From: Amphiscolops sp. MND2022
Lineage: Eukaryota
DNA: 64,000 nt
Assembly (NCBI GenBank): GCA_964187785.1
Contig: OZ076409.1
Location: forward strand, 25,856,001 to 25,920,000
Direction of reading: 5' to 3'
Shown: positions 1 to 64,000 of the stretch, piece after piece
How positions within the stretch are numbered: the stretch's first letter is position 1
How the letters are laid out: the number at the start of each line of letters is the position of its first letter
Notes under the pieces: generated by a model
What the model saw: only the letters and a program-made list of their open reading frames with translations
What the model was told of the DNA's origin: nothing
Database searches by the model: none
Made by a program: the position numbers and the translations under genes

Positions 1-707
1 TCTCTTTCTAACTTCGCGACAGTTTCTTTGATCTATTTCCCGTTTGTCTCTTTGATTTGATTTAAAGTATAGACTTTGAATAAATTCAAATTCTTCCCCA
101 ACAATCAAATTACCATTTTCACTCGAGCAGAATGGGAAACAAAAGAAACAGGAGATCTAGAAGATTGAGAACCTTATCCCCTGATGGAAACTTAAGCGAA
201 ACACAATTAGAAACTTCTACCCAAGGTAATGATACATTAACTAATATTGGATCCAACACACAAGGAACGTCATGCAACGATGAAATTAGAACTCAACTGA
301 TAGAACCTAGTCAGATAAGCAATGAGATCCAAGCATGGACGAATAATTTTGAACAAAAGAATAATGATAGAATCATGAAAATGAGAGAAGAAATGGAGAA
401 CAAACTAGAAGCTATCTTAAAGGAAATAAAGTCTAATAAAAGCGCATCTAATATTTGGCAACAAACTCAAGATCCGAAACGAATGATGTTCAAAGCATGC
501 AACCATCAGGGTCCAGGTTAGGTCAGTCTAATGGAGTACACGCATCTTTTGATGAGAATTCAGAACCGGATGGTGTAGATTATCCTCCCCAAACTTCTAA
601 AATGAGAGACCTTAGGCATCCAGCTAAACCATTGTTTCGAAGCGAATCTGATGTAGATGTAACTATACATTCAGACGAGGAGTCTGACCTGGAGGAGGAT
701 TATCACA
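1..707 (+). mobile_element. 3' part of a long LTR (3' LTR or solo LTR) of a family related to element C
   Basis: Ends in ...GAGGAGGATTATCACA (707), identical to the element C terminus at 51577 (rev-comp). No TGG PBS follows, so it is not a 5' LTR. Contains the gag N-terminus. Confidence 0.8.
132..707 (+). pseudogene. gag: LTR-embedded gag N-terminus (MGNKRNRRSRRL...EEDYH), frameshifted near 450
   Basis: ORFs 132-521 and 455-757 align colinearly with the element C LTR ORF 51518-51991 (EPSQxSNEIQAWT, NNDRIxKMREEMENKL, MRDLRHPAKP, EEDYH). Confidence 0.75.
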
Positions 708-1716
708 CAACTAATTCAAACAATTTCCAAAACCGGCTTGTCAATTATTCAAATTGATAACCTCAATTCGAACTGAATCAACAATATTCATCAAAGTTGA
801 AAAGAATCTCGCAGGAAATTTTGTATGAAGTTGATGTGCTACTACACAGGTTGTAGGTGAACCCAAAAAACGGACACACAAAATATTCAAAATCGTAATA
901 TTTGTAAACAATCTCTCACTTTTCTGTCAAACTTCAGCTATCATAACGTAACCAATTTTGAACCAAGGTTGGTTGAAAGATTCTGAAAATGTCTATAGAG
1001 AACAAATGTCAATTAATTGAGATTTTGAGAGCTCAAGAACTTTCATGCGTTGTTTTTTTCTCATGTTTTACTGTCAATCATCCGAACTGATTTTGCTATC
1101 ACAAAACCAATACCTTCAGAAAAGAAATTTCGAAGCTTCTCGACATGTCCTCCGAGTAACCATTGAATCAGTAATACTTGTCCATCTATTCTCATTTCGA
1201 AGACAAAAACTAACTTAATTTGAACAGAAGTTGCCATTTGGAAACATTGCGCGCCTGTTTGGAAAAAAGCAGCTGTAGTCATGGCTTTTTGTCAGTTTTT
1301 TCAATTCACCTGAACTAGCCAAAATAGTTCTACCAAAATGTCTTCACGTTCAGCGATGTCCCTTTTGGCCATCTACATACTCTATTTAAACTGTAAAAAG
1401 CGCTAAGGAGTCCCCTCTGACAAAAACGCTACCAATACCAGATCTAACATATTCCTGACATTACACGTTCCAGGTATAACATATACAGGATATAACGTTT
1501 CCTGGAGAACTTTTCAATGATACAAAAGTGTCCCCTTTTTCAATTTTTTGGAATTTTTTGGATTTTCAAAGTTCATACAAAATCATTTGAAGCCAAAGCC
1601 TCGTTTTTGGGTACTGTGAGACTCTTTCGAACCTTTTGGTTTGCAGTTGAGGAAAAAGTGGTTTTCGAGCCTTACGCGTATCCCTTGGGGTATTATTGGC
1701 ACTGAGAAATTGAAAT

Positions 1717-1930
1717 TGTTATATTCGGTTCATACCGACTTGACCTCTACCGTAAATTCGGATACCAGCAGTCTAGAAGATAGGAGTTGTTTACCAACAA
1801 ACTCTAAATAGACTCTCATACCATACATACATTTATACATTTGTTTTGGTCACAATACAGTGATACAAACATAGATCTATCTCTTTTAACAATTTCCTTT
1901 TCTCTTAGCCTATACCCTTAGAATAGAACA
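1717..1930 (+). repeat. 5' LTR of Mag-like element
   Basis: TGTTATATTC...AATAGAACA, direct repeat of 7369-7582. Confidence 0.95.
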
Positions 1931-1942
1931 TGGCGCAGTCAG
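1931..1942 (+). promoter_or_regulatory. Primer binding site TGGCGCAGTCAG, tRNA-Ser-like
   Basis: TGG immediately after the LTR CA; resembles TGGCGCAGTC Ser-tRNA PBSs of insect gypsy-type elements. Confidence 0.75.
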
Positions 1943-1982
1943 CCGATTTTTAAACTGTGTAAACCCTTCATAACGAAAAATA

Positions 1983-4900
1983 ATGGCTGAAAAAAATACC
2001 GTCCCAAACCTAGAAACAAAAGCCACAGACGGAAACCCAGTATTTACACCGAGACAATGGCTTGAAAGGTTCCGGCAGTTTTGTAAACGGGAACACAAAA
2101 TCGATATTACCCCATTACTGAAAGGAGAAAATATTACGGACGCAAATTGGAACGGAAAAGAACAAGCCGTACAAGAAGATTTCATATGGGGAGTGGGACC
2201 GGAAGCACTATACCAAATAACCAGGGCCGAATATAAAACGGAACCCGACAGTATAAAAGTGAAGGACCTAATCCGGTTATTCACCGAATTCTACATGCCG
2301 AAAAGAAACACTTACCACAACCGAGGCGATTTCTTTTGGGCAAAGCAAACCGAAGATGAGACACCGGAGGAATTCTGGAGACGACTAATTGAAATCGAAA
2401 AAGAGTGTAACTTTAATGCAATATCAGCCGAAGAATTGTTGATATCAAAATACATGACCGCAATCACCGATAAAAAACTACGGGTCAAAATAATGAAAGA
2501 AAAAACGCTGGAACTGAAAAAAATAATCGAACTGATAAAGCAAAATACATACGAGAAAAAGAACAAAAAGAACACAATACCGGAACCTTTGATATCAACA
2601 AAAGAAAAACACATGATAAAGGAAGAACCAATACAAAGAATGGAACGATTCGGTACCAGACCGAAAAATAAAAACTACGGAAACCGTACATGCAGATTTT
2701 GCAATGCCCCAAATTGGACACCGATGCACAAATGTCCCGCATTAGAAGCGAACTGCAACAAATGCGGAAAGAAGGGACATTACGCAAAAGCATGCAGACA
2801 GAAACTCAATAACAACCGAACAGTGAAAAGACTAACCGAAGAAGAAACGAACGAACCGGACGAATCAACAGGCGAATCAGACGAGAGCATACACCACATA
2901 AAGGTAATCAAAAAGATAAACGAGATGAACAAACACTTTACAGCGGTAGTACGAGTTAACGGGGTAAAGAAAGAATTCATAATTGACACCGGATCACCCA
3001 TTTCAATTATGCCACCCGACGAAAGAATTATAAAATCAACCGAAATTCAGAAAATAACCAACCGATACCAAGATGTGAACAAAAACAAAGTAAAATTCCG
3101 GGGGAAAATTCCGGTAAACATCGAACATGAAAATAATAACCAAAAAATGGAAATCCTAATAACCGAGAGAACAGACATAACACCATTACTCGGTATGGAC
3201 TGGATGAAGAAATTCAAACGGACAATCAGAAGAATACAATTAGCCGAGAACAGCCAATCAGAACGCGAGAATATATATAACAAACTTCCGGATCTATTTG
3301 AGAACAATGACACAATCAAAGATACCGAAATAAATATCCAATTAAAACCTGGACACTACCCGGTAAAACAAAAAGCCAGGCCGATACCACTACATCTACA
3401 GGAAGATGTAGGACGGGAATTGGAAAAACTAATAAAATCCGGACATTTGGAAAAAGTGAAAGATGTAGACGAAGATTGCTTCGTATCACTGGTAGTAATA
3501 ACCGTGAAGAACGATAAATCGGTGAAAATAACTTTGGATTCACGCAAACTAAATGACAGCTGTATTAAAATGAGACCGCACATGCCGAATATGGAAGAAC
3601 TGTTAAATCAAATTTCGGTAGAAATAACACGCGACCGAACACTACAACTATTCATGTCAAAGATCGACTTGGATTATGCGTATGGCCAAATGAAACTATC
3701 CGAAGAAACAAGCAGTTAATGCGTATTCGCATTAACCGGAGGAAAATTCAGTGGATACTACCGGTTTAAAAAAGGTTTCTACGGCCTGGCCGATATACCC
3801 ACAATATTTCAAGAGAAAATTGACCGTACACTCGGATACTGTACACCGGCTTGGCTAGACGATATTATCGTGGTAACCCGAGGAAATAAACAAGACCACG
3901 AGAAAAAATTATTCGAAATACTGAATAAACTAGAAAAAGCCGGGTACCGAGCAAGTAAAAAGAAATCCGAATTCTTCATGAACCGCACAAAATGGCTGGG
4001 ACACGAGAGTGATGAAAACGGAATTCAACCGAATGAAGAAAAAGTGGAAGCAATATTGAAATTAAAACCACCGGAAAATACAAAAGAACTAAAATCATTT
4101 CTCGGAGCAATACAATACAAGGCAAAATATCTACCAAAACTGTCGGAACGGACCAATAGATTGAGAAAATTACTCAAAAAGAATGAACAATGGAAATGGG
4201 GACCGGAAGAAGAAACGGATTTTAACCGAATAAAACAAATGCTTACCGAAGGCCCATGCTTGGCACACTACGCAAAAGAAAAAGACAATATAGTGACAAC
4301 CGACGCCAGCACAACCGGGCTGGGAATAACACTCTGGCAAAAACAAGATGACGGAAATACAAAACCGATAGCGTACGGAAGTAGATATTTGAATGAAACC
4401 GAAAAGAAATACTCAATCGGCGAATTGGAATTAATGGCGGTAGTGTGGGGATTAGAGAAATTCCGATTTTATCTATACGGAAAGAAAGTTCACCTATACA
4501 CCGACCACCAAGCATTGGAACCACTCATAAAAAGAAACCGAAGTAATAAACATTACAGCGCGAGATTGACAAGGTGGTTAGACCGCCTAACGCACTTTGA
4601 TATATCAATACAACATATTGCTGGCAGTAATTTGAAATTTACCGATTATCTCAGCAGAAATCCGGTAGGGGGAGCTATACCGGAAGAAAATTACGATGAG
4701 GAATGTGTAATTAATATATTGACCGAACAAGCCGAATTGAATTTGAAATACAAACAACTATTCGCCAACCAATCAGAAAGCAGTAAAACCAAAGTTGAAA
4801 CTGAAAATGGTACATCCGAAGAACAACATGCGATAATCGACAACCAATCACATTCGAATAGAACATTCGAGAAGGATTACGGCGTGAACAAAATTCAACA

Positions 4901-7205
4901 AAACGAAAATATTACATCCGGGCAGTCCGATATTAGCACGCAAAGCTCAAGTTGCCTACCGAGAGAAAACTTAAAATTTGTTCAAAACAAAATTAAATCA
5001 AACTTACATACGGAAATTACCGAAATGGACCGAGACAATTTCCATCACTGGGGCGCTACACGTGAGATCATGGATATAATACGGAGACGAAACAACAGCC
5101 CCGAGACAAGTAGACTAGTGGAGCAAAGAAACACACTATCAAGAGCTGGGACCCTACGACGCAGATATGACCACCAAACCCAACGGACAATATTTGTCCC
5201 AACTGGCCCGAACAAGAGAAGCAGAGAAGAAATAGCCGAAATCGATGCACAGCTATTACAGCGAGCCAATCGATTGGGAGGTGGATATCAACCGATAAAC
5301 CTCGAAGAAGAAGAAACCGAGGAAATGCGGGAAGACGGAGAAATAGAGACGGCCGAAACCGAAGAGGACAGCGTAATAATGCGAGGCGACAACTTACCGA
5401 TCGTAGACCTCAGCAAGTATAACACAGACGGGAAAGAAGCAAAATACATTCAAATCAACCATATTGTCGGCAAACTCACCGCAAACAAGAAAGTAACTGA
5501 AGACCACATAAAGAAAGCCGAGTTCGACTTCATGATGGACCTAAAAACGATGATAGCGAAGACCGCCATAGATTCGGAACTGACCCGAGTCAGAACCAGC
5601 ATGCGGAGAGAAGACCGCGAAATAATTCCGGACGGATATCGGACAGTTTTCGACAAGCTATCAATTAGATGGGGCCTTGTCTTTGTCGACGACCAAATAG
5701 TAATCCCAATTGACCTCAGACGCCGCCTATTGGAGATACTACATTTTGGCCACTCCGGAATAACGAAGATGATGTCCGAAGCAAAGATATTCTGGTGGCC
5801 GAACATGAAGAAGGACATTGAAAATAAAGTACAAGACTGTACAGCATGCCTCGCATCAGGTAAAAACCTTAAATATCAATTACCAAAAAAACATTACGGA
5901 AAACTAGAAAAATTATCCGAACCGGGACAAGAAATTCAAATCGATTTTACCGGAAAATTACATAATAAACATTTACACGGTGAAACACAGATACTGATCG
6001 CGGTTGACAGATTCAGCAAATGGCCGACCGTAAAAATCTGTAAATCAGCGGAAACGAAAGAAGTGATAAACTTCCTAACAAGTAACTTTAATCTATACGG
6101 AATACCGGAGAAAATAAAATCAGACAAAGGCGGAGCATTCATATCGAAAGAATACCGAGAATTTTGCAAAAACCGAAACATTGAAATTGAATACTGTACA
6201 CCCCGAATGCATACGGGAAACGGAGCAGTAGAAAGAGCAATACAAACACTAAAAAATCTAATAATAGCAAACCTGGAAGACGGAATAGGTATAACCGAAA
6301 GCGTAAATAGAGCGTTACGGGTTATGCGATTTACAATACATACCGGTCTGAAAATAACACCGTTTGAACTACATCACGGTAGAAAACCGAGAACCGAACT
6401 AACAAACATTGTTAAAGACGGAAAAACATACCTATCTAACTGGTCGGAAATGCCTATTTCAGCACCAACCAAACCCAAAATACCTATCTATGTGGGCCGC
6501 GATGCGGATGGAGAGATTACCAATCACATGGTAATGGCGAAGACAAAAGTGGAGGAAAAACAACTCACCGAAAACCAAAAATCTCCAAAGAAGAAAAATT
6601 CGGTGAGATATCCATTCAAATTTGTTGAAAAAAATTACAACAAAAAATCATTGGAAGGGAGATTCCAAAATAAAATACAAACCGCAGTCAGCGGAACCGA
6701 AAGTACCATAAAAACAGATACCGGAAAAATAATAAACCGGAAATTCATTTCGGGACCATTGTTTCAGACCGAAAGAAAAGCCAGAAAAGAACCGGCAATC
6801 AACACAAGCGGAGAGATAAACCCCAAAAACAGACACTGCTTGAGGGGCTTGAACGGCAAATATGGCCAATGGGACGAGATCCTACGGGATATCCAGAATG
6901 GCAAATTAAAAATCGTACAAAATCCGAAACAACCGGAAAGTGAGACCGAAGACGAAGATGACGACGACGAAGAGATGCCGGAAGAAACAGGAACGCCAAT
7001 AAAGGTATATGACACTTCCGAACGCAACGGAAGCTACGAACCGATCCGAACCAATCCGGAAGAAGACGCCCTACAAATCTACACCGATGGAGAAACGACG
7101 GGTGAGAATTTAGAAAACCAAAACCAAATAAGAAGATCAAATCGAAATAGTAAAAAACCGAATAGATACGGTAGCATACCTTATACCGGGAATTTTTGGG
7201 GTTAG
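1983..7205 (+). pseudogene. gag-pol: gag-pol polyprotein with one in-frame TAA at 3717-3719 inside RT
   Basis: ORFs 1983-3719 and 3870-7205 are in the same frame. Motifs: IDTGS protease, WLDD RT (3852-3863), TDAS/ELEL/TDH RNase H, H-H-C-C and D,D,E integrase. Confidence 0.9.
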
Positions 7206-7349
7206 AACAACCGGGTGTAATAAATTATATGTATATTACAGGAAACTTGTGGAACAGGCACAAAGGAACACCTCTACCCGAGAAGGTCCAAAAGACATCC
7301 GATTTCTTTCCCGAAGAGAATACACCCCCAGGACCATCAAGCCAGGACT

Positions 7350-7368
7350 GAGAAGAGAGAGGGGGAAA
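7350..7368 (+). promoter_or_regulatory. Polypurine tract
   Basis: GAGAAGAGAGAGGGGGAAA directly before the 3' LTR TG. Confidence 0.9.
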
Positions 7369-7582
7369 TGTTATATTCGGTTCATACCGACTTGACCTCT
7401 ACCGTAAATTCGGATACCAGCAGTCTAGAAGATAGGAGTTGTTTACCAACAAACTCTAAATAGACTCTCATACCATACATACATTTATACATTTGTTTTG
7501 GTTACAATACAGTGATACAAACATAGATCTATCTCTTTTAACAATTTCCTTTTCTCTTAGCCTATACCCTTAGAATAGAACA
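7369..7582 (+). repeat. 3' LTR of Mag-like element
   Basis: Direct repeat of 1717-1930. Confidence 0.95.
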
Positions 7583-8586
7583 GATATAAATTCAGCAATA
7601 GTGTCCTTTGCATTTTTAAGGAATTTGGTTTTTGAAACTTGAGCGGGGCGCCGACTTGGGCCGGTCCCCGCTTGTTCTAATTTCTATTTTCTGAAACTGT
7701 TTTAACCTTATGGAATGAAAGTAACCCACATTAAGAAAGTCATGTTGTTCGATAACATGCCAAAATTGACATTACATTTTTAATTGACCAGCTAAATCTA
7801 TGTCTTTTGTTGTGTAAATTATGCACAGATTTTATCGTATTTGCGGCTAAAAAGTGAATAGGTTTGCAAACAGGCTGGAACTCAATTTAAAAGTAAGGTC
7901 CCGATCAAAACTCATGTTTTTGTCTCCAATTAATAGTCCCGTGGACGATTTTATGAATCGAAAACAGTGATAATATATGTTCTGCGATTCATATCAATGC
8001 CGGTAGAATGTAAAACCCTAGATTCGTGGAATACTGGTGGTGTTTTTTAAGGATATATTGAAGTTAATTAGATAGTTAGATACTTGATTCATTCGATATG
8101 TTTCCCTTTCTAACCAAGTCTATCTGAATTTTGAGAAGAACTCAAGTTTTGACAACTTGCAGAAACAATTCCTTCAACAGTTTCACTGATCAAAATTGTT
8201 TCTTGACTACAAAACATTGTTCTTAACTCTGACGTCCGTTTATCAAAACAAGTTCGAGTTTTAAAGTCATTTCGTATTCCTTCTTAGGCGATCCAAGGAG
8301 AAAATGAAGTTGTAAAATATCAGGATCACCAGATTTTACCAGTGTGGAAATTTGGGCTTAAATTTTCTGAAACGGACTGATATGTAATCTATAAAAGAGC
8401 AGTTCCATCGTAAATTCTAGTATTTAAGACTATAGAAGAGAGAAGGTATCTTCAAAGTTTACGAAAAATATATTAGTGTACTGTTAGTGTACATTGCTAT
8501 TAATAATGAAAAATGTACCATACATTTTCCACGAAAAAGTAGGTTCAAATTCATTTTTGAGCGTTTCATGCATTCTGGACTTTCAG

Positions 8587-11500
8587 GCGTGACACTAGTG
8601 ACAGTAATTCAACCGGGAAGCGATCAGGATTCAAGAAAATCTATGCGGACTTTACAGCAAAGGTACCCACGACTCGAGCAGACAAATATGTTGACCCCAA
8701 GAGATTTGATACTGGATAAATTTCGCAACATTTTCCCAGAAAACATTTTCAGTGTTAGAAAAATTGTGATCACTTCATTAAAAAACTCGATTTTTCACGT
8801 GTTGTCTTGGTTTTCTTTTTTCAGGCACTTCACAAATCTTCAAAGACCATTTACTTCAACCAAACTATACTGAAACAACTTTCGAATGATGGTCAAAGTA
8901 TTTCCACATTTCAACTACCTCCTGTACAAATCGGGAGCGGAAACATTTTCGGATTTCGTGAGCGAGACGATGTCAATAAAAACCTCCAATTCATTCAAAC
9001 TGTTCAACTGGAACGGAAAGTTATTTTGGTAGACGGACCCAATTTATTAGGTTTTGGCCTCTTTATTTGCATACTGGGTTTAACTCTTTCGTTTTCCGAA
9101 GGAGACAAAAGCACCATCTCAGTGGTAAAAGTTGCGTCAGAACTTGACATTGCCTTTCAGAAAATAACGCGTCTGATTTTCTGTTACTCGCCAATTGGAC
9201 TCGGTTTCGTTGTTTGTGGCACTATCATGCAGGTTGAAAACATTAATGACAGTATGATGGCTATGAAAAAGTACCTAATTTGTGTTTCGCTCGCGTTTTC
9301 AATACATACAATGTTGATATTCGTTATTTATATCGTGGCAACGAGGAAGAATCCGGTTCATGTCTTTACGGCTGTTGCCGAAGTCTGGTTATCAGCTTTG
9401 ATCGTTTCTCCCAGGTCAGTATTTCATTTTTTTGAGAAAAATTATTCAAATGGTGAAATTTCTGAGGGCAAACAGGCAAACATAGAACTGTTTCAAATAT
9501 TGTGTGAAATCAGAACAGCTAAATTGTTTTCGAGAATAAAATTAGCATGGTTATCTGATCATCTTAGATCATCTTGGATGCTTTCCAATATGCAAAATCG
9601 AGACAATTTAAAAGAGTCAAATGAAAACATCTGCTAAAGTACGAAATATTTTCAGCCCTGAACTATATCACCAACAAACATTAGAAAACATTCAAAATTT
9701 GAGCAAAGTTCAAAATTATAAATTTTCTTTTCTGAACTGTTCTTAGTTTTTGAAAAAGTTCAAATATTTTCAATGTTGCAATCCTCATGTCTTATTGAAG
9801 GATTCTGTGAACGGTGTGTGACATACCAAGGTCACACCATTACAGAAACGAGCAACTAACAGAGAGCTAATTAGATTACTCCATTTATGTTATGTATTTA
9901 TTGAGATACTTAGTGAGGTTTGCGACACTAAAACCATTGTTGTTAAAAAGTTGAAATACAGTTAAAGATTTCATAATACATCAACTGTTTTAAATATAGA
10001 TCTCAGCGTTCTCAACACGGCATTCTATCTTTTCGGAAAAAATGCAGTAATCACTAAAATCTTCTTGGAAGACCAGGCTGAGTGATTAGTTTAATTTTCG
10101 CTCTCATGCATGAATTATAGTCTATGTCAAATGTTCCAGGAGTTCAGTGGTACCAGTCACAATGAAATGCATGCAAGACAAACTTGATACCAACAGAAAA
10201 ATATCTGCCCCTGTCCTTTCATTCGGAGCTATTCTCAACGTTGACGGCGCTGTTCTGTACGAAGTGATCACAGCAATGTTCATCTGCCAAATCAACCAAA
10301 AAGCATTAGGTAAGTTATCATGTTTAGAGCTTCATTTAGAAAAGCGAAGTGCCACTGCCATACTTCGCTTTTTTGAGACAAAAATTTAATAGTTGAACGG
10401 CTGGAAAGATGAGTATTCGTAAAAAGTGAAACTATTGTGTAATACGTAAGCATTGGACATGCAAAAAATAATACACTGCCATTGTAATACACTCACTCTT
10501 CCAAAAAAAATTGAGGCATTATCTCATAGCGCTTCCAATGGCAATGATAGCTGCAATGACTTCCGTCTTCTTTAGGTAAAATGTAGCATCAGTTTTTTTA
10601 CTATTCAAAATTTATTCAGATTGCTGGCCTATCGAAGATGGGCGGTGCAAAAGAACCGACAGGACTTGAATTTTTTTTAAAAAAAATCAACAGAGACACT
10701 TTGTGCTGTTAAATTCATGTCAAGAACTTTTGCATCAAAAACAGTTTTTCAATGAGACACATTCACTCCTAACATCGCTGGCCATTAGAGGTTACTGAAA
10801 AACTGAGGCAGTTGTTTACCAACAAACCAACTCATAAAAACTGTTGTTAGCTTTATTCCTTCATACACTTTAGTTGAAATATGTATGTTGATGGAGAATA
10901 GAATATTTATAGCTTGTTTACAGATTGTTTTTATGTAATACTAGGTGAATAAAAAAACGGAACGCACAAAAATTTTGTCTTTCAAAATATTTGTAAACAA
11001 AGCTCAGCAACTTGTCCAGACACTGTTTCAAATCGGAGCTGTCATCGCGTAATCAATACTTCAACATAGATTATTTGAGCCCTCAGTGAGATTCTAGACA
11101 TCTTTACCAGTCACTTTCTTTGCACTTCTGATGTTTGAAAGTTGTTTGACACTCGAATGTGTGAAAGCAATGTTATCAAATTGAATGATTGACAAGCTCA
11201 ATTTCAGCATTGAAAGTTGCTGTGAAATGTTTGTTAATAACTATTTGAGGGAGGTGGGAATTTCGTCGCAATAAGTTTCGTCGTCAAAAATTTCGCCGTA
11301 GGAAATTTCGTCGTATTAGCGAATCCAGAAATTTCGTCGTCGGAAATTTCGTCGCATTGATTGAAGTTACCAGCGTTCACGAAAAGATATCATTTGAATT
11401 ATTCAATTATTAAGATTCAATCAACTCATCAAGACGCTTAATGGGCAACGGTATACTTTCAGTCCTACCGGTGGAACTACTTACCGGTGTGCGCTCAGTT

Positions 11501-14500
11501 CATTCACCCCATGATCATTTCACCCCAGTGAAAAAAAGTGGAACACGAAAAAACTTCGAAGATTCTCACCATATTTTTGTTGCTCGTTTGTATTTGTAGG
11601 GGAGAAAACTTGCATTAAAATCGGGGGTTTACCAAACAATTTAAGCTTGTTCCAGGGCTTCAAGTGTCAAAACAATTTTGTGTTCGGCGATAAAAAACAA
11701 GGTGTATCTGGGGATAAGGAACATGGTCCGAAACTTTTTCTTTTGAAACCATACCAGAAAGTAGTCAATGATAGCAATGATTGCACAATTATTGTTAACT
11801 ATTAAGATGATTATCAAGACTTGATAATCATTAGGATTCAATAACACTAAATGATTCCTAATAGATTTAGATAAAATGAGACGTTTAACAGAACGTAATG
11901 GCCGACAACAAAGTTTCTGGCGACGAAATGTCCGACAAAGAAATGTCTGGCGACGAAATTTCTGACGACGAAATTTTTGGCAATCTTATTTGACATTTAA
12001 ATAGCACAAAATTTTTCTGCGTTCCGTATTTTTTTGGTTCCCTAGTTTTTTCCGAGATTACAACGAGTGCTAGCGTAAATGACAAAAAACCGTAGTTGAC
12101 GGAGAAAAACAGAGTAAAAGAGCAACCGTGAGCTCTGTGACTTTGGGCAAAACGCTTTGAAATCACACTTTCAAGCCGGCCATCACTTTACCAATCAACT
12201 TCAAATGTGATACCTGTCGTGACTATTGGTCATAATGTCTTCTTCATGACCATCGTCACTAGACTGAGAATTCTCTGAATTTCTCCTAAAGTAGTCTTAT
12301 CGACTACTGGTTGCCATATTAAGCTTTGAGTTACCTTTCCAAGCGTTTTTAACGAATTTCGCTTCGGTGGTCCTGTTAAGTCCACTGGACCTCTGGTCCA
12401 CTTCTTCCCGAAACACTGGATTTTGGTTGGAAACCAAGTTTCTAATATCAGGCAAAACCTTTTCAGTGATTGCTGAATTAATGACATCAACCAGCTGAGA
12501 ATTAAGTTCTCTTCTCAGTTCATCAATTTTCTTTGTAATCTCAGAATTAACGAGCCTCATAGTCTCAACCGTCGATTCACTATTTTCGTTACTGTTTGAG
12601 TTTAAAAGTGACCTGAAATCCTCACTATTTTGCAGTGGGTCTCCTCTAGTCCCATCTGACCCTAGGTCTATTTCACCATTCCTATCAGAGTCATTTCCTA
12701 ATTCATTTCTTGGATATGATCCAAGCATTACGTCTAAGTTTTCTGTATCAGACATGATGTCTAATTGCCTAGAGCGTCTTTCCTTAGCTCTTTGCTTTCT
12801 AGTAGAAGGCATTGAAGAAATATTTGCTCAGGTAAGAGTATATTCGAGCTTGTATCAAATATCCCAACTTGAACTGAGTATTCAAACAATAACAGAACGA
12901 TATATCACTAAAGCAGTCTACTAAAGCGAAGGTTGACTTGTAGTCTCAAAATGATTAGAACACTGATGGTGATAGATAGCGGTGAGTTGTAGGTTTGTAA
13001 TCATCAATAATCGTCAAGATTCATCCCTTGGGACTAGTGGTCCCCGTATTTATAGTCCTTGCATCATGACATGCAGTAATATGTATAGTCATGTTACTAA
13101 AATTAGCAACTTACATACTAACGTCACTATGACGTAATGCTGTCAAACTAAATATAGACACAAGTACGGGCAAAAGGCCCTGGGAAGTTTACGTCACATG
13201 CTCCTGTAATTCTAAAATTAGCATCTCTACGTGTATTAGATCTAAAAATAGATAAAGAGGAAGGAAAATGGGGGGGAAGAGGCAGTACGCCTTTCATATT
13301 AATGACAGCAAGACTTGTGCTGAGCTCATACTTATATGCACCAATAGTATTGCACTTAGTTAAGATTAATAATCATCAAAGTAAATACACCGACAATAAG
13401 TGGACCGGCAGTCTAATATGACTTGCGTCGCCGCAAAGGCCAGCAAGTAAGTGAATAAGAAAGCTCGCATGTGATTGGCTAATTAAGGTTGCGGACTACG
13501 CGTTCGAATTGACCAACGCGGCGGACAATTCGAACGCGTTTCCTTTACCTTGCCAGTTATCTTGATTATTACAGCTACATTTCATCGATAATTAATACAT
13601 TCTGCACTACTGGTTTACATGTAGAATACACAAGCATAAAGACGTGAATATATATATAAAGTGTACATGCGCAGCGTATAAAATCAACAAACAGAATACA
13701 ATGAATGCTATATCTATGTAATGAATACTAAAATGCAATTGGTACTACAAGTCATACTAAGACCAGTGGACCTTCGGTCCGTAATAGCATAAATTCACAT
13801 TCTAATTGTTTGTGAAAAAAAATATAAGTCATGCACTAAGTTTCCCAGCAGATCAGCGGTATACGCGGCCTAAAGTGGCAGTGTTCCTGGCATATATCTC
13901 AGGTCGTTCTCATCCACCATCACTTGGTAGCTGTTTCCATCACAGGCGGCAGCCTGCGACACTCCCCGGGGGATGACAGTAAACGAGCCTGCAAGCATTC
14001 CTGCCTGAAAGGCGTTTCTTCGTCTGAGTCGGGTATTGTACGTCTCACCCACGAGGTGAGTCTGCTCCAAAAAATTGAAGGTGATCTCCTCTCGTATTGT
14101 TTCAAAAGACTTCCCACACACTATGCAGTCCCCAAAGGCGACTTGGTTCGGCAGCCCACACACCCCGCTGTTGCTTATGGCAATCCCAGTAATATGTGCG
14201 TTATTGGGCTGATAAGGGAAGTCATCATCTGACCACGGGTTGCCAGCGTTATTGACATTACACCCTTGCTCGTGCGGAGGTGGAGATAGTGGGGTGTCTG
14301 GAATTGGGCTAATTCTTGCACACTCAGCAATGGGTCGCTCCTGACTGAGTTTTCTGGAATAGCTAGGAGGGTGAATGCCCAATATCTGGTCTACAAGGTC
14401 GCTAGGGGGCTCTGTGTCCGTCTTTATTGACCTGCCATACAATTCCTCCAGTAGCGTTAAGTCACCATCGTCCGTGAATTCAGTGGTCATGGCACGTCCC

Positions 14501-17500
14501 GCTATCCCCAATGGTCGAGTGGACTGAGCCTCGCTGTAACAGGCGATCACTTCTATGTCGCTGTCATAACCTTTCTCGTCTGGGGCTTTTTGTGGATCGT
14601 CCACGTCCATGTCTTCTTCCTCTGAGGATAGATAAGACAGGCTAACCGAGGGGCTAATTAAATCTTCTACTGCAAATTGTAGAGACATATCTGTTTGAAA
14701 TCTCTTTAGTAAGATTTTCTTAGCAATTCTTGAGTATGAAAGTGAGCTGCTGATTTGTAGATTGAGATTCAGAAGAATGGCTACCTCGGGCTGATCGACC
14801 TTAGGTCAGAGGGTCGAAAATTCGCGGGAAAATAAGTTAGGGAAAGTTTCCCTGCAGCCCTCTTTGGTTTCTTAACATTTCCTTATTAAGCGGGTTCCCT
14901 TCTCAATTTCGTTTTGATGATCAGCCGCTTGTAAAGTTGATAAGTGCTTGAGTTTGATCTCAAGTGGTTGTATTAACTATTGAAGAGGTGACAATGGGTG
15001 ATGAGATTGTTTATCATCACTCATTAACACTAGTGAAGTGTCATCAAAGACCGTCGGTCTCAGCGGCTAGCAAAGACCAACTGTCCAATCAGAGCGTGTT
15101 GATAAATGAATAAATAATTCTGAATGGATTTGAATGAAAATGGTAAAATGGCATAAATGAATGAAATTAATAATGGTAATGATGGTAACTCTAATACTGG
15201 AACAAAGGAATGGAAAAGAAATGATTGCTGAATGTACATCACTGGCAGGTTCTGTAACACTGAAGATCATAGTGTATAGGTAATTAAAAGAGCTAATAGC
15301 TTTGGTAATAATAAATGACTTGTATTTTGCCACGACGTCCTTTGATGTAAATGAAATAAACGTAAAATACGATTGAGTAATAATCAGTCTTGAGAGTCAA
15401 GTTGAACGGTAAGAAGTAAAACTTGTAAGTGAGACTTTCAGTCTAATTGCCGTAAAGCATAGTAAACCAGTTTGCTAATTTTCACAGTTCACAGTACGAC
15501 TTTCAAATTGTTAATCCTTTGTTACATTTTGCATTCCCAATTCTAATTCTATCATTCAACAGCAGTTTTAGATCCCCAAATCTGCACAAAATATTTCCTG
15601 CTTGGATAGTTCTTCTAGTTACATCTTCTCGTTGGACTTCGTTTCCAGGACTACTGGTCTAATTGTCCCTAGATCGACGTAGAGTCCACTTTTGAGACTT
15701 CAATCTCGGTTCAGAATTCTTCATCTAGTTCACCCTTCTTGTTTCTCCTAGACAACATTGAACTATTCTTCTACGAGTATTCCAACTTGTTGACAGTACT
15801 CCCGACCAACGTTGTTCATTCCTCGAGATTCTACTAATTGGACTAGCAGTCTAATTGGCATAGGTCACCCTTCCAACAGTATCCGCCGTCTTACGACTTT
15901 GTTTCAGTCTGCTCATCCTTCGTGTCACTACTCCGATTCGGACAGACCAAGAATCCTTTCAGTCAGCCACGTCTTGCTCCACCAATTCTGTTCTCCATTT
16001 GGATAAACATCAGGTTGGTTCTTTCAACTTATTTTGTCAATTTTGAGCTTGATCAGGGCTTCCCATTGACTAGTTTTCACTTCCTCCATCGTGAAATATT
16101 CAACCATAGGTATGAACAAATAATAAGCTTGCTTTCGAAAGTCTTTCAAACGCGATAAGATGGATTTCTTTAACGGAAGTGGATCGCGAAAATTTATTTC
16201 TTTCCGTTTAGGCAAAGAAATGGACGGCCAACCAGAACAAAACGTCACCGAACAGATGGAAATTGACTCCCCAACAGTTGGACAGATGTTAGAGTCTGAG
16301 AACAGAGGGTCGCCAACGGACATAAGATCTATAGTTGAGCTGTCTTCCAATACGGACACTGAAAGCTGCGAAGCCTACATCAGGCGTACAGCTGAGTTGC
16401 TTGAGAGCGCTGAGCAAGATCCCGCTAGTCGTGTAACTGAGATTCCTGTTGAGGCAAAGTCAAGTGTGAGTGAGTTGGTTGCTGTTACTCCTGCGCTGAA
16501 TGAGATGATCCCCGAAGTCCAACTTACAGAAAGCGTCCCTAGAGTCGTCTTCCTGGACAAATCCGATTCGCAAGAAGGGACGAATAACACCACCATCGGA
16601 AGACAGGACCTTACGTCAGCAAGCAAAGTAGTTGACCAAAACCTGATGGCATCTAATCCTGAAGTCGGGGTTGTTGCTACTACCACTGAGGGCCCGTCTC
16701 AGCCTGCTAACATAGGGCTAGTGGAACAAGTCCTTGAGGAGCCGCAAGTTACTCCCAACCTTCAAGGAGCACAGGAAGGGAGACAAGAGATCGATGCTTC
16801 TGGGTCTGGTGATCCGCAAGTCAGCAAAGGGCCAATGGACTACCGGTACCAAACAGATGAAGACTCTTGCTTTGAGATGGAGACCGACACCGGATCTATG
16901 GCTAGGTCTACCTTGGGACAAGCGCTGTATTGCCCGGCAAAGGTTCGTGAGATTTCTTGCCGCGATGAATCTAGTCATGATTCAAACGTTGCCGATTTGC
17001 CACCCATCACTGATCCGCCACCGTTGTCAGGTACCAGCAGGGTTATCATCAAACAATGTTTCACAGAAACAAACCCTATCTGCCTTGATCCAGGACACCC
17101 TGTCATTGCGCTAAATCAGGATCAAATTACCAGCATCCTCAGAATTGTAGCAGACGAAAGTGCCCGAGCGTCTTTTGAGATGCTTAGCAGCGTAGTGGAA
17201 CGGGCGAGCCGATTGAACTTGGGTAGTCCTGCAAAAACTGCTTCTAGAAGGCGTGTTCCTTCGATGTCTGGCCATGATACTGACACAGATATCGGAAGTG
17301 ATTCCGTAGCTACCTACTCCACACGTAGAGGCGGCGCAAGTTCAGGCATGACCAGTGAGGCTGAATCCCAACCGGACTTCCAATCAAGTGTAGCGATGCC
17401 TGCTCCTCCGACCACTGCCAGCAATCAACAGGTAGACTTAGAGACTGACCCACATTCTTCTGCCGTGTCCAGCCCTGGGGCTCAAACCCTCGCCAACGTG

Positions 17501-20500
17501 AGACAGGAGGCTATTAACGAGCAACGCCAAGCCCGGAGACAAACTTCATCTCGCACTCGACCTAGGGGCCAAGCACGACCCAGGAGACGAATAGGCCGAG
17601 TGATGAAGGAGGAGTACTTCGAGACAATGCCTTGGACTAGAACTTTCGTGTCTGGGCCAGTTGATCCGAAATGGAACAAGCACAAGATCTACTGCCAGAT
17701 CTGCAAGTGCAATGTCTCAATCCGTGCAAAGGGTCCAAAGGAAATCCTGCGACATTTCGCGACGGAGCGTCATCTGCGTAAAGATCAGCGCTGGAGGTAT
17801 GAGTACCTCACTATTGAAGACCCCCTTACTAAGCGACGCAGATACCAAGTGAGAGGTCAAGATGGTAAAGTGCTCTCCAATTATCAACTCCAGCTGGAAC
17901 TGCCTCACTTCATTAACTGCGAACTAGTAGACATTGGGGAGAAGTTGCCATTCTACGACGAGGCAATGGCAGGCGTGGATTATATGGCATCGTCACCGCA
18001 AAATCGTGCCAGACTGCAAATTTCTGTGCTCGGCTGTTTCTTACCATTGTCTGGAGACGTCCAAGTCCTGCGTGGTCTCTGGCAACAAATTGGCATTGCA
18101 CTGAATCATCAGGCCATCACCAGTGATATCGACTGGAGCACAACTAGACTCTCAGTAAGTAGTCTCTTCACGTCTGATTGACTTCTAGTCCTATCCCTAT
18201 ATCATGCAAGCTTGACTAGATTTGATAAGTCACAGTCCATGATTTGAACAATAGTTCTTGAGTGGGCACATGTTCCGGTTCGTACTAATCTAAGGATGTG
18301 TTTAAGGTGTTGTTCCATCATCTATTCACACAAATCATTCCAATCATTGGCAATGATATCCTGACGTCCGGACAATTCTCTGTAGAATTCGAACCACAGG
18401 GGGTTTTCCTCTTGCTTCACGTCAGGTTCTGGAAAGCTGACAAATTGTGCCGGGTCTACTTACTGCGAACCGGCAGGGCCAGTGGACAAACATCAGCCGA
18501 AGTCAGCCTTGTGTCTACCCTTCTTGCAGCGATATCTGCTGAGGCTGATCTAGTGTGCTGCTCTGGGGCTACATATGGCCTAGTCCATCTGTTAGATCGG
18601 TCCCCACTCACCAGACATGGGGTACAGCGACCAACCACTTTCGACGAGATTGCGATCAAGAAGTTGATGCACAAAGACAGTTTCTCCGTGTTTGGACGCA
18701 TTGACTTCTTTTCAGTGTTACAGTACTTGGTTGTCTGCCTGAGTGGAAGTCTAGAGATGGAATGGACTCTCTTCACCCCTGAGTTGACTAAGGTAAGTCC
18801 CTCAGTCTATGTGCCTAGTACCGCCCGAAGCTTGGTCCGGTTTGACGTGGGGTTTTCAATTTAGGCCATTAAAACTTGCAAGCTTGACGTGTCCACAATC
18901 CCAAAATTGTGTCAGGAGTTGATGGCTAACTGGAAAACGGTGATCACCTACCTTTCCGAGCATTCACCTCAACAGCAAATGCAGGGAGTCAGAAACCAGG
19001 TTGGTCAATTTGCGACAGCTAGACTCATAGTCCCTAGTAGGGCAAATCTCGATGGCTTTCATTTCTTTTCAGCCCCAAAACTTCGAACGATCTGTCATTC
19101 ACGATGACTTCTTTCCTTGCAGACTTGAGTTCTTTGGGAAGCTTGTCCGCGATTGTTAGTACTCTAATTCTCCTTGCACATTGGTTTCCACATGGCTTCA
19201 TAATAATTCAATAGGATGCATCTGACTGGAACTGGGCTGCGCCTTGTCGAATTTCCAATCTAAGCTTGACTGTCCCAAAATAAATCCTCTTAGTCCTAGT
19301 TACGACAATGGGACCATAGGTCTTTTAAGGCATAATCTGGTTTCATGGTTGATTCACTGTTTCAGACACCACCAACTTCTCACTCAGTCTCAGTGGCCGG
19401 CGAGACAGGGCCTTCTACTCCTTCCGACAGCTTTGTCTCTACCTTCGCAAATTGGCTAAGCGCGTTGTTCTCCCCACTGCTTTGCCTGCTGAAGAAGACA
19501 TCGCGAGTATCTTGGACCTGGATACCACAACTGCTCTGGCCCTCAGCGTCCCCGTGTTTCTCAGCAGAACCAAATTTGGAGCGAAACTTGACCATGCCTG
19601 CAAGTTGAAAGCAGAGATTGAGCAGCATGAACAGAAAGGAGAGAAGACGTCAATCGACACATTGAAAGAGAAGGCTAAGGAAGAATTTGGACGTTTGGCC
19701 AGGAGTTACGTGACTCATCTGTTCAAAGAGACGCGTAGTCACTTCAATTTCACCACCAACATCGCCCAAGGTTTGGCCAGCTTTGACCTGGAAATCCTCT
19801 TGAAGTTGCCTCTCACTCTGGCCACGAAATGCTTCGGTCAGTTATTTACCGTCTTCCGTCTTCGTGGGTATTTTTCCCAAGAACAAGAGGCCCCAGCACA
19901 TGAAGAGTACCTGTCCTTCGTCGACGAGTTGCGCGTTAAATTTGCAGAGTTCGATCAACCTACACTATTGATCAAGGATACAATTGATTTCCTCATGGGC
20001 CAAACAACTCTGTCTACACGTCCATTGTTGTTTAGTTGTTTCAAGTTGGCTTGTCTCTGCATAGATGAGCCTTTTAGAGATCTCCCGACAGTCAAGTTCG
20101 GCTCTGTCAACACGGATGATCCTACCAGCAAGCTAGTGGACATAGTGCTGCCAGTGCAATCGTTCTTTAGCCAAGCTGTTAATCCAGTTGAGTCAGTGAC
20201 CAGCGATGCCTCGATCTCCGAATTCCTCGAAATGGAGTCTACTTTCGGTCGCACTGCGCTTGGCGACACGTATGACCCGTGGTCGGGTTTGGACAATTTC
20301 GGGAGGACTGAGATTTTGTCGAAGTTGGATCCTGAACGCAGACTTCCGAGCAAAGCTGGCAAGGTGGGCGCTTCCAGTACTGTCACAGTCCAGCAGTCCC
20401 CCAGTACCCTACAGTACCCTAAGAAGAATGTCCGTCCTACTCATCTCTTGTCAGATTCCGAATTGGTCCAGACTGCTAAGAGTCTGCGTCAGTGTGGCAG

Positions 20501-23500
20501 TAAAGACTAATTGTACACAATGTGCACATATATAAACTTTAAACTGTAAACTATTTATCCATATTTTCTTTTGTTCTGCCAATGTTGCTTGTGGCTTTAT
20601 TATTCGTCGCTAAGTCAGTTTGTCGGCACCTTATTAATTGTCATAAAGTGAAGTCAAAATAGTCCCAAGTAAAGAATACATGTCCTCAAGGGCAGAGAGA
20701 GAAAATTGGGACGTAGTAAATAAATGTTCTGACTAGTATCTGTATTCTTCTGAGTAATTAGGGGTAGGGTTCGGACGGAGGTTATATCTCCCTCCTCTAG
20801 GGCTTTCATTTTCTACAATCATTTCGTCGTTTTCGCTTTCTGATACTTCGGGCACGATAGTATCGCTCCCCCCTGATGAAGTTTCCTCACCAGGAATTGA
20901 GTCATCATCGGAATCGGGCATGATTCGCTCAGGAAGAGTTTCTTCCGTCTCGTCATGTCTAGTGGACTGTAGGTCCACATCGGTCAAGATCTGATCTGGC
21001 TGGTCGAAGTTAGTATCTTCGCCGCTCGTAATTTCTGGTCGTTCAGTTGATTGCTCGTAGGTCGGTTGACGTCGAGTGGACGCGAAGTCCTCAAAGTTCG
21101 TTTCCCACGTGATTACGTAGAGATCATCTTGGGGAATGACAATTTCATCGTCTGGCTGTAAATTCCCTTCTGGGCGAACGTCCTGTAAGTCTGTATTAGG
21201 CTCATATTTTCTGAGACGTATTCTGTGTAAAATTTGCGTTTTGTTGGAATTGAGTTTGCGAACTATATAATTATCGTTTGGTAAAACTTTTTCGATAATG
21301 TAAGGGCCAATCCAACGGAATTCGCGAAATGGGATTTTTGATCCTTGATGGTCAGCTATAGGTTGTAGAATGAAGCAATAATCATTGAGTTTCAAAGGTG
21401 CTGCTTTGGCCTTTCGGTCATAGTATTCTTTGTACTTCAAATAAGACTGCATAATATTTTTCTTTGTGGAATCAATCAAAACCTGTGATCTACGTTGGAA
21501 TTCCTCAGCAAAGTCCGTGGTGGGAAGGACCTGTGGGTTTGGGTTGAGCCCCAATTTATGGTCTAAAATATTGTACGGTATGCGGCCATGAAATATCCTT
21601 GATGGTTCGCAGCCCAACGTCGAGTGGTAGGACGTGTTGTAATTTAGGACTGCTAACGGTAAGTACTTGTGCCACTGACGTCTATACTCCCCTGAGGCCA
21701 TTTTGAGGTTAGTCTTAAGACTGGCATGAGTTCTTTCTAGCTTTCCTATGGTCTGTGGGTGTTTCGTCGTCGCACATTTAATTTGAATGCCCAAAATTTG
21801 CGCAATTTCAGCTACTAACTTTGATGTGAAGGCTGATCCTTTATCGGTAATCAAAGTCGTCGGCAAATACGTATGTTTGGTCATGATGTCGATAATGACC
21901 TTAGCGGTAATTGCAGCTGAAGCATCAGTAACTGGGTAAGCGAACAGGTAACGTGAAAAAACGTCCATGGCAGTAATAATATTTTCGTAGCCTCCGCTCG
22001 GCGGGAGGTTCGGTAATAGGTCTATTTGCATAGCGTCTTCTGGACCCAAAGTCCACTCTGGCAAATTGAGGAGCTCAGGATTTATTAACTCATTTGGAGT
22101 TCTTTTATCTTTTATGCAGGTTTCACATCCATTAACCCACTTGCGGACGATTTTCGCTATTCCAGGATAATAATATTTGGAACGAATTTCTTGTAACATT
22201 TTTGCAATGCCCGGATGGCGATTGGCCTTCCCGTGAAGGGATTCTAATAATTCAGTTACTAGGTGTTTTGGTAAGAGCACTTGGTTGTATTTGACAGTGC
22301 CAGTTTCGTCGTAATACTGCCTCGTGATGATTTCGTTTTGAATGGACAGTCGGTCTAGTTGGCGTAGGTAGTGCTGATATCTTGTATCTTGTATCAAGAT
22401 TGTTTCAGAATACTCTTCTTTTTGAATTTTGAGCTTAAGTTGTTGTAGTATAACGTCATTGTTTTGCTCTATAGTCACAGTGTTGGTATTGGCTAGTTTT
22501 TGACAAATGGGTAATTTTTGATAATTGCTGTGATGAGTGGTAAATTTTTGAAAAGAAATATCCGGTAATTGATTGGAAGGATTGTCTCGTGATTTTTTCT
22601 TCCTTTGCCAGATTTGCTCTTCTGTCTCATCTTCATCGTCAGTATAGAAGATTTGTTCTTCTTCTGTGATCCCTGCTGATTGGACGTGAAGTTCAATTGG
22701 CGTAGTGGGAATATCTTCTCTGATGCGAAGAATCAATTTCTCTTTTGGTGATATTTCTAGGCGTGATAAGTAGTCTGCGGCTGTGTTGTTTTTACCGGGA
22801 ATGTGTGCTATTGTGAAGTTAAATTGAATAACGTAATCACATGCGTTCCACAACGTTGGTGGTATTATCTTTGTTTGAAAAAAACGCGTGACGGATTTGT
22901 TATCGGTCAGTATAATTACCGGCTTTGGCGTCCCCCAAAAGATGTGTCCAAATTCCTTGAACGCAAAGAATATGGCTAAGAATTCTTTTGCATAAATGGA
23001 CATTTTCAATTGTGCGGGACTAAAGGTCTTTGACCCGTAAGCTACCGGAGCAAACGCCTTCCTCGTTGAAGTATATTTTTCTTGTGGATCATCCTCAATT
23101 AGGACTGCGTACCCAGCGGCCATAAAGCTGGCGTCGGTCATTAGGGCTATTTGCTTGTTCGGTAGCGGCTGTTTAAGTGCTAATTCACAACAGCGGTCAA
23201 GTGCTTTGTTGATATCGGTAAATTTCTCCAATAGGTCCGGTGTTACTAGGACTTTTTCATCATTCTTTAATAATTTGAAGAATGGTGTTAGTCTCTCTGA
23301 TAGCCTGGGAATATAGTTACGATAGTAGTTGAGAAATCCCAGGTATCTCTGCAGTGCTTTCTTTGATTTCGGGAATTTCGTGTTTTCTAGGAAATTTTGG
23401 ACTCGTGGTCGCTGTGGACGTACTCCGACTGGCGTGATCGTTCGACCCAAAAAGTCGATTTCTGTCGCTCCGAAATGACATTTGTGCATTGTGAGCTTCA

Positions 23501-26500
23501 ATCCCGCTTCGCGGATGCATTGGAAAGTGGCCCGCAGGTTCTTTATGAGTTGTTCGGCGTCATTTGCAGCAATGCCGATATCATCGACATATTGAGCACA
23601 TTGGTCAGCCTTAATAACTTTGTCAAGATATTCGCGCATAAAGCTAGAAAAGGCTGACAAAGCACGGCTGAGTCCTTGCGCCAACCTGCGGTAAGCAAAT
23701 GTCCTGCTGGCAAAATTGAACGCTAACATTTCAATGGACCGTTGGTCCGCCATCTGCAAGCAGTGGTATGCTTGCGAACAATCTAGTTTGCAAAATAGTT
23801 TTTTGCCTGCCATATGTTGGGCTGCATCGGTCAGTGTACTGACGGGGTGATTATTGTTAATGTAATCATCCGAAATGAGATTGTTAATCTTGCGAAGGTC
23901 GACCAGCAATCTCAATTTGCCATTGGGTTTCTTTTGGGCAAAGATCGGGCTAGCATATTTGGAAAATGGGAGAGTTGTTATGATCCCATATCGTTGTAAT
24001 AGCGCCAGTTCTACGAGGATATCTTCCTTGAGGTTAATAGGCGTTGGTAGACTTTGACTATAGGCCGGGGAATCGTCTTTTGGGGTTAATTTGACCTTGA
24101 ATTCCTCGTTCATGCCTATGTCGAATCGATGTCTAGCGAATATATCATGGAATTCGACTAGCAAATTTTCAATGCGTGTAATCTCATCTGATTGCAGCAT
24201 AGAATCTGTCCAATCGAAGTTGGCCAGGAATCGTCGTCTGGACTCAGGGTCATCCTGAGGATTGAGCTTCTCTAGCTCTTGTAGATTCAGGAGTTCGGTG
24301 AGAATGCGCTTTTGTATCGGCGTATGTTGTTGTGGATCCCCGGGGTCTTCCGGAGTGGGAAACCAATAGTTTTCCCGAAAATCTTCTGGCTTAGAAGATT
24401 TAATCAAGCTGCTAACGTAAAATGCAGCATTTTCAGGATTGTCCTGCAAAAGGTGCCATGTGGTCACCGGATCTATAGGTTTGACATACTTCATCTGTCC
24501 TGGGGTCATGACAGAGAAGTTGGCGACGTGAGAACCTCTCTTGAGAGTATAAGGGTGGTCGGTAAAGTTATTCAGGTGAATTTCAACTTGACCGGAGGTC
24601 AATGTGACCAGTGCCGCGCAAAAGGCGATGTCTCCATCTTCAGTGAGGGCATTGCTCGGTTGTAATATGCCAGTAACGGTGGTATCATCGTACATCTGGG
24701 AACTTAACGTGACTAGGTGTCTATCATTTGGTGGTATTGTGATGTCCTCCTGTGTACAGATAGGCTCCATGACGTTTGTGTACTTATGATCCGCTGTTTT
24801 CAATTGCATGGAGAAAAATGGGAAATTTAGAACTCCCTGTCTCATGTCCAGTATGGTGTTGTTTCGTTGCAAGAATGAAAGGCCAATCAACGGACTTGTT
24901 AGTTTCTCCATTACAATGAAAATTTCGTGAAATTCTATATCGCCGACCTCAAATTTAAGTTCGACGGTGCTCTTCGGAGTTTCCAGCTGCCCATTAGCTA
25001 CCATTATCTGGAAGTTGGGTGCTGGGCCCTCTTTGACAATAGACTGAGGGGCTAATAATCGGATTTTACGTAGATCAGCTTCGGGGATTGCACTAGATAG
25101 GGCACCCGTGTCTACAAGGCCGTCTAATGTAAGCTCGCCAAAATCCATGGGAAAATAGAGCATACGTCTTTTGTATTTGAGTCCGAGATTGGTTGTGAGC
25201 GGAACATAATCTGGCTCGCCATTTCTGGTAACCAGTGTGTTTACAAATCTTGCCTCGACGGCTGACGTCAGAGAGACTTGTGGTCCAAAAGAATTGAATT
25301 TGGTGTCTGGTTCTTCCTGTGTTGGTAGGACACAGGAATTGGTGTTTGCTTGCCAGGGGTCTACTAGAGCTATGGTCAAGGTATGGTTTAGAGCCCTGTC
25401 TGTCATGGGACAGTCGGGTTCAATTTCAGTTTGAGGTTTGTTAAAGTTTGCGTAAAATTGCAGCTCGTGTTGATTGTAGATTTGAGCGTCCCAGTAGGGG
25501 TCAATGCCGTAGTCGGGGTCAATGTAATAAGGGTTATAGTCAGGTATTAGAGGAAGGGATCGAATATAGTCCGTAGTCGAGGTAAGTCTGTCGGACCTGT
25601 GGTCCGAAGTGCAAAATTGAGTAGGAGTATTTCTCATTTGTTGCTGCCAGTCAGCCGATGAGGTTTTCTTTAGTGAAGAATAATATTCAATATAAAATAC
25701 GGTAGAAGGGTCAGAGATTATATACTGTCTAATTCGTAACTTTCCATTAAATTGGAGTCGTGGCAAAACTAGTTTTTTGAGTTTTTTAATATTGAGGTGG
25801 ATTGTTTATCCTTGGTCTCGTTTTGTCCAGGGGACGCTTCGTCTTGTTTGGCGTCCTCCAGTTTGAGGTTCTTGGGCTTGAGGTGGGCTCCGGCGCCTTT
25901 CCAACACCGTTCCGCCGGGTGATTTGTTTTGCCGCAAGTCGGGCATTTAGGATATTCTTTTTTAGTATCCTGTCCGTCGTTGCGCCTTTGTTCCTCCTTT
26001 CGTTTGAGTTTCCTGCAGTCGTCTTTGACGTGGCCAGGTTTTTTGCAATAGTTGCAAGTGATATTGGGATCAATGCCCGATGAAAGGAGGCCAGTGCCCG
26101 GTCGTGTTGCTGTAGGGGCAGTGGACATTGTAGGTACTGGAATGTCGTCACCTCCCTCAAGTCCATTAAGCTCAAGTTCACGTTCTAAATGAGTGACAAT
26201 TTCCTCGTACCATGCATTTTCAAGTCTTGCCATATTGACGGATCTTTTGAGTTTTGGGGGCAATTTGGCGTACAATAGGCTGTCTATCATAGCTTGAGCG
26301 TTCTCACCGAACGCTTTTTCTGCACCCTGATTCAATTCTTCAAGGAAATCGGGCAGTTTCATAGTGTTTGGGTCAAACACGAGTTTGTGCCATTTGTGTT
26401 TGGCAGTTGCTTGGGATTCTGGTTTGACGTATTTGCGTCTGAAGACTGCAAGTACATCTTCCAAGGTCTGCCTATTAGCGGTGCTGATGTTGCGGAAAGT

Positions 26501-29500
26501 TTGTAGGGCATTCTTCCTCAACAAAGAGTGGAAATGGTTGATTTTCATGGTCTCGGTCATTTCCGGTTGCATCTTTACCATAGTATGGAAAAGATCTTCG
26601 AAGAGTTCAAATTTCTCCGATTTGCCATCGAACGTCAATGTAGTAGTGCTGACAGGTCTTACCATCAGTGTCTGCGTTGATGATTTGTTGTTCATTCCGA
26701 CCAGCACATCTGCAAGACGCCTAATGGGGTCTGAACCATCGTTGACGTCTGTCTCCTGAACCGGAGGGACATTTTCTAAGGTTTGAATTCGTGGGGAATG
26801 GGAATTTTGTGTTTCTTCGCGGGAATGCATGGGCCGTCCAGTAAGGAATTCAGGAACCGTACGAGGGGTAGGTTTGGCTCCTGTCACCATGTCGTGACTA
26901 TTGGTCATAATGTCTTCTTCATGACCATCGTCACTAGACTGAGAATTCTCTGAATTTCTCCTAAAGTAGTCTTGTCGACTACTGGTTGCCATATTAAGCT
27001 TTGAGTTACCTTTCCAAGCGTTTTTAACGAATTTCGCTTCGGTGGTCCTGTTAAGTCCACTGGACCTCTGGTCCACTTCTTCCCGAAACACTGGATTTTG
27101 GTTGGAAACCAAGTTTCTAATATCAGGCAAAACCTTTTCAGTGATTGCTGAATTAATGACATCAACCAGCTGAGAATTAAGTTCTCTTCTCAGTTCATCA
27201 ATTTTCTTTGTAATCTCAGAATTAACGAGCCTCATAGTCTCAACCGTCGATTCACTATTTTCGTTACTGTTTGAGTTTAAAAGTGACCTGAAATCCTCAC
27301 TATTTTGCAGTGGGTCTCCTCTAGTCCCATCTGACCCTAGGTCTATTTCACCATTCCTATCAGAGTCATTTCCTAATTCATTTCTTGGATATGATCCAAG
27401 CATTACGTCTAAGTTTTCTGTATCAGACATGATGTCTAATTGCCTAGAGCGTCTTTCCTTAGCTCTTTGCTTTCTAGTAGAAGGCATTGAAGAAATATTT
27501 GCTCAGGTAAGAGTATATTCGAGCTTGTATCAAATATCCCAACTTGAACTGAGTATTCAAACAATAACAGAACGATATATCACTAAAGCAGTCTACTAAA
27601 GCGAAGGTTGACTTGTAGTCTCAAAATGATTAGAACACTGATGGTGATAGATAGCGGTGAGTTGTAGGTTTGTAATCATCAATAATCGTCAAGATTCATC
27701 CCTTGGGACTAGTGGTCCCCGTATTTATAGTCCTTGCATCATGACATGCAGTAATATGTATAGTCATGTTACTAAAATTAGCAACTTACATACTAACGTC
27801 ACTATGACGTAATGCTGTCAAACTAAATATAGACACAAGTACGGGCAAAAGGCCCTGGGAAGTTTACGTCACATGCTCCTGTAATTCTAAAATTAGCATC
27901 TCTACGTGTAATAGATCTAAAAATAGATAAAGAGGAAGGAAAATGGGGGGGAAGAGGCAGTACGCCTTTCATATTAATGACAGCAAGACTTGTGCTGAGC
28001 TCATACTTATATGCACCAATAGTATTGCACTTAGTTAAGATTAATAATCATCAAAGTAAATACACCGACAATAAGTGGACCGGCAGTCTAATATGACTTG
28101 CGTCGCCGCAAAGGCCAGCAAGTAAGTGAATAAGAAAGCTCGCATGTGATTGGCTAATTAAGGTTGCGGACTACGCGTTCGAATTGACCAACGCGGCGGA
28201 CAATTCGAACGCGTTTCCTTTACCTTGCCAGTTATCTTGATTATTACAGCTACATTTCATCGATAATTAATACATTCTGCACTACTGGTTTACATGTAGA
28301 ATACACAAGCATAAAGACGTGAATATATATATAAAGTGTACATGCGCAGCGTATAAAATCAACAAACAGAATACAATGAATGCTATATCTATGTAATGAA
28401 TACTAAAATGCAATTGGTACTACAAGTCATACTAAGACCAGTGGACCTTCGGTCCGTAATAGCATAAATTCACATTCTAATTGTTTGTGAAAAAAAATAT
28501 AAGTCATGCACTAAGTTTCCCAGCAGATCAGCGGTATACGCGGCCTAAAGTGGCAGTGTTCCTGGCATATATCTCAGGTCGTTCTCATCCACCATCACTT
28601 GGTAGCTGTTTCCATCACAGGCGGCAGCCTGCGACAATACCAATTTGAAAAACGAATGTTTTTATACGGCAAAAATGGGGAAACTGCCCTTCTTAAAAAA
28701 TGAGCATCGAATAACTATCAGTTTTGAGGAAAATTCAATCAAAACCAGCTCGCTACCACCGGAGGACACCTTAGGTTGAAAACAGTGCATACGATCTACC
28801 AACTGAGCTTGGCTGTTGATAATTTTTCAACTGTTGATAGTTTCAAACATTACAAAACAGACAAATTAACAGCGAAAACTCGGAATCCACATTTGTGCAA
28901 AACATTAGGCACTTGTGTTATGCACAATTTTTGACAATGAGATCGCCAATTAACTCCGAAGCATCAAATACAGCATGCCGACAAAAACGTTCCCATTTTT
29001 CGTAGAAAACGCAGCCTATAGCACTGGCTTTTTTAAAGACCAACGAAGTGACAGATTTTATCAGCTTGCATAGCTGAAGCTGTTGCTTCCACTAACTGCC
29101 ACACTAAGGTAACTTCTACTGCCACTTGGCATAGTGGTTAATTAGAATTTTTTGAGGTCTACCAAGCAGAAGGACATGGGTTCGAGTCGCGCCCTTGACA
29201 AATTTTTCGTGCATGTTATATTCGCACGATGACAACTATTTGAAGCAGTTCAAAGCAGCTATACGGGATGTTATAAATCGAAGAATGCCAGCTCACGGTG
29301 AAAACAAATTCTATGTTATGGGAACCTTCCTCGATCCTAACTATCAGCCCTTTCTTTTCAATGACGATCAAAAACAGTTTATAAAGTCTGATTTGATTGG
29401 TTTCGTTCAAGAAGACGCTGTTCAAGTGGCCGATTTTCCTCAAAAAAGAATTCATCCCGTTTTGAAAGAAAAATTTTCTCTCTCTGAAAAATTGAAGCTC

Positions 29501-32500
29501 CAAGCTGTAATGGAAGAGCCTAAACAATGCACTACGGCAAGCAGAATATCGCCTATTGAAAAAGAAATCAATGATTACATGGACATAGGTATTGAAGTTT
29601 CTACAGATGTTTGGGCGTATTGGCGAGAGCACAGAACTAAATATCATATTCTTTCACCGGCTGCTCGGAAGACTTTTTGCATGAAGGCAACCAATACTGC
29701 CAGTGAACGGTTGAACTCAGCAGCTGGTCGAGTCGTGTCCAGCAGAAGAGAAAGATTGTCTGCCGAACACATTGAGCAACTGGTTCTTCTGTCACAGTCT
29801 GCCGCCTGCGATGGCAACAGCTACCAGATTGTGCCTAATGAGATGAGTGACATGCCGTTGCCTGCTGGGGTGTTACCCCTATAGATGAAAGAGACTACAG
29901 GTCCGCACAAAACTACCCCGTTAAATGTGATGTCAGTATAAACTATTTTAAATAGCATTTATATTATTTTACGGACCATCGGTCCACCCGTCTAAAGTAG
30001 ACAGTCTGTCAAACTAATATCCTAGAACTGATTATTCATATCAATTAGCTGTGTATTCATTTGTATTTACGTGCTTAACCATGTAAACCAAATTACCAGT
30101 GAAGTTGATTAAAAATATCAATTTGTAAAGCAACCAAAAGATAGTAAGGAAACGCGTTCGAATTACATCACCGTCAGTATAATCGACGCGTGGTCCTTTC
30201 TGTTATTAACCAATCAGCTTTCAGAAATTTTTTCAATCGCCTGTGCTATACTGTGCTTATTCTCCTAGTTGCCAATAATCGGTCGGACCACCAGTCCGTC
30301 ACATGTAAAATACGTGTAATGTTCATGCTGAAAATCATCTGTGCAAACAATGGCTTAACTAAAGTGGTCCGCATGTATTTAGTCTTGAAAGGCGTGCCGC
30401 CATTCCCCCCCCCCACCCACTGAGCAATTTTACTCTACTTCTAAGAAATGCTGCTAAATATAAATATGACGTAGCAGTGACGTTATCCTTTGAGGGCTTT
30501 TGCCCAGATTTGTTGCTATTTTTAGATACGTGACGCTGATAAAATTTGCTTGTCATGCTTTTCCTACTATATATTGGGAGGCCGTAAGTCTTCTAAAAAC
30601 AATCTTACGCTATTCAACTCAATTCAATTACACTCTGTTCAATGACAATCTCTGATGCAAATTTGGACTTGAAGTCCGCAAATACCTTGTTTGACTTGAT
30701 TCAATATATCCCGTTTTGTTTCTGTTGCATTCATTTCAGTTGGAGTAACTTAGTACAAACAATATAGTGTTATTTGAAAGGAATCTTCTAAATGCCTTCC
30801 ACAAGAAAGCAGAAAGCAAGGGAAAAGCGATCAAGGCAATCAGACGTAATGTCTGATCTAGAAAACATGAATGTCATGTTGGGAAATTACCAAGAAAACC
30901 TATCAGACGTTGATCTGAATGAAAATGTAGAAATGGACTCAAGGTCCAACGGTACAAGGACCGACATGGTCAGGAATTGTGAGGATTTTAGAACATTATT
31001 AGCATCTGAAAATAGAAATAGGTGCGAAATACCTACAGAAGCTAATAGACTCATTTCTGAGGAGATAGCTTGCCAAATGAATAGGAAAATGGATGAACTG
31101 AGAAGGAATTTAGACACGCAAATTACAGAGTCTATTAACTCTGCAATTCATGATTCAATCCTTCCTTCTATCCAAAATTCGTTATCAGGACAAAATAGCG
31201 GGTTAGGTACAAATGTGGATTCAAGGTCCAGTAGATTAAGCAGGAACACCGAAGGTAAAAAGCACCAAAGTGCTTGGGGAGATACCCAATGTAGAGTACA
31301 ATCAAATTCAAACAATCATCCCCAATCTAGAGATAACTCATTAAGCTCATTAGACTGTAGGGATGATCGCGACATGGTGACAGGAGCCATCCCTACCCCT
31401 CGTATGGTTCCTGAGTTTCTTACTGGACGACCCACACAATCTCGAGATAACCCGCAAAGCCAAGACCCTATAGATCCTCAGTCTCCGACCATGTCACCTC
31501 AAGACCAGGAGACCATTGGTCACAATTCGGCTATAGACACTCTCACACGCCTTGCTGATGTTCTAAAGGCATGACCAATAAGCAAACCCCACAAACACTC
31601 ATGGTACGACCCGTCAGTACAACTAAACTGACCTTTGACGGGAAATCTAAAAAAATTCGAACTTTTCGAAGACCTTTTTCATACAATGATAAAAATGCAA
31701 CCACAAATGACTGAAACAATGAAAATTCACCACTTTTATTCCCTCTTACGTAAAAATGCACAAACCTTTCGTAATATCAACTCTGCCAATAGGCAGACAC
31801 TAGAAGACGTACTCGCGGTCTTCCGACGAAAGTACGTCAAGCCGGAAACTCAAGCCACTGCCAAACACAAATGGCATAAATTAGTGTTCGACCCCAACAC
31901 TATGAAACTTCCAGATTTTCTCGAAGAACTCAACCAGGGAGCAGAAAAAGCGTTTGACGAAAATGCCCAAGCAATGATAGACAGCCTTTTATACGCCAAA
32001 CTGCCCCCCAAACTCAAGCGATCGGTAAGTATGGCGCGACTTGAGAACGCCTCATATGAAGAGATCGTCACCCATCTGGAACGCGAACTAGAACTCAACG
32101 GACTTGAGGGAGGTGACGACATTACTGTACCTACAATGTCTACTGCCCCTACAGCGACACGACCGGGAACTGGCCTCCTTTCTTCCGGCATTGATCCCAA
32201 TGTCACCTGCAATTACTGCAAAAAACCTGGCCACGTCAAAGACGAATGCCGAAAACTCAAAAGAAAGGAGGAACAACGACGCAATGACGGGCAGGATACT
32301 AAAAAAGAATATCCCAAATGCCCAATTTGCGACAAAACAAACCACCCGGCGGAACGATGTTGGAAAGGCGCTGGAGCCCACCTCAAGCCCAAAAACCTCA
32401 AGATGGAAGACGAAAAACAAGACAACGCGTCTCTCAGCCAATCCGAAACCAATAACAAACAAACTACTTTTATCTTAAAAAAACCCAAAAAACTAGATTT

Positions 32501-35500
32501 GCCACGACTCCAATTTGATACAAAATTACGCGTCCGACAATATATAATTTCTGATCCCTCTACTGTATTCTACACTGAATATTATTCACCACTCAAGGGC
32601 AACTCATCAACTGACTGGCAGCAGCAAATGAGAATCACCCCTACTCAATTTTATACTTCGGACCTTAAGTCCATCGGACTTGACTCGACTTCACACTCCA
32701 TCCGTCCTCTTCCAGAAATACCAGACTATAACCCCTATTAAACAGATCCGGACTACGGCATTGACCCCTACTGGGACGTCCATCTCTACAATCAACACCA
32801 TTTATCTTTCTGTACCGACTTCACCAAACCCCAAATAAACATTGAACCTGATTGTCCGGCAACCGATGGTGCCCTCAACAGCGTTCTAAAGAACGCATCA
32901 GTCGATGTCTGGCAAACTAAACCCAATCCCTGCACTCTACCGGCACAGCACACCCAGGGACACCAATTTGACAGCTTGGGACCACAGGTCTCTTTGACTA
33001 CAGCAGTCGAAGCACGATTTACGAACACACTGGTCACCAGACAAGGTGAACCAGACTACGTACCCCTGACAACCAATCTCGGACTCGAATACAAAAGACG
33101 AATGCTCTATTTTCCAATGGATTTCGGCGAACTTACATTAGATGGCCTTGTAGACACGGGAGCACTATCTAGCGCAATCCCTGAAGCTGATCTACGTAAA
33201 ATCCGATTATTAGCCCCTCGGTCAATTGTCAAAGAGGGCCCTGCACCTAAATTCCAAATAATGGTAGCCAATGGGCAATTAGAAACTCCAAAGAGCACAG
33301 TCGAATTGAAATTTGAAGTCGGTGATATTGAATTTCACGAAATCTTTATTGTCATGGAAAAATTGACAAGCCCATTGCTTGGCCTTTCGTTTTTACAACG
33401 AAACAATACCATACTGGACATGCGTCAGGGAGTCTTAAACTTCCCATTCTTCTCCATGCAATTGAAAACGGCGGATCACAAGTACACTAATGACATGGAA
33501 CCTATCTGTACTCAGGAGGATATTACAATTCCCCCTAATGATAGACAAATAGTGACATTGGCATCCCAAATGTACGACGATACCACTGTAACCGGCATCC
33601 TCCAACCGAGCAATGCACTCACTGAGGATGGCGATGTCGCCTTTTGCGCGGCATTGGTCACACTGACCTCCGGTCAAGTGGAAATTCCGCTCAATAATTT
33701 CACTGACCACCCTTATACTCTCAAGAGAGGTTCGCACATTGCCAATTTCTCTGTCATGACTCCAGGGCAGATGAAATACGTTAAACCCATTGACCCAGTG
33801 ACCACATGGCACCTCTTACAGGATCATCCTGAAAATGCGGCTTTCTATGTCAGCAGCTTGATTAAATCTTCTAAACCAGAAGATTTTAAAGAAAGTTATT
33901 GGTTCCCTACTCCAGAGGACCCTGGGGATCCACAACAACACACACCCATTCAAAAACGGATACTGAAGGAAATACTCAATCTTCAGGAACTTGAAAAACT
34001 GAATCCTCAGGAAGACCCTGAGTCCAGACGACAATTCTTGACCAACTTTGATTGGACTGACTCGACACTGCAACCACATGAAATTGCACGCATTGAGGAC
34101 TTACTTGTCGAATTCCACGACATATTTGCGAGACACCGCTTTGACATTGGCATGAACGAGGAATTCACGGTTAAACTTACGCCAAAAGACGATTCCCCGG
34201 CCTATAGCCAAAGCTTACCGACACCTATCAACCTCAAGGAAGACATCCTCGTTGAATTAGCCTCACTACAGCGCTATGGGATTATCACAACACTCCCATT
34301 CTCCAAATATGCCGGTCCCATTTTTGCCCAAAAGAAACCAAATGGTAAATTGCGACTATTAGTCGACCTTCGGAAAAAAACAACCTTATTTCAGATGACT
34401 AAATCAACAATAATCATCCTGTCAGTACGCTAAGTGATGCAGCTCAACACATGGCAGGCAAAAAACTCTTTTGCAAACTAGATTGCTCACAGGCATATCA
34501 TTGCCTGCCAATGGCGGACCAACGGTCCATAAAGATGTTGGCGTTCAATTTCGCTAGCAGAACTTTTGCCTACCGCCGATTAGCTCAAGGTCTCAGCCGT
34601 GCTTTGTCAGCCTTTTCTAGCTTTATGCGAGAATACCTCGACAAAGTTATCAAGGCCGATCAATGCGGGCAATACGTCGATGACATTGGCATTGCCGCCA
34701 ATGATGCAGAACAACTCATGAAAAACCTCCGGGCCACTTTCCAATGCATTAGACATGCAGGCCTGAAGCTCACTATGCACAAGTGCCATTTCGGAGCAAC
34801 GGAAATCGATTTCCTGGGCCGAACGATCACTCCGGACGGCGTACGTCCACAACGACCACGAGTCCAAAATTTTCTGGAAAAAAAAACAAAATTCCCGAAA
34901 TCAAAGAAGGCATTACAGCGCTACCTGGGTTTCTTAAATTATTATAGAAATTACATTCCTAGATTATCCGAAAAACTAACACCATTTTTCAAATTGCTCA
35001 CTAAAGGCGAGAAGGTCATGGTAACCCCGGACCTATTGGACAAAATCTCTGAAATTAACAAAGCTCTTGATCGATGTTGTGAACTAGCACTTAAACAACC
35101 TTTGCCCAACAAACAAATCGCCCTGATGACTGATGCGAGCTTTACGGCGGCCGGATATGCAGTTCTCATCGAGGACGATCCGCTTGAGAAATATACATCA
35201 ACAAGGAAAGCATACGCACCGGTGGCCTACGGCTCCAAGACCTTCAGTCCCGCACAACTCAAGATGTCCATATACGCCAAAGAGTTCCTAGCAATTTTCT
35301 TCGCCTTCAAAGAAAGCGGACACATTTTCTGGGGAACACCAAAACCGGTCATTATACTAACAGACAATAAGTCGGTCACACGATTTTTTCAAACAAAAAT
35401 TATTCCACCATCCTTATGGAACGCTTGTGACTATGTTATACAATTTAATTTCACTATTGCCCACATTCCTGGCAAGAATAACACAGCCGCGGTCTACATG

Positions 35501-38500
35501 TCCCGCCTGGAAATCTCTCCAAAAGAGAAGCTGATCCTTAGAATTCGTAAAGATATACCAACAACACCAATTGAACTCCATGTCCAATCGGCCGGTGTCG
35601 CCGAGGAAGAACAAATATACTACACTGACGATGACGATGAAACTGAAGAACAAATCTGGCAACGAAAGCAACTGGCACGAGAAAACCCCTCCCATCAGTC
35701 ACCAGATATTTCACTTGAAAAATTTAGCATCCATCGCAGCAATGTGCAAAGACTCTCAGTCTGTCAAAAATTGACTAACATCAACACTGTAGCCATAGAA
35801 CAAAACAATGATGTTATCTTACAACAACTTAAACTCAAATTACAAAAAGAAGAGTACTCTGAAACAATCCTCATACAAGATATTAGATACCAACACTACC
35901 TACGTCAGCTGGACCGCCTGTCCATTCAGAACGACATCATCATCAGACAATACTATGATGAAACAGGAAACATCAAATACAACCAAATACTCTTACCGAA
36001 ACACCTGGTAAATGAACTCCTTGAATCACTCCACGGAAAGGCAAATCGACATCCAGGCATTGCCAAGATGCTCCAAGAAAAACGATGTAAATAATATTAC
36101 CCGGGAATAGCCAAATTAGTCCGCAAATGGGTAAATGGATGCGGAACGTGCATTAAAGACAAGAGAATCAACAATGAACTGATAACTCCCGAGCTACTAA
36201 ATCTACCAGAATGGACCTTAGGTCCAGAGGACGCAATGCAAATAGACCTCCTACCGAACCTCCCGCCGAGCGGAGGATATGAGAATATTATTACCGCTAT
36301 GGACGTCTTCTCACGATATTTTTTTGCCTGCCCAGTCGCTGACGCATCAGCCGCTAATACGGCCAAGGTTATTATCGACATAATGACCAAACACACCTAT
36401 TTGCCGACAACTTTGATAACCGACAAAAGATCTGCATTCACTTCGAAGTTAGTAGCTGAAATTGCGCAAATACTGGGAATTCAGATTCGTTGTGCGACGA
36501 CAAAACACCCGCAGACCATAGGGAAATTGGAGAGAACTCATGCAAGTCTCAAAACAAATCTCAAAATGGCCTCCGGGGCGTACAGACGTCAGTGGCATAA
36601 ATACTTACCTTTAGCGGTATTAAACTACAATACATCATATCATTCGACATTGGGCTGTGAGCCTTCAAGGATTTTTCATGGCCCAATACCACACAACATT
36701 CTCGATCACAAATTAGGACTCAATCCAAATCCTACCATCTTACCAACGACGGATTTCGCAGAAGAATTTCAACGACGAACGCAAATTTTACTTGATAATA
36801 CGAAGAAAAACATCATGCAATCCTACTTAAAATACAAGGAATATTACGACAGGAAGGCTAAAGCATCGCCTTTAAAACAAAATGATTATTGTTTTATACT
36901 ACAACCTATAGCTGATCACCAAGGATCAAAAATCCCATTTAAAGAATTTCGATGGATAGGCCCCTATATCATCGAACAAGTCTTGCCTAATGAAAACTAT
37001 ATTGTGCGCAAGCTCAATTCTAACAAAACACAAATTTTACATCGCATTCGTCTACGAAAATATGAACCCAACGTCCCATTACGTGATGAAAGACCCGAAG
37101 GCAACTTACAGCCGGATGAAGAAATTGTTATTCCTCAAGATGATCTCTACGTTATCACATGGGAAACCAATTTGGGCGACCTACAGGCTGATCATCGTAA
37201 TGAAACCCACAATCAAAACAACGAACAAAATACTAATAATAATGATGATACTGAAGCTGTAGAACAGCCTGACCAAATTTTAACAGATGTGGACCTTCGG
37301 TCCACTGGACGTTCGACGACTGACGAAATTTTCCCGAACCCCATATCGCAAGAAGATGATACCCAATCTTTCAATGATGACACAACCACTTCAGGGGGGA
37401 GTGATACTATCGTGCCCGAAGTATTAGAAAGCGAAAATGATGATATGATTGTAGAAAATGAAAGCCCTAGGGGAAGAAAATACAACATACGACCTAACCC
37501 CCAACTTCACTGATGAATACAGATATTAGCCAGATACAATTATTGCTGGTCCCCATTTACTATTTTGTCTCTGAGACCAATCTGACTTTAGACTCAACTA
37601 CAACACAGATACAATAATGAAAGACAAACAAAAGATACAAATAACTACAACAATGCCAAAAGTTTAGAAGTGTACATGTGTACACTATATACAATTAGTC
37701 TTTACTACCACTCTGACGTAGACTCTTTGCAGACTGATCAACTTCAGCATCGGATAATAGCTGAGTGGGACGTGCAGTTTTAGCTGAATAGCGAAGGGAC
37801 TTAGGGGGCGACTGAACTTGGGAAGCACTTGCAGATTTCTCCTTGCTGCCTCTAACGCGGAATCTATCATCAGGATCAAGTTTTGATAGAATATCAGCTC
37901 GCCCGAACTGATCCATTCCCAGCCAAGGGTCATAAGTATCGCTGAGGGCCCCCCGACCGAAAGTAGACTCTAATTCAAGAAACTCAGAAATTGAAGACTC
38001 TGAAGTAACAGCTTCCACGGAACCAGGTACGGAACTGAAATACGACTGGACTGGCAGGATTACATCAATCAGTTTGCTGGCGTAATTATCCGTATTAACT
38101 GATCCAAATTTAACTGTTGGTAAAGAGCGGAATGGTTCATCGAGGCAAAGGCAAGCCAACTTGAAACAACGTAACAATAATGGACGGGTTTGAATGGAGG
38201 TTTGCCCCATAATGAAGGTAATGGTATCCGGAATAAGTAAGGTGGGCTGGTCGAACTCGGGAAATTTGACCCTGAGTTCGTCAACGTAAGACAGATACTC
38301 CTCTTGTGCTTGAGTCTCTTCAGTGGCGACAAAGTAACCACGAAACCTAAATGACATAAACAATTTGCTAAAACACTTGGTAGCTAAGGCAAGAGGAGAT
38401 TGCAGCAGAATCTCCAAGTCGAAACACCCCAATCCTTGCGCGATTACAGTAGTAAAATCAAAGTGACTACGAGTCTCTTCGAACAAATGTGTAACGTAAC

Positions 38501-41500
38501 TGCGCGCTATTCTGCCATAATCTTCACGGGCTTTGGCAGTTAAATCTTTGAGTGTTTTCTTTTTTTCGGCCTTCTGGTCATGAAAATCTACTTCCGCTTT
38601 CAATTTGCCAGCATGGTCCAACTTGGCCCCGAACTTCAGGCGATTGAGGAAAACAGTGACGCTCAGCGCAGGGGCAACGTTTATATCTAGGTCCAGAATT
38701 GCTGCGGGATCGTTCTCCTCTGGAAGGGCGTTTGGCAGTACAATTCGTTTCGCAAGCTTGCGAAGGTACAGACACAGTTGTCTGAAAGAGTAGAATGCCC
38801 TGTCGCGTCGTCCACTGAGGCTGAGTGAGAAATTGGTCGTGTCTAAACAAAAGGATTAGTCATGCAATGTATACTTATTCCCAAAGTAAGAGACCAGTCT
38901 GGTACTAGCTCAAGTCCCTTCGGTCTTGTATCCCAGAGTAACTCCAAAGAGCATTTATACGAAAGGAAGCAAAACTACTGCATTGCAAATGACCCTATTA
39001 CCGTCATTAAGAGGCACCAATGAAGGAAGGAAATCTCAAAGCACTAACAATCACGGACTAGTTTGTGGAATAACTCGAGATGGCATGTGAAAAAATCATC
39101 GTGAATGATGGACCATTCAAGGCTCTGGGGCTGAAATGAAAAAACTTGATTACAAGACGTCTTGTGGACCAGAAGGCTAATGAGGAAGGGACTCCCAACC
39201 TGGCTGCGAACTCCTTGCATTTGTTGTTGTACGGCATGTGCTGTGAGGTACGTTGTGACAGCCTTCCAGTTCGCAATTAATTCTTGGCGGGTTGGCACAG
39301 TTACGACGTCAAGTCGACTCGACTTTATGGCCTAAATCGAAAGCAAGAAATTGTACGTGTGATTAACTTACGTCGACAACTCGATTGTTAAAGGTCCTAA
39401 CCTTGACTAATTCAGGGGTGAGTAAGGTCCACTCCAAACATAAACTTCCCCCCAGGCTGATAACTAGATAATGAAGTATAGAGAAAAAGTCTATACGACC
39501 AAACACACTGTAGCTGTCCCGATGCATTAGGCGTTTGATAGCAATATCATCAAAGGTGGTTGGTCTTTGTACCCCGTGGTTGGTAAGAGGAGAGTCATCA
39601 ACTAGCTGGACGAAGTTCTGGGTGGCGCCGGAGCAACACACTAAATCTGCTTCTGATGATATAGCAGCGAGCAAGGATAGTTCGAGCAGCGAACAGACGC
39701 AACTCAGCTGCACAACGTCCGGTAGTACGCCCGGTCCTTTGGAGGTATACTCGACAAAGTCTGTCCTTCTTCCAGAACCGAACGTGCAGGAGGAGGAACA
39801 CACCCTGAACTTCGAATTCAATTGAATATTGGCCATCAGTGAGGATGTCATTGCCAAGATTTGGGACAACTTGTTGAAATAGATGGTGAAACAACACCTA
39901 GAACAAATACAATCCGGTGATCACATTGTAGTACTTGACTTGGCAACCCTAAACTTTGAGGTAGTGCCAACTGATCCTTGACTCCAAGTCTGCTTTACCT
40001 ATGGTGACCTAACTACTATTCAATGGTAGTATTGAGTACACAACTAGACAATAAGTATGAAAGCCAGATGGAAACCACTCACCGATAATTTAGCCGTGCT
40101 CCAGTCTATGTCTGCGAAGAGAGCCTGATGATTCACAACAGTACCAGTGTGTTGCCAAAGGGCTCGGAGGACAGAAACGTCACCAGACAGTGGCAGATAG
40201 TGTCCCACGATTGAAATTTGTATTCGAGCTCGATTTTGGGGGGAAGAGGCCATGTGGTCAGCTCCAGACATAGCTTCCTCATAGAATGGGAGTTTCTCCC
40301 CTATGTCTACCAATTCGGCATTAATAAACAGGGGTAGTTCCAGTCGCGATTGGTAATGGGAAAGGATTTTCCGATCTTTCCCTCTCACCTGATGGCGCCG
40401 TTTTTTAGTGATAGGGTCTTCGATGGGCAGGTACTCGAACCTCCAACGTTGGTCTTTTCGAAGATGCCTCTCAGTCGCGTAGTGCCTCAAGATCTCTTTT
40501 GGGCCCATAGCCTTAATGGACACATTACATTTACAAATTTGACAGTAGATCTTATTGGGGTTCCATTTGGGGTCTAATGGTCCCGAAACAAATACACGTG
40601 TCCATGGCATGCTGTCAAAGTACTCTTCCTTCATAATCCTCCCAATTCTTCTCCTGTGCCTTGATGGTCTCTTAGACTTTGGTTGGACTTGTGGTGGCAA
40701 CCTCCCCTTTCCTTTTTCCCTAATGGCTTCTTGCCTTAGAGCTGCCAAAGTTTCGGTTCCAGGACTGGAACAGTCAAAGGAGACGGGGGAGCTCCCTTGT
40801 GCCAATTGATTTTCTCGAGGATAATTGGGGGGAACTGGAAGAGCTACTGAGGACTGAAAGTCCCGACTGGACTCTGGGTCACTGGTGGATCCGGGACTGC
40901 TGTCACCACCTCTCGTATCGTAAGTCATGACGGAATCACTTCCCACATCTGTATCAGTGCCAAGGTGAGACCCTTCTTGAGTATGCTTTCGGGCAGTAGT
41001 ACCACGGGGACTGTGTAAGTTCAGTCGACTAGCACGGATGACCACGCTGTTTAACATCTCGTATGATGCACGAGCACTCTCATCAGCTACTATGCGTAAT
41101 ATGCTGCTGATTTGATCTTGATTGAACGCAACAGTCATTTGTCCAGGAGAGAGGTATGTGGGGTTTGTCTCCTCAAAACACTGCTTGATGATCAGCCTAC
41201 TGGTACTAGAAAGAGGAGTGGGTCCCCTAGGTTCAGGTGGTAATGGATCACTCATGTCCTGACTTGATGTTTGGGGAAGAGAGACGTTGCCGGGTTTGGA
41301 GGGACTGTAGATGGCCTGGGCTAATGTGGATCTAGCCATAGACACATTATCGGTGTCCATTCCAGGACAAGACTCGACTTCTGTCTGAGACCGATAGTCC
41401 ATTTGTCCTTGAATATCCCCATTCTCGTATGTAGGATTTGTTGCTGGGGTAACTTCGCTTTGCTGGGCCGCCTGGCTCTCAGGTAGAGTTGTCTGAGTGG

Positions 41501-44500
41501 TCTGAGACGCAATTACTGGTGTTTCATCAGTAGCAAAATTTGAATCAATGGCTTCGGAAGTGGCTGCTTGGGCAGTAGCCTTATCCAGAAAAATGACGTC
41601 GGGAACATCAACGGGATGGCTCGCGTCTGGTATCATCTCATTAAGACCTGGAGTAATAGCGACAGGCTCACTCTCACTAGCTCTCACCACATTGGAGATT
41701 GCATTAGTGGCAGCAGTGACGTCCTCTTCTGAAATTGTGAGACACTCGATCTTCCTGGTGAAATATGTTTCGCAGCTCTCAGAATCTGTGGTAGAAGAAA
41801 GTTCGATCACGGACCTTAGGTCTGTCCGCAATTCGATGACCTCAGGCTCTTGCGGTTGCTCCAGTTGCGGCTGGTCAGTTTCCATTGCTTCGATGTTGTC
41901 TTGAGCTGGTTGGCCACTCATTTCGTTGTCTAAACGAAAAGAAATGAATTTTCGCGATCCACTTCCGCTATAAAAATCCATTCTATCGCGTTTGAAAGTC
42001 TTTCGAAAGCAAGTTTGTTATTTGTTCAAACCTATGGTTGAAAAGTTCACGATGGAGGAAGTGACTACTTAGTCAATGGGAAGCCCTGATCAAGCTCAAT
42101 ATTGACAAAATACTTTGAAAAGAACCAACCTGATGTTTGTCTATCTTGACAGGCAGAATTTTTTTCAGGCTACAACTGTCGATATGAGAAATTTAACTGT
42201 AAGTCGTAGTGGTTACTGCAGAAGTCAACAAACACACAATGATGTACTGAGCTAAGAATTCACGCCATAGTAGGTCGGACAGACTCACAGTCCAAAAGGA
42301 TGTAATTCGGCGGGCGATGCTGCTACTTTGACGAAAAGTTAAACCGGACAAGATCCAAGGCAATCCAGAGAGAATAAATCTGTCTAAGAATGCTCACAGT
42401 GTGCAATTCAAATAGATAAAAGGAGTAAAGAATTTAAATACTCAGATGAGAAATTGATGCTGTCAATCTGGTTTACAATGATTTACGTCAAACAGACTAG
42501 TAGTCAATATACACAATGCTTACTTATCACTACCACTTTCGACTGTCAAGACGGTTAATTACGTAATTATTATACTTACACTCCTACTTGAAATTTAAGG
42601 ACGTCGTGGCTACATGTACCTTAGCTTACCAACTTATCTAATATTAATTGAAGTATGTCTTTATTGTATTATGAAGTGTTATCGATTCTGCCAGAAAAGT
42701 ACACTTTCTACTTTGACCAGATCATGATCCTCATCCTTTGGTACGATCCTTTGCCTTTAGTACATTATCCCAACCATTATCTTTAGATTAGTTTCATCAC
42801 TTTCCATTACTTCATTCATTTATTCAAAATTTTCATTCAGAAAATTCATTCATTTATCTGTAGAATTTGATTGGTTAGCAAGTCGTCACTAGTTGAGGCG
42901 GACCGGTAGTCTTTGATGCTTATTGTTGATTGAAGATTAGTGTTAATAAACACTTTCACTAACAATTAACGTCACCTAACTTATAAGGGCAAGCACTTGA
43001 AAAGGTCTCAAGGGTTATCTGAACGAGCGATTACCAATATGATAAGGGTAATTAAAGAAGCAAAATCACGGGGACTCCTGAAAATGGAAATGTTTGGGAA
43101 TAATATCTTCCCGATTAACCCGCCACGGGTTTCCCCGCCGACTAAAGAGAAATCTCGGAAAATTAGTAAAATCCGAAGACTCATTCAACTCACAATTTTC
43201 ACCAGATTCAGATTAACTAATCACTTACCCGGCAAAATAGCTAAAAAATTCATCCTCAATAAACACCGCGCTGAGATGTCTCTTCAATTCTCCGTAGATG
43301 AACTAATACAGCCACTGGTGAGTCTATCTTACCTATCATCAGAGGAAGAAATGGAAGTGGACTGCCCGTCTACCGGAACTGAACAAGACCAGGATCAAGA
43401 TAGCGACATTGAAGTGATCGCTTGCTTCCGAGAGACCTCTATGCCTATCCCGAAGAAAGTTGGAGGCAGAGGTATGACGCTGGACTTGTCCAGTTGTGCT
43501 GATAACGACTCCCTAAGCAATACTCTCTGCAGTGAAGGCAGTTATTTCAATTCAGAGCCAAACAGCGAATTAATCGACCTGGTGTTAGGGTTACACCCTC
43601 CGACCGGAGAACCGACTGGCAAAGAAGGACATCCTATGGCGACCTGCAGTCTATTGGCACCAGTGCCGGATTCTCCACAATCGCCCCCGCCCCACGAGAA
43701 AGGACATCACACAGGCCCTCAACTACCACAATGGGATCATGACGAACCGCTTTGGCCTTGGATCTCGCATATCACAGGGGTCGCAGTACAAACAAGTGGC
43801 TACTGTGGCACGCAGAACTTGGTCCAACATGGAGACTGTCTAGTTTGCGGCAAATCCGCTAATATAATCCATGAGGAAGTCACCTTTGATTACTTGGAAC
43901 GGACTCACAGGGCTGGAGAATCTTACGAGACGAGACAGAGAAGACGACACGCTTTCCAAGCGGGCATGCAGGCGGGCGCTTTTGTTCTCGTCCCCCGGGG
44001 ACTGTCGCAGTCTGCCGCCTGCGATGGCAACAGCTACCAGATTGTGCCTAATGAGATGAGTGACATGCCGTTGCCTGCTGGGGTGTTACCCCTATAGATG
44101 AAAGAGACTACAGGTCCGCACAAAACTACCCCGTTAAATGTGATGTCAGTATAAACTATTTTAGTTAGCATTTATATTATTTTACGGACCATCGGTCCAC
44201 CCGTCTAAAGTAGACAGTCTGTCAAACTAGTATCCTAGAACTGATTATTCATTTCAATTAGCTGTGTATTCATTTGTATTTACGTGCTTAACCATGTAAA
44301 CCAAATTACCAGTGAATTTTATTAACAATATCAATTTGTAAGGCAACCAAAAGGTAGTAAGGAAACGCGTTCGAATTACATCACCGTCAGTATAATCGAC
44401 GCGTGGTCCTTTCTGCTATTAACCAATCAGCTTTCAGGAAGCTTTTCATTCGCTTGTGCTATACTGTGCTTATTCTTCTAGTTGCCATTAATCGGTCGGA

Positions 44501-46654
44501 CCACCAGTCCGTCACATGTAAAATACGTGTAATGTTCATGCTGAAAATCATCTTTGCAAACAATGGCTTAACTAAAGTGGTCCGCATGTATTTAGTCTTG
44601 AAAGGAGTGCCGCCATTCCCCCCACTGAGCAATTTTACTCTAGTTCTAAGAAACGTTGCTAAATATAAATATGACGTAGCAGTGACGTTATCCTTCGAGG
44701 GCTTTTGCCCAGATTTGTTGCTATTTTTAGATACGTGACGCTGATAAAATTTGCTTGTCATGCTTTTCCTACTATATATTGGGAGACCGTAAGTCTCCCA
44801 AAAACAATCTTACGCTATTCAACTCAATTCAATTACACTCTGTTCAGTGACAATCTCTGATGCAAATTTGGACTTGAAGTCCGCAAATACCTTGTTTGAC
44901 TTGATTCAAAATATCCCGTTTTGTTTCTGTTGCATTCATTTCAGTTGGAGTAACTTAGTACAAACAATATAGTGTTATTTGAAAGGAATCTTTTAAATGC
45001 CTTCCACAAGAAAGCAGAAAGCAAGGGAAAAGCGATCAAGGCAATCAGACGTAATGTCTGATCTAGAAAATATGAATGTCATGTTGGGAAATTACCAAGA
45101 CAACCAATCAGACGTTGATCTGAATGAAAATGTAGAAATGGACTCAAGGTCCAACGGTACAAGGACCGACATGGTCAGGAATTGTGAGGATTTTAGAACA
45201 TTATTAGCATCTGAAAATAGAAATAGGTGCGAAATACCTACAGAAGCTAATAGACTCATTTCTGAGGAGATAGCTTGCCAAATGAATAGGAAAATGGATG
45301 AACTGAGAAGGAATTTAGACACGCAAATTACAGAGTCTATTAACTCTGCAATTCATGATTCAATCCTTCCTTCTATCCAAAATTCGTTATCAGGACAAAA
45401 AAGCGGGTTAGGTACAAATGTGGACTCAAGGTCCAGTAGATTAAGCAGGAACACCGAAGGTAAAAAGCACCAAAGTGCTTGGGGAGATACCCAATGTAGA
45501 GTACAATCAAATTCAAACAATCATCCCCAATCTAGAGATAACTCATTAAGCTCATTAGACTGTAGGGATGATCGCGACATCTTCTTAATCAAAATCAAAA
45601 AATTTTCGTGAAATAAAAGTATGTTCTCATTTTTTAATACCGCGATGTATCGCGATATAAGACTTAAAAATATACTGTTACCGTACCGTTTTAGTAAAAT
45701 GCTATACCGCAGGTCCCTATCATTAACCATTTCGGAAACATTCAAACAATTCTAAAATCTCGGAAAATTGGTCAAACATGAACGCTTTTGGATTGTTTCT
45801 AAGTAGATGGTCCTTTCGAGCCATATTTTAATCAAAAGAATTCCCGTTTCTCTTAAAAACGTAATGCGAGTGTTTCGTTGTTAAACTTTTTCACCTTTTA
45901 ACTTTCAATTAGAATTGAAACAATTGCATGTATATGGTTGAAAAAGGCACTTCTGGAAATTTTGGCTATGTTGGAGTCATTTTTAGGTACTTTATTAACC
46001 AAACTTTTCGGATTTTTGTTTTAAAAGCGTCCCGTTTTGAGATCTTATCGAGAAGAAAACGCCGCTCAGTTAGTATCTTTCCTTCCCATATTGGAATATG
46101 AGCGGAAAATAACAATTTTTTTTTGTATTTTAGGTGCCAGTGATCTGTTTAGCATTGTATGCGTACCGATACTCTTCAATCTTGGAGATGTTCCAGCAAG
46201 TCGAGGGTTTTTCACTCTCGTGTCAATATTGAATTCTATTGGGCAACGAGCAGATGACGTCATTATTTTACTCACGATTGATTGGTTCTTTCACAGAGTG
46301 AGGACCTCGCTTAATGTTTTACACGATGCGTATGGTGCTGCAATTGTGAGTCATTTCTGCCAAAATCAGCAACTGCTGTTGTCAACAAAAGAGCCCAAAA
46401 CCAAAAACGCCGTTGAAAAAACAAAACAAACCAAAGAAGTTGAAAATATACCTGATTCTACTGTGGCTGATACTTCTCGTTCAACCTCTCCTATGATTAG
46501 TTATGAGGTAAATAATAGTTCAAAGCCTGCACAATCAGTCAAATTTCTCCCTGTTACTTTTGCAATTCCAAACGGGGATCCATGGAATGGAAGAGGCAGC
46601 TTGAAATACGTGAATAGCACTTGGTGTTGCAATTCTCCGAGTCCCATCAATTGA
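8587..46654 (+). CDS. SLC1/EAAT-family amino-acid transporter, 5'-partial; exons 8587-8753, 8825-9414, 10140-10309, 46134-46654
   Basis: GT-AG junctions with compatible phases (0, 2, 1). Motifs: DLILDKFRNIFPEN, NLLG, YSPIG, TRKNP, PVTMKC, GAILNVDG..LYE, DWFFHRVRTSLNVLHDAYGAAIV. The N-terminal TM1-3 exons were not found. Confidence 0.85.
10941..12045. mobile_element. Possible non-autonomous DNA transposon with imperfect TIRs
   Basis: CTAGGTGAATAAAAAAACGGAACGCACAAAAATTTTG at 10941 and an inverted copy ending at 12045; a related copy lies at ~855-910. Confidence 0.4.
11258..11980. repeat. Foldback-like element with inverted arrays of ~15-bp AAATTTCGTCG units
   Basis: About 6 TTTCGTCG-like units at 11258-11355 and inverted CGACGAAAT units at 11903-11980. 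Confidence 0.6.
12215..13961 (-). repeat. 3' LTR of element A
   Basis: Direct repeat of 26890-28636. Confidence 0.97.
13870..14688 (-). CDS. Accessory sense ORF-X of element A (272 aa; acidic/Pro-rich N-terminus, C-terminal CxxCGK domain), stop inside the 3' LTR
   Basis: Homologous to 43276-44097 (B) and 52949-53998 (C): MSLQF start, GDCxVCGKS, AFQAGM, SQxAAC. Confidence 0.85.
   Translation of the reverse strand: MSLQFAVEDLISPSVSLSYLSSEEEDMDVDDPQKAPDEKGYDSDIEVIACYSEAQSTRPLGIAGRAMTTEFTDDGDLTLLEELYGRSIKTDTEPPSDLVDQILGIHPPSYSRKLSQERPIAECARISPIPDTPLSPPPHEQGCNVNNAGNPWSDDDFPYQPNNAHITGIAISNSGVCGLPNQVAFGDCIVCGKSFETIREEITFNFLEQTHLVGETYNTRLRRRNAFQAGMLAGSFTVIPRGVSQAAACDGNSYQVMVDENDLRYMPGTLPL
16160..20510 (+). 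CDS. Antisense spliced accessory gene of element A (~1280 aa, BED-like zinc finger plus hAT-transposase-like body); exons 16160-18154, 18307-18792, 18865-18999, 19073-19154, 19366-20510
   Basis: Donors GTAAGT/GTAAGT/GTTGGT/GTTAGT with AG acceptors join into one open frame (3843 nt). The same junctions occur in B and C. The true start may be ATG 16220 if 16014-16211 is an intron. Confidence 0.85.
20733..25787 (-). CDS. pol: pol of element A (PR, dUTPase-like segment, RT, RNase H, IN, GPY/F), expressed by -1 frameshift
   Basis: Motifs LVDTGA, YVDD, TDAS, ADYLSR, HHCC, D-D-E and WIGPY; ORF is in the -1 frame relative to gag. Confidence 0.95.
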   Translation of the reverse strand, partial: KKLKKLVLPRLQFNGKLRIRQYIISDPSTVFYIEYYSSLKKTSSADWQQQMRNTPTQFCTSDHRSDRLTSTTDYIRSLPLIPDYNPYYIDPDYGIDPYWDAQIYNQHELQFYANFNKPQTEIEPDCPMTDRALNHTLTIALVDPWQANTNSCVLPTQEEPDTKFNSFGPQVSLTSAVEARFVNTLVTRNGEPDYVPLTTNLGLKYKRRMLYFPMDFGELTLDGLVDTGALSSAIPEADLRKIRLLAPQSIVKEGPAPNFQIMVANGQLETPKSTVELKFEVGDIEFHEIFIVMEKLTSPLIGLSFLQRNNTILDMRQGVLNFPFFSMQLKTADHKYTNVMEPICTQEDITIPPNDRHLVTLSSQMYDDTTVTGILQPSNALTEDGDIAFCAALVTLTSGQVEIHLNNFTDHPYTLKRGSHVANFSVMTPGQMKYVKPIDPVTTWHLLQDNPENAAFYVSSLIKSSKPEDFRENYWFPTPEDPGDPQQHTPIQKRILTELLNLQELEKLNPQDDPESRRRFLANFDWTDSMLQSDEITRIENLLVEFHDIFARHRFDIGMNEEFKVKLTPKDDSPAYSQSLPTPINLKEDILVELALLQRYGIITTLPFSKYASPIFAQKKPNGKLRLLVDLRKINNLISDDYINNNHPVSTLTDAAQHMAGKKLFCKLDCSQAYHCLQMADQRSIEMLAFNFASRTFAYRRLAQGLSRALSAFSSFMREYLDKVIKADQCAQYVDDIGIAANDAEQLIKNLRATFQCIREAGLKLTMHKCHFGATEIDFLGRTITPVGVRPQRPRVQNFLENTKFPKSKKALQRYLGFLNYYRNYIPRLSERLTPFFKLLKNDEKVLVTPDLLEKFTDINKALDRCCELALKQPLPNKQIALMTDASFMAAGYAVLIEDDPQEKYTSTRKAFAPVAYGSKTFSPAQLKMSIYAKEFLAIFFAFKEFGHIFWGTPKPVIILTDNKSVTRFFQTKIIPPTLWNACDYVIQFNFTIAHIPGKNNTAADYLSRLEISPKEKLILRIREDIPTTPIELHVQSAGITEEEQIFYTDDEDETEEQIWQRKKKSRDNPSNQLPDISFQKFTTHHSNYQKLPICQKLANTNTVTIEQNNDVILQQLKLKIQKEEYSETILIQDTRYQHYLRQLDRLSIQNEIITRQYYDETGTVKYNQVLLPKHLVTELLESLHGKANRHPGIAKMLQEIRSKYYYPGIAKIVRKWVNGCETCIKDKRTPNELINPELLNLPEWTLGPEDAMQIDLLPNLPPSGGYENIITAMDVFSRYLFAYPVTDASAAITAKVIIDIMTKHTYLPTTLITDKGSAFTSKLVAEIAQILGIQIKCATTKHPQTIGKLERTHASLKTNLKMASGEYRRQWHKYLPLAVLNYNTSYHSTLGCEPSRIFHGRIPYNILDHKLGLNPNPQVLPTTDFAEEFQRRSQVLIDSTKKNIMQSYLKYKEYYDRKAKAAPLKLNDYCFILQPIADHQGSKIPFREFRWIGPYIIEKVLPNDNYIVRKLNSNKTQILHRIRLRKYEPNTDLQDVRPEGNLQPDDEIVIPQDDLYVITWETNFEDFASTRRQPTYEQSTERPEITSGEDTNFDQPDQILTDVDLQSTRHDETEETLPERIMPDSDDDSIPGEETSSGGSDTIVPEVSESENDEMIVENESPRGGRYNLRPNPTPNYSEEYRY
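25769..27487 (-). CDS. gag: gag of element A (572 aa, two CCHC knuckles), starting inside the 5' LTR
   Basis: CNYCKKPGHVKDDC and CPTCGKTNHPAERC; ATG 27487 lies inside LTR 26890-28636. Confidence 0.93.
   Translation of the reverse strand: MPSTRKQRAKERRSRQLDIMSDTENLDVMLGSYPRNELGNDSDRNGEIDLGSDGTRGDPLQNSEDFRSLLNSNSNENSESTVETMRLVNSEITKKIDELRRELNSQLVDVINSAITEKVLPDIRNLVSNQNPVFREEVDQRSSGLNRTTEAKFVKNAWKGNSKLNMATSSRQDYFRRNSENSQSSDDGHEEDIMTNSHDMVTGAKPTPRTVPEFLTGRPMHSREETQNSHSPRIQTLENVPPVQETDVNDGSDPIRRLADVLVGMNNKSSTQTLMVRPVSTTTLTFDGKSEKFELFEDLFHTMVKMQPEMTETMKINHFHSLLRKNALQTFRNISTANRQTLEDVLAVFRRKYVKPESQATAKHKWHKLVFDPNTMKLPDFLEELNQGAEKAFGENAQAMIDSLLYAKLPPKLKRSVNMARLENAWYEEIVTHLERELELNGLEGGDDIPVPTMSTAPTATRPGTGLLSSGIDPNITCNYCKKPGHVKDDCRKLKRKEEQRRNDGQDTKKEYPKCPTCGKTNHPAERCWKGAGAHLKPKNLKLEDAKQDEASPGQNETKDKQSTSILKNSKN
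25772..25787 (-). promoter_or_regulatory. Two tandem A-AAA-AAC slippery heptamers before the gag stop
   Basis: Minus strand reads TTA AAA AAC TCA AAA AAC TAG; the -1 frame is open into pol. Confidence 0.8.
26872..26889 (-). promoter_or_regulatory. Primer binding site TGGTGACAGGAGCC (priming tRNA uncertain)
   Basis: TGG adjacent to the LTR CA; the first 14 nt are identical in element B (31375). Confidence 0.75.
26890..28636 (-). repeat. 5' LTR of element A
   Basis: Direct repeat of 12215-13961. Confidence 0.97.
29121..29195 (+). repeat. tRNA-like Pol III head (SINE or tRNA pseudogene fragment)
   Basis: A-box-like TGGCATAGTGG (29127) and B-box-like GGTTCGAGTC (29179); no convincing cloverleaf. 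Confidence 0.4.
29790..31374 (+). repeat. 5' LTR of element B
   Basis: TGTCAC...CGCGACA, followed by TGG PBS. Confidence 0.95.
30792..37529 (+). pseudogene. gag-pol: gag-pol of element B with several frameshifts and stops
   Basis: ORF fragments 30792-31574, 31635-32741, 32976-34433, 34451-36094 and 36236-37513 are colinear with and highly similar to A gag/pol. Confidence 0.93.
37695..41981 (-). pseudogene. Antisense spliced accessory gene of element B; exons 41981-40083, 39897-39402, 39331-39200, 39130-39049, 38842-37695; ~10-nt insertion frameshifts exon 2
   Basis: Junctions orthologous to A. Peptide YTTNFSLSLSGRRDRAFYSFRQLCLYLRKLAKR is identical to A despite many synonymous changes. Confidence 0.85.
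43276..44097 (+). CDS. Accessory sense ORF-X of element B (273 aa), stop inside the 3' LTR
   Basis: Starts at MSLQF by homology to A; intact frame. Confidence 0.85.
   Translation: MSLQFSVDELIQPLVSLSYLSSEEEMEVDCPSTGTEQDQDQDSDIEVIACFRETSMPIPKKVGGRGMTLDLSSCADNDSLSNTLCSEGSYFNSEPNSELIDLVLGLHPPTGEPTGKEGHPMATCSLLAPVPDSPQSPPPHEKGHHTGPQLPQWDHDEPLWPWISHITGVAVQTSGYCGTQNLVQHGDCLVCGKSANIIHEEVTFDYLERTHRAGESYETRQRRRHAFQAGMQAGAFVLVPRGLSQSAACDGNSYQIVPNEMSDMPLPAGVLPL
44003..45579 (+). repeat. 3' LTR of element B
   Basis: Direct repeat of 29790-31374. Confidence 0.95.
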
Positions 46655-47192
46655 GCTGACATTCGAAACCATTTAGCCAAATTATAAGCAAGTAAATTTT
46701 TATTAATGGAACGACCGTTTGATTATAACTTAGTTGAATATTATAAACTTTATTTTGTGACTAATTGGACCAGTTATGGAGTTTGGGTTGTATAATTTTT
46801 GGGTTTTAAAGCTCTAATAGTGCTGAGATGTCCATCAACATCGACCATTTCAATGTGATCATGCATGAAACATGTAAACTCAAAGTTTCTCAAGAACAAT
46901 TTATGTCCATGCATGGAGTTACATGGATCTCAGAGCGTGAGACTGCTGCAGAGAAAACATGCAAAAAATAACCATGATTACTTATGTATTTATTTCCATT
47001 GTCGCAAAATATAGTTCACTATTAGAATTTGATAATGAGCTGTTTCGAAAGCATTAGGACGCTTGAAATAGAATTAGTTAACAATCAAAATGAACGAAAC
47101 CGAAGAAAACGTCCTTATGTAAAAAACATGGAAAACTAAGAAAAAATTGAACACTCTAAACAGAGCGAATTAGCTAATGGAGCATGACTCAC

Positions 47193-50100
47193 CTTATTAG
47201 GCATGAGAAGAGGCACTCCTTTTTTGAGGAACATGAGAGCCGTGTCAGGGTGACCACATTGAGATGCAATGTGCAACAGGGTACTGCCGTCCTGTAAAAA
47301 CCATCAGGTCATTCACAAGGTCAGCTTGAAGGTCAATTGAACACGAGTTTAATTCATTGGTTGCAATCACAACTACAGGATGCGAACACTTACAAGTGTA
47401 AAAAGTCTTGAAACTCTTGCCAAGAATCTTGCATATTCCTGAACCCCTTGGTAAGAATCTTGGCAAAATTACCTCATTTATCACGCAAGACAGTTCCGAA
47501 AATTTCTTCGTTCTAAATTCTAAATTTTAAATTTGCAAATTGAATTCTTCAAAAATTCGCACGAAATGGAAACGGTTAATTGAGCAACTGTTCCTGTTTT
47601 TGAACTGATTGACTCGTCTACTTACTTTTGTTCTGGCGGCAACAGAAGCCTTGAACTTGTCAATGAGAATTTCCACAACTGAAGTGTGTCCCCTTTCTGC
47701 AGAGATGTGCAGAGGGCTTCTGTCCATCTAAAAAGCATTCTAGATTAAGACACGTCTTTCATCATAACTTTTTACATCAATTTCCAAGCCTCCTTTATTC
47801 AAAAAACTTTTTTTCGTAGCAATTTTTACTTTGGAGTTCCTCAACTCTTTGTTTTCTTTTAATCATTACAACCTCATATACTCAAGCATTCTCAAATGAT
47901 TCAATGATCGAACCTTTCTAAACTTCATTCAGAGGCTTTGCTTGAAAATTGACATAGACGTTCATAAAATTTTCATCGAAAATAAATTGAGAATTTGGCT
48001 TGTTTACTGATTCAAATTTTCAAGTGGATTAAACCCGTCAGAAAGTGGTGTTCATTCGTTCATATTATAGCTCTAAGCGACCGAAGTTTCACTAATCCCG
48101 GTAGCACCATGCTGTTTTCGGACATTCGAACTCTCATAGCTAAAATTCAACTCTTCTCTCAATCTTACTTGATCACAGCGCTTAATCAAGACGCCTACTG
48201 TGTAAGTATTATAGCAGAGTATTATATCTCAGTTTTTAAAATGTTTACTTTCAAAACTTATATCTCGACTAAGTGTCTGTTTCATTGACCCAATTAAGCT
48301 AAGAGGTTGTTTCAAAAACTGAAGTTCTTCCCGAATAATTCATGTCTGTATTTTGCGCTTAACGTTTCAAAGTTACTTCATAATTGCCATAGTATTTGTC
48401 AACTTTTGTGGTTCCAAAAAGATTTTTTTGACAACTAAACTCAATTCAAATCAGAGCGTGTGTTGAAGAAAAATTCGTGAGGTCCTATGCAATCCCATAC
48501 ATGGCCATGCAAGCTTGCTTGGCTCATTGACGGCTAGGGAGGTAGAGGAACAAAGAGAGGACGCTCTAATCCATTGTTTTTTTACAATGTCATGTGTTTC
48601 AACAATGTTAAATTGTTTGTTTATGAAGATTTCAACTAATTTAAGTTTCCATCATTCCACTACGCATGTACCCATGTATGCTTCATGTATTTCCACGCTA
48701 AGAAATTCATGCGTGGTCATGACCATACAAAAGTTCTCATGGATCATTAATGATCGTGCATAGATTTACATGGTGTCTCATGCTGGGTAAATTTCATGAC
48801 ACCCATCACGGCGAATTGTCTTGATTTCTTCTCGCCAACATAACTCATTTCTTTAGTTCTCCTGCAATGCATATAGGTCTACAGAATACCTAGCATGACA
48901 TACCTAAAAATTTTGCGATGAAAATTTTGTACCTAATTTCTATTGTGATAAATTGGTAGGAATAAGAGTATCGTTCAAATGGTTTAACGAAATAATTTGT
49001 TGGGAAGGCTTTTAAGTGGAATTTTTGAGATACTTTTCTGAATCTGACCTTGTCTATGACGTGAGCACTGGCTCCTTTCTCATACAGATAACTCACTGTC
49101 TCTTCCATGCCCTCCCAGGCAGCCACGTGCAGAGGTGTGTGACCCTCATTCTACAAAAAAACACAGAAAATTAGATGTTGATTAAAAACAAAAACAAAGA
49201 AAAAGTGCTGATTTGAGAAAAGAACTGAGGTTTGAAGCTCCTTCAATGACTCGTCCATGATTCATGAGTTCACCGTGGCAAGAAGCACTTCATGATGATG
49301 GACAAGTGACCATGATGCCAATAATAATGATTGTACATGGAAAGCCGCGATACCATGGATGATCAAGGATAGAAAGAGATGAAATACACATAAGTTTTTG
49401 AATTTGCTCGGATTAGGTTAGATGTTGCAAATGCCCAATCTTTCATTTGCTTTAGGGATGCTGTTAACCCTAATTAGCATCGTGGTTCGTATTTGCACCA
49501 CTCAAGATCTGCAAACTTCTAAAGACACCAGCTGACCGTATGGTAAAGAAAACTCTTGAATAAGAATTTCAGACAATATTACATAACATTGCACGAATTT
49601 TCACGGATTGTTGAAAGTCCGGAGCCAGTGCGGTGAAGCAGCAGCTTAAGCCCAACAGTTCAAAAATCAAAATGAAAGCCCTGATTGTCTTCTTTCAAAC
49701 GGGCTAAAAATTGTTTGTCGGACTTGAATACTTCTGGAGATATTGCGGTTAAAATTTAAGCACCAGATTTTTGGATGGACCCCAAAAATTCATCCTTCAT
49801 TCCGGGTTAAACACCACTACATATTAATTTTTCACTTAAAATGGTCCACTGAAACTGGTAATTGAATGGTTAGTGTTAAAAAACGGTATGCAAATTTGTA
49901 CCAATACTCATTCGATTTATTCATAACTTTTGAGTTCGATAGAATAATTTTTCTGTTCCATCACTTTTCCAAAATTTTCTAGGTTTAATTTGATGTTATG
50001 TTTGCATATTTCCTTTGAAACATTTTCATCAACATAGTTTATTTCATTCGAACTCTTGATAAGTGTTTGCTGAATAGTACAAACTATCGTGTACGTACTG

Positions 50101-51230
50101 GAACCATCCATAGTTAACAAAACAAGTCACTTTCTGTCATGGATCTTCATGACTGAATCATGGGTATTCATCATAGACATAAACAGGAATGATTTACCAT
50201 GATTCGAATGTAAAGAAGTTTACCATGGACTATTCTTCATGATCCGTATAGAGATATCATTATGGCAATTATCATTAATTTCTGCCCACCTTTGAAATCG
50301 ATATTTCTTTCATACAAATTTAACTAGCATTTTGTGCGTCCAGTTGAGCTCCTTGGTCACAGAATAGTTTGACCAGCTCCATTTGCTTGTTTCTACAAGC
50401 CGTGTGCAAAACGGTATCCCCAGTTTTCTAAAAATAGATGTTCGTCTGATTGAAAATTCTGGAATTCTAATTCAGTAAAAACTTGCTAAAGCAGCTATTA
50501 CCATGTTGCTGTAAGTTACTTGCTCGGTGGCATTCAGAAGTAGTAGCTCACGACACAATGCAACGTTACCCACTTCGCATGCATACATTATGGGCAGGCA
50601 GCCTTCCTGTTAACATGGAACAAAAGGTGAGACTAAAAGTTACATAATATTCCACGAACTTTTTTGGGCACCCAAATATTTTTGTAATCTGAGGCAAAGT
50701 TTCCAACGGTGAAACATTGTTTTGCACGACGTTTGTCAACTATGTATTTTAGGCCCATAACACTATATCCAACGCAACGTACGATGTTATGCATGTCCAT
50801 GGAACAGAAAAGAGCCGCTGCATTTAAAAGCAAAACTGGTTCACAGTTAAACCTGCAAAACTTCAAGGCTTCGAACTGCCGCCAAATTGAAGATGGACTT
50901 TTCAAACCGCTTAATAAAAATTGAGTACAAGATTCCGTGAGTTTCAGAGAATCATCACGAAAGTTGTTGGCAATACCGAAAGCAATGTGAACAAGGCTAG
51001 TTAAATTGGGATCGAAAAGAAAATGACACTATAAATGGATCGAACTCCTTTGAATATTTTTCAACTTTAAAAACTGCCTACCAATAGATATTTTAATTTG
51101 TGCTGTGAAGTAAATCTCTAACCGCGTCCGGGGCCATTCTATGTTCTCTGCCCCGTCGGATGAAGATTCTGGCCACATCAGCTGATCCAGGCCTGGCACA
51201 TGCATAATGTACAGGTGTACACTGCCCTCC
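47193..51230 (-). CDS. nompC: NompC/TRPN-like channel, internal ankyrin-repeat exons 51230-51123, 50606-50502, 50427-50329, 49150-49049, 47727-47626, 47291-47193
   Basis: Phase-0 exons of 99-108 nt, each one ankyrin repeat. DRSPLHISAERGHTSVVEILIDKFKASVAARTK-DGSTLLHIASQCGHPDTALMFLKKGVPLLMPNK matches TRPN/NompC repeats as I recall them. Confidence 0.8.
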
Positions 51231-51576
51231 CTTGTTGAAACAAATTTTGATTATTCCAATTTACGCTGGATCAGAACAAATGCAATCATTGCAAGGATCT
51301 CACAAGATCCTTATCTTCAATGCATTCCTAGAAAGATCTTGCAGGTAAATACATTCATAGCATGAATTTCACAAGGAAATGTAACTCTTTGCAAGAAAAG
51401 CGATTTTCTCAATCCGTGTACACTGATGTTTCTAAAATATTGAACCGAACGAGTCGAACTCAATCAATTTTTTTATTTCGCTTTACCCGAAAATTCTAAC
51501 AGAAGGTACGTATTATATTATATTTGACATTCTATTGTTTTTTTGAGGTGCTCCGGCCCGAAGTTGAAAATATTGA

Positions 51577-52995
51577 TGTGATAATCCTCCTCATCGGATT
51601 CCTCATTAAAGATAACTGTTGCATCTAATGTTGTGTCATTTTGGTGTATAGGTTTAGCGGGATGCCTTAGATCTCTCATTTCTGAGGCTTTGAGGGGAAT
51701 ATCTTCGTTTTCAGAGTCTATACTTTCGTTATCAGATGCGTTTACTCCCATAGACCTTTTGCCCTTGGATCCCGATGGTTGCATGCTTTCTATTTCATTC
51801 ATCTCAGATCTAGGATTAGTTGTCATAGATGTGCTTTTATTGGTTTTTATCTCCATCAGAATCGCATCTAATTTGTTCTCCATCTCTTCTCTCATTTTAG
51901 TGATTCTATCGTTGTTTTTCTGTTCAAAAACCTCGGTCCAAGCTTGAATTTCGTTACTGACTTGGCTGGGTTCAACTAGTCTGGGTCTCAAATTAGTTTC
52001 ACCTAAACTTTCTTGACTTTGTAAACTAACATTAGTTAAAGTTTCATTACCTTGACTTGGAGTTTCTATGCGTACTTCGCTTGCCTCTCTCTCTCCGGGG
52101 ACGGAGTTTCTAACCTTCTGGACCTTCGATTTCTTCTATTTCCCATCTTGCTCAAGAGGAAAATTGGGTTGAAGTGCAGAAAGAATTTGAATTTATTCGT
52201 CAAGGTTGTGAAAACAATTCAGGTGAAACAAAGAGTTATCAAGGAAACTGCTTTTACAGTGTTTGGGTTTACTGTTACAGAGCAACTGTCTCTGGTCCCA
52301 GTTATATTTCAACTGAAGTAAAACTGCACTTTTACTGATGAAAAATTACAAAGCATGACACTCAATTTTAGGGTTGTCATCGATCCAAAAATACTATAGA
52401 TAGACTTACGTCAGGGTAACGTAATTCTATATATAACTTACAAATAGTAATTGCATGACTTCCAATAATCTAACTATGCTAAAGCAACAAGTCCCTGGGA
52501 AACTGCCGAATGCCGCATATACGTATGATCAAAGCTTATTAAAAGCACCAATAAAACATGTTATAAGTTAGAATCCGCATGGTACCGCATATGCGTTACC
52601 CGGATTACCGCATAATGACGCATACTCATCGTTACTAAACTCACACAGTAAAGTGTTAATGGCGTTACGTTCACAAAATTAGTTCAGAAAAGACGTCACG
52701 TTGTTCTAGCTCCGAAGTTAATGAGTGCATATGTTCATTCATGTCAACAAAATGAAAGCATCAATGTTTAAGGCACTTGTCAAAGCATAAACATCAAACT
52801 ATAAGATTAAAGAGTTTGCATGACATTTTCAAGGTATCAACTGAAAATTAAATCAACATAAATAACAAAAAGGAAGTTAAGAGTGCTCAAGAGTTTCAAG
52901 TCCTCGAGTTGTTTTAGGGTTCTTTTGGAGATGACTAAGTATTCTCGTTTAGGGTTGTTGCCCAACAGCTCCAGCACAACTGTGGGATTGTGACA
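51577..52995 (-). repeat. 3' LTR of element C (~1419 bp, inferred)
   Basis: Terminal inverted repeat TGTCACAATCC / TGTGATAATCC. The boundary falls at the same GLSQ codons of ORF-X as in A and B. Contains the frameshifted gag start (ATG 52146). Confidence 0.8.
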
Positions 52996-53998
52996 GTCCT
53001 GCACTTTTAAACGAGAATAGAGCAGCTTCAAAACCATCTATGAAAGCACGGGATCTTACTCCACGGTCTCTTACTGTCTCGGTGTCGTAGGCGGTTGCCA
53101 TTAAATATTCGCCCAAAATTTCCAATGCTATTTGATCGTAGCACTTCCCGCACCAATCGCAAAAGCCTGCTACATTTGGCATCACGGTGGGGAACAATCT
53201 GTGCATCTGTCTTTCACTAGTTGGGATAAGTAGCAAATTGGTACTATGTCCCACATGAAAAGGGAAATTAAATACCTGCTGGTTATTGACCACTTGGGCT
53301 TGCTGATGCACATCCATTCTTCCACTATTCGGGGGTATTTGTATCATCAATGGGGCGTTTTTGTAGACTACCATATTGTCCACTGGAGTAGGGGCTGTCA
53401 TTTCCTGTTGGTTATAGTTACTCGGGTAGACTGTTTGATGATGGTTATTGAAGATATTGGGTTGTAGCATTTGGAAGTGACTTGCATTAGCCACGAAATT
53501 CGGAGGGTAGGTTGCAGCTGGCCTGTTCACTGGTACGCTCCTTTGAGGATTGTCCCGGGGCGTTGGTAAAATAGCTGCTGTTGTTCTCCCATAGCTGTTT
53601 GTCGAGCCTTCCTCCCTAACTTGAGGTTCCCAAGGTGACATAGGGGAATCTTCTAGTTCAGTGTCAATGAATGAGGTGGATGGGGATTCGTATATATGTT
53701 GATCTTCTTCCATCAAGTCCACTAACTGGCGCTCAATTCTTGTTCCAGAAATGTCGATTACTTCGTCTTCTCTTGATCCACTTGCTGAAGTAGGAAAAAG
53801 GGAAGCTGTCGCCGCTCCCATAAAGGCGGTCATGACATCAGATCGGGGGCCGCCAGGCCTAAATCGATCTTCTAACTCCGATACGTCTCCAGGGTGGACA
53901 ATAAATTCATCTCCAGAGTCACTTGAGACGTCAATTATGACGGGGGACAGCGAAGGTAGCGCCAATTTTTCCTCAAGATTGAATTGAAGATTCTCCAT
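52949..53998 (-). CDS. Accessory sense ORF-X of element C (349 aa)
   Basis: MENLQF start, GFCDWCGKCY, ETVRDRGVRSRAFIDG and GLSQSHSC align with ORF-X of A and B. Confidence 0.8.
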   Translation of the reverse strand: MENLQFNLEEKLALPSLSPVIIDVSSDSGDEFIVHPGDVSELEDRFRPGGPRSDVMTAFMGAATASLFPTSASGSREDEVIDISGTRIERQLVDLMEEDQHIYESPSTSFIDTELEDSPMSPWEPQVREEGSTNSYGRTTAAILPTPRDNPQRSVPVNRPAATYPPNFVANASHFQMLQPNIFNNHHQTVYPSNYNQQEMTAPTPVDNMVVYKNAPLMIQIPPNSGRMDVHQQAQVVNNQQVFNFPFHVGHSTNLLLIPTSERQMHRLFPTVMPNVAGFCDWCGKCYDQIALEILGEYLMATAYDTETVRDRGVRSRAFIDGFEAALFSFKSAGLSQSHSCAGAVGQQP

Positions 53999-55483
53999 TG
54001 GTATCGTGTGGTTAGATAGTTTTGAAGAATGAAAATTACGAGCTTTATTGTTTTGGATTATTCCGATTGAGGTTTAATTCGGATGAGCTACTGCTTCTAG
54101 TTTTCTAATGAGACCTTATGGTAGTTGTCCCATAAATCCCAGTTGTTTCCGATGATTCCCGCGGAAATGCTGAGCGTCATGATTTCTATCTTATCTGATA
54201 CCCTTATATGGGTTTTAAGGAAATATAGTCGGATATTTCAAAGAGATGAGTTTGATCTGTATCCATCAATGAGGTGTAAACAATTCGATTTCAAGTGTTT
54301 TCTCAGTTTCATCTTGTAATATTACACCTCTTGCTGCTCACTATCTCACTGAGATGATGATTTAAATGATTTATCAACAATTTTCTTCCTATTTAGGAAG
54401 GTAAATTAGGTTTACAGTGAAATAATTATTCATGTTATTTTGAACAGGGTTAATTCATCCAATTTTACATGACTGAATTGAGAGAAAATAATGAAAATGA
54501 TTCAGGAAAGAGTTTCAAACAGACGTATCAAAAATTAAAACATGAGTTCGTCTATCTAATACATTCACACTTTCATCGGTCCTGCACTTAAAAAGTGCAC
54601 AATGGAGTTATATCTAACAATTTTTCACTCATTTTAAATTTCTCAAAAGATTAACATATGACGTTGCCACATAACAAGTGCCATATATCCTTGTAAATTC
54701 AGTTTTCACATTCGAAGGTAAATTCATGTTTCCGTACATCAAATACTGCTCATTGCCTAATAGTTTACTATTAGCTGAGAATAAGTTTGTTTTAATCACA
54801 TGTACTGCACATCTTGCCACGTAGTATTATTTGACTTTGTGTAGTCAAGAATGAATACTATTACGTCATCCTGTTTGTTGGCCATCTCTTTTCTTCGCTG
54901 TTCGTTATTGTGTGTTATTCCGCATGATACCGCATACACGGCATACGTATCTCCGCATGATGGCGTATACTCGGCACCTGTAGTTCCGCATGATGACGCA
55001 TAGTGTTTCACTCAGTATCCATAATTCCGCATAATGCCGTATATTGTATGTAATACAGTGTATATGCTGCGCATTCTCTCTATTCACTCTTGTTTGCAAT
55101 AAGAGTGAATAATGCGTCACTTGTTGGTGTCAATTATGTAATCTCTCACTCTGGCAGTAGTGATTGACATTTAATTGACCAATCAGATTCGAGCGCTATT
55201 TGATTCAAAGTTTGCTGTTTGGTAACATTTGCTTTTTGCCCGTAATTTATACGCCACGCCTTCTATGCTTGCATATTTGAGTATCTTTTGCATTCTAATC
55301 TTCACCAGTCCTTTTGTATTTTTTGAGTAATTAGTCTCATAGTCAAAGTCTTTCTCATCATCTGCTACACTTTTCTAGAATTCCATACTCTTGTATTCCA
55401 TTGCCGTCATTTAAAATTCGTTTCTTTATTATTTGTGTGACAACGACACTGTATTTGCATCTTTATTATCCCATATCCAGTAA

Positions 55484-58400
55484 ATGGAGTCTGGTAGTCG
55501 AAGGAAATCACGCAAGGACCAGATTACGAGGCGACAAGCTACATCGTGGGGGTTCAAATCTCCTACTGAGACTTCTCCTGGTTAGTTCAAATTTGTTTTC
55601 GTTTTGATTCAGATCAGGGTTTATTTGATTGTGGGGTTTATCATGCAAAACTGGCCAGGCTTGCAATCAAAAATAACCATTATGTGATGGTTACGATTTT
55701 CAATTTTCGGTACCGGTTTTCTTCAAAACATATTTGTTTCGAGTTGATTTAAGGGCGGAAGTAGAGTGTTTCATTTCTTTCACCGCGTCCGGTTCAGATT
55801 CAAACCAAACTACTTCCTGTGATTTTTCTGCTTCCGCTTCCGCTTTTAGCAGTTTGTTGTTTGTTTTAGTTGAACTAGGAGCTACTCAGAAATCACCTTC
55901 CCGATCCCCGACGAAGATTTATACACCTCTTCAAGTTGCTGATCCTGGTCAATGCAGTCGTTCTCCTCCTGATATTCTTCAACAAACTACGGCTGTAGAG
56001 GATAGTGACGGGATTGAACGCGTATCCTTGACTAATTTAGCTGAATATCCCAGCTTTGTACCGCTCCTAGTCCTTGATTCTACTGACGAGGAAGAGAATA
56101 TTCCAACTGAGGAGATAGTACTGTCCGATCAAGAGACTCCAGAGATGAGTGCCGCCAATTCACCATTGCCTCAAACGCCCCCCATTGTGACTGAGAAGCG
56201 AGAGCCAACTACTAATATCACCACTTCTCCCCGCTTTACTGAGTTTCTCCGAACCCCCCGAGGAACTACTGTCCCTACAGGAGGACGCAAAATTGTGGGA
56301 GTAGATATCCCACTCTCATCTGATGTGGAAGAAGCGGAGCCTGAGGTTGATGGAACAAAAGAGTCTGCTGAACATGCGGAGAACAATGATTTGGAGGCAG
56401 ATCTATCAACTGATTCTTTGAGTGGCCTCGGAGGAGAGACAGATGGTGAAATGGTCCAAAAAGTCACCATCACACGACGTGAAGCAATTGCCCTAACAAA
56501 TGTGCTGGACAAGATTCCACGAACGGTAATGCGGCAAGACAATCAAGCTACAGTTGACAACATTACTTTGACCGTAGTTGACAAGCCTTCCAACCCACCT
56601 GAACCAAATGTACAAGATGACGAACAAGGGGGTTCCGCTGAATTTCCTTCTGGGGACAGTAGACCTAATCCGAGTCCTGACGATCGGCCAGTTCTGCGGG
56701 GTAAGAGGCGAAGGCCGAAATATTCGCTAACTACCGCCATGCTCAAGAAGCACCCTGTGGTGCAATATTTCGCAACGGGCCCTCTCGACAGGAGCAAAAG
56801 CCCCTACAAATGGTGGTGTCGTGTCTGCAGGATTGAGCTGTCCCTAATGAGCAGAGGGGTGCTCGAGTTATTGTCACATTTTCGGACCGAGACTCATTTA
56901 CTAAAGGAGCATCGAATTCGACTCGAGACACCCGGGTTACCCCTGTTCGATCAGAATGAAAATGAATTGCATGGAGTGGGGTTACAAGAGGCCAAGAGAA
57001 GAGCCAGGGAGTCCCATCCCATCGCCCCCCAACTGGACAGTTGTCGTCTACTTGTGGGCCAGGACAGGCTACCGGAATTCAGCTCAACCACGAACCCGAG
57101 TGAGAGCGTCCTCGCTCAAATTTGCATTCTGGAACACGGGCTACGTCATGGTGGGCATGTTGACCTTCTACTTGGAATTTGGGAGGAAATGACTCGGCTA
57201 ACACCAGGGAGCAGCGCCCAGACAACTTCCCACAATTGGACCAAACATCGACTTTATATAAGTATTTTTGCTCGTCAAAGTTTGCTTCGTATGATTTCTC
57301 TGTTTTCCAAAAGGTTGTCTTGTTTAGGCCATCATAACTTACATGTTCCGAGAACTGATGCATTACTGTGTGGTTACAACTGGCATTACTGGAATCTGTT
57401 CATTGTCGTACCAGAGTTCTTTTACTGCCAACTATCTTTACTTGAATTTTTGGTCGGGCAACATCTATTATCAAGTATGTTTGGGGTCTGGACCACGAGG
57501 GATTCTTTTACCCAAAAAGATTCTCACTTTAATCTCCTCTTATCTGAGCCTATTCGAGAATCCGCCCAACTGCCTCAGCCTAATCAATTTCGATGAAAGA
57601 CTCAGCACTAGTTTGAGTTCATCGCTCCCTGGAAGGAAGCGACCTATGATCGTAACTGGATTCGGTCCCACTGAATTGGAGAAGTGTCTTGCGATGCCCT
57701 CATCCCGCATTCTAGAGAGACACGATTTCAGAACTATTCTCGACTTTCTGTTGATGAAGTTAAGGACTGCACTCGATCAAGAGTGGTTGCAATCCGTTCC
57801 AGTTCTCCATAAGGTATAATATTTCCCTCATTTTGTGTTCAAATGTATTTTTCATCAGGGTGTCCAATCTTTTCTGTTTTTGTAGTGTGTGTTGCAACTG
57901 TCGTATAACTTGGAAGAAGCATCATCACTCATCGCACTACTCTCAGCCAATTGGGACAAGGTGTTGGAACACCTAAACCGGATTTCACGTCTGCCAGCTT
58001 TTCGGTTCCATATGAGAGAGGTAATAACTTGTTTCGCCATCTTTCCTTTCTATTATTGTAATTCTGTGAACTAATCTTCATGGATTGTTTTAGCCCAGCA
58101 CACTAGATGAGTGCTTCAGGCTTGATACTGCCTACCCCGCCAGGCTGTTTGTCATTCGCTGCGTACTGGATCATTGTTAGTATCAATTTATTCCACTAAG
58201 ATGTTGCTCACTTGGTATAAAAAATTTCGCTTCCAAACCTCCGTTTCTTTAAATCTTTCCAATTTCTTCAGAGATCAATTTTTATAGGCGCACATTCTGT
58301 CTTTTTGTAACTCTTGTTCTTTTAGTGGTAATTAGAGCATTACCGCAGGATGACGGATATACGTCACTTCAATTTCCGCGTAGTACCGCATATGCGGTAT

Positions 58401-59650
58401 CTCTTTTTCTGTATAATGCCGCATAATCATCGTCAAAATTCCTGCCATTTGCTTGATTTCAGCATAATACCGCATTGAAATAGCTCGTTTTTACAATTAT
58501 TGTATCTTCCGCGTATGAGATTACATAATCGTCTTGTCCTGTTTCAGATACTTCAGCCTTCTCTGAGACCGATTCAGGATATGGAGCTGGGTTCAGACTG
58601 TTCAACCAATTTGCTGTCTTCGTGTATAGTCAGCTTCAAAGTATTTTGCCAGACAGCGTCCAATGAAGCATCTCTGATTGGGATAATTACTTGAAATTGG
58701 ACTTAACCCAGGCAGACCTCCCTTTCAAGAGTGCCGACGATTTCGTTTTGAACTCTGATTTCCACCGACTTGTTACTTCAAGTAAATTACCAAGACCAAG
58801 CAAATTCATCGACCAGTCTATTGCTTTTTACAAAGCTTTCTGTCGCATTCTGTTACAACACAAAATTGTCAAGTCCGATCTTATTCGAGGGCTCTCCTGC
58901 TTTGACTCTGCCATGGTTCTCGAAGGAGGAGAGGATCGGTATATTTCCGCAATAGAGCAGCTAACGAGTCACTTCGCATCGCATGGCAGCATAACTGCAA
59001 GCGATAAGACCAAAGCAATTAGTCAGTACAGGGCCCTGGTGGTCAAGTTTCGATCTTCGCAAATCGATCGGACAGTGGATTGGTTTACATTCCTCTCTGG
59101 CCACTATGAACTGCATTGTCGACCAGAACTGCATCAAGTTTTCAAGTACGCTTGCCTCTGTCTTCCACCAATGGCGAAGTTTCCTGTTCGTTTTGAGGTC
59201 CACATACCAGAACTTGGCCCTGATGAGGAGGTATTTCAGTCCTGTGTAACCTGCATTCAGGTATCTTATGCGACGGTGCCTAATGTGAGCAGTCTGTTTC
59301 GTGACCCTCGATCCAATAATCGTGTCTTCCGCTTGATAGGGAAAGGCAAAGATTTGCTGAGCGATCGCAAATTCTCAGTGTGGAATTTCCTTAAAGGCAG
59401 TGGATTCCGCAGGACCAAATGGCAGACGAAGTTCGAGAATTCATATAAGAGTGTGGTTGCTAGGAGAGAAGAAGCGCTGCTTCCCGACGATTCTGATGTT
59501 CCTTCTGCTAGTCATTCATCTAGTAATGCTAGTTCACCGGCTTCACGAGCTTTAACTGGTAAAGTTACACTGTCATTGCCGCGCTGTGTCGATGAAAGGA
59601 AGGATGATAAACGGAGTAAGGGAAAAGGTGAAAAGACCAAGAAGAATTGA
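55484..59650 (+). pseudogene. Antisense spliced accessory gene of element C; exons 55484-55580, 55870-57257, 57328-57813, 57886-58020, 58094-58175, 58548-59650
   Basis: WWCRVCRIELS...HFRTETH zinc finger; internal exons of 486, 135 and 82 nt exactly as in A. The donor at 57258 reads ATAAGT (mutated) and there is an in-frame TGA at 58664-58666. Confidence 0.8.
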
Positions 59651-59821
59651 TCTCATCCAATACTCCAAACTTTATGTTTTTCAACTGTTTATTTATAGTT
59701 TGTTTCTTTTCTGATGCGTTCTATTTATCTTTGTATTTATTGGCAAACGCAGCAGCGGAATACTGGGAGTATAAAACCAGTAATGAGAAGATGAGAGAAT
59801 AGTTTTGACTGAAAGTTGTTT

Positions 59822-62800
59822 TTAATATCTGTATGTGTCAGAGTAATTTGGGTTGGAGTTAGGTCGTAAATTGTATCTATCACCACGGGTATTTATGGGT
59901 TCTTCTTGTGATGGGGTATGTTGTGGATTTTCTGGGGTTTTTTGGATATCATCGTCAAGTGAATTATTTGCGTCTTTTTGGGTTTTTTGGGTACTTTGAT
60001 CATCTTCAATGATTTGTTGTGGTATTTCATTTTCATGGGTTTCAACTGGTTCAGTGGTCTGTTCCACTGGGCTCCCCCCACTATTTTTTGAAGAACCTGG
60101 GGAGGGTGGGCGGTTTTCTTCGGGCATTTGAATTGGAATGTATTCTGTGTCTTCAGTATTTAATGATTATTCTGAAGGACCATCGTCAAAAGGATTTGAA
60201 CCGAAGTTCGTGTTCCATGATTGGGCATATATGTCATCATTTGTTATAGGCATTTGGTCATCTTTTTGCCAATCGGTTTCTCGGACAAAAATATCTGCTA
60301 AGGGCGCTTGCGGAGTGAATTTCCGTAGATGAATCCTGTGTAGCAGTTGCGTTTTGTTAGTCCTGAGTCTCCGGACGATGTAGTTATTGTTAGGGAGCAC
60401 TTTTTCTACTTTATATGGCCCACACCATCTGAATTCTCGGAATGGTATTTTTGTCGCTTGAGTATCAGCTTTTGGGTTAAGAATGTAGCAGTAATCCGTT
60501 GTTTCGAGCGGAGCTGCTTTCGCTTTGCGGTCATAGTAAGCTTTATATTTGAGATATGATTGCATGATGTTCTTTTTGGTTTGATCTAGAAGGATTTTCA
60601 TGCGTTTTTCAATTTTTTCCGCCACATCTGCTTGCGGTTGGTATCGTGGGTTAGGATTGTATCCAAGTTTGTAGTCTAGGATATTGTGTGGTATCCTACC
60701 ATGGAAGACTCGTGAAGGTTCACAACCGAGTGATGCATTGTATGTGGTGTTGTGATTGAGGACTGCCAAGGGGAGATATTTATGCCAGTTGTTCCTGAAT
60801 TTGCCTGTTGCGGCTTTTAGGTGCATTTTTACTGATGCATGTGTTCTCTCAAGGAGTCCTATTGTTTGGGCATGTTTCATTGTTGCGTGCTTCATTTCAA
60901 TTCCAACTACTGCCGCAACTTCGTGAGTTACTTGTGCATTGAATTGAGTGCCTAAATCTGTGATTATCGTTGTTGGAAGGTATATATGTTTGCATAAGAT
61001 GTCCATGATAACCCTTGATACTGCTGTTGCAGTAATACGAGTTACAGGGTAGGCAAACAAGTATTTTGAGAAGACATCTATTGCTGTGATAATATGGTCA
61101 TAGCCTCCACTAGGGGGAAGGCTTGGTAAAATGTCCATTTGCAAAATTTCTTCCGGACCGAGATCCCATTGCGGACAGTTAAGAAGTTCTGTCCTAAGGA
61201 GATCATTGTTGATGCGTTTCGTTTGGATGCAAATTTGGCAATTACTGACCCATTTTTTGATGTATTTTGCCATACATGGTAGTAATATTTTTGTCTTGCT
61301 TCTTGAATCATTTTCGTAATTCTTGGATGGTTCGAATTATGGCCATGTAAGGCTTGAAGAAATTCGTCTAGGAGTTGGATTGGTAGGAGGATTTGGTAGT
61401 GAGATATAGTTCCAGTGTCGGTGTAGTATTTTCGTGTGAGAACTTCCTGTTTAATTTCTATTCGTGTTATGTTCTGTAAGTAGTGCTGGTATCGGTAGTC
61501 TGATGCTAGTTCATTCTCGTCAAAGGGGTTTCCTTCGAGTTTTGCTCTGAGGTTTCTTAGAACTATGTCGTTATTCTGTTCGAGGCGGATTCTTGCATTG
61601 TCCTTAAAGTATCCCGAAGAGCAGGAGATCAGACCTGATGTAGGTTTGTGGAATTGTTGTAGCTCGGAAACGGCATTTTCTGGCTCATTGTGTGTTTCAG
61701 TTTGTGCTTGATTTCGAATATTTTGTTTTTCTTCCCATAATTGATTTTCATCAATTTCATCATCTGGGAGGACATAGATTTGTTCTTCTTCGACGATGCC
61801 AGTTGATTGAATGTTCACCTCAATCGCTTTCGTGTGGAGGTCGTTGCGGATTGTCAATTCCAGTTTTTCTGTTGGGTCGACTTCCGTTCGAGATAAGAAG
61901 TCGGCAGCGGTGTTCATTGTTCCAGCTACGTGGGCGATCACGAAGTTGTATTGCAATACATAATCGCAGGCGTTCCAAAGTGCTGGAGGGATCATTTTTG
62001 TTTGAAAAAATTGGGTTACAGATCGATTGTCAGTAAACACGATTACTGGGAGGTACTACCCCACATGAGATGTCCGATTTCAACAAATGCAAAATATATT
62101 GACAGATATTCCTTTGCATAAATTGACATTTTCGTCTGTGTAGGGTTGAAAGTTTTTGAACCAAAAGCTATGGGTGCATATGTTTTGCGTTTTGATTGGA
62201 GTTTTTGGTTTGGGTCATCCTCTATCATGAGAGCATATCCAGCTGCTGTGAAACTTGCATCGAACATGACTATAAGTTGCTTGTTTTTCAGCGGTTGTTT
62301 TAGTGCTAACTGGCAAGAATTTTCTAGGAGTTTGTTGAGGTTCGTGAAGTCTTCTACCAAATTTGTCGGTACATAGAATTTGGAAGTTTCTTTGAGGAGT
62401 TTGAAGAACGGTGAGAGCCGTTCCGAAAGGCGTGGTATGTAAGTTCGGTAATAGTTTAAAAATCCGATATACCTCTGTAACGCTTTTTTTGATTTCGGAA
62501 AGCGAAGCTTTGAGAGGAAGTCTTTTACTTTGTCGGCTTGAGGGGCAACTCCATCTGGTGTGATTGTGCGTCCTAGAAAATCGACCTGTTTCACTCCAAA
62601 GTGGCATTTTGACATGGAGAGTTTTAATCCTGCATTGCGTATGCATTCAAAGACAGTTCTGATTTTCGTACACAGTTGTTTTGTGTTATTTGCCGCGATG
62701 CCAATGTCATCGACATACTGTGCACATTGGTCTGCTTTAATTGCTCTGTCCAGGTACTCTCTCATAAAACTTGAAAAGGCGGCAGAAAATGATCTGCTGA

Positions 62801-64000
62801 GACCCTGGGCAAGGCGTCGATAAGCGAATGTTCTGCTGGCAAAGTTGAAGGCGAGCATTTGGATGGATTGGTAATCCGCCATCTGCAAGCAGTGGTAAGC
62901 TTGGGAGCAGTCCAATTTGCAGAAAAGCTTTTTCCCTGCCTTATGTTGGGCTGCATCCGATAAGGTGCTTACTGGGTGGTTGTTGTTGACGTAGTCTTCA
63001 GTGATGAGGTTGTTGATTTTTCGTAGGTCAACGAGGAGTCTGAGGCGCCCGTTAGGTTTGCGTTGTGCAAATATTGGGCTTGCGTATTTAGAAAAAGGTA
63101 GTGTTGTAATGATGCCATACTTATGTAGGAGTGCAAGTTCCACTGTAATGTCATCTTTAAGATTGATAGGAGTTGGCAGACTTTGGCTGTATGCAGGTCT
63201 GTCGTCATTTGGCGTTAGTTTTACTTTGAATTCACGGTTTATGCCTATGTCGAAACGGTGTCTGGCAAAAATATCATGAAATTCAATGAGGATTTCTTCA
63301 ATTTCTTTCCGTTCATCAGGACTGAGTGTTGTGTCGGTCCAGTCGAAGTTTGAAAGGAAAGCTTTTCTGGAATTTTCATTATCTTGTGGGTTTAGTTTTT
63401 CAAGTTCTTTGAGTTCTAGGAGTTCTTTGTAGATTCGTTGTTGAATTGGAGTGTATGTTGCTGGGTCACCTGGTTCTTCGGGAGTAGGGAACCAGTATGT
63501 CTCCTGTTCTGAGTTCGTTTTTGGAACTTTGAGGAATTCGTTTATGTAGACGTCCGTTGTTTCCTCATGTTGTATCATGAAGGACAGTAACGCTGGGTCT
63601 ACTGGCTGTATATGTTTGATTTGTTCCGGTGTCAGTATCTTGAAATCCGCTAAATGGGTATCAAGGGTTATTGTATATGGTAAATCAGAGAAATTGATGA
63701 TTTGGTATCCAATAGCATTATTGTTAACGGTACTGAGTGACGCTGTGATGAAGATGCTATCGTGATTTTCAAACTGATGTGATGGGGTGACTATTCCGGT
63801 TGCGTCATGGTCCATCAGATGGGGCATTCTGCTTGCAATTGCTAGGGTTTCGCCTGGTTGCAAGGTATATGTATTTTCTGCAAACAATGGTGTTGCTTGT
63901 CGTATTGATGTTTGGGTGTCGGGTTTGAGCTGCATTGAAAGATAGGGGAAGGTTAGGATGGCTTGTGTGACATCAAAAATTGCGTTATTTCTACTTAGAA
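59822..64000 (-). pseudogene. pol: pol of element C (RT, RNase H, IN); frameshifts near 62045 and 61275, stop at 60167
   Basis: YVDD, DASF, ADFLSR, integrase core, WCGPY, and C-terminal RYNLRPN..PNYSD.YRY. Confidence 0.92.

What the first reader, a model, noticed from the sequence alone, without database searches (positions are those of the whole stretch)
12387..28455. Palindrome GACY-N3-RGTC (often GGACY-N3-RGTCC) saturates element A, including coding regions
Exact matches by eye (position of GAC): 12388, 12658, 12935, 13032, 13403, 13769 (repeated in the other LTR at +14675), 14797, 15049, 15433, 15649, 15841, 18180, 19312, 20274, 20965, 22043, 23400, 23737, 24241, 24590, 25275, 25594. That is at least 28 sites (22 independent). 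A simple independence model at ~40% GC predicts fewer than one per 16 kb. The 3-nt spacer is free while half-sites and spacing are fixed, the signature of a dimeric protein binding site rather than a tandem repeat. Sites are densest in the LTRs and the intergenic region, and two lie in antisense-gene introns.
Basis: seen in the sequence. Interest (0 to 1): 0.88.

Follow-up and report, generated by a model that had tools for sequence, protein, structure and literature searches.

The report
Retrotransposon clades carry private DNA motifs
A family of animal retrotransposons is studded from end to end, even inside its protein genes, with a short DNA palindrome that differs from clade to clade, most likely the binding site of a zinc-finger protein the element itself encodes, much like the self-regulating systems of plant transposons.

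Summary
GACY-N3-RGTC occurs 66 times in the window, all inside two sister Ty3/Gypsy elements (A, B), against about 1 expected per element and 0 in the other 31.8 kb; only the 3-nt spacer is enriched. In pol it is written in by codon choice (9 sites vs 0.84 after synonymous shuffling), and synonymous positions in the core differ between relatives in 4 of 121 comparisons vs 47% elsewhere. All these elements carry a conserved five-exon antisense gene (1280 aa, BED-like zinc finger, possibly a dead hAT transposase; origin only weakly supported). Of 34 elements with that gene, 14 carry this motif, 14 carry GCCG-N4-CGGC instead, 2 carry a CGYAT direct repeat, and 4 show none. Hairpin tests were mostly negative. 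Best reading (0.6): the element's own antisense protein binds these sites in DNA and regulates its clade, like plant VANC/TnpA systems. Binding is not shown: the motif tracks every element gene equally, one finger helix is identical across two motif classes, and fold and RNA searches gave nothing.

The parts
12215..28636 (-). Element A: intact Ty3/Gypsy LTR retrotransposon, 16.4 kb, TG...CA ends, 5-bp target duplication ATACC; 32 motif sites
26890..28636 (-). 5' LTR of A (1747 bp, 99.9% identical to the 3' LTR); 7 motif sites; holds the first ~600 bp of gag
12215..13961 (-). 3' LTR of A; sites at 12221, 12388, 12658, 12935, 13032, 13403, 13769
25769..27487 (-). gag (DUF1759, zinc knuckle); starts inside the LTR; sites 26896, 27063, 27333
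20733..25805 (-). pol (protease, weak dUTPase-like, RT, RNase H, integrase); 9 sites in all three frames: 20965, 22043, 23018, 23400, 23737, 24241, 24590, 25275, 25594
16160..18154 (+). Antisense gene exon 1: long low-complexity N-terminus, then C2H2 BED-like zinc finger region (17588-18154)
18307..18792 (+). Antisense gene exon 2 (pattern recalls an RNase H-like hAT core without the acidic catalytic residues; recalled, not tested)
18865..18999 (+). Antisense gene exon 3
19073..19154 (+). Antisense gene exon 4
19366..20510 (+). Antisense gene exon 5 (helical); the five exons give one open frame of 1280 aa; intron sites 18180, 19022, 19312, exon site 20274
14689..16159 (.). Intergenic region between the divergent antisense gene and ORF X; sites 14797, 15049, 15433, 15649, 15841
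13870..14688 (-). ORF X: conserved sense ORF without a Pfam match, with a CxxC pair, running into the 3' LTR; no sites
29790..45579 (+). Element B: sister element, same layout, LTRs 97.3% identical, duplication TCTTC, gag-pol split over several frames; 34 sites
51577..64000 (-). Element D (continues past the window): distant relative with the same layout and a divergent antisense gene; 0 GACY-N3-RGTC sites
52576..52623 (+). Element D motif cluster in the LTR: CGYAT-N5-CGYAT direct repeats at 52576 and 52609
54921..55042 (+). Element D motif cluster in the intergenic region: sites at 54921, 54954, 54987, 55028

Best explanation
The motif is a double-stranded DNA binding site that this retrotransposon clade keeps along its whole length, and the binder is the element's own antisense gene product, a 1280-aa zinc-finger protein that probably descends from a hAT-type transposase and has lost catalysis. 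As a dimer or oligomer it would coat integrated copies of its own clade every few hundred bases and set their chromatin or transcription state, most likely relieving host silencing (self-repression for copy control is the alternative sign). Sister clades have changed both protein and motif. SHOWN: the motif, its clade specificity, selection on its core, the conserved spliceable gene. INFERRED: binding, dimer, hAT origin, any effect on transcription.
For: Motif in 14 of 14 clade-1 elements (16-29 sites) vs 0-3 in 14 clade-2 elements, which carry 14-24 GCC-N5-CGG-type sites (expected about 3); 2 of 2 distant elements carry CGYAT-N5-CGYAT (6 and 7, expected 0.05 or less). Synonymous shuffling: pol 9 vs 0.84, gag 3 vs 0.41. 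Synonymous third positions differ in 4 of 121 core, 38 of 94 spacer, 5456 of 11477 outside comparisons within clade 1, and in 67 of 92 core comparisons with clade 2. Non-coding LTR and intergenic sites of A and B mostly lie in unalignable DNA. A non-palindromic direct-repeat motif in the third clade cannot be a hairpin. The gene has GT-AG introns, no internal stop, dN/dS 0.03-0.16 against the nearest relative and invariant W-x3-F, C-x2-C, H-x5-H. Clade 1 is one branch on the finger (support 98) and exon-5 (100) trees with stems of 0.32 and 0.65, while RT does not resolve it (34). Two Atlas searches point to hAT families (DUF659 0.76; Dimer_Tnp_hAT, FAM200 0.83), leads only. Two Gypsy elements without the gene show no motif above noise. 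Precedent: VANC and TnpA (PMC5735166; 10.64898/2026.08.24.746577).
Against: No binding or expression data. The motif class maps with the least possible 3 changes on RT, integrase, finger and exon-5 trees alike, so it follows the whole element, not this gene; only three motif classes, so about two changes. The finger stretch NVSIYSKGAREILRHY is identical in E049 (motif 1) and E091/E093 (motif 2). 4 of 34 elements with the gene show none of the three motifs; they are truncated or broken, but one is a full 13.9-kb unit. The conservation test is much weaker for the clade-2 motif (31 of 158 core, 23 of 136 spacer, 4441 of 14065 outside). Complementarity is slightly in excess at the positions next to the core (85 vs 65.5 and 87 vs 68.9, p about 0.003). 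hAT origin is not confirmed by Pfam cut-offs, PDB sequence search, profile comparison or fold search. Comparisons among related elements are not independent.
Confidence: 0.6

Rival explanations
1. The sites recruit host transcription or chromatin factors; different clades have adopted different host factors, and the antisense gene does something else.
For: Sites are densest in LTR and intergenic DNA, the usual place for host-factor sites; the TGACC-N3-GGTCA form in one subclade resembles an everted nuclear-receptor element (recalled, not tested); finger helix identical across two motif classes.
Against: Sites cover coding regions and are over-dispersed at 250-400 bp (A: 11 gaps vs 3.6, none of 500 random sets reached it); random genome stretches show no excess (15 sites in 200 kb vs 12, 14, 10 at N4-N6); motifs 1 and 2 share outer flanks (G at -8, G at -1), as if one binder had drifted.
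Confidence: 0.17
2. Another element protein (the unusual Gag N-terminus, ORF X or integrase) binds the sites on the cDNA or the integrated copy, for packaging, nuclear import or self-recognition.
For: All element genes are co-inherited with the motif; ORF X is conserved, has a CxxC pair and differs strongly between clades (27-30% identity); even spacing would suit coating a whole cDNA.
Against: ORF X has no known domain; RT and integrase change little between clades; the only finger-type domain is in the antisense gene.
Confidence: 0.13
3. The palindromes are short stem-loops in the genomic RNA or single-stranded cDNA (dispersed packaging or processing signals).
For: Each site can form a 4-bp stem with a 3- or 4-nt loop; slight excess of complementarity at -1/+11 and 3/7.
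Against: C.A mismatch is common on the sense strand (C-G 43, T-A 35, C-A 34, T-G 23; odds ratio 1.9, p 0.08); wobble-type variants are not favoured over their mirror images (14 vs 22, 4 vs 10, 15 vs 12); compensatory double changes are 3-10 against 137 intact (the GTC..GAC class, 27, is the outer half-site pattern); no pairing beyond two flank positions; the third clade's motif is a direct repeat.
Confidence: 0.07
4. Chance, codon or amino-acid bias, or relics of tandem duplication.
For: Amino acids contribute a little: synonymous-shuffle means are 0.8-1.5 in clade 1 vs 0.15-0.5 in clade 2.
Against: 20- to 40-fold over shuffles, one spacer only, all three frames, sites in introns and LTRs, one unrelated 20-bp tandem repeat in A+B.
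Confidence: 0.01

Closest known systems
VANDAL/VANC anti-silencing system of Arabidopsis Mutator-like DNA transposons (PMC5735166, passages read)
   Same: Element-encoded accessory gene with introns; short motif at high density in the own family and rare elsewhere; related families have different motifs. Element D's clusters of short repeats in LTR and intergenic DNA look most like it.
   Different: Here a class I LTR retrotransposon of an animal; motif 1 is a spaced palindrome, dispersed, not in tandem repeats, and kept inside gag and pol by codon choice, whereas VANC motifs are same-orientation arrays mainly in non-coding DNA; homology to VANC not seen; binding and demethylation not tested.
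Spm/CACTA TnpA and transposase-derived regulators (bioRxiv 10.64898/2026.08.24.746577, abstract and passages read)
   Same: Family-specific 8-10-bp motifs whose clustering mirrors the element tree; regulator derived from a transposase that lost catalysis.
   Different: Those are DNA transposons using their own transposase lineage in plants; here the putative transposase relic sits in a retrotransposon; the whole words 'retrotransposon' and 'LTR' have no occurrence in that paper's main text.
Retand/Grande/RIRE2 plant Ty3/Gypsy elements with antisense ORFs between pol and 3' LTR (TRP28, PF04195) (PMC7264820, PMC11963269, passages read)
   Same: Same position and orientation of a conserved extra gene; predicted DNA binding; regulatory role proposed; family-specific repeats nearby.
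   Different: No TRP28 match here; gene has five exons and a C2H2 finger; in the passages read no cognate dispersed motif is described.
ZBED / hAT-transposase-derived transcription factors (recalled; PMC10027918 seen as search listing only)
   Same: BED-like finger followed by a hAT-like region without clear catalytic residues.
   Different: Those are single host genes; this one travels in a high-copy retrotransposon; homology only at lead level.

Membership tests
Ty3/Gypsy LTR retrotransposon | LTRs with TG...CA ends and target duplication | tested here: met
   1747-bp LTRs, ATACC duplication
Ty3/Gypsy LTR retrotransposon | gag, then protease-RT-RNase H-integrase order | tested here: met
   Pfam matches in that order
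VANC/TnpA-type sequence-specific self-regulation | Short motif dense in own family, rare in other DNA | tested here: met
VANC/TnpA-type sequence-specific self-regulation | Related families carry different motifs | tested here: met
   three motif classes in 30 of 34 elements
VANC/TnpA-type sequence-specific self-regulation | Element-encoded protein binds the motif | not testable with these tools
   needs EMSA or ChIP
VANC/TnpA-type sequence-specific self-regulation | Protein relieves silencing or activates cognate copies | not testable with these tools
   no RNA holder listed; no methylation data
VANC (strict) | [quoted passage not shown] | tested here: not met
   motif 1 is dispersed and in coding DNA; no tandem repeat holds it; only the third clade has clustered repeats
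VANC (strict) | Host element is a Mutator-like DNA transposon | tested here: not met
   LTR retrotransposon
hAT-transposase-derived (ZBED-like) protein | BED-type zinc finger | tested here: inconclusive
   invariant W, F, C-x2-C, H-x5-H; Pfam only weak: zf-C2H2_ZN292 in 24 of 28, best E 1.4e-4; zf-BED in 1 of 40, E 0.71
hAT-transposase-derived (ZBED-like) protein | RNase H-like core and C-terminal hAT dimerisation region | tested here: inconclusive
   Atlas leads under 0.9; exon-5 model pLDDT 62 gave no clear match; exon 2 was not folded
Active hAT transposase | Conserved DDE catalytic residues | tested here: inconclusive
   no conserved Asp at the expected strands in the exon-2 alignment; expected positions are recalled, not from an alignment to a known transposase
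Retand-type antisense ORF | TRP28 (PF04195) domain | tested here: not met
   no such Pfam match

The most novel reading that the evidence does not exclude
An animal LTR retrotransposon lineage captured a DNA-transposon transposase, turned it into a private sequence-specific regulator, and rewrote its whole genome, including synonymous codons of gag and pol, to carry the cognate site; clades then diverged in protein and site, giving orthogonal self-recognition (anti-silencing) systems inside one genome.
Probability: 0.45. Interest if true: 0.88.

Novelty: new variant of a known kind. Interest (0 to 1): 0.76.

Why it matters
Sequence-specific, element-encoded counter-silencing is documented for plant DNA transposons; eight literature searches here found no case in an animal retrotransposon. 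This family gives a candidate protein, exact sites, and natural specificity switches (two palindromes with different spacer, one direct repeat), so binding and swap tests are direct. It would also assign a function to the antisense extra genes of Gypsy elements, which reviews call unknown, and could explain how the family reached thousands of copies. Even if the binder is a host factor, near-invariant synonymous sites across a saturated pol gene are an unusual second code in a retroelement.

Tried and rejected
No RNA holder was listed for the antisense gene, so splicing and expression are predicted only. Fold: the exon-5 model (pLDDT 62, pTM 0.45) had no Foldseek match at E 0.001 or better and a best VIA Z of 5.5 to unrelated helical chains; no model of the finger-plus-exon-2 part was obtained. 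PDB sequence searches with both profiles: 0. Profile comparison with the hAT fragment in the window: probability 0.2; no longer relatives of that fragment found. Metagenome scan: 196 pattern hits, 0 confirmed. Eight divergent homologues carried no names, so the range beyond this genome is open; three of them matched this genome at only 34-50% and may come from other species. Nucleosome-like 170-bp period: best period in 5 of 5 elements but not significant per element (p 0.09-0.82), and pol sites are shared. AACCGA excess in element C did not survive an order-2 Markov background. No genome-wide motif count was obtained; the background rests on 20 stretches of 10 kb. My guess that the host is an acoel is recalled and untested; searches on it gave nothing useful. 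Earlier scan notes: none found. One search was a script error, redone.
Full report
Observation. A pattern count gives 66 GACY-N3-RGTC sites in the window and 0-6 for every other spacer from N0 to N8. All 66 lie in two elements, 32 in A (12215-28636) and 34 in B (29790-45579); the other 31,788 bases hold none. With one LTR removed A has 25 sites and B 27, against dinucleotide-shuffle means of 0.74 and 0.66 (max 4 and 3 in 200). An unbiased scan of all gapped trimer pairs puts GAC-N5-GTC first in both. All 22 listed positions are right; three were missed; the GG...CC form is 7 of 25.

Anatomy. A and B are sister Ty3/Gypsy elements (79% DNA identity over gag-pol) with LTRs, TG...CA ends and 5-bp duplications. 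After pol comes an antisense gene of five exons with GT-AG introns that joins to 1280 codons without a stop, then an intergenic region and a sense ORF X. The host is an animal by a flanking transporter gene. A search with the finger region gave 7884 first-look candidates in the 1.07-Gb genome, 150 scored.

Selection on the motif. Synonymous shuffling that keeps protein and codon use leaves 0.84 sites in pol (9 seen) and 0.41 in gag (3 seen); the sites use all three frames. Across 9 clade-1 relatives, synonymous third positions differ from A in 4 of 121 comparisons in the core, 38 of 94 in the spacer and 5456 of 11477 elsewhere; against 11 clade-2 elements the same core positions differ in 67 of 92. 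RT synonymous distance to B, E035 and E037 is about 2. These comparisons share ancestry and the sites were chosen in A, so no p-value is claimed. In non-coding DNA, A and B each hold 3-5 sites per region though the regions barely align, and no tandem repeat carries them. The site is the core of a longer weak palindrome, with T at -12, G at -8, C at -6, T at -2 and G at -1 enriched over 143 non-homologous sites.

Background. Twenty 10-kb stretches at round coordinates hold 15 sites, against 12, 14 and 10 at N4, N5 and N6; 7 of the 15 are in two stretches that match this family's gag or pol.

Clade-specific motifs. I examined 34 elements that carry the antisense gene. Fourteen (A, B and 12 more, pol mostly 79% or more identical to A) have 16-29 motif-1 sites and 1-4 motif-2 sites. 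Fourteen (pol about 67%; two are near-identical copies) have 0-3 motif-1 sites and 14-24 sites of CCG-N5-GGC in either orientation, consensus GGCCG-N4-CGGCC, expected about 3 and specific to that spacer. Two distant ones, element D of this window and E068, have CGYAT-N5-CGYAT direct repeats in clusters (6 and 7, expected 0.05 or less), and a D-like LTR in another flank has 5. Four show none: one full unit and two fragments of a fourth clade and one decayed copy. Two Gypsy elements without the gene show no motif above shuffled noise. The conservation test for motif 2 is weak.

DNA site or RNA hairpin. Among 135 non-homologous sites the Y/R pair is C-G 43, T-A 35, C-A 34, T-G 23; wobble variants are not favoured and compensatory pairs are at background; pairing does not extend beyond two flank positions, but the positions next to the core show a small excess of complementarity. 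With the direct-repeat motif of the third clade, this favours protein binding to double-stranded DNA.

The candidate binder. The antisense gene is under purifying selection and has an invariant W-x3-F, C-x2-C, H-x5-H finger. Pfam gives only weak C2H2 matches. Two Atlas searches independently list hAT families, below the 0.9 level; the exon-2 pattern resembles a hAT core without its aspartates, which I recall rather than test. PDB, profile and fold searches did not confirm this. On quick trees of 22 elements the motif classes need the minimum 3 changes on RT, integrase, finger and exon 5 alike; clade 1 is strongly supported only on the antisense-gene trees, where its stem is long; finger positions 29, 37 and 58 separate motif 1 from motif 2, but the following helix is identical in E049 and E091. 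This is co-inheritance, not shown co-evolution.

Mechanism. I commit at 0.6 to the element's own protein binding the sites on integrated copies; activation or anti-silencing is likelier than self-repression by analogy only. Rivals: host factors 0.17, another element protein 0.13, RNA stem-loops 0.07, chance 0.01.

Comparison. It works like VANC (PMC5735166, passages) and TnpA (10.64898/2026.08.24.746577, abstract and passages) but is neither: a retrotransposon, an animal host, dispersed palindromes inside coding DNA. In layout it matches plant Retand-type antisense ORFs of unknown role (PMC7264820, PMC11963269, passages). Passages of PMC13547354 and PMC12859917 named no retrotransposon case. 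Searches listed no report of this family or motif; the library lacks most subscription papers, Repbase and Dfam were not available, and no supplements were read, so prior annotation of the family is not excluded.

Verdict. Real, selected, clade-specific motif; new variant of a known kind; interest 0.76.

Noticed in passing
window 26890-27487 and 13870-13961: Both LTR ends are coding: gag starts about 600 bp inside the LTR and reads through the LTR end and primer site, and ORF X reads into the 3' LTR; the same holds in B and in the relatives fetched.
   Followed up: partly
G000:C7:62496718-62526630: Three copies of element A in tandem at 14,673-bp spacing; 34 of 150 listed finger matches are 99-100% identical to A, so the family is young.
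   Followed up: no
window 13498-13539 and 28173-28214: Longer palindrome in the LTR of A with 14-bp arms; a similar word is seen in B's LTR near 30150, and A and B share a 19-nt perfect match in otherwise unalignable LTR DNA.
   Followed up: no
window 29156-29789: hAT transposase C-terminal fragment (PF05699, E 9e-12) into which element B inserted.
   Followed up: partly
window 8759-9637 and 46025-46654: Pieces of an excitatory amino acid transporter-like gene flank A and B, so both probably lie in one intron.
   Followed up: partly
window 1714-7582: Unrelated Gypsy element C with 217-bp LTRs, no antisense gene and no motif above noise.
   Followed up: partly
L051, L054, L058, L063, L067: GGG-N1/N2-CCC is in excess in 5 of 20 random stretches (21 in L051 against 1.3 expected); may be another repeat's motif.
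   Followed up: no
elements A, B, E039, E049, E105: Sites are spaced more evenly than random, with many gaps of 250-400 bp; a 170-bp period is suggested but not significant.
   Followed up: partly
L114 and L095: A 13.9-kb unit of a fourth clade has the antisense gene but no motif above shuffled noise.
   Followed up: yes
window 78-630: Fragment 70% alike to the LTR of element D, inverted.
   Followed up: no

Follow-up and report, generated by a model that had tools for sequence, protein, structure and literature searches.

A complete Ty3/gypsy LTR retrotransposon (element A), present in the whole 64,000-nucleotide stretch of Amphiscolops sp. MND2022 DNA analysed here (the window), carries opposite its gag-pol, between pol and the 3' LTR, an antisense gene whose product is likely to be of hAT transposase origin. 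By way of explanation it is proposed, with about an even chance of being correct, that this is an accessory gene of the retrotransposon, and that its product, a dead full-length hAT transposase, would bind DNA in the nucleus and so regulate the transcription of its own element. An earlier note had placed an antisense protein at 17600..20510; the gene is real, but the range was too short, since the gene begins at an ATG at position 16160 and, on the basis of predicted splicing, consists of five exons separated by GT-AG introns (Table 1).

Table 1. Positions of elements A, B and C and of their relevant features within the window
Feature	Position	Strand	Details
Element A, complete Ty3/gypsy LTR retrotransposon	12215..28636	-	16,422 bp; target-site duplication ATACC
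3' LTR of A	12215..13961	-	2 mismatches relative to 5' LTR
Spaced palindrome, candidate binding site	13498..13539		15-nt arms, 12-nt spacer; in 3' LTR of A
ORF3 of A, second extra gene, gag-pol sense	13870..14805	-	272 aa from conserved ATG at 14688
Antisense gene of A, exon 1	16160..18154	+	aa 1-665; basic patch, C2H2 finger and helical domain after a low-complexity N-terminus
Arg-rich basic patch, candidate nuclear localisation signal	17549..17599	+	
Zinc finger C-x2-C-x16-H-x5-H, BED-like or matrin-like	17690..17773	+	ligands C512, C515, H532, H538
Exon 2	18307..18792	+	aa 666-827; holds first and second catalytic Asp positions
Exon 3	18865..18999	+	aa 828-872; place expected for hAT RW motif, no RW there
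Exon 4	19073..19154	+	aa 873-900
Exon 5	19366..20510	+	aa 900-1280; helical domain, aligned with Hermes 368-609 and with the hAT C-terminal region; catalytic Glu motif absent
pol of A	20733..25805	-	protease, RT, RNase H, integrase; open frame, 1,690 codons
gag of A	25769..27487	-	572 aa, zinc knuckle
5' LTR of A	26890..28636	-	1,747 nt, TG..CA
Same palindrome	28173..28214		in 5' LTR of A
Element B, related element	29790..45579	+	LTRs 97.3% identical; duplication TCTTC; gag-pol broken
Antisense gene of B	37695..41981	-	same four introns as A; exon 2 out of frame
Antisense gene of distant element C	55677..59650	+	introns at corresponding sites; 21-29% identity to A

The Ty3/gypsy character of element A was apparent from its two LTRs with TG..CA ends and a 5-bp target duplication, 4–6 bp being expected; these features ruled out a Troyka LTR element, for which CG..CG ends and a 3-bp duplication have been described (PMC12440569). 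The two LTRs are 99.9% identical to each other and, as judged from its sequence, element A is a recent insertion. The 5' LTR starts with the last codons of ORF3, which extends into the 3' LTR and gave no Pfam match, and also contains the first 199 codons of gag, the primer-binding site falling within the gag reading frame. Pfam matches placed the domains of pol at positions 220-314 (protease), 625-790 (RT), 860-986 (RNase H) and 1179-1350 (integrase), together with a weak dUTPase match below the cut-off (E 0.0019). No polypurine tract was found before the 3' LTR, the purines adjoining the LTR numbering six at most in A and none in B.

The joined exons of the antisense gene of A comprise 1,280 codons without a stop, the first 470 residues of the product forming a low-complexity N-terminus. 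Interpretation of the locus as three separate open reading frames was rejected, because the pieces join as exons of one gene and intron-less relatives span the junctions: among 389 proteins examined, such relatives aligned gap-free across three of the four junctions, namely 1/2 (P0114), 3/4 (P0250) and 4/5 (P0233, P0346, P0259 and P0294). Comparison of A with B yielded pN values of 0.15–0.20 and pS values of 0.79–0.94 for six structured exon segments, and corresponding values of 0.31 and 0.75 for the low-complexity N-terminal part, as against 0.32 and 0.33 for the reverse-strand control; these ratios indicate that every exon is under purifying selection. The four zinc ligands were conserved in 95–98% of approximately 71 rows. 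The same antisense gene was present in all three related elements of the window (A, B and C), that of C having a non-canonical first donor and a stop within exon 5. Searches for full-length relatives of exon 5 (666–2,000 aa) found none, as did a search of viral and metagenome contigs for relatives with readable genomic context. Element B is itself inserted in an ordinary hAT gene, nested insertions being common in the region. An open reading frame at 51521-52135 with a weak Pfam match to hAT (E 0.086) was rejected as a hAT sequence, lying as it does in the LTR of element C at the position that the start of gag occupies in A and B.

When the N-terminal half of the protein, modelled through the homologue P0114 (just two good rows covering exon 2; pLDDT below 50 past residue 280), was compared with 350,542 chains using Foldseek, Hermes transposase occupied ranks 1–3 and 5–9 (best E 0.031; 258 columns; TM 0.12). 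In the same model, exon 2 is predicted to form a helix, three strands, a helix and a strand, as in an RNase H-like core. A second structural comparison ranked Hermes tenth (Z 3.4), and in a wide VIA search with a best Z of 5.0 it was not among the 50 matches listed. The exon 5 model (pLDDT 91) aligned to Hermes over 177 residues (Z 4.5; rmsd 5.5; rank 4 of 48,161), the longest alignment among the 50 matches listed, the next covering 128 residues; helical models commonly reach a Z of this size, and Hermes was outscored by three unrelated chains. Foldseek recorded no match with E below 0.4 for this model against the PDB and BFVD, and in a second comparison over 314 Foldseek chains Hermes was not among the matches listed. 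The Foldseek check suggested in the earlier note thus ranked Hermes first for the N-terminal half, at a sub-threshold E value.

Profile comparisons provided a further line of evidence. The exon 5 profile matched 23 hAT transposase sequences over 120 columns (hAT 579-703; P 0.0012) and in a local repeat beat all of 20 block shuffles, with an hhalign probability of 19% and P values of 0.04–0.05 in local repeats. Against the window's own hAT fragment, a single sequence, it returned a P of 0.4; the profile matches to hAT of the finger, the helical domain and exons 2–4 were not significant, and forced global profile alignment of exons 2–4 was out of register and unusable. In Pfam scans, which covered the exons as well as 126 and 74 members of the family, no hAT or BED match rose above the cut-offs, and Dimer_Tnp_hAT was unmatched in the 126 members. 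PDB sequence searches with four profiles returned nothing meaningful. The Atlas feature neighbours of both halves included hAT-family clusters, all scoring below 0.9 and to be regarded as leads only. The predicted domain order of the protein is colinear with that of hAT transposases, and its identity to Hermes is 8–14%. The idea, already put forward from the sequence, of a dead hAT transposase carried by a retrotransposon thus gains support from models and sequence that appears convergent across methods, although each method is individually sub-threshold.

The hAT transposases carry a C/DxxH motif after the second catalytic Asp, and the reference hATs keep this motif together with the catalytic residues. 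In active enzymes the latter are, with Hermes numbering, D180, D248, E572, R318 and W319 (PMC6027215). The motifs that had been quoted from the antisense protein were all confirmed in place, namely the finger, the strand motifs (18376-18432 and 18550-18570) and the C-terminal motifs (19902-20060), and the element C counterpart of the C-terminal motif was located in an open reading frame at 58667-59650. The first Asp, previously described as lost, is indeed absent, but the residue is Glu in four of the five sequences covering the position, on sequence grounds a conservative change in most of them, and Gln only in element C. No Asp occupied the second catalytic position in any of the four alignable sequences; C/DxxH was absent from exon 2 of A, and neither C/DxxH nor RW was present in exons 2–4 of that element. 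Glu occurred in none of the 119 rows at the column extending to the catalytic Glu, and an ERxF string followed the conserved Cys motif in none of 142. Inspection of the DDE positions hence revealed no intact triad, the positions having been set by motif and profile register, and those of the second Asp, CxxH and RW by motif register rather than by structural alignment. If the protein is a hAT derivative, it is very probably catalytically dead.

Were the protein not hAT-derived, it would be an unrelated zinc-finger and helical accessory protein, its matches reflecting chance or common folds. Such a view, although favoured by the sub-threshold standing of every score, by the blank Pfam and PDB sequence searches and by the modest showing of Hermes in the two further comparisons of the N-terminal half, is considered unlikely: the two halves, modelled separately, each pick Hermes out of very large libraries and do so in the correct chain order, and the exon 5 profile match agrees as a third method. 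That the gene is a hAT insertion nested there passively, or encodes a transposase still active within the retrotransposon, would be compatible with the nested insertions exemplified by B and with the Glu retained at the first acidic position, but is largely refuted and has very little probability, given the saturated synonymous and low amino-acid change, the deep divergence of the family, the identical placement in three of three elements and the absent catalytic motifs. Nor were any terminal inverted repeats of at least 30 nt, the length class searched over the whole span, found bracketing the gene; a hAT transposon would be expected to have terminal inverted repeats and an 8-bp target duplication.

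According to the proposed explanation of an element-encoded regulator, an ancestral element would have received a hAT transposon in reverse orientation between its pol and its 3' LTR, after which the cutting residues of the captured transposase would have decayed and the fold been retained. Lying on the strand opposite to the genomic RNA, the introns would not be spliced from it and would be copied along with the element. Transcribed from its own promoter between the gene and ORF3, the gene would yield a protein able to bind short repeated or palindromic LTR sites via its zinc finger, as a hAT-type oligomer, and so to control or protect LTR transcription. Candidate sites, in addition to the palindrome present in both LTRs of A, comprise a 13-nt word found six times, always in the LTRs of A and B (0.05 expected). 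In element C a different word forms clusters, located in intron 4, in the LTR and upstream of the antisense gene. The N-terminal domains of hAT transposases bind DNA sequence-specifically (PMC8097297); the conserved LTR word could instead serve a host factor. The palindromic integration target suggested in the earlier note was rejected, since the duplications ATACC and TCTTC of A and B, the only two insertions seen, are not palindromic and share no motif, and the palindrome itself lies inside the LTR. Overall, a transcriptional role on the element itself may as readily prove right as wrong. Slightly short of that stands the broader proposal that a whole gypsy radiation may have domesticated a class II (hAT) transposase, one mobile element thereby taming another, and turned it into an intron-bearing factor of its own for transcription or against silencing. 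Each subfamily would then match a diverged finger to an LTR site of its own, and introns would have been gained or lost in a gene that passes through an RNA intermediate.

The mode of action was weighed against two alternatives. Retaining a hAT origin, the protein might be no plain transcription regulator but might counter host silencing, or tether the integration complex to chosen chromatin. VANC of plant Mutator-like elements, a group of sequence-specific anti-silencing proteins, offers a precedent for the former. The site clusters inside the body of element C, and selection on the whole transposase body beyond the finger and DNA-binding part, would also fit, most host CGGBPs being by contrast short or intron-bearing remnants (PMC8097297); against this, the two target duplications lack a common motif, and the proposal is regarded as somewhat unlikely. 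The other alternative concerns the finger, which did not match PF02892 (zf-BED, defined by C-x2-C..H-x3-5-H/C with aromatic residues ahead of the first Cys), 48 of 74 rows matching another C2H2 Pfam model below cut-off. Its best fold matches were matrin-type fingers of TUT4/TUT1 (Z 4.8 and 3.7), and for this reason the model suggests that a matrin-like fold would fit RNA binding as readily as DNA binding. Together with the Arg-rich patch and the precedent of CERV from C. elegans Cer1 (PMC10309623), this resemblance would accommodate a protein that exports or protects unspliced genomic RNA, but the hAT scaffold is a DNA binder, the Z values of the finger matches are low, and the Atlas neighbours of the N-terminal half are BED and CGGBP-type clusters (the lead to zf-BED being 0.84), so that RNA handling is decidedly improbable.

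Plant Retand/Tat gypsy elements (Grande gene23, RIRE2, TRP28/PF04195) likewise carry an antisense gene in the interval from pol to the 3' LTR, and in the available text of the sources these ORFs are present in most copies, predicted or shown to be nuclear, and proposed as regulators (PMC7264820, PMC11963269). Their origin is given as unknown, and a nested-transposon origin as unsupported because no similarity to other elements was recorded (PMC7264820); the available text of PMC11963269 makes no mention of introns, whereas the gene of A is predicted to contain four introns and is likely to stem from a hAT transposon. PF04195 (TRP28) matched no exon or family member scanned. With hAT transposases (Hermes PDB 8edg, 2bw3 and 4d1q; DUF4371-bearing hATs) the A protein shares weak fold and profile matches and the same predicted order of finger, helical domain, RNase H-like core, large helical insertion and C-terminal region, but it differs in its missing catalytic motifs, its long low-complexity N-terminus and its want of transposon ends (repeats of at least 30 nt), and its gene moves only as retrotransposon cargo. 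Host-domesticated proteins such as CGGBP and ZBED similarly descend from hAT transposases, have introns in their genes, probably bind DNA without cutting it and can escape Pfam (PMC8097297); unlike these, the A gene is kept by another mobile element, is multicopy and mobile, has full transposase length and is no fixed host gene. CERV, likened to the A gene by description only, is also spliced, has a nuclear role and belongs as an accessory gene to an LTR retrotransposon of an animal, but exports genomic RNA, and no hAT relation is mentioned in the available text (PMC10309623). Gypsy elements of bdelloid rotifers and planarians likewise contain a dUTPase-like domain between protease and RT and captured extra ORFs (PMC5408684, PMC6431247), these being env, esterase, exonuclease and others, with no 'transposase' in the available text of the former source and no 'hAT' in that of the latter. 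The literature searched contained no report of a gypsy element whose antisense gene derives from a hAT transposon.

Both the origin and the role of antisense accessory genes in LTR retrotransposons have been stated to be unknown (PMC7264820). The present gene family, with its traceable donor and named candidate sites, makes the question testable, and the varying intron content among relatives would allow the gain and loss of introns in a reverse-transcribed gene to be followed in nature. If the proposal is true, hosts would not be alone in domesticating transposases, since mobile elements would do so too.

When the five predicted exons of the antisense gene of element A were joined across their GT-AG introns, a stop-free run of 1,280 codons resulted, from which it was apparent that the three fragments recognised in the earlier note were real, yet exons of one gene rather than separate units. 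Intron positions match in the three copies whose genomic context was examined, those of A, B and C in the window; GT-AG ends bound 11 of the 12 introns, and only the first donor of C is non-canonical. Among 389 stored protein relatives, gap-free runs were recorded across junctions 1/2 (P0114), 3/4 (P0250) and 4/5 (P0233, P0346, P0259 and P0294), but junction 2/3 was spanned by none of them, and in other relatives the frame continues through inserts of 22-30 residues at the same places. Independent confirmation is thus available for three junctions, and family members differ in intron content. The six named proteins each lack one or other intron of A, either as genomic variants or as transcript-derived sequences. 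Six structured segments compared between A and B exhibited saturated synonymous sites (pS 0.79-0.94) and a pN of 0.15-0.20, with pN near pS in the reverse-strand control: purifying selection acts on the gene, though less strongly than on pol (pN about 0.05).

With 8,000 candidates scored in each case, relatives at the 90% level numbered 223 for exon 1 and 90 for exon 5. Family representatives at the 50% level amounted to 697, the cluster matching exon 1 of A held 39 members on different contigs, and every relative with a source shown was an ENA protein lacking a name. The tree of 128 exon-5 sequences branched deeply, and placed A/B in one starred clade and C in another.

Coordinates of the elements, genes and repeats in the window
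Feature	Position	Remarks
Probable partial copy	78-630	70% identical to LTR and gag start of C; opposite orientation
Small separate gypsy element	1714-7582	217-nt LTRs, 99% identical; no extra genes
Sodium:dicarboxylate symporter (SDF) gene, piece	8759-9637	N-terminal part
Two facing arrays of a 15-nt unit	11270-11982	About 600 nt apart
Element A, Ty3/gypsy LTR retrotransposon	12215-28636	gag-pol on minus strand
ORF3, second extra gene, of A	13870-14805 (-)	gag-pol sense
Antisense gene of A, five exons	16160-18154, 18307-18792, 18865-18999, 19073-19154, 19366-20510	Opposite strand, between pol and 3' LTR
Ordinary hAT transposase gene	29156-29789	Dimer_Tnp_hAT E 9e-12; 3' end is insertion point of B
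Element B	29790-45579	~79% identity to A across gag-pol; broken
ORF3 of B	42970-44097 (+)	gag-pol sense
SDF gene, piece	46025-46654	C-terminal part
Element C	From about 51577, past window end	Distant relative
Short GC-containing word cluster of C	52513-52614	LTR
ORF3 of C	52949-54073 (-)	gag-pol sense
Short GC-containing word cluster of C	54919-55033	Upstream of antisense gene
Short GC-containing word cluster of C	58385-58475	Intron 4

The LTRs of A (1,747 nt) differ by only two mismatches and the element has a 5-bp duplication (ATACC), which together indicate recent insertion into the genome of a eukaryote, probably an animal. The frames of gag, of 572 aa, and pol, of 1,690 codons, are both uninterrupted, and pol contains protease, RT, RNase H and integrase. 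A dUTPase-like domain in the protease-RT interval (pol residues 349-432; window 20733-25805) fell below the cut-off (E 0.0019); dUTPases so placed are described from rotifer, planarian and fungal elements (PMC5408684, PMC6431247). Each LTR of A, B and C begins within the final codons of ORF3 and terminates within gag, in A and B some 200 codons from the gag start, and the primer-binding site forms part of a coding sequence. The usual polypurine tract is absent; in A and B a CCCCGGGG palindrome immediately precedes the 3' LTR. ORF3 and the antisense gene stand head to head in each of the three elements. The ORF3 product is an acidic, Pro-rich protein whose C-terminal domain, with a C-x2-C motif, is conserved (dN/dS = 0.17, A vs B; no match in a Pfam scan). 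The 5' end of A lies about 500 nt upstream of the ordinary hAT ORF, by chance or preference; the SDF pieces flank the A/hAT/B block on both sides and may derive from a single host gene that the block interrupts. The partial copy is probably another family member cut off by the window edge, and the facing arrays resemble subterminal repeats of a non-autonomous DNA transposon.

Library sequence searches with the antisense-gene protein gave no match. Its two halves were modelled separately. The N-half model, residues 456-815 of P0114 (42% identical to the exon-1 part of A; pLDDT 68.5), presented in order a finger, helical domain, helix, three strands, helix and strand; the finger is C2H2 as claimed from the sequence, the accompanying label BED-like being tentative. 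Fold comparison with Hermes, a hAT transposase, had been proposed as a check, and Foldseek placed it at ranks 1-3 and 5-9 of 350,542 chains with the N-half (best E 0.031); Hermes was not among the best 50 matches listed in a wide VIA search, and ranked 10 (Z 3.4) in a second look. The exon-5 model (321 residues, pLDDT 91) found no match by Foldseek, but Hermes was ranked 4 when 48,161 chains were compared with it (Z 4.5, rmsd 5.5), model residues 1-272 aligning over 177 residues with Hermes 368-609, the portion expected downstream of exons 1-4; none of the other 49 matches listed exceeded 128 aligned residues. From 46 metagenome loci picked by a hAT C-terminal motif, 23 were aligned as references, near-duplicates and short pieces being omitted; all five loci scanned matched Dimer_Tnp_hAT, four above cut-off. 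The match between the exon-5 profile and these references covered 120 columns, with P 0.0012 and a probability of 19%, and in a local repeat it exceeded all 20 block shuffles (P 0.04); none of the other five segments gave a significant match. In the best local alignment of exon 2, its second strand and next helix pair with the same elements of hATs. Clusters related to hATs occur among the Atlas feature neighbours of each half, every one of them scoring below 0.9. Individually weak, these results agree in identity and order, and hAT derivation is for that reason considered probable; that the protein is not hAT-derived, as the unmatched searches would allow, is judged improbable.

Residues D180, D248, R318, W319 and E572 are named as essential in a hAT transposase (PMC6027215), and the reference hATs retain them. 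With positions assigned by motif and profile register rather than residue-level structural alignment, the first Asp, claimed as lost, is indeed absent, mostly through substitution by Glu (A, B, P0114 and P0100, a further relative; Gln in C), and the second is absent from those same four proteins. Exons 2-4 of A contain neither C/DxxH nor RW. The exon-5/hAT profile alignment stops seven residues short of the catalytic Glu; Glu occurs in 0 of 119 rows at the column reached by extension, and in at most 36% in every column from 229 to 250. No intact acidic triad is present in this register. ERxF within 22 residues of the conserved Cys motif was found in none of 142 proteins bearing that motif, in agreement with the C-terminal region described as being without ERxFS; one of 232 proteins (P0311) contains an ERxFS string somewhere in its sequence. 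The protein is likely a disarmed hAT transposase, and a role as passive or active transposase very improbable.

The N-terminal domains of hATs recognise specific DNA words, often containing CGG or CGC (PMC8097297). The LTR of A carries a spaced palindrome, the 13-nt arm word of which recurs in both LTRs of B within otherwise diverged sequence; its six matches in the window (0.05 expected) include none outside the LTRs of A and B. Element C, in which the finger differs, has instead the three tabulated clusters of another word, 10 of its 15 window matches falling in them (4.8 expected in all) for a pattern chosen after the clusters were seen. Conservation between A and B extends over about 260 nt at and upstream of the start codon, from 16002, as would fit a promoter or 5' leader. 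On the basis of the binding precedent and the candidate LTR words, the favoured reading, held at about even confidence, is that of a putative DNA-binding regulator of its own element's LTR. Action in anti-silencing or tethering is unlikely, and the handling of RNA decidedly more doubtful. The palindromic target site envisaged in the earlier note was not borne out, the integration sites of the elements not being palindromic. Lying opposite the genomic RNA strand, the introns would be copied intact with the element, and may be retained because antisense placement keeps them off that strand.

Plant Retand/Tat elements and Boty are known to carry accessory ORFs in antisense orientation in the interval from pol to the 3' LTR, their origin there being stated as unknown (PMC7264820, PMC11963269), and hAT domestication by hosts is described as well known (PMC8097297). 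Searches of the accessible literature, which took in neither subscription journals nor Repbase reports and supplements, turned up no description of an LTR retrotransposon carrying a hAT-derived gene. The antisense gene is genuine and under selection, a multi-exon accessory gene belonging to a large gypsy family, with a predicted function for its product.

Follow-up and report, generated by a model that had tools for sequence, protein, structure and literature searches.

The stretch of DNA that we analysed, 64,000 nucleotides long and called the window below, contains four gypsy-type LTR elements, D, A, B, and C (Table 1). Assignment to Ty3/gypsy is based on LTRs with TG...CA ends, a target duplication, and gag followed by protease, reverse transcriptase (RT), RNase H, and integrase. 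The pol gene of B is interrupted. A, B, and C each carry an accessory gene, oriented antisense, that lies between pol and the 3′ LTR. On either side of A and B are exons of a host gene for a sodium:dicarboxylate symporter (8759-9637 and 46025-46654), and both elements seem to lie within a single intron of it. A hAT fragment lies between the two elements (29156-29884); a search for full-length relatives of this fragment found none.

Several smaller features accompany these genes. An extra sense-strand ORF precedes the 3′ LTR in A (13870-14805, minus strand, 311 codons) and in B (42970-44097, plus strand, 375 codons), both lengths being measured from stop to stop. It has a CxxC motif and no Pfam match, and a similar frame is found in C at 52949-54073. 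The gag frame of A (25769-27502, minus strand) starts inside the LTR. Residues 349-432 of A pol form a weak dUTPase-like segment between protease and RT that scores under the Pfam cut-off. The LTR of A contains a 42-bp near-perfect inverted repeat (13498-13539 and 28173-28214).

Table 1. Elements, genes, and motif sites, in positions of the window.
Feature	Position	Strand	Remarks
Element D	1714-7582		plain gypsy, no accessory gene
Element A	12215..28636	-	same lineage as B; LTRs 99.9% identical; 32 strict dyads
A antisense accessory gene	16127..20510	+	finger at ~17690-17780; splicing inferred from sequence only
Dyads in A antisense gene	18180, 19022, 19312		within predicted introns
A pol	20733-25805		9 strict dyads
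Element B	29790..45579	+	Ty3/gypsy-type; 5-bp target duplication; LTRs 97.3% identical; 34 strict dyads
B 5′ LTR	29790..31374	+	dyads at 29893, 29974, 30286, 30666, 30936
B pol	32478..37525	+	protease, dUTPase-like, RT, RNase H, integrase
Dyads in B pol	32661, 32980, 33665, 34014, 34354, 34517, 34854, 35239, 35751, 36214, 37292		11 sites
B antisense accessory gene	37695..42017	-	C2H2 finger exon, helical last exon
Dyads in B antisense gene	38465, 39980, 40852, 40870, 41389, 41812		6 sites
B 3′ LTR	44003..45579	+	7 dyads
Element C	51577..64000	-	divergent lineage, no dyad; ~3.3 kb more beyond window end
C motif units CGYAT-N5-CGYAT	52576..52625	+	in C 3′ LTR
C motif array	54921..55045	+	four units, ~33-bp period; upstream of C antisense gene
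C antisense accessory gene	55677..59650	+	finger exon 27% identical to that of A
Degenerate C motif array	58342..58480	+	in predicted intron of C antisense gene

The strict dyad GACY-N3-RGTC occurs 66 times in the window, always between 12221 and 45423 and always in A or B. Its spacer length stands out, with 92 occurrences of GAC-N5-GTC in the window vs. 5 to 21 for each of 15 other lengths. When one LTR per element is counted, A has 25 dyads (1.1 expected) and B has 27 (1.0 expected). The 34 dyads of B are spread over the 5′ LTR (5), leader and gag (1), pol (11), the antisense gene (6), the region upstream of that gene (4), and the 3′ LTR (7), where the dyads at 44785 and 45423 differ by one base from the 5′ LTR copy. 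Spacing is fairly even: gaps shorter than 150 bp number 1 in A and 2 in B, against 5.5 and 6.4 expected, and the gap histogram, in which orthologous gaps are counted repeatedly, peaks at 300-400 bp. All 19 sites in B and 3 in A named by the initial annotation are present. One of them starts at 36214 and not at 36213, which is the preceding G, and the B list had missed 8 of the 27 sites that lie outside the 3′ LTR.

An exhaustive scan of the whole of element C (15.7 kb, including the part past the window end) returned 0 strict and 0 relaxed sites; the initial annotation had noted the absence at the pol positions of C that it checked. Since 0.5 and 2.0 were expected, C is simply at chance level for the dyad. 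We fetched 20 A-type and 20 C-type loci, each set from 150 matches listed; all 20 A-type loci had 9-16 strict dyads per 10 kb, whereas the C-type loci had 0-3. Across the 1.07-Gb assembly, GGACY-N3-RGTCC was found 13,317 times vs. 1,943 for the control. We sampled 34 genomic dyads from the first 50 listed, the other 16 coming from the same clusters. Blast matches to the A/B family contained 21 of the 34; the other 13 were without a family match, 2 of these being at LTR positions of family elements. Chance hits are expected to make up 15%. By sequence identity the A family is young and numerous, with 34 of its 150 scored matches at least 98% identical.

Individual sites come and go. Across 15 copies of the antisense region we counted 47 different dyad positions, the commonest of which was present in 10 copies. 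The LTRs of A and B can be aligned in only 7 short blocks, yet each has 7 dyads. On these comparisons, dyads turn over at constant density. The favoured 5′ flanking base is G (64 of 142). Of the 28 occurrences of the reversed word GTC-N5-GAC, 20 have one half in common with a dyad, so that half-sites alternate in runs with a pitch of 8 bp. For every dyad one can also draw a short stem-loop, with a stem of 4-6 bp and a loop of 3 nt, which might act as a small RNA hairpin in packaging, export, or reverse transcription. We rejected this reading as very improbable. The inner pair on the sense strand (n = 71) is C-A in 16 cases, C-G in 18, T-A in 13, and T-G in 5, so that C-A mismatches outnumber U-G wobbles; the arms do not covary to other pairs, and GAC and GTC are fixed. 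Variation at the inner positions without regard to pairing points to recognition of double-stranded DNA.

The dyads inside pol allow the DNA signal to be separated from the protein code. Synonymous recoding of A pol left a mean of 0.92 dyads and a maximum of 5 in 2000 runs, compared with the 9 observed. In a pol alignment of 22 copies, ten strict dyads fall at recurring columns, in three reading phases. We then followed the nine A sites through 8 distant copies (~76% identical), which gave 72 comparisons, 34 of them amino-acid-identical and gap-free. The dyad was kept in all 34, vs. 22% of 21,315 background words. This test is not circular, since the sites were defined in A alone and were not chosen for conservation. 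Without the condition of amino-acid identity, retention was 0.75 against a background of 0.146; two of the nine sites are mostly not kept in strict form in the distant copies.

Three orthologous A/B pairs (25594/32661, 22043/36214, and 20965/37292) had been reported to keep the dyad around different spacers. The pairs are real, and spacers do vary more than half-sites, but they are constrained and not neutral, being identical in 28 of the 34 amino-acid-identical comparisons vs. 49% in the background. At the 22043/36214 pair the residue encoded with the dyad is Thr, compared with Asp in 24 of the 26 other copies shown; in one subfamily an Asp-to-Thr change completes a dyad.

Common ancestry of the pol sites and the above-background conservation of spacers would both suit a combination of amino-acid constraint, codon bias, and shared descent. 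To that explanation we assign next to no probability. The recoding result speaks against it, as do dyads in three reading phases, in introns, and in unalignable LTRs, and complete retention where the amino acids are identical means that protein constraint does not explain the dyads. The earlier proposal of selection on DNA laid over the protein code is therefore supported by both of the checks suggested for it, synonymous divergence and a scan of C, and the two findings named as counter-evidence, a full explanation by amino-acid constraint and a comparable density in C, are both contradicted. From the sequence comparisons, we conclude that selection maintains the 11-bp dyad as a DNA signal at some 25-30 positions in each A/B-type element, pol included. 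Whatever the mechanism, a dispersed DNA signal is here clearly under selection while overlying codons for reverse transcriptase and integrase.

The initial annotation was correct that the dyad is absent from the C pol positions it checked, but it overlooked a different motif of C's own. Units of CGYAT-N5-CGYAT, with an internal period of 10 bp, are repeated in arrays with a 32-33-bp period at three places: the LTR, the region upstream of the antisense gene, and the second intron of that gene. The motif was found in 20/20 C-type loci, in 0/20 A-type loci, and in 0/13 and 0/5 loci of other clades; it is also present in L108 and L109, both of which have a C-type finger. Genome-wide, the counts were 5,128 vs. 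65. At 7 of 8 loci of C's sister clade, intron 2 contains one related direct repeat of 10 bp, although cassettes (the antisense gene units) in that clade are only ~66% identical. In the L058 clade, intron 2 has a single operator-like site and the LTR another. L045-type families, which belong to the A-side superclade, keep a looser GAC-N5-GTC. GCC-N6-GGC is in excess in L047 (14 vs. 2.0) and L051 (10 vs. 1.9, two of the ten being outside the element). Motif scans of single elements are noisy, and a motif search of the L046 family gave no clear motif.

Apparent motifs of L043, L044, and L050 were dropped, as they came from flanking repeats around fragments without pol. At these three loci the antisense cassette, present in several copies with identical scores, lacks gag and most of pol and is surrounded by 88-bp tandem repeats. 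L037 has two cassettes. Overall, finger clades appear to map onto motif types, and the motif seems to change stepwise with the finger clade. The match between motif and accessory protein agrees for A vs. C, is suggestive for L047 and L051, and fails for L054, where the two are mismatched; independent contrasts are few.

Element D has an overlaid motif as well. In its family, which has no accessory gene, ACCGRA is present at ~2.5 times the codon null, in 12/12 copies and over the whole element. D and L150-L161 carry 42-57 of these words per 5.9 kb, mainly on the sense strand and not palindromic, and in D they are often 20-21 bp apart. CpG observed/expected in the D family is ~1.3.

In the antisense gene of A, GT donors at 18155, 18793, 19000, and 19155 are conserved in most relatives. 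The genes of A, B, and C share conserved GT donors and a C-x2-C...H-x5-H finger; the gene is presumably spliced and expressed. Across 31 finger sequences, the cysteines are invariant and the histidines at least 90% conserved; Pfam assigned 15 of the 31 to a C2H2 family other than BED-like. The gene family is large, with 7,877 first-look candidates in the genome and 895 clusters of the last exon at 50% identity. As two distant proteins, P0198 and P0228, have either a 35% match in this genome or none, the antisense gene also occurs in other species. No relatives were found in a metagenome scan or in a phage collection.

We searched for clues to the origin of the antisense protein. An atlas comparison gave 0.86 to ZBED5-like clusters, which is a lead only. 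Profile searches for hAT homology with single exons found no match, and hhalign of three single-exon profiles against 9 hAT frames of this genome returned E values of 0.24-0.72. Sequence searches of the PDB with the protein found no match, nor did domain searches for Transposase_28 (PF04195); a DUF4371 search matched nothing anywhere, controls included. A single-sequence structure model of the protein was poor, and that of the last exon had a pLDDT of 59, with no clear fold match by Foldseek or VIA. These profile and fold comparisons, made on single exons, gave no confirmation of a hAT-transposase origin of the protein (ZBED5/GTF2IRD2 type).

Antisense cassettes move between backbones. Among L045-L057 with L162-L169, and among L058-L062 with L110-L112, we observed pairs with pol 90-97% identical and cassettes ~65% identical. 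Conversely, L047 and L051 are 92% identical in the finger exon and 77% in pol. L051 combines a 45-type backbone with an old 47-type cassette (75% identical to that of L047). Two GCC-N6-GGC sites are private to L051, and 4 dyads that its backbone relatives keep upstream of the cassette are missing from it, although these are small numbers. In L054, a recent swap, a 55-type cassette 92-93% identical to that of L055 sits on a 47-type backbone with a 47-type motif. This family is multi-copy, 3 of 8 fetched copies being 97-99% identical. The swaps fit a cassette-driven motif that follows with a lag, again on small numbers; L054 equally shows, as far as its sequence goes, that an element does not strictly need cassette and motif to match in cis. 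Around the finger, the 47-type and 55-type clades have similar residues despite their different motifs. Trees of pol and of the cassette agree at the deep split, which leaves only about three or four independent contrasts, and plain inheritance of the motif with the backbone is an alternative to a cassette-driven motif.

As for mechanism, we see about an even chance that each family's own antisense-encoded protein binds its sites and keeps its copies active, by analogy with VANC or TnpA, the two plant systems described below. The C2H2 finger of the antisense product would bind the half-sites as a dimer, which the dyad form of the site suggests, or as a short chain that follows the alternating half-sites with their pitch of 8 bp. 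Cognate copies would be coated every few hundred bases and would stay open, or transcriptionally active, against host silencing. Copies gaining sites would then have an advantage in cis, and gains within pol would be accounted for in this way. Binding by the finger, the dimer state, and an activating or anti-silencing effect are all things that we infer from sequence. CpG decay is weak (0.060 vs. 0.045), the comparison being of CpG with other G/C positions only, because the substitution classes leave A/T transitions at zero by construction. Decay this weak gives no indication of methylation-type anti-silencing as in plants. A bolder version, somewhat less likely than not, is that a captured, disarmed DNA-transposase became a private anti-silencing factor; its code would be written along the whole retrotransposon, including pol at codon and amino-acid cost, and finger and motif would have co-diversified into mutually exclusive lock-and-key families. 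If true, a VANC-like system would exist beyond plants and beyond DNA transposons, and it would offer a natural library of paired fingers and motifs.

The dyad might instead be the site of a host dimeric DNA-binding factor (an activator, insulator, or export factor) recruited by this lineage, with other host factors recruited by other lineages and another role for the antisense gene. D makes this worth considering, since an element-wide motif in a family without an accessory gene means that such overlays can exist without a cis-encoded binder; L054, too, prospers with a mismatched cassette, and motif and backbone are confounded at deep nodes. The motif of D is strand-biased and not palindromic, however, and so may be a different thing from the dyad. 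The genomic excess of the dyad lies mostly in the A/B family, and motifs shift stepwise with the finger clade. TGACCY-N-RGGTCA, with T and A flanks, is the everted nuclear-receptor repeat form (the dyad favours G as its 5′ flank); it occurs 0 times in A and B, and we rejected a nuclear-receptor site on that count. We consider a host factor unlikely, while still a serious contender.

A further possibility is that the element's own protein binds the sites to an opposite or unrelated end, repressing or limiting the family (autoregulation, copy-number control) or acting on linear cDNA in protection, nuclear import, or integration. Whole-element and fairly even coverage would suit the coating of any form of DNA, and the single intronic operator-like site of the L058 clade, with its one LTR site, also speaks for such roles. 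Codon and amino-acid costs at many sites would be more easily explained by a benefit in cis to the copy that bears them, however, and the young, numerous A family also speaks against such roles. We judge these roles improbable.

The preferred reading, binding by the family's own protein that keeps copies active, has two close parallels in plants. In the available part of the VANC report, VANC proteins of Arabidopsis VANDAL elements (Mutator-like DNA transposons) are sequence-specific anti-silencing factors for which both binding and anti-silencing were shown (PMC5735166). As there, the accessory protein is element-encoded, and a short family-specific motif is present in many copies and differs between families; the C-type arrays are, like VANC targets, tandem repeats in an accessory-gene intron and in non-coding regions (PMC5735166). 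The present carrier differs in being an LTR retrotransposon, and the protein in having a C2H2 finger. A-type sites also differ from those described for VANC, as they are dispersed, palindromic, outside tandem repeats, and written into pol, whereas VANC21 binds coding regions poorly since these lack the motif (PMC5735166).

The second parallel is TnpA of Spm (KAKUSEI), presented in the available text as an element-encoded, transposase-derived regulator whose motifs are clustered, family-specific, and diversify together with the lineages (10.64898/2026.08.24.746577). A transposase with catalysis lost is proposed there as its origin, and our lead for the antisense protein points the same way. Through helix-turn-helix domains, TnpA works at both ends of its own DNA transposon, whereas the protein studied here would act for a retrotransposon and along all of it; the available text never uses the word "retrotransposon" (10.64898/2026.08.24.746577). 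The short dyad motif is present many times within the elements of its family and is rare elsewhere, as in VANC- and TnpA-type systems, and it is carried by an LTR retrotransposon, not by a Mutator-like or Spm DNA transposon. By analogy, the system of A, B, and C would work like VANC/VANDAL and TnpA/Spm but not be a member, since carrier and protein differ.

Other known systems share fewer features, as far as the accessible parts of the sources describe them. Plant gypsy antisense ORFs (Retand TRP28 type) are transposase-related and predicted to bind DNA, with function unknown (PMC11963269, PMC7264820). They have the same position and orientation and nearby family-specific tandem arrays; our gene differs in having introns and no Transposase_28/TRP28 match, and those accounts neither tie a cognate motif to the protein nor describe one within pol (PMC11963269, PMC7264820). 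MAIL1/MAIL2 (PMD-C) are likewise protein-motif modules with distinct motifs that oppose silencing, but they are plant host genes acting on host promoters (10.1101/2024.09.27.615353). Foamy virus Tas is a retroelement-encoded activator that binds the element's own DNA; it differs in being a sense-strand gene with two promoter targets and no element-wide array (PMC4929722). The available text of a meeting report mentions anti-silencing for VANC only (PMC12859917). Our searches of the open literature listed neither a description of the dyad motif nor an LTR element with such a system.

Escape from silencing without waking other elements is a problem so far answered mainly by plant DNA transposons (VANC, TnpA). 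This locus gives a gypsy antisense gene a named candidate target sequence, and the sister lineage with a different finger and motif is a built-in control, hence a cheap reciprocal binding test. The A family also occurs in close succession elsewhere in the genome: at G000:C7:62496730-62526636, three A-family finger exons lie 14,673 bp apart, which suggests a tandem array of elements with common LTRs.

Follow-up and report, generated by a model that had tools for sequence, protein, structure and literature searches.

In the VANDAL transposons of Arabidopsis, the element-encoded protein VANC, for which binding and demethylation have been demonstrated, is paired with a short family-specific motif. 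The parts of the reports consulted describe this motif as 8-9-mers in tandem repeats, present in dense one-orientation arrays within non-coding regions (the introns of the regulator itself included) and varying between families (PMC5735166, PMC10398659). TnpA (Spm/CACTA) is a transposase-derived regulator found on dense family-specific motif clusters, and recurrent loss of catalytic residues is described for regulators of this type, which serve their own DNA transposon or the host; in the portion of that study available, the words 'retrotransposon' and 'LTR' do not appear (bioRxiv 10.64898/2026.08.24.746577). Within the hAT superfamily, two BED fingers of Hermes bind a palindrome cooperatively while another protomer takes a third repeat, the base contacts being made by residues -8 to -4 and -1 counted from the first zinc histidine. 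In Tol2 a palindrome is accompanied by a third repeat 10 bp downstream, the text seen leaving unstated whether this is a gap or a start-to-start distance, and hAT proteins are described there as multimerising and bridging DNAs via BED sites (PMC10368747). The antisense extra open reading frames (ORFs) of LTR retrotransposons are called unknown in origin and function in the sections consulted (PMC7264820, PMC11963269, PMC8220671). The literature searched, which lay outside subscription journals, Repbase and supplements, yielded no description of an LTR retrotransposon carrying a hAT- or BED-derived gene.

Three related Ty3/gypsy elements

The window, by which is meant the whole 64-kb stretch of DNA analysed here and the source of all DNA evidence, was found to contain three related Ty3/gypsy LTR retrotransposons (A, B and C), in a eukaryotic host which is probably an animal. 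They have a common gene layout of gag, pol, an antisense intron-bearing gene and a sense ORF3 entering the 3' LTR. Element A (12215..28636, minus strand) has LTRs of 1747 bp which are 99.9% identical and a 5-bp target site duplication (TSD), ATACC, while element B (29790..45579, plus strand) has LTRs of ~1580 bp at 97% identity and the 5-bp TSD TCTTC. Both possess paired TG..CA LTRs, a short TSD and a primer-binding site, the latter being identical in the two elements. The order of pol domains in A is protease-RT-RNase H-integrase (Pfam).

Element C is cut by the end of the window, which contains its 3' LTR as the only LTR and lacks the 5' half of the element. The LTR (51577..52995, minus strand, 1419 bp) is bounded by TG...CA with imperfect inverted ends, has the layout of the paired A/B LTRs, contains the 5' part of gag and bears a TATA-like TATATATA near 52428-52435. 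Its U3 region is not alignable to A or B (scores of 41-42 vs 222 for A-B). The pol gene (RT, RNase H and integrase; 59825..64000, minus strand) is frameshifted and colinear with A pol, at 47-62% identity from RT to integrase. ORF3 (52949..54073, minus strand) is sense to gag-pol, contains a CxxC motif and enters the 3' LTR; its C-terminal part is homologous to ORF3 of B, and no Pfam match was obtained for it.

Several other features were observed. Approximately 200 codons of the 5' part of gag lie inside the LTRs (12215-12812, 44997-45579 and 51577-52146), and in A the gag frame continues through the LTR end and the primer-binding site. The sense ORF3 overlapping the 3' LTR start, with its CxxC and without a Pfam match, is present at 13870-14805, 42970-44097 and 52949-54073. 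The purine tract before the LTR is atypical in A and B (CCCCCGGGGA), and in A pol (20733-25805) protease and RT are separated by a stretch resembling a dUTPase (below the Pfam cut-off, E=0.002). Element B is inserted into a hAT remnant (29156-29788 and 45581-45720), with a Dimer_Tnp_hAT domain on one side of B and a TAGGG-type end with ATACCGC repeats resembling the core of the C motif on the other. An LTR fragment of a C-like family (78-707) is 70% identical to the C LTR with the same terminal bases, its U3 being outside the window. A separate 5.9-kb gypsy element (1714-7582) has 217-bp LTRs at 99% identity and is without an extra gene. Two parts of a host sodium:dicarboxylate symporter gene (8759-9637 and 46025-46654) lie on either side of A and B. 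ACGAAAT-rich tandem repeats of 15 and 30 bp just left of A (11259-11315 and 11893-11981) are perhaps the end repeats of another transposon.

Repeated motifs of elements C, A and B

Element C possesses a 17-base motif, tCCGCAT-RRTR-mCGCATa, in 10 copies on one strand, which a profile scan placed at starts 52575 and 52608; 54920, 54953, 54986 and 55027; and 58343, 58376, 58409 and 58460. The RRTR spacer is kept, with T at its third place in 10/10 units, as is the CpG of the second half-site (10/10). The start-to-start distance is 33 bp in 5/7 within-cluster gaps, across all three clusters (p ~5e-6 under a uniform null, a value with which an origin by duplication is compatible). A degenerate, inverted third half-site directly follows the second in 5/10 units (background 6.7%, p=2.6e-4, post hoc).

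When all hexamers were compared at spacings 6-25, an approach which does not presume the motif, CCGCAT at 10 bp was the top pair in the non-coding DNA of C, with 7 pairs vs at most 3 in 200 shuffles (in the whole of C, 7 vs at most 5 in 60 shuffles). With up to one mismatch allowed, the window holds 7 CCGCAT pairs at spacing 10, all in C, vs 0-2 at every other spacing. Leave-one-out profile scores of the ten units were 12-32 bits, and neither strand of positions 1-50000 scored above 8.7, so that no C-type unit was detected in ~50 kb of other window DNA. A looser form of the pattern gave 6 matches in C and 0 in A or B.

The units form three clusters on the plus strand, all of them non-coding (p ~0.02). 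The LTR U3 cluster (52574..52624) holds two units with a 33-bp separation, which lie upstream of the TATA-like box by 140 and 173 bp; an inverted third half-site accompanies the one at 52575. A partial extra unit consisting of a second half-site and a third-site remnant (52503..52524, plus strand, 13.6 bits) is ~68 bp upstream of the LTR TATA. The intergenic cluster (54919..55043; gaps of 33, 33 and 41) is placed between the divergent ORF3 and antisense gene, and the last-intron cluster (58342..58476; gaps of 33, 33 and 51) is within the antisense gene. In the latter, the perfect palindrome TACCGCATATGCGGTA at 58384-58399 corresponds to the second plus third half-site of unit 58376.

A preliminary description of this DNA had reported seven CCGCAT pairs at exactly 10 bp, all in one orientation, and a palindrome at 58384. 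All coordinates are correct and the palindrome is present, but the pairs are exact only at 52575/85 and 54920/30; four of the seven have one mismatch and 58409/19 has two. The assignment to LTR (51577-52995), intergenic region and last intron (58176-58547) was confirmed, the 10-bp spacing did stand out in a scan of the window, and the common orientation extends to all 10 units, although it gives p=0.25 when counted by cluster. Units 54953, 58343 and 58376, the RRTR spacer, the 33-bp period and the third half-site were absent from that description. It had also raised the methylation status of the CpG in the motif. No CpG excess was found between the two B LTRs (3/94 CpG vs 5/128 GpC positions, a comparison of low power), and a role for CpG methylation or demethylation accordingly has no support here.

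The same description had named an independent MITE or satellite as the case which would overturn its reading, and short repeats in three separate places could indeed suggest an element inserted three times. The 18-bp core is equally alike within clusters (identity 0.76) and between them (0.78), with tails at 0.31 and 0.36, respectively, which is near random. A search of the three cluster regions revealed no common flanks or terminal inverted repeats (TIRs), cross-cluster matches being confined to 9-21 bp around the core or being chance hits, and no unit exists outside C within the window. This combination argues against a MITE or a decaying satellite, and such an origin is scarcely credible. 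A satellite or minisatellite with units alike along their whole length was ruled out by the tail identity within clusters, as was, within the window, a MITE, since the clusters are without common TIRs, flanks or body.

It is also highly unlikely that the units are functionless leftovers, either captured hAT subterminal repeats or neutral 33-bp duplications created by slippage or template switching. Tandem Repeats Finder did report period 33 in 1/3 clusters (2.5 copies at 78%), the hAT end elsewhere in the window has ATACCGC repeats like the core (45637 and 45704), and the C copy is decayed. However, neutral decay should erode core and tail alike, whereas identity is 0.77 in the core and 0.34 in the tail; the second half-site CpG is retained in every unit, and three separate compartments, U3 among them, have only the core in common.

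Elements A and B carry a different motif, the palindrome RGACYNNNRGTCY, of which 45 sites were found in the window vs 0.59 expected. All are within A (20) and B (25), which have no C-type units, and none is in C, so that within the window the two motifs are mutually exclusive between families. When one LTR is counted per element, A and B have 16 and 20 sites, respectively, and C has 0. The earlier suggestion that the palindrome concentrates in the same compartments as the C pairs was borne out for the LTRs (2.3-4.4/kb) and intergenic regions (1.6-2.7/kb) but not for the remainder, gag-pol containing 14/36 sites and the last intron a single one in A and none in B. One site is ~10 bp from the TATA-like box in each A/B LTR. 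Intact B sites align with 13/20 A sites, and all six gag-pol sites are kept between A and B, four with altered spacers; C pol is without the palindrome at 3/3 alignable places. Coding constraint, A/B pol being 85% identical, accounts for part of this retention. Retention in gag and pol coding sequence was seen at matching A/B positions across 12387-45434.

The arms of RGACYNNNRGTCY display no pairing covariation beyond independent choice and thus are not RNA hairpins. This bears on the possibility that the C units are single-strand sites on genomic RNA, involved in export, packaging or translation control and bound by the finger of the antisense protein (see below) or by a host protein. All 10 units are on one strand (with the by-cluster p given above), the three clusters are all inside the predicted genomic RNA, the finger model best matches matrin/U1-type RNA-binding fingers, and the last-intron cluster folds better than shuffles (z about -3). 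Nevertheless, such a role is distinctly unlikely: the other two clusters fold no better than shuffles (z 0.1-1.7), no Rfam match was obtained, and fixed 10- and 33-bp spacing suits a helix. In view of the conserved core, the unconserved flanks, the absence of an RNA structure common to the clusters and the mutual exclusivity of the motifs between families, double-stranded DNA sites are the best, predicted reading of the protein-binding role proposed earlier for the C motif.

The antisense gene and its finger

An antisense ORF between pol and the 3' LTR is kept in 3/3 elements of this family in the window and is an aORF-3R by position and orientation. In C the gene spans 55677..59650 on the plus strand, its start not being fixed, with a long exon to about 57257 and putative exons at 57328-57813, 57886-58020, 58094-58175 and 58548-59650. 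The last intron (58176..58547, plus strand) is bounded by GT..AG, and homology of related proteins begins at its acceptor. This copy is broken by an in-frame stop (58664-58666) and a non-canonical donor near 57258. The long exon encodes an acidic S/T/P/Q-rich part (D+E 14-18% and S/T/P/Q 34-38% in the N-terminal part of the protein), a basic stretch and a C2-x16-H-x5-H BED-like finger.

The zf-BED cut-off was passed by one homologue (P0319) of 20 scanned, with 2 more below the cut-off, while the finger of element C itself gave no domain match and the finger model ties with matrin-type fingers. Dimer_Tnp_hAT (PF05699) was matched by 0/53 members at E<=1, and no profile match to the hAT remnant of the window was found for the protein family. 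For catalysis the proteins were read by eye against what we take to be the hAT pattern (ERxFS-like). No such motif was found in the antisense proteins of A or C, the expected positions being occupied by FSVEFE and CCSGA in A and CSLSYQ in C, in a presumed register. On lines of evidence which converge, each being weak by itself, we predict that the gene derives from a hAT transposase and is without clear catalytic residues. Two further stretches are candidate partner-binding motifs, namely a conserved island (LPxGHxxVAFTExQ-like) and a conserved N-terminus (MDxxxGSxPxxFIxF), both in the N-terminal region, variable elsewhere, of A-like proteins (17000-17230 in A; proteins P0288-P0370).

The preliminary description held the C zinc finger to be strongly diverged from A/B and took this as consistent with a specificity switch. 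The alignments point the other way: no part of the antisense protein is better conserved than the finger, which is 36-38% identical between C and A/B, the remainder of the protein reaching 24-27% (for comparison, pol has 47-62%, and the fingers of A and B are 86% identical to each other). The divergence of the finger alone thus shows nothing on specificity. A switch is nonetheless plausible on other grounds. At the Hermes-equivalent positions, under a presumed register, the residues are R,G,V,L,E,S in C, K,G,P,K,E,R in A and M,G,P,K,E,R in B, such that the presumed recognition loop differs between C and A/B at 4/6 positions. Among the 166/249 sequences with exact finger spacing, in which loop classes were counted, the C loop MSRG is held in 71/91 C-like proteins, and the 72 distant proteins include KTKG (16), YSKG (8), KSKG (7), YGRG (5) and YGKG (5). 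These classes plausibly fit a specificity switch, as one contrast; the finger-motif link depends on this single contrast, A/B vs C, in which co-evolution is not separable from shared descent.

LTR U3 regions commonly gather host-factor sites, and the C units might be sites of a host transcription factor recruited by C, another having been recruited by A/B and the antisense gene being a passenger or otherwise engaged. The non-alignable C U3 would allow for a block swap, and the units lie 68-173 bp upstream of the TATA-like box. Against this, C-type units also occur before the antisense gene and in its intron, none is found in the ~50 kb of other window DNA, and the element itself offers a finger whose loop is fixed within the family. 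Recruitment of a host factor is consequently considered unlikely.

Proposed mechanism and comparison with known systems

From these sequence comparisons, the C units are probably bound by the element's own antisense protein, which would activate or shield the element, each family having its own motif. The hAT transposase would have kept its BED-like finger, likely lost catalysis and now serve as a family-specific activator or anti-silencer. Each half-site may take one finger, and the 10-bp repeat would put two fingers on the same face of the helix. The inverted third half-site may complete a triad of palindrome plus one, resembling the group of three BED sites found at the left ends of hAT elements. 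Given this Hermes/Tol2-like topology, we infer that the 33-bp period could let a multimer load successive triads. The LTR units, upstream of the TATA, would drive production of gag-pol RNA, and those preceding the antisense gene or located within it would provide feedback. Host machinery would be recruited through the acidic S/T/P/Q-rich N-terminal region, and transcription raised or protected for the own family only. Since the antisense gene of the C copy is broken, the protein would be supplied in trans by intact copies.

The element's protein might instead bind the units for a DNA-level step (cDNA ends, integration targeting or copy pairing) or as a repressor. The multimerisation and bridging of DNAs described above for hAT proteins (PMC10368747) would suit such a role, as would the spread of A/B sites through the whole element, pol included. 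It is nevertheless very improbable, as the C sites are hundreds of bases from the LTR ends and clustered at promoter-like places, and the long acidic low-complexity N-terminal part looks regulator-like.

It is tentatively proposed, at a little under an even chance, that a gypsy clade captured and disarmed a hAT transposase and made it a private transcription factor, with a finger variant and a DNA code per lineage and with pol codons rewritten to accommodate sites. Were this true, there would be many insulated finger-motif circuits per genome (loop classes MSRG, RAKG, YGRG, YGKG, YSKG, KTKG and KSKG), which would mirror VANC/TnpA in a retrotransposon and tabulate, in nature, how BED fingers recognise DNA. 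The finger variants, numerous and linked in cis to their respective elements, could then be readable as a BED-finger recognition code, and a concrete target motif for two lineages makes the regulatory idea testable by cross-binding.

Among hAT elements, Hermes, Tol2 and Ac resemble the C system, as far as the source seen goes, in having a BED-like finger ahead of a hAT-like body (hAT-like in C by prediction), a palindrome with a third site ~10 bp away and repeats mostly in one orientation (PMC10368747). In contrast, the C sites are without nearby TIRs and occupy promoters and an intron instead of transposon ends, the C protein has a long acidic extension at its N-terminus and no recognisable catalytic acids, and the motif differs. 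The aORF-3R of Grande, RIRE2, Retand (TRP28) and Boty corresponds to the C gene in position and orientation; the parts of the reports consulted propose a nuclear, DNA-binding, regulatory role and describe family-specific repeats in the same region of Retand (PMC7264820, PMC11963269). The same reports state its origin to be unknown, see no resemblance to other transposons and put forward no target site, whereas the C gene is likely to derive from a DNA transposase and contains several introns, with one candidate target motif per family. As the origin and function of antisense extra genes are put as open questions in the portion of PMC7264820 consulted, the C case would offer a likely origin, a DNA transposase. 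Plant Mobile Domain modules, as described in the text seen (bioRxiv 10.1101/2024.09.27.615353), are a looser parallel.

With VANC, element C shares dense same-orientation family-specific motifs in non-coding regions and an intron, together with a candidate element-encoded protein. However, VANDALs are Mutator-like plant DNA transposons and the host element here is a Ty3/gypsy LTR retrotransposon, a sequence link between the antisense protein and VANC was not detected, and the binding demonstrated for VANC is here a prediction. The C unit is a phased composite with unconserved tails, unlike the 8-9-mers of VANC. With TnpA it would share a transposase-derived regulator on dense motif clusters and the loss of catalytic residues, but the hAT-like gene is located inside a class I element. 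By analogy, the C system would work like VANC and TnpA while being a member of neither and, if this is true, self-encoded sequence-specific transposon regulators extend from plant DNA transposons to retrotransposons.
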